33,698 bases of DNA, from assembly GCA_033763455.1 (NCBI GenBank), contig JANRKO010000068.1, forward strand, positions 1 through 33,698. Direction: 5' to 3'. The translations under genes and the position numbers were made by a program. The first letter of the stretch is position 1. Every line of letters begins with the position of its first letter. Shown piece after piece: positions 1 through 33,698 of this stretch. The DNA is from Polyangiaceae bacterium. Lineage in GTDB: Bacteria; Myxococcota_A; Polyangia; Polyangiales; Polyangiaceae. Below the pieces are notes generated by a model. It was not told where the DNA came from. It saw only the letters and a program-made list of their open reading frames with translations, and did no database searches.

Positions 1-102
1 CGCCTCATCCACCGTTGCGAGGTTATTCCCATCGAAGGCCAGAGCTATCGCGCCAAAGAAGCCAAGGAACGCGCACAAACAAAACAGCGGAGCCCCAACT
101 AA
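1..102 (+). CDS. istB: IS21-family helper ATPase IstB, C-terminal fragment (5' partial)
   Basis: Frame 1 reads RLIHRCEVIPIEGQSYRAKEAKERAQTKQRSPN*, matching the IstB C-terminal motif (D)RLxHxxxxxxIxGxSYR. It is not in the ORF track because the start lies outside the window. Confidence 0.82.
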   Translation, partial: RLIHRCEVIPIEGQSYRAKEAKERAQTKQRSPN

Positions 103-141
103 ACGCGCTCACATTGGCGCCGTTTTATGTGCCCGCTAACA
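1..141 (+). mobile_element. Right end of an IS21-family insertion sequence (runs off the window start)
   Basis: An IstB-like C-terminus at 1-102 is followed by a short tail ending ...CCGTTTTATGTGCCCGCTAACA at 141. Its reverse complement, TGTTAGCGGGCACATAAAACGG, resembles IS21-family TGT...ACA termini. A different gene resumes mid-domain immediately after 141. Confidence 0.8.
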
Positions 142-664
142 GGCCCCATTTTGCGGAAACAAGGCCGTGGATGTCGCCTTTGGAGAAAAGTGCGACGACG
201 GCGTCAACAGCGGAGCCGCCGGCTCGTGCTCCCCAGATTGTAAAGCTGCCATTCCTCTCGCCTCATGCGGAAATGGCACCAAAGAGGGCATCGAGCAGTG
301 CGACGCGGGTGCGAGCAATGGCACCGCTCAAAGTACGTGCGACGCCCGCTGCCGCATCAAGTGCGGCAACGGCTCCGTGGATAGCGGCGAACAGTGCGAC
401 GACGGCGTGAATAACGGTAGTTACGGCACCTGTAACATGAACTGCACTTTCGCCGGTTACTGCGGCGATCTGAGCGTTAGCGGCCCCGAACAATGTGATC
501 TCGGCCCCGCCAACCAATCCAACCCTTACGGGGCGAATCTCTGTACCAAAGGTTGCCTCAACGCACCGAAATGCGGCGACGGCCGCATTCAAGCGGACCA
601 GGGAGAGCAGTGCGACGGGGCTCCAGGCTGCACCTCGGCGTGCCTCTGGCCCATCTTGAAGTAA
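142..664 (+). pseudogene. 3' remnant of a DUF4215 / myxobacterial Cys-rich repeat surface protein, cut by the IS21 element
   Basis: It contains repeated CG(N/D)G...GEQCD(D)G units. The frame of ORF 167-664 extends upstream as APFCGNKAVDVAFGEKCDDG right up to the IS end. There is no signal peptide or real start. Confidence 0.78.
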
Positions 665-733
665 ACCCCCTGCATACTCAGGGGCACGGCACGCAGCAGA
701 GCGCGGTCGCGGTGGAGAATTATTGGATGGAAG

Positions 734-1873
734 TTAAGGGCCTTCGCCAAGCACGTCCTTCGGCAGGATCCTAGTGTCGCTTCGAAGTAGCCCCTTGGAG
801 GTCAGAAAATCAAAGTCCACTACCAAAGGATTCCCGGGGTCATCCGGCAGAAGGAAGCGCCCGTTTTCAAGTTTTGGCTCCCGCAAGAAGTACTCGGAGA
901 AGCCCCAAAGTACTGGAAATAGAATTTCGCTGAGGGTCGTTTCAGGAGCGGTTGCTGCAAACACGCACCCCACTTGCGGTTGACCAGGCAAGGAGAGAGG
1001 CAGTTCGTGCCGAACGGCCAGATCTCGAACTTCAAACCACTCGTGGCAACTGGCGGAGCCGAGAGGGTTAGGTTGAAGATGCCGGACACCCGCCTCTACG
1101 AGCGACGGGTACACTTTCGAAGAGCGTTCAGATTCACCAAAGGCGGCCGGTATTTCAGATCCCGAACAGAACTCGCGAATAGCAATCAAGTCAGCAGAAT
1201 GCACGGGTTCTTCAAACCAGGCAATGTCACAATCCGCGATGGATTGGATGAATCGCAGCGCAAGTTTACTTGACCATGCCTGATTTGCATCGACAGCCAG
1301 GCGCACACCACTTCCGAGGTGCTTTCGTACGCTTCGCACGCGCGCGATATCGCGCTCCATCTCAGTGCCAAGGTTGGTGCCAACTTTCATTTTTACGGTG
1401 TGGAAGCCTCGTTCGGCGAATCCGAGAAGCTCTTCCAGCAACTGCTCCTCGGTGAGGGCTGTGCTTCCCCCGGAGCCGTAGGCTGCCGCCCAATCGCGTG
1501 TAGCTCCAAGATAACGGTGCAGCGGCTTTTTTGCTCGCTTTGCACCAATATCTGCAAACGCTCGATCGAGCGCGCCAAGCCCGCCCATTGCGGGTCCCCG
1601 GAACCCCGCGTTTCTGAGGCTCCAATACATTTTCGGGTATATTTCTGAATGCGGAGTGGGCCTCCCTGTAAATAGATGCCTCAACAGGTGCCGGTCACAG
1701 TCACCGTACGATAAGCTGTGTCCGACAGTGCCATCGGCATCCGTGACGGAGAGCACCCTCATGTTGTAGCTGTCAAACGGACCACCTGTGCCATCGAAAA
1801 AGGGTCGCTTGAGCTTTGATGGGACGAGTGAGCGTAAGCGAACCTCGGTGATGTGAAATGATTCGTTGAGCAT
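734..1873 (-). CDS. Mandelate racemase/muconate-lactonizing enzyme (enolase superfamily) protein
   Basis: Motifs seen: ALDRAFADIGAK...PLHRYLG capping-domain motif, KMK, DAN, WFEEP, GESE. The start is placed at ATG 1873 (MLNESF) because the upstream extension in ORF 734-2029 looks non-coding. Confidence 0.88.
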   Translation of the reverse strand: MLNESFHITEVRLRSLVPSKLKRPFFDGTGGPFDSYNMRVLSVTDADGTVGHSLSYGDCDRHLLRHLFTGRPTPHSEIYPKMYWSLRNAGFRGPAMGGLGALDRAFADIGAKRAKKPLHRYLGATRDWAAAYGSGGSTALTEEQLLEELLGFAERGFHTVKMKVGTNLGTEMERDIARVRSVRKHLGSGVRLAVDANQAWSSKLALRFIQSIADCDIAWFEEPVHSADLIAIREFCSGSEIPAAFGESERSSKVYPSLVEAGVRHLQPNPLGSASCHEWFEVRDLAVRHELPLSLPGQPQVGCVFAATAPETTLSEILFPVLWGFSEYFLREPKLENGRFLLPDDPGNPLVVDFDFLTSKGLLRSDTRILPKDVLGEGP

Positions 1874-2173
1874 AAGAGTGACCGAACTGTTCCTTGGTGC
1901 AGCGCACTTCAGCGCTGCATCGTAAGTAGGGTGAAGGATCAACGCGGAAAGGGGACCTAGCAAGATTTTCGAGCGCGTACTGGAGGTCGAGCCGGAATGC
2001 CCCGAACACCAGCCACGGGAGGGGCGCAAAGCGAGGAAGAATTCTTGGCCCCTGGCGCCAAGAATAAGCTTTCTCCCCCAATCCCTCTAGGCGTAAGCCA
2101 CGGCTCAACGTAGTCTTCTGCGTTTCCGGGCACCCATGTCGGACGCAGATGACGGCGGAGTAGAGACCAAAAC

Positions 2174-3895
2174 ATGTTTCAGCGTGCAATAGCCTTAGCT
2201 TGTTCGAGTTGTGTTTGCTTGTGGGCAGGGGGCGTGGCGGCCCAGAGCGCGGGGGGCTTCGCACTGAATCGGTTCGATCCTTCGGAGCGCGGCAGCGAAT
2301 GGTTTGTGAGTGACACTCTTGATTTCCGGGGCAACGGTCGGGTGGCGTTGGGCGTGGTGGGGGATTGGGCGCACAAGCCTTTGGTTGTTTATGACGCCCA
2401 GGGGGACGAGGTGGCGCCTGTGGTTGAAGATCAGGTGTTTGCCCATTTGGGGCTCTCATGGGTCATCGCCGAGCGGCTGCGCCTAGCGGCCAATCTGCCG
2501 CTCGCTCTGGTGCAGCAGGGCCAAGACCAAGCGGTGGGTGCCACACAGTTAAACGTTAAAAATGGCGCAGGCTTGGGGGATTTGCGCTTCGCGGCGGACG
2601 TGCGCTTGGCGGGCGCCTATCGCGATCCGGCGTCTCTTGCACTTGGCGTACGTGTGTTTACGCCCACGGGTGATCGAGCGGCGTATACCAGTGACGGCAC
2701 TTTGCGGCTGCTGCCGGAATTGCTATTCGCGGGGGAGCTTGGTTCATTCGCTTACGCTGCTCGCGCCGGGTTTCAGTATCGCCCGCACGATTCAGCATTT
2801 GCCGGGGTGCCGATGGGCAACGAAGTAGTGCTGGGAGCGGCGGCGGGGTTGAGGCTTTTGGAGGGTCATTTGGTGGTGGGTCCGGAGCTTTTCGGAACCA
2901 CGAACGTGCAGGTGTCCTCCGCTGCGTTTGACAGGAAAACAACGCCTTTTGAAGTGCTATTCGGGGGTCACTACAAGACGGATTCGGGGGTGCGTGTGGG
3001 TATGGGGGCAGGGCCGGGGCTGACGCGTGGTCTCGGCGCACCCAAGTTTCGTGGGCTCCTGTCGCTTGAATGGCTGACAGAGCCGGAACAGCCAAAGGTT
3101 CCGCGCGAGGCGCCGCCCTCCGATCGCGATCACGATGGCATAGCCGACACCGAAGATGCGTGCCCGGACGAAGAAGGTATTCGCACTGACGACTCCCGGA
3201 CCAATGGCTGCCCGGTGCCAGGCGATCGCGACGGGGACGGCGTGATTGACGCTAACGACGCGTGTGTCGATGAAGCCGGCGTTCGCACCGAAGATCCGAA
3301 GACGAATGGCTGCCCGAAGCCCAAAGATCGGGATCTCGACGGCGTGCTCGATGTGGACGACGCCTGCGTTGATGAACCTGGGGTAAAGACAGACGATCCG
3401 AAGACGAATGGTTGCCCTCCGCCCAAAGATACAGATGGCGATAAGATCCTGGATCCGGATGATGCCTGCGTCGATCAAGCCGGCCCACCCAATAAAGATA
3501 CCAAAAAGCATGGCTGCCCCATGGCCGTTGTGCAAAACGAACAGATCATCATTTTGCAGCGCGTGGAGTTCGAGAACAACAAGGCCGTGATTCGGCCTGA
3601 GAGCGAAAATGTCTTAAAGGCCGTCTTCGACGTGCTCTCCAAACACCCGGAGATCTTGAAGATCTCGGTTGAAGGTCACACCGATGATCGCGGGGCCGAT
3701 CAGCACAACAAGCGCCTGAGCGAGGCACGCGCAAAGGCCGTCGTGGCGTGGCTTGTAGCCAAGGGGATCCAAGCGGAGCGGCTGGAATCTCGCGGCTTTG
3801 GCGAGGAAAAGCCGATCGACACCAACACCACCGATGAAGGCCGACAGAACAATCGACGCGTGGAATTCCACATCACGAAGAAGAGCGAACTCTAA
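2174..3895 (+). CDS. OmpA-family outer membrane protein: N-terminal beta-barrel, thrombospondin type-3 repeats and OmpA C-terminal domain (TraB-like architecture)
   Basis: It has a signal peptide, amphipathic beta-strands, four DxDxDGxxDxxDAC repeats, and the OmpA_C motifs VEGHTD, N..LSEARA..V and NRRVEF. Confidence 0.92.
   Translation: MFQRAIALACSSCVCLWAGGVAAQSAGGFALNRFDPSERGSEWFVSDTLDFRGNGRVALGVVGDWAHKPLVVYDAQGDEVAPVVEDQVFAHLGLSWVIAERLRLAANLPLALVQQGQDQAVGATQLNVKNGAGLGDLRFAADVRLAGAYRDPASLALGVRVFTPTGDRAAYTSDGTLRLLPELLFAGELGSFAYAARAGFQYRPHDSAFAGVPMGNEVVLGAAAGLRLLEGHLVVGPELFGTTNVQVSSAAFDRKTTPFEVLFGGHYKTDSGVRVGMGAGPGLTRGLGAPKFRGLLSLEWLTEPEQPKVPREAPPSDRDHDGIADTEDACPDEEGIRTDDSRTNGCPVPGDRDGDGVIDANDACVDEAGVRTEDPKTNGCPKPKDRDLDGVLDVDDACVDEPGVKTDDPKTNGCPPPKDTDGDKILDPDDACVDQAGPPNKDTKKHGCPMAVVQNEQIIILQRVEFENNKAVIRPESENVLKAVFDVLSKHPEILKISVEGHTDDRGADQHNKRLSEARAKAVVAWLVAKGIQAERLESRGFGEEKPIDTNTTDEGRQNNRRVEFHITKKSEL
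3122..3520 (+). repeat. Four tandem 102-bp (34-aa) TSP3-like Ca-binding repeats
   Basis: Units start at 3122, 3224, 3326 and 3428 with consensus DxDxDxxxDxxDACxDxxGxxxxDxxxxGCP. Confidence 0.9.
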
Positions 3896-6800
3896 TGGCA
3901 AATTCGAAACAACCGAATACGAGTCCGTCGTTGTTTTTAACCAGGTGCGGGAGGCTCGGCGCTGCCGAGCGTTTGCGTCCAGAAGCCCCGCTTTCGGTGT
4001 GTGGCTTGGGGCGGCTGGCATCCGCCGTTGGGCTGCTCTTCACGCTCGGGTGTGTGAGTGCGTGTTCTGAAGCCGTCGAACCGACAAGAAAGCCAGCCGA
4101 AGTTAAGGCTGGTACGGCTACTCAGGCCTTGGTGGCTGAAGATGGAGTCAGCACGGTGGCCCAGCCCGATAGCGTAGTGAATGCGTACGCGGTGTTGGCA
4201 GCGGATGCCGCATTGGGTGCGGTTTCGCTCAGCGTAACGAACGTGGCGGATCTTACCGTGGGTGGCTTGGGAGCGCTTGCCGCGGGAGATCTCTTGTTGG
4301 TGTACCAAGCGCAAGGGGCCACCATGGATACGACCGACAGCGCCGCGTACGGTACGGTGGCTTCGCTCGGGAACGCGGGTGGTTACGAGGTGGTGGGCGT
4401 GCAAGCCGTGAACGGCAACAGCATCACGCTGAGTTGCGCGCTCAAGCACGCGTATTCTGCGGCAGGCAAGACTCAGGTCGTCCGGGTTCCCCAATACGAC
4501 AGCCTTACGGTGAACAACGGCGCCAGCATCGTGGCACCGAATTGGGACGGCGCTCGCGGCGGTATCGTTGCCGTGCACGCTAAGACTGTGACTCTCAACG
4601 GCGCTATCGACGTGAGCGCACGAGGCTTTCGGGGCGGCGCCGTGGACAACATGTCGGGTGCTACGGGCCGTAATGTTCCTACCTATCGCATTGGGATGGC
4701 GTCGGAAGGCGCCGAAAAGGGGGAAGGAGTGGCCGGAAGCGCCACGGAATATGATGCTCTCCTTGGGCGCTATGGTCGCGGGGCACCTATCAACGGCGGC
4801 GGCGGTGGCAATAGCCACAATGCGGGTGGCGGCGGTGGCGCTAACACCAAGCCAGCTGCTGTTAACCTGAATACTTGGAACGGCGCTGGGTTCATGGATA
4901 CGAATGCCGCGTGGCTGAACGCGTGGATGCTCGATCCCGCCTATGCAGCCAATGGTAACGCTCGCACCACTTCGCCGGGCGGCGGTCGCGGCGGTTACAC
5001 GTACTCCAACAGCAATCAAAATGCCCTCACCAGGGCCCCGGGTGAAGCCCAATGGCAGGGCGACAATCGCCAAGAGCGCGGCGGCCTCGGTGGGCGCCCG
5101 CTTGATGCCGATCCGACGGGGCGAGTGTTCTTCGGAGGTGGCGGAGGCGCGGGTGATGGCAACAACAACGGCGCTGGTCGGGGTGGTCTGGGTGGCGGCC
5201 TCGTGATTGTGATTGCCACGACCGTAACCGGAACAGGTGTCGCTCGGGCGAACGGAGAAGATGGGCAAGATACATCGGGCGGGCACAATGATGCTCCAGG
5301 CGGCGGCGGTGCCGGCGGCTCCGTTATCATCGATGCCACGACGCTTTCTGGAATCTCCATAGAAGCCAACGGCGGCGAAGGTGGCACTCAGTTTATTGGC
5401 TCGAATGCCGGACTTCCACTCGAAGCAGAGGGTCCTGGGGGTGGCGGCGGCGGTGGGCTAGTGGCTGTGCTCGGCGGGAACGTCACTGCGTCCGTGGTCG
5501 CAGGTATTCAAGGCACCACCACGGCGCCCACTCTCAGCGAGTTCATTCCCAATGGCGCCACTCAAGGGGGACCCGGGTTGTCGCTTACAACGTATGCTGG
5601 GGCGGCGTTCTGCACGGACGCAACCGCCCCCGAAACGACGATCGACCAGAAACCCGCCAATCCGTCGACGCTGAGAACTCCTAGTTTCGTGTTCTTGGCA
5701 AATGAGCCGAACGTCACATTTGAATGCCGCATCGACGGTGCCCCTTTTGCGACGTGTCCGGCTAATTATACCGCTTCCACGCTCACGTTGGGTCAACACA
5801 CGATCGACGTGCGGGCTATCGATGCTGTGGGCAACGTGGACGCCTCACCGGCGACGTACACCTGGACGATTCTCCTGGATACGGACGGGGATGGAATTGC
5901 CGACACGCTTGAGCCGGGTATCGGCACCGATCCGAATGATGCCGATACAGACGACGACGGTGCGCTTGATGGAGCGGAACCTCAACCAGGTGTTGATACG
6001 GATGGGGATGGGCTCGTCAATGCACTCGATCCAGACTCCGACAACGACGGCCTCTTGGACGGCACCGAGCTTGGCTCGAATTGCCAAAACCCCCAAACCG
6101 TCGCCGCTAAATGCGTATCGGATGCCGACAACGGAGCCACCAAGACCGATCCGCTCAATCGCGATACTGACGGCGGCGGGGCCACGGATGGCTCTGAAGA
6201 CAGCAACCTTGACGGCAAGGTAGATCAGGGAGAAACCAATCCAATCGCAGGCCAAGGTGCCGACGACGCCGGCGTGATCGATACAGACGGAGACGGGCTA
6301 GGCGATGGGCTAGAAGGCACGCTGGGTTCACTCCCAAACGACGCTGATACGGATGACGACGGCCTTCTCGACCGGTTGGAAGCAAACCCTGCGGTAGACG
6401 GCGATGCTGACGGACTAATCAACGTTCTCGACGTCGATAGCGACAACGATGCGCTGTTCGACGGAACCGAAACCGGCAAGCCCTGCGATAACCCCGCGAC
6501 GAACCAGGCCTTGGGTTACTGCATCGCAGACGCTGATACGGGCGCCACCAAGACATCGCCCGTTAAGCAAGATACGGATGGCGGCGGCGTGCGCGATGGC
6601 TCCGAGGACGGCAATCGCAACGGCGGCCCAGATCAGGGCGAAACGGATCCCACTGCGGGCCACCAAGCCGATGATTCCGGCGTGTTGGACACAGATTCCG
6701 ACGGCTTGAGCGATATCCTAGAAACGAACCTGGGCTCCGGCGTGAACGACGCCGACAGTGATGACGATGGCTTACTGGATGGGCTTGAACCCAACCCAAG

Positions 6801-7635
6801 CGAAGATCACGATCGCGACGGATCGATCAACGTACGGGATAGAGATAGCGACGCTGATGGCTTGTTTGACGGCACTGAAGCAGGAAAAGACTGCGCAAAT
6901 ACGGCCACCGACGCCGCCGCTGCAAGTTGCACGGCTGATGCCGATGCAGGCGCCACCAAGACCTGGGTGCTCATTCCGGATACTGACAAAGGCGGAGTGG
7001 CCGACGGCCTAGAGGACGACAACAAGAACGGGCGTGTCGACGCCAACGAACGTGATCCGAATCTTCGCACGGATGACGGCTGCGAAACTGATAGCAACTG
7101 TGGTGCAGCACAGAGTGGGATCGTCTGTGTCGCGCACGCGTGCGTGCCAGGTTGCCGCGGAACGGGCGGAAATGGCTGCCTTGCGGGAGCCGTGTGTTCA
7201 TCGGTGGATGCAACGGTGGGTCAGTGCAGTGTGCCGAATGCTGGCGCGGGTGGCATGGCTGGTGCGGCTGGCGCAGGTGGTATAGCTGGTGCTGCCGGTG
7301 CGGTAAGTAGCGGTGGCGCTGGTGGCGCGAGCCTGAGCGGTGGCTCGGCTGGCGTTGCTACGGGTGGCATGGCCTCGGGTGGAACGCCTGGCAGCGGTGG
7401 CGCCGCAGCGGGTGGCGCCGCATCCGGTGGAACGCCCAGTGCGGCGAGCGGCGGCTCTGCCAAGGCCGTGGGAGCAACCGTTGAAGGCGGCGGTTGTAGT
7501 TGTCGTATAGCTCCAGATCCCCAAAAGAGTTCAGCTGCCCAATTGGCGGGCGCGCTGGGCGGTTTAGCGTTCGCGTATTGGCGGCGGAGAACATCCCGGA
7601 AGCGTGGGCGAGCTGCAGTGGGTCCGGAAATTTAG
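3895..7635 (+). CDS. Large cell-surface adhesin-like protein: AgmC-like Gly-rich N-terminal domain, Ig-like domain, Asp-rich Ca-binding repeats, Cys-rich domain, Gly/Ala linker, MYXO-CTERM anchor
   Basis: The start overlaps the upstream stop (TAATG). Motifs: possible lipobox VSAC; GDLLLVYQ..QVVRVPQY..APNWDG..GGIVA..GFRGG (AgmC-like); PETTI..FECRIDG..HTIDVRAIDAVGN..YTWT (Ig-like); DTDGDG repeats; C-terminal GGGCSCR...hydrophobic helix...RRR. Confidence 0.88.
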   Translation: MANSKQPNTSPSLFLTRCGRLGAAERLRPEAPLSVCGLGRLASAVGLLFTLGCVSACSEAVEPTRKPAEVKAGTATQALVAEDGVSTVAQPDSVVNAYAVLAADAALGAVSLSVTNVADLTVGGLGALAAGDLLLVYQAQGATMDTTDSAAYGTVASLGNAGGYEVVGVQAVNGNSITLSCALKHAYSAAGKTQVVRVPQYDSLTVNNGASIVAPNWDGARGGIVAVHAKTVTLNGAIDVSARGFRGGAVDNMSGATGRNVPTYRIGMASEGAEKGEGVAGSATEYDALLGRYGRGAPINGGGGGNSHNAGGGGGANTKPAAVNLNTWNGAGFMDTNAAWLNAWMLDPAYAANGNARTTSPGGGRGGYTYSNSNQNALTRAPGEAQWQGDNRQERGGLGGRPLDADPTGRVFFGGGGGAGDGNNNGAGRGGLGGGLVIVIATTVTGTGVARANGEDGQDTSGGHNDAPGGGGAGGSVIIDATTLSGISIEANGGEGGTQFIGSNAGLPLEAEGPGGGGGGGLVAVLGGNVTASVVAGIQGTTTAPTLSEFIPNGATQGGPGLSLTTYAGAAFCTDATAPETTIDQKPANPSTLRTPSFVFLANEPNVTFECRIDGAPFATCPANYTASTLTLGQHTIDVRAIDAVGNVDASPATYTWTILLDTDGDGIADTLEPGIGTDPNDADTDDDGALDGAEPQPGVDTDGDGLVNALDPDSDNDGLLDGTELGSNCQNPQTVAAKCVSDADNGATKTDPLNRDTDGGGATDGSEDSNLDGKVDQGETNPIAGQGADDAGVIDTDGDGLGDGLEGTLGSLPNDADTDDDGLLDRLEANPAVDGDADGLINVLDVDSDNDALFDGTETGKPCDNPATNQALGYCIADADTGATKTSPVKQDTDGGGVRDGSEDGNRNGGPDQGETDPTAGHQADDSGVLDTDSDGLSDILETNLGSGVNDADSDDDGLLDGLEPNPSEDHDRDGSINVRDRDSDADGLFDGTEAGKDCANTATDAAAASCTADADAGATKTWVLIPDTDKGGVADGLEDDNKNGRVDANERDPNLRTDDGCETDSNCGAAQSGIVCVAHACVPGCRGTGGNGCLAGAVCSSVDATVGQCSVPNAGAGGMAGAAGAGGIAGAAGAVSSGGAGGASLSGGSAGVATGGMASGGTPGSGGAAAGGAASGGTPSAASGGSAKAVGATVEGGGCSCRIAPDPQKSSAAQLAGALGGLAFAYWRRRTSRKRGRAAVGPEI
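5878..7080 (+). repeat. Three tandem ~134-136-aa Asp/Cys-rich Ca-binding super-repeats
   Basis: Units start at 5878, 6280 and 6688. Each reads DTDxDGxxDxLE..NDADxDDDG..DSDxDxLxDGTExG..C..C.xDADxGATKT..DTDxGGxxDGxED. Confidence 0.88.
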
Positions 7636-7697
7636 AGAGAGACCACACCGAAAGCATCGCGCTCGCATTGGGCGGCCCACTCGCGTAGAGTGCAGCG

Positions 7698-8585
7698 ATG
7701 CTAGCTATGCGCGTACTACTGTTGTTGCCGCTTGGATGTGGTCTTGCGGCGTTAACTACTGGCTGCTCTGATAAGGGGACCTCGGCTCCGACCACGAGTA
7801 GCGGTGGGGCAGCGAGTTCTGGCACCGGTGGCGGCGCGTCTATAGGCAGCGGGGGCAAATCGAGTGGCGCAGGCGGTGGCGCGGCTTCCGGGGGAGCCAA
7901 AGCGTCCGGTGGTAGTTCCGCAGGTGGTAGTTCCGCAGGCGGTAGTGCCAACACTGCTGCAGGGGGGATGAGCGCTGTGGGTGGGAGCGTCGGTAACCTG
8001 GGAGGCACTGGTGGTTCTGCGCCCGCTAACGCGATGACTTTTTTCGTCACGAGTGACACAGCCGCCACCGGGAACTTGGGAGGCCTCGCTGCGGCTGACC
8101 AACGTTGCCAGACTCTTGCGGCTGCGGTAGGGCGTGGAGGCGCCACCTGGCGAGCCTACTTGAGCACCGAGAACCCCGCCGTAAATGCCATCGACCGTAT
8201 TTCCAACGGTCCTTACATCAACTCCAAGGGCGTGACGGTTGCAGCAGACAAAGCAGCCCTTCACGCTCGCGCAGGCGATGCCGAGCTTTTCCTGGATGAG
8301 AACGGCATGAAGATCAACGGGCAGTGGCAAGGTTCCCCAGATCCCAACCAACACGACATCATGACTGGGAGCAACGCCGACGGGAGTGTGAAGGCGGGTG
8401 CAACCTGTGGGGATTGGACATCTGCCGAAGGAAACGTTTCGGTTGGGCACTCCGATGGGCTCGGGCCAAACATGAATCCAGCGCCGCCATACAGTTCCTG
8501 GAATGGTGCCCACAACGGTGACTGTTCGGATCCTAAGCCTTCAGGCGGTGCGGGCCGGATTTATTGCTTTGTCGGCGCCCCCTAA
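7698..8585 (+). CDS. Lipoprotein with Gly/Ser linker and endostatin/DUF1554-like (C-type lectin fold) domain
   Basis: Lipobox LTTGC. The C-terminal domain carries FFVTS..GNLGGLAAADQRCQ..WRAYLS..HDIMTGS..TCGDWTS..IYCF. Confidence 0.82.
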   Translation: MLAMRVLLLLPLGCGLAALTTGCSDKGTSAPTTSSGGAASSGTGGGASIGSGGKSSGAGGGAASGGAKASGGSSAGGSSAGGSANTAAGGMSAVGGSVGNLGGTGGSAPANAMTFFVTSDTAATGNLGGLAAADQRCQTLAAAVGRGGATWRAYLSTENPAVNAIDRISNGPYINSKGVTVAADKAALHARAGDAELFLDENGMKINGQWQGSPDPNQHDIMTGSNADGSVKAGATCGDWTSAEGNVSVGHSDGLGPNMNPAPPYSSWNGAHNGDCSDPKPSGGAGRIYCFVGAP

Positions 8586-8711
8586 ACGTCAAAGGTCACC
8601 AACCTGCTTCGAATCCCGATTGCCGAAACACGGTAGGAGGGAAGCCCACCCTGGCGCCTTAACGGGCCAGGAGCTTGGGTCGTCTGCCGTGCAGGTAATT
8701 TGTCGAAAAGA

Positions 8712-10409
8712 ATGCAGGCAGGCCGTTCATGGCCTTGGTTGAAGGTTGCAGGTGCGGTCGCACTGGGCAGTTGCATGTCTACGTGCCGCGCTGGCTATGA
8801 TCTACTGCCGTTAACCGGAAGCCTTATTGGAGGCACGAACTCATTGGCGGGCTTTGGGCCGAGCTTTGGAGGAATCGCTTCGGGGAGCGCTCTTGGTAGC
8901 GGCGGCGGAGCTTCCGGTTCGCTTGGAGGTGCTTTCGGTATGGTTGGCGGTAGCGGCGGATCCGGTGGTGCAGGAGCCGCTGGCGGTAGCACGGGGGGCA
9001 TGCCGGCCGTAGGTGGTGGCGGAGTTTCGGTAGGGGGCAGCTCGGGCCCTGGTGGGAGCAATATGTTCGGAGGTGGGGCTGGCGCCGGGTCCAGTGGGGG
9101 TAGTGCCGGGTCTAGCGGGGCTGGCGCTAGCACCTCGGGAGGTACAGGTGGTGTCCCGGTGGCACCCGCGGGTGCACCGACGATGGCATGGGCCAAAGTA
9201 TTTGGCGGGGTTAACGACGACGAGGTGTTGTCCCTCTCGCTGGATCCTCAGGGCGACGTCGTGATTTGCGGGGCCTTTAACGGTACCTCCAGCTTTGGCG
9301 GCGCCAACTTCATCGCCACCGTATCGGACGGGTTTTTGGCAAAATACGATGCTTCGGGCAACCACTTGTGGTCTCGGCAAGCGATGAGCCCCGTGTTCGA
9401 CTCCGCGGACCGCGTGTCCACATTGGGAAGCTCAGTGGCGTTTAGCTTGAGTGCGCAGAGTGGCCAGATCACGCTCGGGGCACTTCAAGTGAACACGGGC
9501 ACTGGTGGCGGTGCTTTCGGAGTTCTCAATAGCGCCGGCCAGCCCCAGTGGTTGAAATCAGCAGTGCCGAGTACGGGAGCCAACGTGAGCGCGTTTGGGA
9601 GCTCCCAAAATCGCCTCTACTTGTACGGCGCCCACACGGGCAACTTGGATCTCGGGGGGAATATCCTGATGGACGCCACCTTAGGGTCCGGATTCGTCGC
9701 AGTGTTTGATCCGCTGGGTGCGTTTATCGGTGGCAGCAGTATTCCGGGCTACTATTGGAATGCCGTGTTGGATGGCCCCACGAACATCATTGCGGTGGGC
9801 CGCGAATGGGATGTGTCGGGCCACGCTGCCCTTGCGACGTATACTCAGGCCGGTGTGCTCTCGGGTGCTACAAGCTTTACGGGCAACAGTCACCAGGAAT
9901 TCGACGCTGCTGCCATGGATGCGAATGGCAACGTGTACGCGGTGGGCTTTGGTGCGGGCAACATGTTCGAGTTCGGGGGCCCTACGCTGAGCTCGGCCGG
10001 GGGCGAAGACATCATCGTAGCAAGCTATACGAGTGCACTTTCGCATCGATGGTCCAAGTCTTTTGGAGCCAATTCCAATGATCGTGCCAACGCTGTTGCA
10101 ACAGATCTTGCTGGCAACGTTTACGTCGTCGGGCAGCAGTTCGGGGTTGTCAATTTTGGAGCAGGCCCCTGTGGTGCGGCCGGCGTCTCGTCAATGTTCC
10201 TGGTGAGCCTCACGTCGAATGGCACTGTACGTTGGTCACAGTGTTACGTGGGTACAAGTGGTGTGGCGGCGGTCAGTGTTGCCGCGGATTTCAGCATCTA
10301 TTTGGGGATTACGTTAGAGACGACGCTAGATGTGTTGGGGCAAGGCTTTTCGCCGGTGGGTGGAGCCAAGAGCGACGCCATGATCTTGAAGCTGACCCCG
10401 ACGCCTTAA
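8712..10409 (+). CDS. Secreted or lipoprotein with long Gly/Ser linker and SBBP-type beta-propeller repeats
   Basis: It has a hydrophobic N-terminus with Cys, then repeats such as WAKVFGG..DD..LSLDPQGDVVICG, FLAKYDASGNHLWS and VATDLAGNVYVVG. The start may be ATG 8712 or TTG 8700. Confidence 0.8.
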   Translation: MQAGRSWPWLKVAGAVALGSCMSTCRAGYDLLPLTGSLIGGTNSLAGFGPSFGGIASGSALGSGGGASGSLGGAFGMVGGSGGSGGAGAAGGSTGGMPAVGGGGVSVGGSSGPGGSNMFGGGAGAGSSGGSAGSSGAGASTSGGTGGVPVAPAGAPTMAWAKVFGGVNDDEVLSLSLDPQGDVVICGAFNGTSSFGGANFIATVSDGFLAKYDASGNHLWSRQAMSPVFDSADRVSTLGSSVAFSLSAQSGQITLGALQVNTGTGGGAFGVLNSAGQPQWLKSAVPSTGANVSAFGSSQNRLYLYGAHTGNLDLGGNILMDATLGSGFVAVFDPLGAFIGGSSIPGYYWNAVLDGPTNIIAVGREWDVSGHAALATYTQAGVLSGATSFTGNSHQEFDAAAMDANGNVYAVGFGAGNMFEFGGPTLSSAGGEDIIVASYTSALSHRWSKSFGANSNDRANAVATDLAGNVYVVGQQFGVVNFGAGPCGAAGVSSMFLVSLTSNGTVRWSQCYVGTSGVAAVSVAADFSIYLGITLETTLDVLGQGFSPVGGAKSDAMILKLTPTP

Positions 10410-10428
10410 TGGGGAAGGGAACCAACGC

Positions 10429-10456
10429 TTGACCGGAGCGCCACTTCGGCTACGGT
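10429..10456 (+). promoter_or_regulatory. Putative sigma70-type promoter for the Zn-ribbon gene pair
   Basis: TTGACC-N16-TACGGT lies 12 nt before GTG 10469, with no Shine-Dalgarno in between. Confidence 0.45.
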
Positions 10457-10468
10457 CACGGCCCTACG

Positions 10469-11368
10469 GTGGTGCACTACGAGTGTAGAAATTGTGGGGC
10501 TGGCCTCACCGTAGAGTCAAATCAGATTGCGGTCGTGTGCACGTTTTGCCGCGATCCTTCGATCATCGAACGTCCACCCAGATCGGACCGACCTCTTCCA
10601 TCATTTTCCCTGGGGTTCGTGATTCAGGAGGGCCGCGCCCAAGCTGCCGCCAATCGACGCATCGCTCGAGCATGGCTTGCGCCCCAGGCGTTTCGCCGCG
10701 CAAGAGCTGAGACTGTCACGGGTGTGTACGTGCCCACGTATCTTTACTCGGCTCACTGTGAAAGTGATTTTAAGGTCGAGATTGGTGAGCAGTACCAAGA
10801 GAGCGAAACCTACACAACGACGGAGAATGGTCGCAGCGTACAGCGCACGCGGACCGTGACGAGCACCGAGTGGTACCCGTTGCGCGGCCGGTATTCGGCG
10901 TACGTGGAACGGGTGGTTTCGGCTTCATCCGGTATCCCGAATCCTGAGCTCGAAGCCATCGAGCCCTTCGATCTACGGGCGTTGCACCGCTTTCGCGCTG
11001 AAACACTCGCTGGGTTTGCGGCTGAAGAAGCAAGCTTGCCAACTGCCACGTGTTGGGCAAATGCTCGCGAGGAGGCGAGCGCTGAGGTGGGGGAGCGCAT
11101 CTCCAAGTTTTTGCCTGGAGATTCCCAGAGATCTTTGGAGCAACGCGTAGACTTTCGGAACGAAGATCTAACCTTGGCCCTCTTGCCGGTGTGGGTGCTC
11201 GCCGTGCGTTACCACCCAGAGCGCCGGGTGGTGCGCATGCTCATCAACGGGCAAACGGGAGCTCTTTACGTGAGAACGCCGATCTCTAAGTACAAAGTTC
11301 TCACCCTAGCAATGGTTGTCATTGGACTGTGCTTTTTGGCGCTTTGGAAGTCAGGAGTCTTTGAGTGA
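10469..11368 (+). CDS. Zinc-ribbon domain membrane-anchored protein
   Basis: CRNCGA...CTFC at the N-terminus, VYVPTYLY, LPVWV...INGQTG, and one C-terminal TM helix. Confidence 0.8.
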   Translation: MVHYECRNCGAGLTVESNQIAVVCTFCRDPSIIERPPRSDRPLPSFSLGFVIQEGRAQAAANRRIARAWLAPQAFRRARAETVTGVYVPTYLYSAHCESDFKVEIGEQYQESETYTTTENGRSVQRTRTVTSTEWYPLRGRYSAYVERVVSASSGIPNPELEAIEPFDLRALHRFRAETLAGFAAEEASLPTATCWANAREEASAEVGERISKFLPGDSQRSLEQRVDFRNEDLTLALLPVWVLAVRYHPERRVVRMLINGQTGALYVRTPISKYKVLTLAMVVIGLCFLALWKSGVFE

Positions 11369-12345
11369 TCCCGCCCTGCACTCGCTGCGGCAGCGAGCTC
11401 GCTTTGGGCGATCTTCGTTGCCCGATTTGCGCCTTGGTTACGCCGCCGGTATCGGTTAAGGGCATGCCACAGGGCGACACCGCGCGCGTCTTTCGCTGCC
11501 AAGGTTGTGGGGCAGCGGTTACCTACGATATTCAGGCACAGGCTCCGGTCTGCGGATTCTGTCGTGCGGTCGTGGCTCTCGAAACACAGGCGGATCCACT
11601 CGAAGAGGCGGAGTATTTCCCCGCTTTTGGCGTGGATTTGGCCATGGCTCGCGCCGCGCTTGAAGCTTGGTGGCGCGTGCCTCGCTTTTTTTGCCCAGGA
11701 GCTCTCTCAAGCTCGGCCATGGTGGAAGATCTAAGGCCCTTGCGCTGGGTGGCGTGGGTATTTGACGTCGAAGCCACGGTAAGCTGGGCGGCGGATTCCA
11801 ACGCTGGTTCTCGGCGGTCGGATTGGGCTCCACACTCGGGTCAGTTCGAAGAACAGTACCAAGATGTCGTGGTGAGCGCTTCTCGCGGGCTAACCCAGTC
11901 CGAAACGCGACAGCTTACCCCATATTATGCATCCGATCATGTATTTGCTCCGAATCCGGATCTGGCAATGGAGTCAACAGCTCTCGGAAAGCCGGTCGTT
12001 GTCGAACGCTTCAATGTTCAACGTTCGGCTGCCCGTAAGCTAACGAGCTTGTCGCTCCAAGCGCTCGCCGAACAGAGCGCAGCCCGGCGTGTTCCTGGAA
12101 CCCGCATGCGCAATCTTAGAGTGGAGGTTGTACCGCGCCGCTTAGTCACGCGCCGCGTGGCATTCCCGGTGTACGTTGCCGCGTATCGCTATAACGGCAA
12201 GCTTTTTCGGGCGATTGTGCACGGACGAAAGGAGGGCTTCGTTATCGGTAGAACGCCGATCGCCTGGTCCAAAGTGGTGCTTTTAGTTCTCATTGCGTTG
12301 GCTCTCTTGGCCGCGCTCATCGTGTCGGTCAGCGGGGCCGATTAG
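11365..12345 (+). CDS. Double zinc-ribbon membrane-anchored protein, paralogous to the upstream gene
   Basis: GTGA start/stop overlap with the upstream gene. It has CTRCG..CPIC and CQGCG..CGFC, FPVYVAAYRY..VHGR and a C-terminal TM helix. Confidence 0.8.
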   Translation: MIPPCTRCGSELALGDLRCPICALVTPPVSVKGMPQGDTARVFRCQGCGAAVTYDIQAQAPVCGFCRAVVALETQADPLEEAEYFPAFGVDLAMARAALEAWWRVPRFFCPGALSSSAMVEDLRPLRWVAWVFDVEATVSWAADSNAGSRRSDWAPHSGQFEEQYQDVVVSASRGLTQSETRQLTPYYASDHVFAPNPDLAMESTALGKPVVVERFNVQRSAARKLTSLSLQALAEQSAARRVPGTRMRNLRVEVVPRRLVTRRVAFPVYVAAYRYNGKLFRAIVHGRKEGFVIGRTPIAWSKVVLLVLIALALLAALIVSVSGAD

Positions 12346-12377
12346 CTTCTCGCATTTTCATCTCCACATGCGTGAAG

Positions 12378-13013
12378 CTACTCGCCCAGCTGGCAAATCC
12401 CGTTCCGGAGGGCGAACTTGGTAAGGCCGGCGACACTCTTTACGCCCAATTTCTGGGAAATTCGACGGCGATGAGTGTCCACGGTTGTCACGCTCAAGGA
12501 TAGTGCTTGCGCTATCGCGCGGGAGCTCTTGCCCTCTGCCAAGGCTGCCAACACTTGCGCCTCACGCGCGGATAGCGCGGCGTGAGTTGTGGTTTCCACA
12601 CGACTGGCGTAGCTACGAAGCACGAGATCCGTTATCGATTGACTGGCGAACGTCCGCCCTTGGGAAACAACGCGAATGGCAGTGAGGAGCTCCTCAAACG
12701 TCGAATCCTTGGTGACGTACCCAGTGGCGCCTGCCTGGAACATTGCGCCCACGAATGCGCCGTCCCTATCAAGCGAAAAAGCTAGCACGTGAGTGCTAGG
12801 GCATTTCTGCCGAATTAGTGCCGTGGCCTCGATGCCGCTCATACCGGGCAACCCTATATCTGTCACCACCACGCTCGGCTGCAGCTCTTCGACGCACGCA
12901 AGCGCTTCTTCACCACTTCGCACATCGCCAACTACGTCAATGCCTTCGGAGATAAGCAGCGCCTTCATGCCTTGCCTCAGAATTTCGTGACACTCAATAA
13001 GTAAAACCCTCAT
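12378..13013 (-). CDS. NarL/FixJ-family response regulator (REC + LuxR HTH)
   Basis: VVTDIGLPGMSG phosphoacceptor, GATGYVTK, and LSAREAQVL..TVDTHRRRI..KLG. The start may be ATG 13013 or TTG 13019. Confidence 0.93.
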   Translation of the reverse strand: MRVLLIECHEILRQGMKALLISEGIDVVGDVRSGEEALACVEELQPSVVVTDIGLPGMSGIEATALIRQKCPSTHVLAFSLDRDGAFVGAMFQAGATGYVTKDSTFEELLTAIRVVSQGRTFASQSITDLVLRSYASRVETTTHAALSAREAQVLAALAEGKSSRAIAQALSLSVTTVDTHRRRISQKLGVKSVAGLTKFALRNGICQLGE

Positions 13014-13253
13014 ATCCAATCTCCACTCACCGCATTCAATCTATCCGCGGCAATCGTCATGCGCGCCGCTGATCACATCTACCGAGTATTCCTAGATTTC
13101 GGAGCATCACTCGCTTCGTCAATCAGCCCATTTGTGGCACCCCAATCAGGCTAGCCGATGCGGCTAGCCCACTTGAGTCGTATTAATTATTTTTTGTCCG
13201 TGCCGACTACATGCTTGGCAATCGCAGGCATCACTTGAGGGAAGGTTGTAAGC

Positions 13254-15455
13254 ATGAGCGAGACGGAAGAAGTAATTAAGGAGTTCCTTGTTGAAAGCTG
13301 TGAAGGCCTGGATCGGATCGATGCCGATCTCATCGCGCTCGAGGATGACACTGCTCCCGGCCCACGCATTGCGAACATTTTTCGAACCATTCACACCATC
13401 AAGGGAACCTCGGGATTTTTGGCCTTTCCTGGTGTGGAGGCGATTGCTCACGCTGGGGAGAATCTGCTCAGCCGCTTGCGCGACGGCGCCCTGTTGCCGA
13501 ATCCCGAAATCATCGCCGCACTGCTTGCGATGGCTGATGTGCTCCGGGGACTCTTGTCGAACATTGAAACTTCAGGGCACGAAGGAAACGCAGAGCACGA
13601 AGCGTTATTGGCGCTCCTCTCACGACTGGCAAACGGTGAAGCCACAGCTAGCGCTGCTGGTGATCCTGCGGAGAACCTCGCTCAGCCTGCTGAAAGACGT
13701 GCGGATTTTATTGAGCTTTCCGCTGGGGTGCCCGAGGACCCTGAGACCGTCAAAGAACCTCTCGAAGAGGGCCGATCCCCTACCCTCACTGACGCTACCA
13801 TACGTGTGCAGGTGGGATTGCTCGACAAGCTGATGAACCTCGTCGGCGAATTGGTGCTCGCTCGCAACCAGATATTGCAATTCGCGGCTGCAAACGATGA
13901 CGCAACCCTGCTGGGCGCGACGCAGCGCCTCAACCTTCTCACCACCGAGCTGCAGGAAGGGATCATGAAAACGCGAATGCAGCCGATCGGAAGCATCTGG
14001 AACAAGTTCCCACGGGTGGTCCGAGAGCTGGCACGTGCCTGCAAGAAGGAGGTCATTCTTGAAATGGTGGGGAAGGACACTGACCTTGATCGCTCGATCA
14101 TTGAGGCAATTAAAGACCCCCTAACGCACATTGTCCGTAACTCCATCGATCATGGGATTGAGAAGCCCGCGCATCGCGTGGAGGTTGGCAAACGCCGCGA
14201 GGGGACCCTGAGGTTGCACGCCTTTCACGAAGGGGGCAAAGTTAACATCGAAATTAGTGACGATGGCGGTGGGATTGATCCGGTGAGGGTCCGGGCGAAA
14301 GCCATTGAGCGCGGAGTCATCACTGCCGAGCGAGCCGTCCGCATGAGCGACCGCGAGCTCATCAACTTGATCTTCCTTCCTGGGTTCTCAACGGCCGAAG
14401 CGGTATCCAATGTCTCCGGGCGAGGCGTCGGAATGGACGTCGTGCGGACCAACATAGAACGCATTGGCGGCACCGTTGATCTTCAGAGTGTTCCTGGCGC
14501 GGGTGCTACGGTGCGGATCAAGATCCCGCTGACGTTGGCGATAATCCCAGCACTGATCGTGACGGCGGCCGGTGAACGATACGCGATTCCACAAGTGAGC
14601 CTCGTCGAGCTGGTGCGGCTCGACGGCTCCGAAAGTCGTGGTGGAATTGAGACCATTCATGGCACCTCATTGCTCAGATTGCGTGGCAACCTGTTGCCTC
14701 TTGTCTACTTGGGGGAATTGCTGGGTGATGGCCCTCATTCAGGCGACCAGACGGAGATCAATGTCGTCGTTTTACAATCTGACGAACGCCGCTTTGGCCT
14801 CGTAGTGGATGGGATCATCGACACCGAAGAGATCGTCGTGAAGCCCCTTGGGAAAGAACTCAAGCGCGTTACGGCCTTCGCGGGTGCAACTATCATGGGG
14901 GATGGTCGCGTTGCGCTTATTCTGGACGTTCTTGGCATCGCGCAAAGTGCCAACGTTATATCCGAATCGCGCGACCGAGCACTCAAGACGGGTACCCAGA
15001 TAGCACAGGCCACCGAGGATCATGCCGAAGCGCTGCTTCTGTTCCGTACGACCGATGGCAGACGCATGGCTATTCCGCTCGGCATGGTTGCGCGCCTGGA
15101 AGAGATTTCTTCAGAAGCAATAGAGCGCGCAGGGACCGAAGAGGTGGTGCAATATCGTGGCGATATCCTCCCACTCGTGCGCTTATCTTCTGCCCTCGGA
15201 GGAGCCGCTGACCAAGACACCAAGAATGGGGCCTTACAAGTTATCGTCTACTCCCAAGGCGGCCAGCGCATTGGCCTTGTAGTGGGTGAAATTCTCGATA
15301 TCGGGGAGGAAGCTGTGCGAACGCGCGAAGTGCGCCGAGGGGCAGCGCCGGTGGCGATTGTTCAGGGGAGGGTCACAGAGTTCCTGGACGTGGGCACGCT
15401 GCTGGCGTCGCTCAAGCTGAACTCGGTGACAATGAGCACAGGAGAGATCAACTAA
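13254..15455 (+). CDS. cheA: Chemotaxis histidine kinase CheA (HPt, no P2, dimerisation, HATPase, two CheW-like domains)
   Basis: FRTIHTIKG (HPt His), LMNLVGELVLARNQ, HIVRNSIDHGIE, DDGGG, GRGVGMDVV, and a second CheW-like domain at the C-terminus. Confidence 0.97.
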   Translation: MSETEEVIKEFLVESCEGLDRIDADLIALEDDTAPGPRIANIFRTIHTIKGTSGFLAFPGVEAIAHAGENLLSRLRDGALLPNPEIIAALLAMADVLRGLLSNIETSGHEGNAEHEALLALLSRLANGEATASAAGDPAENLAQPAERRADFIELSAGVPEDPETVKEPLEEGRSPTLTDATIRVQVGLLDKLMNLVGELVLARNQILQFAAANDDATLLGATQRLNLLTTELQEGIMKTRMQPIGSIWNKFPRVVRELARACKKEVILEMVGKDTDLDRSIIEAIKDPLTHIVRNSIDHGIEKPAHRVEVGKRREGTLRLHAFHEGGKVNIEISDDGGGIDPVRVRAKAIERGVITAERAVRMSDRELINLIFLPGFSTAEAVSNVSGRGVGMDVVRTNIERIGGTVDLQSVPGAGATVRIKIPLTLAIIPALIVTAAGERYAIPQVSLVELVRLDGSESRGGIETIHGTSLLRLRGNLLPLVYLGELLGDGPHSGDQTEINVVVLQSDERRFGLVVDGIIDTEEIVVKPLGKELKRVTAFAGATIMGDGRVALILDVLGIAQSANVISESRDRALKTGTQIAQATEDHAEALLLFRTTDGRRMAIPLGMVARLEEISSEAIERAGTEEVVQYRGDILPLVRLSSALGGAADQDTKNGALQVIVYSQGGQRIGLVVGEILDIGEEAVRTREVRRGAAPVAIVQGRVTEFLDVGTLLASLKLNSVTMSTGEIN

Positions 15456-15892
15456 TGCCGACGCAGTTTTGCACGTTCTACGTGGGTGATTTGCTCTTTG
15501 GTATCGACGTCAAAATGGTGCAGGAAGTCATGCGCTACCAAGAGATGACGCGTGTGCCGCTCTCGTCTCCCATGATCCGGGGGCTCATCAACCTAAGGGG
15601 ACAGTTGGTGACGGCGGTAGATATGAGACGGCGTCTTGGGTTACCACCGCTCTCTACCGACCGCTTGCCGATGAACGTCATTATTCGGCGTGAGGAAGAT
15701 GCCGTCAGCGTGCTGGTCGACGAAATCGGGGACGTGATTGACGTGGGCGCAGAGGCCTTTGAACGGCCTCCGGAAACACTCATGGGCGCTGCGCGAGAAC
15801 TCATCCGTTCCGTGTGCAAACTAGAGGGCGCGTTGCTACTCGTCCTCGATGCGCAACAGATAACCGCTTTTGACGCCGTGAATGCGGCATGA
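15455..15892 (+). CDS. cheW: Chemotaxis coupling protein CheW
   Basis: [30 protein letters not shown]. It is coupled to cheA by a TAATG overlap. Confidence 0.96.
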
Positions 15893-15972
15893 GAGTGGCG
15901 AATGTAAGGGGCAGGAAAGCTGAGCAAGTAACCAGGGACAATTTTCAACACAAAGACAAGGAATCAACGAAC

Positions 15973-18015
15973 ATGGCAAGCACAACAGAAATTGGACATA
16001 GCAGTTTGTACGAGCGTTTGGGTGGAGCACCAGCAATCAGAGCAGCCGTGGAGAACTTCTACGAACGTGTGCTGGATGACTCAGAATTGAGCCGATTCTT
16101 CGAGGGTGTGGATGTTTCCCGCCTCAAGGCCCATCAAGCCATGTTTCTCACCGCAACCCTAGGGGGTCCGAAGAAGTACCACGGAGCCGCGATGCGCGAA
16201 GCGCACGAGCATCTTGCAATCGACGATGCGACGTTTGATCGGGTGGCCAGTCACCTCTCTGAAACCCTGCGGGGGCTGGGAATTGAGCCCGGGCTGTTGG
16301 GTGAAGTGATGGCGGCCGTTGCCTCTTTGCGACCGGAGATTGTGTCTCAACGCAAGCGCAGCAATGGCAATGGCAATGGCAATGGTAATGGTCACAAGAA
16401 CGGTGGCAACGGCAATGGCAGTGTTCGCCCGGGGACCTTCGCGTCGCTACAGACCGAGGAGGAGCGCATCGCTCGTGACCGAGCGATCGCCATTACGGAG
16501 AACGTCCCCATCAATGTAATGTGCGCAGATCTTGACCTGCGTATTACGTATGTGAACCCGGCGTCGCTGAGGACGCTGAAGACGATTGAAGCGCACCTGC
16601 CTGTGCCGGCAGATCGTATTCTCGGTTCGAGTATTGACATCTTCCACAAGAATCCCTCGCACCAGCGCAGAATGCTCGCGGATCCGCGCAATCTGCCGCA
16701 CCATGCGGTGATTCAGGTGGGCCCAGAAACGCTGGACCTCTTGGTTTCGGCGCTCCTGGACGCGCAGGGACGCTACGTGGGCCCGATGGTCACCTGGAGC
16801 GTGATCACCGAGCAGCAGCGCCGCGCCAAGGAGCTCGCGCGGGTGATGAGCATTGTGGAAAATGCGCCGATCAACGTGATGTGTACTGATCTTGACCTCA
16901 ATATCACCTATGCGAATCCTGCGTCCAAGAAAACCCTCAAGACGCTTGAACAATTCTTGCCAATTCGAGTCGATCAGTTGGTGGGATCCAACATCGACAT
17001 TTTCCACAAGAATCCTGGCCACCAACGCCGCATGTTGGCAGATCCCAAAAACCTGCCGCACAAGGCACTCATTCAAGTAGGCCCCGAGACGCTCGACCTT
17101 TTGGTGAGCGCCATGACGGACGACAAAGGGACTTACCTTGGACCGATGGTCACCTGGTCCGTTGTCACGGAAAAGCTCCGTTTGGAACAGGAGATTGGAC
17201 GTAACGCGAGCCTCCTAGCTGCTTCTTCCGAGGAGCTGAGCTCGGTTAGCCAGCAGATGAGTTCCAACTCAGAGGAAACGGCGACGCAGGCCAATGTGGT
17301 TTCCGCAGCTTCTGAACAGGTGAATAAGAACATCCAGACGGTAGCCAATGGCGCGGACGAGATGAGTGCTAGCATTCGAGAGATTGCCAAGAACGCCAAC
17401 GATGCGGTGCGCGTAGCCGTAGAGGCGGTGCGCGTCGCGGAGACAACGAATACGACGGTCAAAAAGCTGGGAGAGAGCAGCGTAGAAATTGGCAAAGTGA
17501 TTAAAGTAATCACCTCCATCGCCCAACAAACCAACCTGCTAGCGCTGAATGCCACCATTGAGGCGGCTCGGGCCGGTGAGGCAGGCAAGGGCTTTGCGGT
17601 GGTTGCCAATGAAGTGAAGGAGCTCGCTAAGGAAACAGCTAAAGCTACCGAAGATATTAGTCAGAAGATCGAAGCTATTCAGCGCGATACCCGGGGGGCC
17701 GTGGACGCTATTAGTACGATTAGCACGATCATCAATCAGATCAGTGACACACAGAACACGATTGCGAGCGCAGTGGAGCAGCAGACCGCTACCACGAACG
17801 AGATTGCACGCAACGTAGCTGAGGCCGCTAAAGGCAGCGCTGAGATTTCTGAGAATATCGGTGGAGTCGCCAAGGCCGCAGCGGAAACGACCCAAGGCGC
17901 CAACGATACGCATCGAGCAGCCGCGGAGTTATCGCGCATGGCGGCAGAGCTTCAGACCCTCGTGGGGCAGGGCACTGATAAGACACCTCAAGGCGGGAGG
18001 CCGTCGCGGCGCTAA
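15973..18015 (+). CDS. Soluble methyl-accepting chemotaxis protein: group-I truncated (2/2) hemoglobin, two Aer2-type PAS domains, MCP signalling domain
   Basis: Globin: LYERLGG..FYERV..FF..AHQ..FL..LGGP..MREAH. PAS motifs, twice: [11 protein letters not shown]..MVTW. Hairpin tip: [34 protein letters not shown]. No TM helix is present. ATG 15973 follows AAGGAA; the ORF track starts at 15889. Confidence 0.94.
16363..16419 (+). repeat. In-frame hexamer microsatellite (AATGGY) encoding an Asn-Gly linker
   Basis: AATGGC x3 then AATGGT x2, followed by degenerate copies. It encodes [19 protein letters not shown]. Confidence 0.85.
16498..17169 (+). repeat. Tandem PAS-domain duplication with 360-bp (120-aa) period
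   Basis: The ENxPINVMC...[23 protein letters not shown]...[14 protein letters not shown]...[10 protein letters not shown] unit starts at 16498 and again at 16858. Confidence 0.92.
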
Positions 18016-18031
18016 GCTGCACTGATCCAAC

Positions 18032-18403
18032 ATGCGGGCATTAGTTGTTGACGATTCCAAGGCAATGAGAATGATCCTGCGGAACGCTCTGCAAGAAGCT
18101 GGGTTCGAGGTCCTAGAGGCCGAGCATGGCCTCTCCGGACTTGAGCGACTCAAAGAAGTGGGCAGTGTGGATTTGGCCACCGTGGACTGGAACATGCCGG
18201 AGATGAATGGGCTCGAATTCGTGAGTGCGGTGCGAGCGAACAACGCCCACTCCGGCATGATTCTCATGATGATCACCACGGAAACCGAATTTGAGCAGCT
18301 TGAGCAGGCGATGCAGGCGGGAGCCAATGAATACTTGATGAAGCCGTTCACCCGGGACCTCCTGCTTGGCAAGCTGAGTATCCTGGGACTGCGGGCAGGC
18401 TAG
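18032..18403 (+). CDS. cheY: Single-domain response regulator CheY
   Basis: VVDDS, VDWNMPEMNG, MITTE and YLMKPF, located inside the che operon. Confidence 0.93.
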   Translation: MRALVVDDSKAMRMILRNALQEAGFEVLEAEHGLSGLERLKEVGSVDLATVDWNMPEMNGLEFVSAVRANNAHSGMILMMITTETEFEQLEQAMQAGANEYLMKPFTRDLLLGKLSILGLRAG

Positions 18404-18405
18404 CC

Positions 18406-19515
18406 GTGGCCAAGGGCCGGGTGCTTATAGTGGACGATTCCGTGGTGGTCCGGCGCCTTTTGTCGGACGTCATCACGGAGTCGAGTGAGCTTGTAGTGGC
18501 AGGAATTGCCGCCAACGGCAGGATTGCGCTCGGTCGCATCCCACAAGTGAATCCCGACATTGTCGTGCTGGACGTAGAAATGCCCGAACTCGACGGCCTG
18601 CAGACGCTGGTGGAAATTCGGAAGCTGTATCCACGGCTGCCCGTTGTCATGTTCAGCTCCCTAACCGAACGCGGTGCGGCCACCACGTTGGAGGCCCTCA
18701 CAGGCGGTGCCAGCGACTACGTGACCAAGCCTACCTCGCTCGGAGGACAAGGTTCCGCGTCCGACCAAGTGCGAAGCCAGTTGATCCCCAAGCTGCTCGC
18801 ACTTTGCGGCAACCGGGTGAAGGTGGACGCCCCAAGCGCCCGCCCGTTCCCCACCTTGGGCGCGCCGCAACGTGCGATCCTGTCACCGGTGGAGATTGTT
18901 GTAATAGGCACGTCCACCGGGGGGCCGAACGCTCTCGGGGAGTTGCTTCCGCGGCTTCCAGCGGACTTCCCAGTTCCGATTTTGGTAACTCAACACATGC
19001 CGCCCATGTTTACCCGGCTGCTCGCGGAGCGTTTGAACTCAAAGTGCCAGCTCGCCGTACGCGAAGCGCAGGCCGGAGAGCTGCTTGCGCCAGGAACCAT
19101 TTGGATCGCCCCAGGGGATTTTCACCTAGGCCTTGAACGCAGTGAATCTGAAACGGTGCTGACAATCAACCAGGACCCACCAGAGAACGGCTGCCGCCCG
19201 GCAGTTGACAGCATGTTTCGATCGGCAGCCGCGCTCTATGGTGGTAAGATGCTCGCGGTGGTGCTGACAGGCATGGGCCAGGATGGGGCCCGGGGGGCAG
19301 AACAGATTCGAGAGTTGGGTGGCCAGGTGTTCGCCCAGGACGAGGAAACATCGGTCGTCTGGGGTATGCCTGGAGCGGTCGTTCGCAATCAGCTTGCGCA
19401 CAAAGTGCTGCCGCTCCAAGCCATGGCACAAGCGATTTGCGACGCTGTCAGTCTTTCCCTCAAGAGGGAATCGCCAGTCAGCGCAAACAGGAGCGAGCTT
19501 GCCAATGGACGCTGA
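18406..19515 (+). CDS. cheB: Chemotaxis methylesterase CheB (REC + esterase)
   Basis: LDVEMP receiver, with the catalytic motifs GTSTGG, QHMP and LTGMGQDG all intact. Confidence 0.97.
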   Translation: MAKGRVLIVDDSVVVRRLLSDVITESSELVVAGIAANGRIALGRIPQVNPDIVVLDVEMPELDGLQTLVEIRKLYPRLPVVMFSSLTERGAATTLEALTGGASDYVTKPTSLGGQGSASDQVRSQLIPKLLALCGNRVKVDAPSARPFPTLGAPQRAILSPVEIVVIGTSTGGPNALGELLPRLPADFPVPILVTQHMPPMFTRLLAERLNSKCQLAVREAQAGELLAPGTIWIAPGDFHLGLERSESETVLTINQDPPENGCRPAVDSMFRSAAALYGGKMLAVVLTGMGQDGARGAEQIRELGGQVFAQDEETSVVWGMPGAVVRNQLAHKVLPLQAMAQAICDAVSLSLKRESPVSANRSELANGR

Positions 19516-20335
19516 CACACTCCACTTCGTCCGAGACTTAGTGCGACGGCGTTCGGCGATTGTGCTCGATCACGGAAAGGAATACCTGATTGAGGCACGG
19601 CTTGGCCCGGTGGCTCGTGATGAGGGTTACGATTCGATTGGTGCTCTGGTTGGCGCCCTAAAGACAATGCCTTTCGGCGACTTGCACGGCAAAGTCATCG
19701 AAGCGATGACGACGAACGAGACGTCTTTTTTTCGGGACGTGCACCCTTTCGAGGCCCTCAGACAAATTGTGCTCCCAGAGGTGTTGGCGAAACGCCGAAC
19801 AAGTCGCCGACTGAACATCTGGTGTGGTGCATCTTCCACGGGGCAAGAACCCTACACAATTGCCATGGTGCTTCGGGAGTACTTTCCGGAACTCGTAGAT
19901 TGGCAGGTTAAGATTATCGCGACGGATCTTTCGATAGCTGTGTTGGAGCGAGCCAGGGAAGGGCGCTATCGCCAGCTCGAGGTAAATCGCGGATTGCCAG
20001 CGCATTTCCTGCTCCGTTACTTTGATCGAATTGGCCCCGAGTGGCAGGTGAAGCCAGCCGTTCGAGAACTCGTCGAATTCTGTCCGCTAAATCTAATTGA
20101 GCCCTGGCCCACGATGCCAGAAGTGGCAGTGGTCTTCCTGCGGAACGTTCTCATCTATTTTGACGTCGAAACTAAGAGGCACATCTTGGCGGGGGTGCGA
20201 AAGGTTCTCGCCCCCGATGGCGTGTTATTTCTAGGGGGCGCCGAAACGACAATGAACATCGACCCTAAATTTGATCGCATCGAAGCGACCAAGTCGAGTT
20301 GCTACCGCGTACGCGGCGAATCAAGAGGTGCATAA
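19505..20335 (+). CDS. cheR: Chemotaxis methyltransferase CheR
   Basis: TTNETSFFRD, IWCGASSTGQEPYTIAM, ATDLS, RNVLIYFD and LFLGGAE. The real start is ATG 19505, overlapping the cheB end; the ORF track extends to 19283. Confidence 0.96.
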   Translation: MDADTLHFVRDLVRRRSAIVLDHGKEYLIEARLGPVARDEGYDSIGALVGALKTMPFGDLHGKVIEAMTTNETSFFRDVHPFEALRQIVLPEVLAKRRTSRRLNIWCGASSTGQEPYTIAMVLREYFPELVDWQVKIIATDLSIAVLERAREGRYRQLEVNRGLPAHFLLRYFDRIGPEWQVKPAVRELVEFCPLNLIEPWPTMPEVAVVFLRNVLIYFDVETKRHILAGVRKVLAPDGVLFLGGAETTMNIDPKFDRIEATKSSCYRVRGESRGA

Positions 20336-20784
20336 TGGACTTAAATTCTGCGGACCTGCGTGAAGTCATTGAAACAGTGTGGGTAGCTGCCGTCGGCCTC
20401 GATGTGTTAGGGCCCGAGGGCTCTATTCCGCCGCCGCCGCTGGGCTCCTTTTGCGGTTCCGTCCAAATAACTGGGGCGTATCGGGGCGCGGTAGCGGTGA
20501 GCCTGAGCGAGCGCCTCGCTCGACGCGCCGCGGGCGCGATGTTCGACACCGCACCTGAATCAATCAGCCCTGAGGATCTGAAAGATGCTCTCGGAGAAAT
20601 CGCCAACATGACCGGGGGCAACGTGAAAGCCTTGCTTCCCGGTCCCTCGCAGCTCTCGCTGCCTCAGGTCGTATCGGGTACAGCTTACACCGTCAGCACG
20701 CCGGGCTCGATGATCGTTCAGGAAGTTGCATTTCAGGTGATGGGTGAGCAGATCCTGGTGCACCTCCTCGAAGCAAGAAGTTAG
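20335..20784 (+). CDS. cheX: CheX-family phosphatase
   Basis: VQITGAYRG..DALGEIANMTGGNVKA..LSLP contains the ExxN motif. It is coupled to cheR by a TAATG overlap. Confidence 0.92.
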   Translation: MDLNSADLREVIETVWVAAVGLDVLGPEGSIPPPPLGSFCGSVQITGAYRGAVAVSLSERLARRAAGAMFDTAPESISPEDLKDALGEIANMTGGNVKALLPGPSQLSLPQVVSGTAYTVSTPGSMIVQEVAFQVMGEQILVHLLEARS

Positions 20785-20911
20785 ACATCGCTGGCGTCTA
20801 ACTCTCGAAGTTGCCGAATTACCAGTACTTGCGTACCCTCGACATTCTTGTTGCGCACCCCGCGTAAGGCGTGTGTTGTGGTGGAGTACCCAATTTTGCT
20901 AGGCCAAGCGG

Positions 20912-22729
20912 GTGCCCGGGGACGCCAACAGCAAACACGCTGAGCCGACAGCAAGCCCCCATCCCTTAGCCACGCCTGAACGCGTCAGTTTGCTAGGAAA
21001 GCTAGCAGAAGCGTCACCCGTTGGCCTTTACTGGATCGAAGCCGGGCGCTGCACTTTCGTGAATCCGGCACTTTGCACCATTACCGGGCTCGCGCGTACA
21101 GCAGCCCTAAGCGGCGGTTGGTATCAAGCGGTTCATCCGGAAGATTTGGCGAGAGCTCGCGCGGAGTGGCTCGCGGCCGCGGGGTCAGGGCAGACATTTT
21201 CGTCCGAATACCGCTGCGTGCATCCTGACGGCCGCATAGTGTGGGTTCTCAGCCAAGCCCGATGCGTTGATAGCGCCAACAGCACTTACGTGGGAACACT
21301 GACCGATATCTCCGCGCGCAAACGCATCGAACAAGTACTGCGTGAGCGGGAGCAACAGCTCAACGCCGCGCAGAGGCTTGCCAACATGGGCAGTTGGGAG
21401 CAGGACCTGAGGACCGATGTTGTAAGTTACAGCGAACAAGTTGCAGCGATTTTTGAGCTCAATTCCGCGGAATTGCCGCCTTCAGAGGCCGGCCTTCTCA
21501 GCCGCGTGCACCCAGAAGATCGGGGGCTCGTGTCTCGAACGCACGCCGAAGCACTCGCGAGTCGGAAACCCTACCGGCTTGAACATCGCCTCCAAATGGC
21601 GGACGGTCGAGTTAAACATGTCGAACGACACGGCGAGCTTGCCTTCGACGAAAGCGGGCAACCAAGGTCGCTGCGTACCACAATTCAAGACGTAACCCAG
21701 CAGCGAAATGCCACGCTGAAGCTGGAGGCAAGCGAGGCTCGCTACCACTCTATGGTTGCAGCGCTCTCCGAAGGCATCGTGGTCTATGAGCAGGGCGGCA
21801 TAGCCACCACCTGGAATCGGGCTGCGGAACACATTTTGGGTTCGCCCGAAGGACCCTTCCAGCTTGTTCCGGTGGGTGCAACCTGGCCCGCATTCCATCC
21901 TGATGGCACCGAATTCACGCGCGAAACCCACCCCATACTTCGAGTGTTGCAGAGTGGGGTTCCCGAAGCCAACGTGGTCATGGGGGTTCATGTAGCCAAC
22001 CACGAACTTAGGTGGCTCACGATCAACGTCGTGCCGATTATCGATCCCGGGAGCGTGACGCCGGTATCGGTCGTCGCCTCATTCGTCGACATCACCGAGC
22101 GCCTCAAAGCCGAGCGCGGTGTCCGGCAGTCTTTGGCTGAAAATCGACTGCTTTTGAGCGAGCTCCATCATCGGATGAAGAACAATCTCCAGGTCGTTTC
22201 GAGCCTACTCAAGTGGCAGGCCGCTCGGACGCAGGACCCAAACGCTCAAGCCTTGTTCGACGAGAGTTACGAGCGGGTTCGGTCCATCGCGACGGTGCAT
22301 CAACTGCTGAGCGCCAACAACCACAACCGGGTCGATTTCAAGTCCTACCTGCGTCTCATGACGGCGGAACTCGTGAGTGCGCATCGCTCACCCGGGCTCC
22401 AGGTCGAGGTCGTTGTGAGTGCGGAAGGAGTCCTTCTTGACATCCGGGAGGCTGTCCCGTGTGGCCTGATCGTCAACGAGTTGGTCACGAACGCTATCAA
22501 ACATGCGTTTCCCATTGGGAGATCCGGCAAAGTTACTATTTCCATGACTTCGAACGCCGAACTGACCATCCTCGAGGTGGCTGACGATGGCGTCGGGCTC
22601 CCCGAAGACGTGGATTTGGACGCTCCCAAAACGTTGGGCCTTACGCTCGTAAAAGCGCTCAGCCAGCAGTTGTCGGCAAGGCTCCACGTCGCGCGCGGGC
22701 ACGGTACGCGCTTCACCCTAACCTTCTAA
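20912..22729 (+). CDS. Soluble PAS x3 sensor histidine kinase of the HisKA_2 (HWE-superfamily) type
   Basis: Three PAS/PAC domains (VHPED motifs), H-box ELHHRMKNNLQ, NELVTNAIKHAF, DDGVG and TLGL. Confidence 0.93.
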   Translation: MPGDANSKHAEPTASPHPLATPERVSLLGKLAEASPVGLYWIEAGRCTFVNPALCTITGLARTAALSGGWYQAVHPEDLARARAEWLAAAGSGQTFSSEYRCVHPDGRIVWVLSQARCVDSANSTYVGTLTDISARKRIEQVLREREQQLNAAQRLANMGSWEQDLRTDVVSYSEQVAAIFELNSAELPPSEAGLLSRVHPEDRGLVSRTHAEALASRKPYRLEHRLQMADGRVKHVERHGELAFDESGQPRSLRTTIQDVTQQRNATLKLEASEARYHSMVAALSEGIVVYEQGGIATTWNRAAEHILGSPEGPFQLVPVGATWPAFHPDGTEFTRETHPILRVLQSGVPEANVVMGVHVANHELRWLTINVVPIIDPGSVTPVSVVASFVDITERLKAERGVRQSLAENRLLLSELHHRMKNNLQVVSSLLKWQAARTQDPNAQALFDESYERVRSIATVHQLLSANNHNRVDFKSYLRLMTAELVSAHRSPGLQVEVVVSAEGVLLDIREAVPCGLIVNELVTNAIKHAFPIGRSGKVTISMTSNAELTILEVADDGVGLPEDVDLDAPKTLGLTLVKALSQQLSARLHVARGHGTRFTLTF

Positions 22730-22751
22730 ATCGCTGCCGGAACGCCGAGGT

Positions 22752-23510
22752 TTATGGGCGTTTCACCGGTTCCGGAGCGTCGTGCCCGGCGAGTTTTCCC
22801 AAGAGCGCAACTTGAGACCGCACGTTGAGCTTGCCGAAAATGCTCTTCATGTGGTTGCGGACCGTGTTGGTGGATAGCCCAAGCTTAACGGCAATATCTG
22901 GGAGAGTGTACCCAACTGCCAACAATCGAACAACATCCCTCTCGCGCGGAGATAACCGTTCCCAATCTTCGGGTGGGAGCCGCGCGACAGACGCTTCTCT
23001 GGATACAGAGTCTACGCCTCTTGCATTCGAACCTTGGCCCACGGCATCCATGCCAACAGCCGACTCAAGCGCCTGCATCGCTTCGAGCATTGCGGAAGTC
23101 TGCTCTCGCGTTTCTCTGAGCAACCGTAGGCTGCGGCCTTTCCACACAGCCGCTTCCACCCGTTGAATCACGTCTTCCGGGGAAACCGGTTTGGAGAGGT
23201 AGTCGACCACACCGAGACGTAGCGCTTCCACCGCGGTGGCGATCGTCGGGATGCCCGTAATGAGGACGGTGGGCACTCGCATTTCTTTGCTCCTCAAGGT
23301 CAACTCCAGGCTCTCGTTGCCCGGCATATTGATATCCGCGACCACGGCGTCGTAAGCAGACACAGACAGCTCCTTTGCCGCAGAATGGCCATCTTTGACC
23401 GCGTTTACGTAAAAGCCGTGGCTTCTTAGGACACCGGATATGCCCTTTAGTACTGCTGGGTCGTCGTCGGCCACTAGCACTCGCCCGCGCTCGGTTTCAC
23501 TGATTGTCAT
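22752..23510 (-). CDS. Response regulator, REC + LuxR HTH (FixJ-like)
   Basis: VLVADDD, ADINMPG, LITG, YLSKP, and LSPRERDV..TVRNHMKSIFGKL. The start is placed at ATG 23510, overlapping the upstream kinase stop. Confidence 0.92.
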   Translation of the reverse strand: MTISETERGRVLVADDDPAVLKGISGVLRSHGFYVNAVKDGHSAAKELSVSAYDAVVADINMPGNESLELTLRSKEMRVPTVLITGIPTIATAVEALRLGVVDYLSKPVSPEDVIQRVEAAVWKGRSLRLLRETREQTSAMLEAMQALESAVGMDAVGQGSNARGVDSVSREASVARLPPEDWERLSPRERDVVRLLAVGYTLPDIAVKLGLSTNTVRNHMKSIFGKLNVRSQVALLGKLAGHDAPEPVKRP

Positions 23511-25500
23511 CGAAATTCTCCTGCGGAGGGCTGGGATGCCCTTGCACCATGTCGCGAGCGTCAAGCCGCTTACGGATGGCGTCCAACAGTACCCCAGCCG
23601 AGATTGGCTTGTCTAAGATAGGTTCGCGGGTGATGCCAGGTCCCAGGTTGGGAAGAGGATCGCCGGAACTCCGTAAGAAGATAACCGGCATTTGTGGGCG
23701 AACTAGATTGAGTTGCTGTACATCCTCGACGCTAAGCGCCATTCGACCCAGCGCCAATTCGGCGAGTAGCAGGTCCACCTTTTCTCCGCTTCTCAGAACT
23801 CGGAATGCAGCGTTGGGGGTGTCTGCTATATGCGTCACGTAACCGTAACTCCCGAGCACTTGCGCAAGAGCCCGAGAGACATCCGTGTCCCCGTCTAGGA
23901 TCAAAATGGCTTCGTTCCCGTGGCGCCTGGCGGCGACAGGCGACTCGTTCTGTTCGCACGTCGCCACTGACTGCGTGAGCGGAAGCAGCACTTCAAGTGT
24001 TGCGCTCTGCCCTGGCTGGCTACAAAGCCGGGCGTCCCCACCGGAATCCCTTGCGAGCATGCGTACGGTGGAAAGCCCGAGCCCTGTGCCAAAACCTCGA
24101 GGTTTCGTAGTAAAAAACGGCTCAAACATCCTCATTGCTACCTCAGGCGTGACGCCCTGGCCGGTATCACTCACCCGCAGCCGTGCGTAAGCTCCTGGCC
24201 TGAGAAGCAGTGGCTCTAAGCCTGCATCACCAAGGCTCACGGCATCGCTCCGGATAACAAGTTCACCTCCAAACGGCATCGCATCGCGACCGTTTGTTAC
24301 CAGGTTCATCAAGATGAGTTCAATGAGGGTTGGATCCACCCGGATTCGTCCTGCACTATCCGAAAGCTCTAATCGAAGAGTGATGTTGCGGGGCAACAGG
24401 TGGCGAAGCAGCGGTTCGACTCCGACAATGAGATCGTTAGTGCTCACGATTTCGAGCCTTTCCGATGCGTGACGGCAGAATCCCAGCAGCTGCCGACAAA
24501 GCGCCGCTCCGCGATCGCTAGCTGCCGAAAGATCGGCGAGGAGCGCCAGTGCCCCCGGGGCCGCACCCACCTTAAGGAGGTATGTGCTGCTTTGAATGGC
24601 GGTTAGCACATTGTTAAAATCGTGAGCTACAGAAGCGGCCAGCCTTCCGACGACCTCCATCTTCTGGGCCTGCGCGAATTGTTCCTCTAGTGCCTTTCTC
24701 TCAGTCACATCGCGGATGCAGGCGGTCAACACCTCGTCCCCTTCTATGATTGCCTTTGAAATAGTTATTTCTGCGGGGAACAGCCCGCCGCCCTTGCGGC
24801 GCCCCATGACTTCTCGGCGCCGAGCCATGACTCGCTCGGTTTCGCCGCCGGCCCTAAACCGTTGAAACTCAAGCTCATGCTGTGCCACATTTTCCACGGG
24901 CAAAAGCTCGCTGAGTGGTTGGCCAAGCATATCCTGAGCTGATGCCTCAAATACGGTTTCGGCGCCTCGATTGAAGGCCGTGATGCGCCCGTCGCTGTCC
25001 ACGCTCACGACTGCATCGTGGCAATGGTCCAGAACGATGCGGGTATGGGCCTCGGCGCGCCGCTGGGCGGCCTCTGCGCGCGCACGCGCCTGGCTGGCTT
25101 GGTGCCGCGACAGAGCCAGGCGCACAGTAACAGCCAGCGACTTGGTCTCAAAGGGCTTGAGTACATAAGCATCAGGTTCGCTGCTCAAAGCTCGAGCCAG
25201 CGTGTGCTCGTCGGAGTGCGCGGTCACAAACACGATGGGCACATCCAGACTCTTCCTAATCTCCACCGCCGCCGCCGCCCCGTCGATGCTCCCGAGAAGT
25301 TGCACGTCCATCAGGATGATGCTCGGCGAAGTGGCGAGTGCCAACTCAACTGTGTCCTCACCCGTTCGCGTTGGCCCCAACACTTGATAACCCAAGTGTC
25401 TGAAGTGTGCACACAGCTCAAGCGCTATGACCGCCTCGTCTTCTGCAATGAGAATGCTAGTGGCTGCTCTATCTCCCTCGTGACCAAGCATCGTCTGCAC
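23497..25500 (-). CDS. Hybrid histidine kinase REC-PAS-HisKA-HATPase-(pseudo)REC
   Basis: N-terminal REC (AEDE, LMDV, LKPF), FixL-like PAS, VAHDFNN H-box, NLVTNGRDAM, DTGQG, EPFFTTK and GTGLGL. The C-terminal receiver has Glu in place of the phospho-Asp (LLAELAL). The start may be GTG 25500 or ATG 25491. Confidence 0.92.
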   Translation of the reverse strand: MQTMLGHEGDRAATSILIAEDEAVIALELCAHFRHLGYQVLGPTRTGEDTVELALATSPSIILMDVQLLGSIDGAAAAVEIRKSLDVPIVFVTAHSDEHTLARALSSEPDAYVLKPFETKSLAVTVRLALSRHQASQARARAEAAQRRAEAHTRIVLDHCHDAVVSVDSDGRITAFNRGAETVFEASAQDMLGQPLSELLPVENVAQHELEFQRFRAGGETERVMARRREVMGRRKGGGLFPAEITISKAIIEGDEVLTACIRDVTERKALEEQFAQAQKMEVVGRLAASVAHDFNNVLTAIQSSTYLLKVGAAPGALALLADLSAASDRGAALCRQLLGFCRHASERLEIVSTNDLIVGVEPLLRHLLPRNITLRLELSDSAGRIRVDPTLIELILMNLVTNGRDAMPFGGELVIRSDAVSLGDAGLEPLLLRPGAYARLRVSDTGQGVTPEVAMRMFEPFFTTKPRGFGTGLGLSTVRMLARDSGGDARLCSQPGQSATLEVLLPLTQSVATCEQNESPVAARRHGNEAILILDGDTDVSRALAQVLGSYGYVTHIADTPNAAFRVLRSGEKVDLLLAELALGRMALSVEDVQQLNLVRPQMPVIFLRSSGDPLPNLGPGITREPILDKPISAGVLLDAIRKRLDARDMVQGHPSPPQENFDDNQ

Positions 25501-26060
25501 TTCGACTGGTAAACCATCTGGGCCCCTACGCCCCGCACCATTACCCTATCGTACTTTATCAAGGAAGATAGGTGGGGACCAGACGGGTTGCCGGCTGGTT
25601 TGTGGTAGTTGAGTCTTTCAAGCGTGCCCTACCGTAACGTTTGCTGTAGGGCCAATTACGTGCCTAGACGAACCGGTATGGTGGCAGTTCATCGAGCGGA
25701 GATTTCCTGGGAAAAATCTCGGATAGCGCCCTTGCGCGTCTAGCCAATTTTAGCCAACCCATCTTGGCCAACCTGCCGGAAAGGTAAGGAGAGACGCCCA
25801 ACCCGGGACAGGAATGACGCGCTGAACGTAGGAACGCGCGTCTTCTGACTGCACGATGGCTTCAACTGGGACCAACCCTCAAAGTCATCAACTAAGAATG
25901 AGCGCAGGCGGAGTGTGCCTGAGATCCCGCGGCACACTTACCCGGGCTACGCTCGACCCCGGACTGATGGTGCTAACCAGTGTGCGGCAGAGCTCTAGCT
26001 TCTGCGCTGAAAGCCCAATAACCGCGACACGTAGGCCGATGCGCCTCATCCGCTCCACTT

Positions 26061-27202
26061 ATGGGGACATTGCCTTCCAGTATGCCACGCGGCAGCCGAT
26101 GCCAAGCGCATCGAATGCGCGAGCCCGGGGAATATGCGTTGCCTTGCGATGAGCAACATGCCCACCGCAGCTGTCGCCCGGGCTGGGGCCCCGCGGTAGG
26201 CTGCGTAAACCAGATGTGCGTTGCGGGCAGTGGCTGCGTTGGAGTTTGTGAGCAAGGCGCCACGCTGTGCGGGCAGACTTGCAACGCAAGTGGGCAGTGG
26301 GCGGGCACGGCCTGCTCTTCCGGCGTTTGCCAAGGTGGAACGTGCTTCGCCCCGCCGAGCTGCAACGGACTTGCCACCAACTGCGGGCCAAACAGCGGCG
26401 AGAGTTGCTGCACAAGTCCTTTGCTATTCGGTGGAACCTACAATCGCAGCAACAACGCCACCTACCCGGCAACTGTGAGCGATTTCTTGCTGGATAAATA
26501 CGAGGTAACGGTAGGAAGATTTCGAAAATTCGTAGCCGCGTACAGCCAAAATATGATCGCAGCCGGGGCTGGCAAGAATACGAACAACCTTGCTGATGTA
26601 GGCTGGGATGCCGCCTGGAATCAAAGCCTACCCGCGAACTCAGCAGCCCTTTCGGATCAGCTAATGTCCAACTGCAACGCACCAACCTGGACGCCAAGCC
26701 CCGAGGTTAACGAAACCTTACCAATCAACTGCGTGAATTGGTTCGAGGCCCAAGCCTTCTGCATTTGGGACGGAGGAAGGCTTCCGACGGAGGCGGAGTG
26801 GAATTATGCGGCCGCGGGAGGCAACGAGCAGCGCAAGTACCCATGGGGCGCCACGGATCCGACGAGTGCGTTGGCGTGTACGGCTGCAACTATTTCTTGG
26901 ACGAGGCGGCAAGCTGCTCGCCTGCCCGAGTGGGATCGGTGGTCGCCGGAAACGGGAAATGGGGGCACGCAGATCTTGCTGGAAATGTGCCTGAATGGAC
27001 GTTGGATCGGAAAGATAACGCCAGCGATAACTATCCGCTGCCATGCAACAATTGCACGAATCTCGTCGCTCCGGCCTCACCCTTTGATAGGGCCCTCCGT
27101 GGCGGCTCTTACGATTCACCAGCGACTGCGATAACCTCAAGTGTTCGTGCCGGAGGCCCTTGGAGTGTCGGCGCTGGGCTTCGCTGTGCACGGGCGCGCT
27201 AA
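26061..27202 (+). pseudogene. Frameshifted formylglycine-generating-enzyme (SUMF1/EgtB/PvdO) domain protein with Cys-rich N-terminus
   Basis: One frame carries [27 protein letters not shown] and [16 protein letters not shown]. Another frame carries [14 protein letters not shown] and GLRCAR. The switch lies near 26876. The 5' boundary is uncertain. Confidence 0.8.
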
Positions 27203-27205
27203 GCC

Positions 27206-28471
27206 TTGGAGCGGCGCGCCCCACCGGAAGCGCCTGGTGACACCGATATAGCCGCCGCGCCTCCCGACCCAGACGCAGCTGCAAACCCTGGGTACCCCAG
27301 TTTGCTGCCGATCGTAGATCCGCGCCCCGTATCGGGTCAGAATTGCCACGTGCTCATTGGTATCTCTCTCGTCTATCCCGGCACCTACGCGGACGGGGTA
27401 GTGCGCGGGATGGCCCACTACGCGCAAAGCAAACTTGATTGGGAGTTCGACCTCCAAACTGAAGGAAGAGAGGGCATCTCGAAGCTCCTCTCCCGAGGGG
27501 CATCGGGGTTGATCGTCAGCGGCCAGCCTGAGGTTTTCGAATCGATGCTCCCTACACTCAAGATCCCGGCAGTCAACATCGGCCATGCACTTAGCCATAA
27601 CAGCATTAGCAGCGTCATCAACGACGAGGAGGCCATTGGGGAGATGGCCGCGGAGCACCTTCTATTGCGGGGATATCGTGCTTTTGGCTACTGCACGCAG
27701 ACTGGCGGAGTGCTGGATGGTCGGCTAGTGGGCTATCAGAGGGGCCTGAAAAAGCGCGGTGTCGACTGCCAAGTTTTCGATGTTCGAGATGCGCTTGCCC
27801 ATCCTGAACGGTACCCGGGGCGGCGTTTGCCCACTTGGTTGAAGAACCAGCCCAAACCGCTCGGATTGTTTTGCATGTACGATGGCCATGCGCGGGAGCT
27901 GTCACGAGAATGCGCGGCGCTCGGCTTGAGAGTCCCAGAAGACGTGGCGATTTTGGGAGTGGATAACGACGTCAATTGTCTTTTGGGGCATCCGCAATTG
28001 AGCAGCGTGCAGACGTCGCTCCAGCGCATCGGTTACGAGGCCGCAAGGCTTCTGGATGAGCTCATTGCTGGACGTGGGAAAAACAAAGAGATCCGCGTGC
28101 CACCGGTGCGCGTGATCACACGCGCCTCCACCATCGAGATTGTGGGCAGCGACAAGTTGGTGCGCGCTGTGCTTCACCACATGCAGAAGCACCTCACGGA
28201 TTCGGAAGGGATCGAACGCGTGTGTGAGCGCTTTGGTGTGTCACGCAGGCAACTCGAACGCCGTTTTGCCGCCGCAACCGGCTCCACCCCGGCCCAGGCC
28301 TGGGCTGATTTTCGCCTAGAAGAAGCCAAGCGCCTATTGTCCCAAACAACATTGAGCCTTGAGCGCACAGCGAAAGAGTGCGGCTACGGCGACACCAAGC
28401 GACTCACCGCGAATTTCAAGAAGGCGACGGGGATGACGCCACGCATGTTCAGGGAGTTGATGGCGATTTGA
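27206..28471 (+). CDS. XylR-family transcriptional regulator (LacI-type ligand-binding domain + AraC HTH)
   Basis: IGEMAAEHLLLRG, LRVPEDVAILGVDND, LSSV..IGYEAARLLD, SRRQLERRF and F+K.TGMTP..FR. The start codon is uncertain. Confidence 0.9.
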   Translation: MERRAPPEAPGDTDIAAAPPDPDAAANPGYPSLLPIVDPRPVSGQNCHVLIGISLVYPGTYADGVVRGMAHYAQSKLDWEFDLQTEGREGISKLLSRGASGLIVSGQPEVFESMLPTLKIPAVNIGHALSHNSISSVINDEEAIGEMAAEHLLLRGYRAFGYCTQTGGVLDGRLVGYQRGLKKRGVDCQVFDVRDALAHPERYPGRRLPTWLKNQPKPLGLFCMYDGHARELSRECAALGLRVPEDVAILGVDNDVNCLLGHPQLSSVQTSLQRIGYEAARLLDELIAGRGKNKEIRVPPVRVITRASTIEIVGSDKLVRAVLHHMQKHLTDSEGIERVCERFGVSRRQLERRFAAATGSTPAQAWADFRLEEAKRLLSQTTLSLERTAKECGYGDTKRLTANFKKATGMTPRMFRELMAI

Positions 28472-28698
28472 GTGACGCCCGAGCCGTGTGGTAAATCGCG
28501 GAGCTGCTCACCGCTTAGGGTTTAGATGTGAGGTAATGGCTGGGCTCATCACCTAACTCAGGCTGAGCGCCCCAGTATTGAATTCGGGGTCACCAACAAC
28601 CGTGGCATTGAGGCCCATGGTCTGGACGACCGTAAGGAGGACGTCATTGATGTTGCGGCGTTGAGCGTCCACACGGCGGCCTGTTCTAAAGGCGCCGC
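28151..28698 (+). repeat. Copy 1 of an imperfect direct repeat (xylR 3' end, intergenic region, DUF1552 3' end)
   Basis: It aligns with 29490-29850, apart from two segments missing from copy 2 (28217-28288 and 28430-28544). Confidence 0.95.
28553..28698 (-). pseudogene. Duplicated 3' fragment (about 48 codons) of the DUF1552 gene
   Basis: It encodes GAFRTGRRVDAQRRNINDVLLTVVQTMGLNATVVGDPEFNTGALSLS*, identical in protein to the end of the gene at 29705. I count six nucleotide differences. Confidence 0.92.
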
Positions 28699-28966
28699 GA
28701 TCGAATTATCGAGCATGCCCCTCAGAGACTCTTACTCAGCCTCATTGCGAATCATGGCGCTCGGCGCTCGGTGGGGTCCCAGGTCCAGACCCGGCTTCGG
28801 AAGGGGAAGGGACACGAGGTGTGGTGAGCACCCAGAAGTACACCCGATCGAGGGGACGTGTGCCTCGAGTTCGACGCTCAGGTTGGCTACAAGCAGCGGG
28901 GGTGACGGCAGGGCGACGGCCCCTTGGCTGGTCGCTTCGTTGAGGTGGTGCTAGTGTGTAAAGCTT

Positions 28967-29164
28967 ATGACGAAGCTACCAGTATTCCTGCGGCACGGCG
29001 AAGACGGGTGGATCGTTGCCGAATGCCCGGTTCTTTCCGGCTGCATCTCGCAAGGCAAGACGCGCGAAGAGGCGCTCGCCAACATTTCCGAAGCCATCGA
29101 GCTCTGTTTGCAGGCGGGCGATGAGCCCAAGGGTGAGTTGGTTGACGTGACCGTCGCTGCGTAA
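28967..29164 (+). CDS. hicB: Short HicB-family antitoxin (no C-terminal DNA-binding domain)
   Basis: EDGWIVAECPVLSGCISQGKTREEALANISEAIEL. Confidence 0.92.
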   Translation: MTKLPVFLRHGEDGWIVAECPVLSGCISQGKTREEALANISEAIELCLQAGDEPKGELVDVTVAA

Positions 29165-29172
29165 GTGCTGCC

Positions 29173-29394
29173 GTGGGCGCTCCTCCCCTCATCTCCGGCA
29201 GAGAATGCGTGGCTGCGTTGGCTCGCCTCGGCTACGTGCAGACGCGTCAGCGTGGAAGCCACGTGCGCCTCGAGTGCCCGGGTCGCACCCCACTGACGGT
29301 TCCCATGCATGGTGAGCTCGACCGCGGCACGCTGCGAGCGATCATCAAGGCCGCGGGACTCACCGTGGAGGAGTTCAGCGCGCTAGTCGACTAG
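29173..29394 (+). CDS. hicA: HicA-family toxin (mRNA interferase)
   Basis: ISGRECVAALARLGY..RQRGSHVRL..TVPMHGELDRGTLRAII, with the catalytic GSH intact. Confidence 0.93.
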   Translation: MGAPPLISGRECVAALARLGYVQTRQRGSHVRLECPGRTPLTVPMHGELDRGTLRAIIKAAGLTVEEFSALVD

Positions 29395-29489
29395 CCAGCG
29401 CGGTGGTGGGTATCCCAGTGCTAGGTTGGCTTCTGAAACATCTGTTTGCCGATAACCTGGACAGTTGTCCCAACTGCGGGGGAGGGAAC

Positions 29490-29708
29490 GACAAGCTGGT
29501 GCGTGCTGTACTTCACCATATGGAAAAGCACCTCACGGATTCGGAAGGGATTGAACCTACCCAGGCTCAGGCTGATTTTCGCCTAGAAGAAGCCAAGCGC
29601 TTATTGTCCCAAACAACACTGAGCCTTGAGCGTACAGCGAAAGAGTGCGGCTACGGCGACACCAAGCGACTCACCGCGAATTTCAAGAAGGCGACGCTCA
29701 TCACCTAA
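29490..29708 (+). pseudogene. Duplicated, internally deleted AraC-HTH fragment of the xylR-like gene
   Basis: It reads DKLVRAVLHHMEKHLTDSEGIE/PTQAQADFRLEEAKRLLSQ...NFKKAT and lacks 24 codons of the first HTH as well as the native C-terminus. Confidence 0.88.
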
Positions 29709-29850
29709 CTCAGGCTAAGCGCCCCAGTATTGAATTCGGGGTCGCCAACAACCGTGGCATTGAGGCCCATGGTCTGGACGACCGTGAGGAGGACGTCATT
29801 GATGTTGCGGCGTTGAGCGTCCACGCGGCGGCCTGTTCTGAACGCGCCGC
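29490..29850 (+). repeat. Copy 2 of the imperfect direct repeat (deleted xylR fragment fused to the 3' end of the intact DUF1552 gene)
   Basis: 29490-29696 matches 28151-28429 minus 72 bp. 29697-29850 matches 28545-28698. Confidence 0.95.
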
Positions 29851-31135
29851 CGCCTTTGCCGATAATGGTCGAAAGAGCCGGCGACAACACGTGAGTTCCA
29901 TTGCCCATCTCTGAAGCAAGGTACACGATAGAGTTGTCGAGCATGGTTCCGTTCCCCTCGGGCGTTGCTTTGAGCATGCTGACAAATGCCGCCATCTGCT
30001 CGAAGATCCAGGTTTGCGCCTTGATGTATTCGCCGCCGTTGGAGCTATGCTCCATGCCGTGATGATCGCCCTTACAACCTAAGAAGTCAAAGCGAGGGAA
30101 TGGATCACCGGATGAGAGCCATTGCAGCGCCACTATCCGGGTGAGGTCGCAATTCAGGGCCTGGTAGGCGATGTCATTGAAGGCCTTGCTGTAGGCTCGA
30201 ATGTCGTAGTTTGAGTAATCCACAGGGCCCGTCCCCTGCTGCGATGTCGCCGTTGGCGGAGGCCCGATAACCGGCATCGGGGGGATTGCGCAGCTCGCGC
30301 CCGGCATGCCCGAACCTGCGCTCCCACCAAGGGGGTTGACGAGAGACCTTTCGAGTTCGCGCAACGCACTCAGGTGCTGGTCGAGCTTGTTTTGCTCGTC
30401 GCTGCCGGCTATCGCCTTGATCTCGGCAATTTCGGCGTACAAGAGATCGAGCCTGCTCTTCTTGCGCTCGTAGAGAGCCACGAGCGCTGGGTCGGGTGGG
30501 GCCATTGGGGCATTCGGAGTTGTGCTTGGCATCGGTAGGCCTGCGCCAAACACGCGCGAGAATGCCTCGGCGGGCTCGTCCATGGGACGCACAGCTTGCC
30601 CGTTGTTGTAGAAGCATTCGCTATGATCTCCGCCCTGCCCCTTATTCCAAAGGCTGCCAAAATGGAGAGCTGGAAACTGTGTCTTTTGCCCAATGGTCAT
30701 CGCCAGGTGCTGATCAATCGTAGTCGCGGTACCGTAACGATACGCGTTGTCTTCTGCGCCACACTCGGTTGGCCCCCCGCAGCCCTGATCATTGACGGCA
30801 CCTCCAAACATGGAACGGCAGCCGCCACCATGGCCCTCAAGCTCCCAGAAGCCCGCAACTTTGTCGCCAGCCGCGTTGTTGATGTTATCGAAAATGATCA
30901 TGTCCGATTCAAGCGCAGCCCACGGCTTGTACATCCCGTCAAAATAGGTATCGAGGCCTCCGCCATCGCCGCCGCCCTTGAATGGAATGCCTCCCGGCAG
31001 GTTCAAAAGAATCAAGCGCAACGGGAAGGACGTCTGCGCCTCCGTGAGCGCGGACCGGAAGACGGGCGTGGCCAAGAAGGCGGCTGCTCCAAGTTGCTTC
31101 AGGAGGCTTCTGCGCTTGAGAAGAGCTCTGTGCAT
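29705..31135 (-). CDS. DUF1552 domain protein with Tat-like N-terminus
   Basis: KRRSLLKQLGAAA, TIDQHLA, AFSRVFG, KLDQHLSALRELE, ALNCDLTR, HHGMEH, EGNGTMLDNSIV and SEMGNG.H. ATG 31135 follows AAAGGA. Confidence 0.88.
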   Translation of the reverse strand: MHRALLKRRSLLKQLGAAAFLATPVFRSALTEAQTSFPLRLILLNLPGGIPFKGGGDGGGLDTYFDGMYKPWAALESDMIIFDNINNAAGDKVAGFWELEGHGGGCRSMFGGAVNDQGCGGPTECGAEDNAYRYGTATTIDQHLAMTIGQKTQFPALHFGSLWNKGQGGDHSECFYNNGQAVRPMDEPAEAFSRVFGAGLPMPSTTPNAPMAPPDPALVALYERKKSRLDLLYAEIAEIKAIAGSDEQNKLDQHLSALRELERSLVNPLGGSAGSGMPGASCAIPPMPVIGPPPTATSQQGTGPVDYSNYDIRAYSKAFNDIAYQALNCDLTRIVALQWLSSGDPFPRFDFLGCKGDHHGMEHSSNGGEYIKAQTWIFEQMAAFVSMLKATPEGNGTMLDNSIVYLASEMGNGTHVLSPALSTIIGKGGGAFRTGRRVDAQRRNINDVLLTVVQTMGLNATVVGDPEFNTGALSLS

Positions 31136-31404
31136 ATCGCAAATTCCTTTTTGTTGGCTCGTTGCCGCCGAAGACATTTCATTGCGCTGACAAAATTGAA
31201 CCAAGCCTCAAGCGAGGCGCGGCGACCTCTTGGGCTTGTGAGGGGCAAAAGAGGCCTGTGAGTGCCTCAATTACTCCTGAATCAGGCTTAATTTAGCGCG
31301 CTACAGTGGGGGTGCCTATGGCATCCTTGCGTCAACGAAATCATTCCTGCCGAATTTGCGGCATGCTTCGGAGGCGTGCCAGAGAACGTTGGCGGCGTAT
31401 TCTT

Positions 31405-31818
31405 CTATGGCTCCAGGAGAGACAAATTCTTGAAATAGTCGCGATAGAAACCGCGGTCGCGCGCGAGGAGCCGATCCGCGTGCAACGTCGCGTGAGCCCC
31501 GATTAGAAAATCCGCCAGGACGCGTACCGGGCCACGCGCCTTCTGAACTCGGCGGCGCCGCCCCAGATAGGCCTGAAACATCTTGCCGGCTAGCAAAGCG
31601 CTCTCGCGGCTGGAAGGGATGAATTCAATTCCGAGATCATCCAGGAATGCGTCGGCTTCGTCGGTCGCGAATGCAGGCCGAATCTCGGCGACCACACACT
31701 CGCTCACAACAAGTGACCCCTCTGCGATGGCCCGCCGAACGGCTTTTTCGGAAGCACCGGCAAACTGACTTCCAACTAGTATGTCCAGCAAGACGCTCGA
31801 ATCTACCGCCGTCCTCAT
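31405..31818 (-). CDS. vapC: PIN-domain toxin (VapC family)
   Basis: VDSSVLLD..VVAE..ADFLIGAHA..LLARDRGFYR, containing the acidic PIN residues. Confidence 0.92.
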   Translation of the reverse strand: MRTAVDSSVLLDILVGSQFAGASEKAVRRAIAEGSLVVSECVVAEIRPAFATDEADAFLDDLGIEFIPSSRESALLAGKMFQAYLGRRRRVQKARGPVRVLADFLIGAHATLHADRLLARDRGFYRDYFKNLSLLEP

Positions 31819-31835
31819 GCTCGCTCAACGCGTCC

Positions 31836-32063
31836 TTAACTTCCCCCGCGCACGCGCGCGAGATATTCGTCTGCACTCAGCCCTAGCGGGAGGCACCCTT
31901 TCCCTCGCCACTTCGCGATAGGATCCTCGCGAGACTTTTTGACACCGATTAACTGACCCCGCAGGGTTCGGAACTCAAGCTCAGTACCCGCGCGCAACCC
32001 CAAACGCTCCCGAATGGACTTGGGGATGGTGACTTGGCCCTTCTCCGAAACCACCGATTTCAT
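31836..32063 (-). CDS. vapB: AbrB/MazE/SpoVT-family antitoxin (VapB)
   Basis: VSEKGQVTIPKSIRERLGLRAGTELEF, directly upstream of the PIN gene. Confidence 0.92.
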   Translation of the reverse strand: MKSVVSEKGQVTIPKSIRERLGLRAGTELEFRTLRGQLIGVKKSREDPIAKWRGKGCLPLGLSADEYLARVRGGS

Positions 32064-32069
32064 ACTCCA

Positions 32070-32097
32070 AGGGTAGGATTTCCTACCACGTAGTCAA
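32070..32097 (-). promoter_or_regulatory. vapBC promoter with overlapping palindromic operator
   Basis: On the minus strand: TTGACT-N16-TACCCT-N6-ATG. The perfect inverted repeat GGTAGGA-TT-TCCTACC at 32072-32087 covers the spacer and the -10 box. Confidence 0.75.
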
Positions 32098-32131
32098 GGA
32101 ACTGAGCCGCGGCGGCATACCTGAGTTGCAG

Positions 32132-32323
32132 TTAGCGCAAAAGTGGCCCGACTGACTGGTACCACGTGTCCGCCATCACCGAGAAGCCAGCCGCGTTTGG
32201 GTGCACTCCCACTCCACCTAGGTAAGCATTCTCTAAACGGCGACCGGAACTATGCGTTGTAGGGTACGATCCTAATGCATTACGTACCGTGCTTTCGGAT
32301 GCCCTTGTTGCCTGCCGAGACAA
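32132..32323 (-). pseudogene. C-terminal remnant of an SGNH/GDSL hydrolase
   Basis: YLGGVGVHPNAAGFSVMADTWYQSVGPLLR* resembles SGNH block V (DxxHP..GY..MA..W). No GDS block is found upstream. Confidence 0.55.
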
Positions 32324-32403
32324 TTTGATCGACAGACCGATTCCGCTGCGCTACGGGGGGACGCAGGCCTGGGGTTCCGGTGCCATGGAACGGGAGATGG
32401 GTA

Positions 32404-33558
32404 ATGAGGCGAGTGCGAAGCATAGGGTGGGGAACGTTGGGCATATTGGTAGTTGTGGGGGCGTGCAAGTCCACGGACGAGCCCAAGGCTACGGGCGCTA
32501 CGAGCGACCCGTGTTCGCTGAACGACGGATGCCCGGCAGGCGGCGGCGCGGGCGCACCGATCGGGTTGAGTGGGACGGGTGGCGTGCGGGAAATGATGTC
32601 GACAGGCGGAATGCCAGGGGGCAGCAGGGGCAGCGTCTCAGGTGGGGCGCCTGCGTTGGTAGGCAGCGGGGGTGTGGTTTCGGGGGGTGCCCCTGCGTTA
32701 GGAGGCAGTGGGGGTGTGGCTACGGGAGGTGCGCCTGCGTTAGGAGGCAGTGCTGGCACAGGAGGGATGGCCGGCGGCGCGAGTGCAATTGGGACGCTCG
32801 GGCAGCCTTGCACAACAGGGGCGTACTCGTGCGCCGGGCATGCTCAGCGTCAGCAGTTAGCTTGTGTGGGTGATGTCTGGGCCGCCAATGGTACGTGTGC
32901 TTCGGAGCATTACTGTAACACCGAGCCTGGGGTAAACGCTGGTGCCTGCGATCCTGTTGTCGCGGAATGCGTTGGCAAGCAGACGGGCGAGGTGGTGTGC
33001 CGGGGCTTGAATCGGGAGGCTTGCGGTGTCGATCGGGTGACCACCACGGTGGCTCAGGTGTGTGCGGAGGCGTGCGTTGGCGGTCTGTGCCAGGTGAGTC
33101 TCGCGGTCGTCAGAGCGGGGACTGGCATCGGCACCCTTACTTCGGATGTTGGTGGGATCGACTGCGGGCCAAAGTGCTCCGCGATGTTCGACCAAGGCAC
33201 CTCGGTGACGCTGACGGCGAATGCGTGGCCGGGCTCATATTTCAATGGCTGGAGTGGCGGGGGCTGTTCCGGGGAGGGCACTTGCACTGTGACGCTTGCA
33301 GCAGCCACAACTGTCACGGCGGAGTTCACGCAGAAGCAGACGATTTCCGCAGGCGGGGGCCACAGCTGCGGAGTGAAGGCGGACCGTGCGGTTGCCTGCT
33401 GGGGGGGAAACTACGCCGGGCAAGCGACGGCGCCTGCTGGAAGCTTCAGGCAAGTGAGCGCGGGCATGGGCCGCACCTGCGGAGTGAAGACGGACGCTAC
33501 GGCGGTTTGTTGGGGGTATGAGGAATACGGTGAGGCGACGCCGCCCGCTGGGACCTTC
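32404..33558 (+). pseudogene. Lipoprotein with Gly-rich linker, Cys-rich modules, InlB-B/Flg_new-like domain and RCC1-like repeats, truncated by the IS3 element
   Basis: Lipobox VVGAC; GTGIGTLTS..GIDCG..VTLTA..FNGWSGGGCSG; two 37-aa SAG..CGV..CWG..G.AT.PAG.F repeats (33337, 33448). The apparent stop TGA at 33559-33561 is the first three bases of the IS. Confidence 0.8.
32641..32757 (+). repeat. Nearly three tandem 42-bp in-frame repeats (GGAPALxGSGGVxx)
   Basis: Units start at 32641, 32683 and 32725. Confidence 0.85.
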
Positions 33559-33698
33559 TGAGCTTCCCCGGATTTCCAGGACACCCAGCAAAGAGGGTAT
33601 CCTCGGAGTTAGATCATGGAAAGCAAGACTCGTCGAAAGCGAAAGAAACACACCGAAGAGTTCAAGCGAGAGGCAGTTCGGCTGCTCGAGACACGAGG
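33559..33698 (+). mobile_element. Left end of an IS3-family insertion sequence (runs off the window end)
   Basis: It starts TGAGCTTCCCCGGATTTCCAGGACACC, typical of an IS3-family IRL (TGA...CCCC...GGACAC), followed by GGAG and orfA. Confidence 0.88.
33616..33698 (+). CDS. IS3-family transposase OrfA, N-terminus (3' partial)
   Basis: MESKTRRKRKKHTEEFKREAVRLLETR matches the HTH_Tnp_1 start motif R+(Y/H)(S/T)xEFKxEAVxL. It is not in the ORF track. Confidence 0.88.
   Translation, partial: MESKTRRKRKKHTEEFKREAVRLLETR

Follow-up and report, generated by a model that had tools for sequence, protein, structure and literature searches.

A HAMP-less chemoreceptor that joins a group-I truncated haemoglobin to two Aer2-type PAS domains in a Polyangiaceae bacterium

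Background

Chemoreceptors that carry Bac_globin, PAS, and MCPsignal domains were described in silico in 2018 by Sharma, Parales & Singer (PMC6194562), and the portion of that paper considered here reports seven such proteins in 8,075 complete genomes, namely Cc_4972 of Corallococcus coralloides and six others. These receptors, proposed to act in aerotaxis, hold the three Pfam domains in one cytoplasmic MCP encoded in a che cluster, and in the same portion of the text their PAS domains are discussed mainly by analogy with the FAD-binding Aer.

Haem-binding PAS domains are documented in the Aer2 receptors PaAer2 of P. aeruginosa (3vol, 4hi4), the dual PAS-haem VcAer2 of V. cholerae (6ceq), and the tri-PAS-haem VvAer2 of V. 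vulnificus (PMC10107281). According to the available part of the latter source, the PAS-haem domains of Aer2 bind O2, the upstream PAS domains modulate the last one, and this last domain is linked to a di-HAMP unit (the "Aer2 core") ahead of the kinase-control module; an N-terminal globin is described there for no characterized Aer2 (PMC10107281). Globins are coupled to MCP signaling domains in HemAT and other globin-coupled sensors (S family), soluble aerotaxis-type receptors in which a 3/3 sensor globin of the Protoglobin family is joined to the output. Known group-I truncated haemoglobins (trHb), such as trHbN of M. tuberculosis (1idr), stand alone or form multi-unit chains, and a 2020 review, in the part available here, restricts its list of chimeric bacterial T globins to groups II and III (PMC7475203). 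Our literature searches found no experimental study of trHb-PAS-MCP receptors, in agreement with an earlier sequence-only reading of the locus reported here, which knew of no characterized receptor with such an architecture.

Results and discussion

Gene, operon, and domain architecture

The window analyzed here is a stretch of 33,698 nucleotides from a Polyangiaceae bacterium (contig JANRKO010000068.1), and it contains a chemotaxis operon in the order cheA-cheW-MCP-cheY-cheB-cheR-cheX (Table 1). The receptor ORF (15973-18015) is a real gene, and its 680 codons plus stop specify a soluble chemotaxis receptor. The longest frame covering it in the ORF list is 15889-18015; the start at 15973 (MASTTEIGH...) is kept in orthologues, with P0008, P0009, and the same-genus genome G002 all opening MA(S/N)..., and the 28 codons 5' of it are unconserved among them. 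The start of cheR is probably near 19500, since the CheR_N match opens at residue 81 of the longest ORF.

Table 1 Features of the receptor gene and its operon in the 33,698-nucleotide window
Feature	Position	Strand	Basis
cheA (Hpt, dimerisation, HATPase_c, CheW-like domains)	13254..15455	+	Pfam
cheW	15455..15892	+	Pfam
Whole receptor gene (trHb, linker, PAS1, PAS2, MCP hairpin)	15973..18015	+	ORF list, translation, Pfam, orthologue start
Group-I truncated haemoglobin domain, residues 11-126	16003..16350	+	1idr/5ab8 alignment, AlphaFold2, Foldseek, conservation
Disordered Asn-Gly-rich tether, residues 128-166	16354..16470	+	pLDDT, Tandem Repeats Finder
PAS1, Aer2-type, residues 167-278	16471..16806	+	PDB matches, motif and Trp alignment, AlphaFold2 fold
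Helical PAS1-PAS2 connector, residues 279-296	16807..16860	+	Helix 279-296 in AlphaFold2 model
PAS2, Aer2-type, residues 297-398	16861..17166	+	PDB matches, residue positions, AlphaFold2 fold
Kinase-control hairpin, residues 399-669	17167..17979	+	AlphaFold2, MCPsignal, PDB matches (Tsr, TM1143, PcaY)
cheY (single receiver domain)	18032..18403	+	Pfam
cheB (receiver plus methylesterase)	18406..19515	+	Pfam
cheR, longest ORF	19283..20335	+	ORF list, Pfam
cheX-type phosphatase	20299..20784	+	Pfam

Pfam assigns residues 11-121 to Bac_globin (PF01152; E 5.4e-23), 176-283 to PAS_4, and 475-640 to MCPsignal (E 3.1e-34), and no HAMP domain was found at E <= 0.01. The Kyte-Doolittle 19-residue mean peaks at only 1.28, so that no transmembrane segment is expected, and the globin as well as the two PAS domains are folded in the AlphaFold2 model (mean pLDDT 78). 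The layout proposed in the sequence-only reading, an Asn-Gly linker followed by two PAS domains and an MCP domain with neither a transmembrane segment nor HAMP, was thus borne out by Pfam, AlphaFold2, and hydropathy. Like the receptors of Sharma, Parales & Singer, the protein combines Bac_globin, PAS, and MCPsignal in one MCP that lacks transmembrane segments and lies within a che cluster.

A second operon of this kind, encoding a larger trHb-GAF-PAS receptor, is present in the genome 1.5 kb downstream of a flagellin gene. The pathway might conceivably not steer swimming, with gas sensing coupled to another output as in the Aer2/Che2 (F7) system of gammaproteobacteria; the available text of Ortega et al. 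2020 calls the function of the ancestral F7/Aer2 systems unknown (PMC7184735). Consistent with another output, the operon is flanked by a PAS-HisKA_2 kinase (20912-22729) and by LuxR-type response regulators (12378-13019, 22752-23564). However, it encodes a single-domain CheY and a CheX phosphatase, a pair typical of motor control, and together with the flagellin gene near the paralogous operon this makes a non-swimming output improbable.

A group-I truncated haemoglobin at the N-terminus

The N-terminal domain is a truncated haemoglobin of group I by sequence, and not of the protoglobin/HemAT type, as had been claimed from the sequence alone: Bac_globin scores 81.9 bits (cut-off 21) and Protoglobin 18.7 bits, under its cut-off of 25. 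No gap is needed to align residues 11-126 with M. tuberculosis trHbN (1idr, 5ab8; E 1.4e-24), to which they are 41% identical. Group-I chains in the PDB match at E 1e-24 to 1e-18, HbO and other group-II chains at 1e-5 to 6e-4, and no chain titled group III appears in the match list. The predicted domain (pLDDT 84-91 over residues 11-120) has the 2-on-2 helical fold of group I and superposes on 1idr_A with TM 0.88 and rmsd 0.8 A over 115 columns (Foldseek). In contrast to HemAT, in which a 3/3 globin adjoins the output, this 2/2 globin is separated from it by a disordered tether and two PAS domains.

The gapless alignment places Y30, F43, Q55, and H78 (codon 16204-16206) at what we take to be positions B10, CD1, E11, and F8; PDB titles of trHbN structures name TyrB10 and GlnE11. 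Both Gly-Gly hinges of trHbN are retained as well (G17-G18 and G64-G65). These residues, including the hinges, are kept in 58 to 65 of the 65 fused globins of the family defined below (F8 His in 65, B10 Tyr in 64, CD1 Phe in 65, E11 Gln in 58), and the domain very probably binds haem. A difference from trHbN is found at E15, presumably the position of its Phe gate, which is Leu in the receptor; among the fused globins this residue is Phe in 31 and Leu in 26.

Two Aer2-type PAS domains

Both PAS domains are of the Aer2 type by sequence and, as the sequence-only reading stated, retain the haem His and the Trp of MVTW. A 12-residue motif and this Trp align in both copies with PaAer2 (3vol, 4hi4) and V. 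cholerae 6ceq, and the two domains are 38-40% identical to the Aer2 PAS domains, with E-eta His, H-beta Leu, and I-beta Trp in common. PAS1 (H225, 16645-16647; W275, 16795-16797) matches 6ceq at E 1.2e-17 and 4hi4 and 3vol at 1.4-1.5e-14. PAS2 (H345, 17005-17007; L376; W395, 17155-17157) matches 3vol at E 1.4e-18 and 6ceq at 1.5e-18. In the Foldseek comparison of the receptor model, 6ceq_A is matched with TM 0.84 and rmsd 1.4 A. The two copies are not near-identical, as had been thought: identical residues number 81 of 120, and the DNA agrees at 65.7% of positions and at 49 of 120 third codon positions, which indicates an old duplication. Among 427 PAS domains in the 121 proteins of the family, E-eta His is present in 426, I-beta Trp in 425, and H-beta Leu in 393.

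The receptor thus has every haem- and ligand-associated residue considered (Y30/Q55/H78 in the globin, H225/W275 in PAS1, H345/W395 in PAS2), and we regard it as a haem-based gas receptor with high confidence. It is very improbable that any of the three domains is a structural remnant without haem and that the receptor senses a cue other than gas, given that haem-ligating and ligand-stabilizing residues are nearly invariant across the family and that the domains are 38-41% identical to solved haem proteins with rmsd values of 0.8-1.4 A.

A kinase-control hairpin without HAMP

In the AlphaFold2 model PAS2 is joined directly to the signaling hairpin, which consists of helix 399-533, a turn at 534, and helix 535-669; a single unbroken helix (399-533) runs from PAS2 to the hairpin tip with no HAMP in between. 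With regard to the 36H heptad class of Aer2 receptors, each arm has about 135 residues (about 19 heptads), and aligning the hairpin to Tsr, PcaY, and TM1143 introduces asymmetric gaps. Residues 416-425 and 598-607 resemble methylation motifs. Counted from the last Trp, the tip lies 141 residues away, which places the receptor in the shortest of the heptad-spaced classes (141, 148, 155, and 162); a separate class with a spacing of 207 residues gave weak HAMP matches (11.9-22.3 bits) in the four members checked.

The receptor resembles Aer2 in being a soluble protein with tandem PAS-haem domains encoded in a che operon, but differs in its output. It is without the di-HAMP "Aer2 core" in the sense of the passages considered from PMC10107281, and it ends in ...PQGGRPSRR, lacking the C-terminal pentapeptide x-[HFYW]-x(2)-[HFYW] given as a CheR tether of Aer2 in the available part of PMC7184735. 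Further, the DxT motif of Aer2 reads VxT in PAS2 (V397-x-T399), and the Vibrio Aer2 model NF041847 (NCBIfam) reaches only 269.6 bits (cut-off 1200) and matches solely at model positions 29-299, covering PAS1-PAS2.

A widespread family with a variable globin

To place the receptor in its family, we compared it with its best 120 homologues (121 proteins). A trHb is fused with 2 to 6 Aer2-type PAS domains in 65 of these, and it precedes the PAS array in 21 of 80 genome loci from about nine phyla. The family includes members from Acidobacteriota, Verrucomicrobiota, Nitrospirota, Planctomycetota, and other phyla. The cheA-cheW genes lie upstream in 21 of the 24 globin-bearing loci examined, with cheY-cheB-cheR usually downstream. 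The architecture is widespread in uncultured soil and sediment bacteria and not rare, and the supposition that it had gone unnoticed fails, since it was already described in silico, as far as the portion of PMC6194562 considered here goes. Beyond that portion, the present comparison adds haem PAS domains of the Aer2 type in place of an analogy to FAD-binding Aer, the group-I assignment of the globin, and a large family with 2 to 6 PAS domains, variable globin position, and globin swaps. The label "tri-haem" holds insofar as there are three putative haem domains; the count is not exceptional and is at the lower limit of a series that reaches six Aer2-type PAS domains.

Of the 65 globin-bearing proteins, 64 have the trHb at the N-terminus and one (P0050) has it at the C-terminus, and at one locus (L027) the trHb is a separate ORF of 128 amino acids located 17 bases downstream of the receptor gene. 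This is the sole split form among the 80 loci, since 57 show no trHb at tblastn E < 1e-5 in flanks of up to 7 kb with the receptor globin as query. No globin of any kind is present in 49 of the 121 proteins, relatives whose PAS array and operon are the same. The sequence opens with M in 48 of them, and in 47 the first PAS starts no more than 45 residues from the N-terminus; some could be mis-called starts. A different globin occupies the same position in 7 of the 121 proteins. The one checked against the PDB (P0060) has a globin of the flavohaemoglobin/Vitreoscilla type, with best matches to 3wfw, 3s1i, 3ozu, 1vhb, and 6wk3 ("nitric oxide dioxygenase"). In the precomputed Pfam lists, none of the 120 homologues has a Protoglobin (sensor-globin) domain.

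A signaling-domain tree (120 rows) requires 16 changes of the trHb label, at least 8 of them forced by well-supported branches, so gain, loss, or exchange of the globin has recurred during receptor evolution. On the globin tree (131 rows, 130 columns), which is poorly resolved and forces at least two fusion events, the fused globins cluster (11 changes compared with 43.6 after shuffling), indicating that the fusion is mostly stably inherited and not freely exchanged. A homologue search with the globin only returned six proteins, a figure that reflects a word-index limit and is no measure of rarity. An exhaustive search of representatives gave 5324 matches at E <= 1e-3, 1778 at <= 1e-10, and 80 at <= 1e-30; the best 150 are mostly multi-unit globins, from which MCP fusions are not countable.

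The Asn-Gly tether and the role of the globin

The tether between globin and PAS1 (residues 128-166) has pLDDT below 50 and contains a tandem 6-base repeat, GCAATG, in 5.2 copies (16361-16391). Across the homologues the globin-PAS linker ranges from 0 to 285 amino acids (median 28) and its sequence is unconserved; P0003 is the same as the receptor except for one NG unit fewer. Contigs from four DNA sequencing runs match the receptor gene, none of them spanning the Asn-Gly repeat. A start codon preceded by a ribosome-binding site was not found within the linker of the receptor gene, in contrast to relatives that have one.

The explanation that we consider moderately probable is a HAMP-less haem-PAS chemoreceptor with a tethered globin acting by proximity. 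We infer its haem binding, ligand, signaling direction, and globin role from sequence. The receptor would serve its own cheA-cheW-...-cheY-cheB-cheR-cheX pathway. By homology to Aer2, each PAS domain would coordinate a b-type haem through its E-eta His (H225, H345) and bind O2, possibly also CO or NO, aided by the I-beta Trp (W275, W395). The signal of PAS2, probably modulated by PAS1 as in the Aer2 of V. cholerae and V. vulnificus, would pass through helix 399-533 to the hairpin and alter CheA activity without a HAMP relay, and CheB and CheR would adapt the receptor via Glu/Gln pairs. Such direct PAS-to-hairpin signaling counts against this explanation, since it departs from the di-HAMP relay that, to our knowledge, all characterized Aer2 receptors use.

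The globin, which would also bind haem (H78, Y30, Q55), is connected to PAS1 by about 40 disordered, Asn-Gly-rich residues and would act most likely by proximity, not as an in-line allosteric input. Its most plausible role would be to condition the gas that reaches the PAS haems, by NO dioxygenation or O2 capture; reversible docking onto the PAS array is less plausible. We read the globin as a proximity accessory because its tether is unconserved and because it may be absent, C-terminal, encoded by a separate gene, or replaced by a flavohaemoglobin-type globin, and we give this role a little less than an even chance. An in-line or docking co-sensor seems a weaker candidate, and some other role weaker still.

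A more specific form of the accessory role, to which we attach only limited probability, makes the globin a tethered enzyme and not a sensor; as an NO dioxygenase or O2 trap, it would filter gas on its way to the PAS haems. It is suggested by convergence, in that two unrelated globin classes, never a sensor globin, fill the same N-terminal position, and by the globin apparently working from any position, including a separate gene. Group-I trHb and flavohaemoglobin-type globins are the bacterial globins best known as NO dioxygenases. However, an NO dioxygenase needs a reductase partner and none was identified, E15 is Leu and not Phe, and no nirK was found above the cut-off in this genome. The clustering and mostly stable inheritance of the fused globins also count against an accessory, and the strictly conserved haem pocket suits a co-sensor just as well as an enzyme.

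The same pocket, along with the nearly constant N-terminal position and the phylogenetic clustering, is what an integrated tri-haem sensor has in its favor. There the trHb would be a third input that passes its ligand or redox state to PAS1 or PAS2 by docking, and the receptor would cover a wider O2 range or combine O2 with NO/CO sensing. The O2 range would be extended because trHbN-type globins have a far higher O2 affinity than the PAS domains of Aer2. In the available part of PMC10107281 the N-terminal domains of Aer2 receptors are known modulators. However, the disordered, unconserved tether of 0-285 amino acids, the C-terminal and split-gene forms, and the globin-less relatives that retain the PAS array and operon argue against such a sensor, and a conserved docking surface is hard to reconcile with the exchange of the trHb for a structurally unrelated 3/3 globin in seven of the 121 proteins; we consider it unlikely. 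Thus, of the two roles offered in the sequence-only reading, a single sensor with two haem chemistries is less favored by the evidence than its alternative of a built-in NO dioxygenase or guard, for which the tether, the repeated gain, loss, and swap, the C-terminal and separate forms, and the flavohaemoglobin-type substitutes all speak.

Conclusions

Aer2-type receptors are the main model for haem-PAS signaling, and the characterized ones all have a di-HAMP unit and none a globin. The receptor described here is a compact form (680 amino acids, three putative haems, no HAMP) of a large family; since the architecture is not new, its value is that of a convenient test case rather than a discovery. 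It raises the questions of whether a PAS-haem domain can drive a kinase-control hairpin without HAMP, what a truncated haemoglobin does when tied to a sensor, and whether O2 sensing in environmental bacteria is protected or tuned against NO. If the tethered-enzyme reading is true, an NO filter on a tether would allow O2 sensing to continue in soils and sediments rich in NO, and the receptor would be the first "self-conditioning" chemoreceptor.

Domain architecture of the receptor

Three orthologues (P0008, P0009, and that of the same-genus genome G002) start with MA(S/N)... at the equivalent of position 15973, and conservation does not extend to the 28 codons upstream; the receptor gene was therefore assigned the 680-aa product P0001. 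An alternative ATG that overlaps the cheW stop (ATGA) and would add 28 residues was rejected, since the extension is unconserved in the orthologues. The sequence-only reading of the protein as a truncated haemoglobin (trHb) followed by two Aer2-type haem-PAS domains and an MCP domain is borne out by Pfam, PDB alignments, and AlphaFold2 and Foldseek comparisons.

Coordinates of the receptor gene, its product, its surroundings, and features of related loci
Feature	Position	Numbering	Remark
Large ORFs (1246, 295, 299, 326 aa)	3895-7635, 7698-8585, 10469-12345	window	upstream of che operon; no Pfam match at thresholds used
cheA	13254-15455	window	Pfam; upstream of receptor gene
cheW	15455-15892	window	Pfam; upstream of receptor gene
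Open frame containing receptor gene	15889-18015 (+)	window	ORF listing
Extension from alternative ATG	15889-15972	window	rejected
Receptor gene	15973-18015 (+)	window
GCAATG tandem repeat	16361-16391	window	5.2 copies
Bac_globin PF01152	11-121	P0001	Pfam, E 5.4e-23
Tether with pLDDT < 50	128-166	P0001	AlphaFold2
PAS_4	176-283	P0001	Pfam; other PAS matches weaker
Putative haem His	H225 (PAS1), H345 (PAS2)	P0001
I-beta Trp	W275 (PAS1), W395 (PAS2)	P0001
PAS1-PAS2 connector helix	279-296	P0001	AlphaFold2
PAS2 last strand	388-397	P0001	AlphaFold2
Hairpin: helix, turn, helix	399-533, 534, 535-669	P0001	AlphaFold2
Methylation-like motifs	416, 598	P0001
MCPsignal	475-640	P0001	Pfam, E 3.1e-34
C-terminal trHb	684-794	P0050
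Locus with second che operon	56000-70000	contig 20	locus L087
Receptor ORF of second operon	5432-9601	L087
PAS-PAS-MCP gene and separate trHb ORF	6884-8834	L027
Linker ATG examples	near 7463; 1130; 7415; 5951	L007; L018; L028; L087

The N-terminal domain is a group-I trHb and not a protoglobin, as the same reading had it. Residues 11-126 align without gaps to Mycobacterium tuberculosis trHbN (1idr/5ab8; E 1.4e-24), and cyanobacterial, ciliate, and algal group-I globins match at 1e-24 to 1e-18, group-II HbO only at about 1e-5; the Pfam Protoglobin score of P0001 is 18.7 bits, below the cut-off of 25. The AlphaFold2 model of the globin (pLDDT 84-91) superimposes on 1idr_A in Foldseek with a TM score of 0.88, an rmsd of 0.8 Å, and 41% identity. 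From the 1idr alignment we take Y30 to be B10, F43 CD1, L51 E7, Q55 E11, L59 E15, and H78 F8; TyrB10 and GlnE11 of trHbN are named in PDB titles. The F8 His and CD1 Phe are kept in all 65 fused globins, B10 Tyr in 64, E7 Leu in 59, and E11 Gln in 58. The nearest database relatives listed for this globin (P0122-P0124 and P0125-P0273) include proteins of 442-448 aa in which trHb domains accompany a protoglobin-like one, many multi-unit trHbs of up to 12 units, and an MCP with three trHb units (P0185).

Only three PDB sequences match PAS1 and PAS2, namely the Aer2 PAS domains of Vibrio cholerae (6ceq) and Pseudomonas aeruginosa (4hi4/3vol), at E 1e-14 to 1e-18. The haem-His motif of P0001 aligns to IDVFHKNPAHQR of P. 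aeruginosa Aer2 and MVTW to AVQW, and both PAS copies keep the haem His and the Trp, as had been claimed. The H-beta Leu is retained (PAS2 L376), and the DxT motif reads V-x-T. Among 427 PAS domains in 121 proteins (P0001 and the best 120 homologues listed), the E-eta His is kept in 426, the I-beta Trp in 425, the H-beta Leu in 393, and the Asp of DxT in 30. Foldseek places the PAS fold on 6ceq_A (TM 0.84, rmsd 1.4 Å) and 3vol (TM 0.76). The top NCBIfam model for P0001, Vibrio Aer2 NF041847, reaches 269.6 bits where its cut-off is 1200, and the match is confined to its PAS1-PAS2 part. PAS1 and PAS2 have the same amino acid at 81 of 120 positions; their DNA agrees at 65.7% of positions, and at third codon positions in 49 cases of 120. 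Their duplication is old.

The further claim that the receptor lacks a HAMP domain agrees with Pfam, in which none is found in P0001 at E <= 0.01, and with the model, in which the last PAS2 strand leads directly into the first hairpin helix. Hydropathy averaged over 19 residues peaks at 1.28. Of the 121 proteins, 112 allowed the distance between the last I-beta Trp and the tip of the hairpin to be measured: it is 141 residues in 30 (P0001 included), 148 in 5, 155 in 22, and 162 in 9, classes that differ by heptads at the last PAS-MCP junction (P0001-P0121). A separate class of 28 proteins has 207 residues, and in the four members checked the extra segment scores as sub-threshold HAMP (11.9-22.3 bits); in P0048 the HAMP match exceeds the cut-off. 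Because its distance is that of the 141-residue class without the extra segment, the window gene is the HAMP-less, shortest form. The heptad-quantised spacing is a natural series for probing helical PAS-to-bundle coupling.

Distribution and operon context

At E <= 1e-5, a full-length protein search retrieved 7960 of the 8000 candidates that it scored. Domains were mapped, using those of the query, on the best 120 plus the query: 65 of these 121 have a trHb, 7 have a PF00042 globin instead, and 49 have no globin. With G for globin, P for Aer2-type PAS, and M for MCP domain, the trHb architectures are G-PPP-M (42), G-PPPP-M (12), G-PP-M (the P0001 type; 6), G-PPPPP-M (2), and one each of G-PPPPPP-M, GG-PPPP-M, and PPP-M-G. 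Relatives are encoded by at least 542 stretches of a species-representative genome collection, of which 80 loci were kept. A trHb match is present in 23 of the 80, N-terminal and in frame in 21, partial in L042, and downstream in L027. By title (MAG labels, possibly unreliable), the 21 in-frame loci belong to Acidobacteriota, Verrucomicrobiota, Pseudomonadota, Nitrospirota, Bacteroidota, Myxococcota, Spirochaetota, Planctomycetota, and Gemmatimonadota. Within the window's family and order, 41 genomes were searched with the whole globin-PAS1 query, which is matched only in the window's own genome (G000) and in G002 (73% identity).

The receptor gene is preceded by cheA and cheW and followed by cheY, cheB, cheR, cheX, and a PAS-HisKA_2 kinase gene (Pfam). 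The CheA has two CheW-like stretches in Pfam rather than one. Elsewhere in the window, Pfam identifies an OmpA-domain protein, a DUF1552 protein, and a PIN-domain gene. A cheA-cheW pair lies upstream in 21 of 24 globin-bearing loci examined, the exceptions being L013 (a 2.8-kb contig), L020, and L027. A second operon in G000, a genome 93.7% complete, runs cheA-cheW-[trHb-GAF-PAS-GAF-MCP, up to 1389 aa]-cheY-cheB-cheR, and a flagellin gene lies about 1.5 kb upstream of it. With these two parallel che operons, the organism has a pair of dedicated pathways, and each includes a globin/haem-PAS receptor of its own.

Role of the globin

Taken together, the properties of the linker, the receptor tree, the position and class of the globin, and the internal starts speak for an autonomous PAS-MCP receptor with the globin as an add-on that works by proximity. 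The tether is an (Asn-Gly)n stretch encoded by the hexanucleotide repeat. P0003, a database copy of P0001, is identical except for one Asn-Gly unit fewer, metagenome contigs matching the gene break at the repeat, and close orthologues retain an Asn-Gly-rich stretch with a varying number of units. Across the family, linkers between globin and PAS measure 0-285 aa (median 28) and share no conserved sequence. On a receptor tree built from the signalling domain by a quick method (120 rows, 261 columns), the trHb label changes 16 times, at least 8 of these forced by starred branches, and the PF00042-globin label 4 times, at least 2 forced. In P0050 the trHb is C-terminal to the MCP domain, and in L027 (a Rhodospirillaceae-labelled MAG) a separate 128-aa trHb ORF lies 17 bases 3' of a PAS-PAS-MCP gene.

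The class of globin varies as well. Globins of the 3/3 PF00042 type occupy the same N-terminal position before the Aer2-type PAS array in P0007, P0033, P0058, P0060, P0077, P0114, and P0118, with linkers likewise unconserved. On the receptor tree, the closest relatives of the window gene's clade include P0060. The top PDB matches of its globin are 'hemoglobin-like flavoprotein' (3wfw/3s1i/3ubc), flavohaemoglobins (3ozu/1cqx), Vitreoscilla Hb, and 'nitric oxide dioxygenase' (6wk3). No Protoglobin domain is present in the precomputed Pfam lists of the best 120 homologues listed.

In the globin-PAS linker of 12 of 22 other fused loci, a Shine-Dalgarno-like word precedes an in-frame ATG; no such site occurs in the linker of the window gene. 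These sites number 14 in 936 linker codons versus 18 in the 14,194 codons that make up the rest of the same ORFs, an excess that the Fisher p of 2e-9 overstates, since the loci are related. They are either relics of gene fusion or internal starts yielding a globin-less isoform.

Weighing against an add-on, the haem pocket of the fused globins is strictly conserved, and on the globin tree they group together (11 changes versus 43.6 after shuffling). Also counting against it, no reductase partner was found, and neither nirK (above cut-off) nor a PF00042 globin was found in G000. The most likely mechanism is gas sensing by the haem-PAS domains that is relayed directly to the hairpin, the tethered haem globin serving as an accessory.

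Comparison with known systems

The window gene belongs to a kind already known, the trHb plus Aer2-type haem-PAS cytoplasmic chemoreceptors. The Bac_globin+PAS+MCPsignal combination was described by Sharma, Parales & Singer (2018) from seven complete genomes, one of them that of Corallococcus coralloides (Cc_4972), and was proposed, in silico only, as an aerotaxis receptor (PMC6194562); a 2026 aerotaxis review restates this as a prediction (PMC13401364). In a 2020 globin review, chimeric bacterial T globins are given only for groups II and III (PMC7475203). According to the V. vulnificus Aer2 paper, the 'Aer2 core' consists of PAS-haem, di-HAMP, and kinase control, and the N-terminal variants given there include no globin (PMC10107281). 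Aer2-like features listed by Ortega et al. (2020) are the 36H class, PAS-HAMP repeats, and a C-terminal pentapeptide (96/130 receptors; PMC7184735). The C-terminus of P0001 (...PQGGRPSRR) has no aromatic pentapeptide; unlike Aer2, the window receptor lacks both this and di-HAMP, and it is therefore not a bona fide Aer2. It also differs from HemAT in not being a globin-coupled sensor in that sense. No experimental work on trHb-coupled chemoreceptors was found in the literature searched. For a kind so far experimentally untouched in that literature, the role of the globin in trHb/haem-PAS chemoreceptors is the interesting question of the family.
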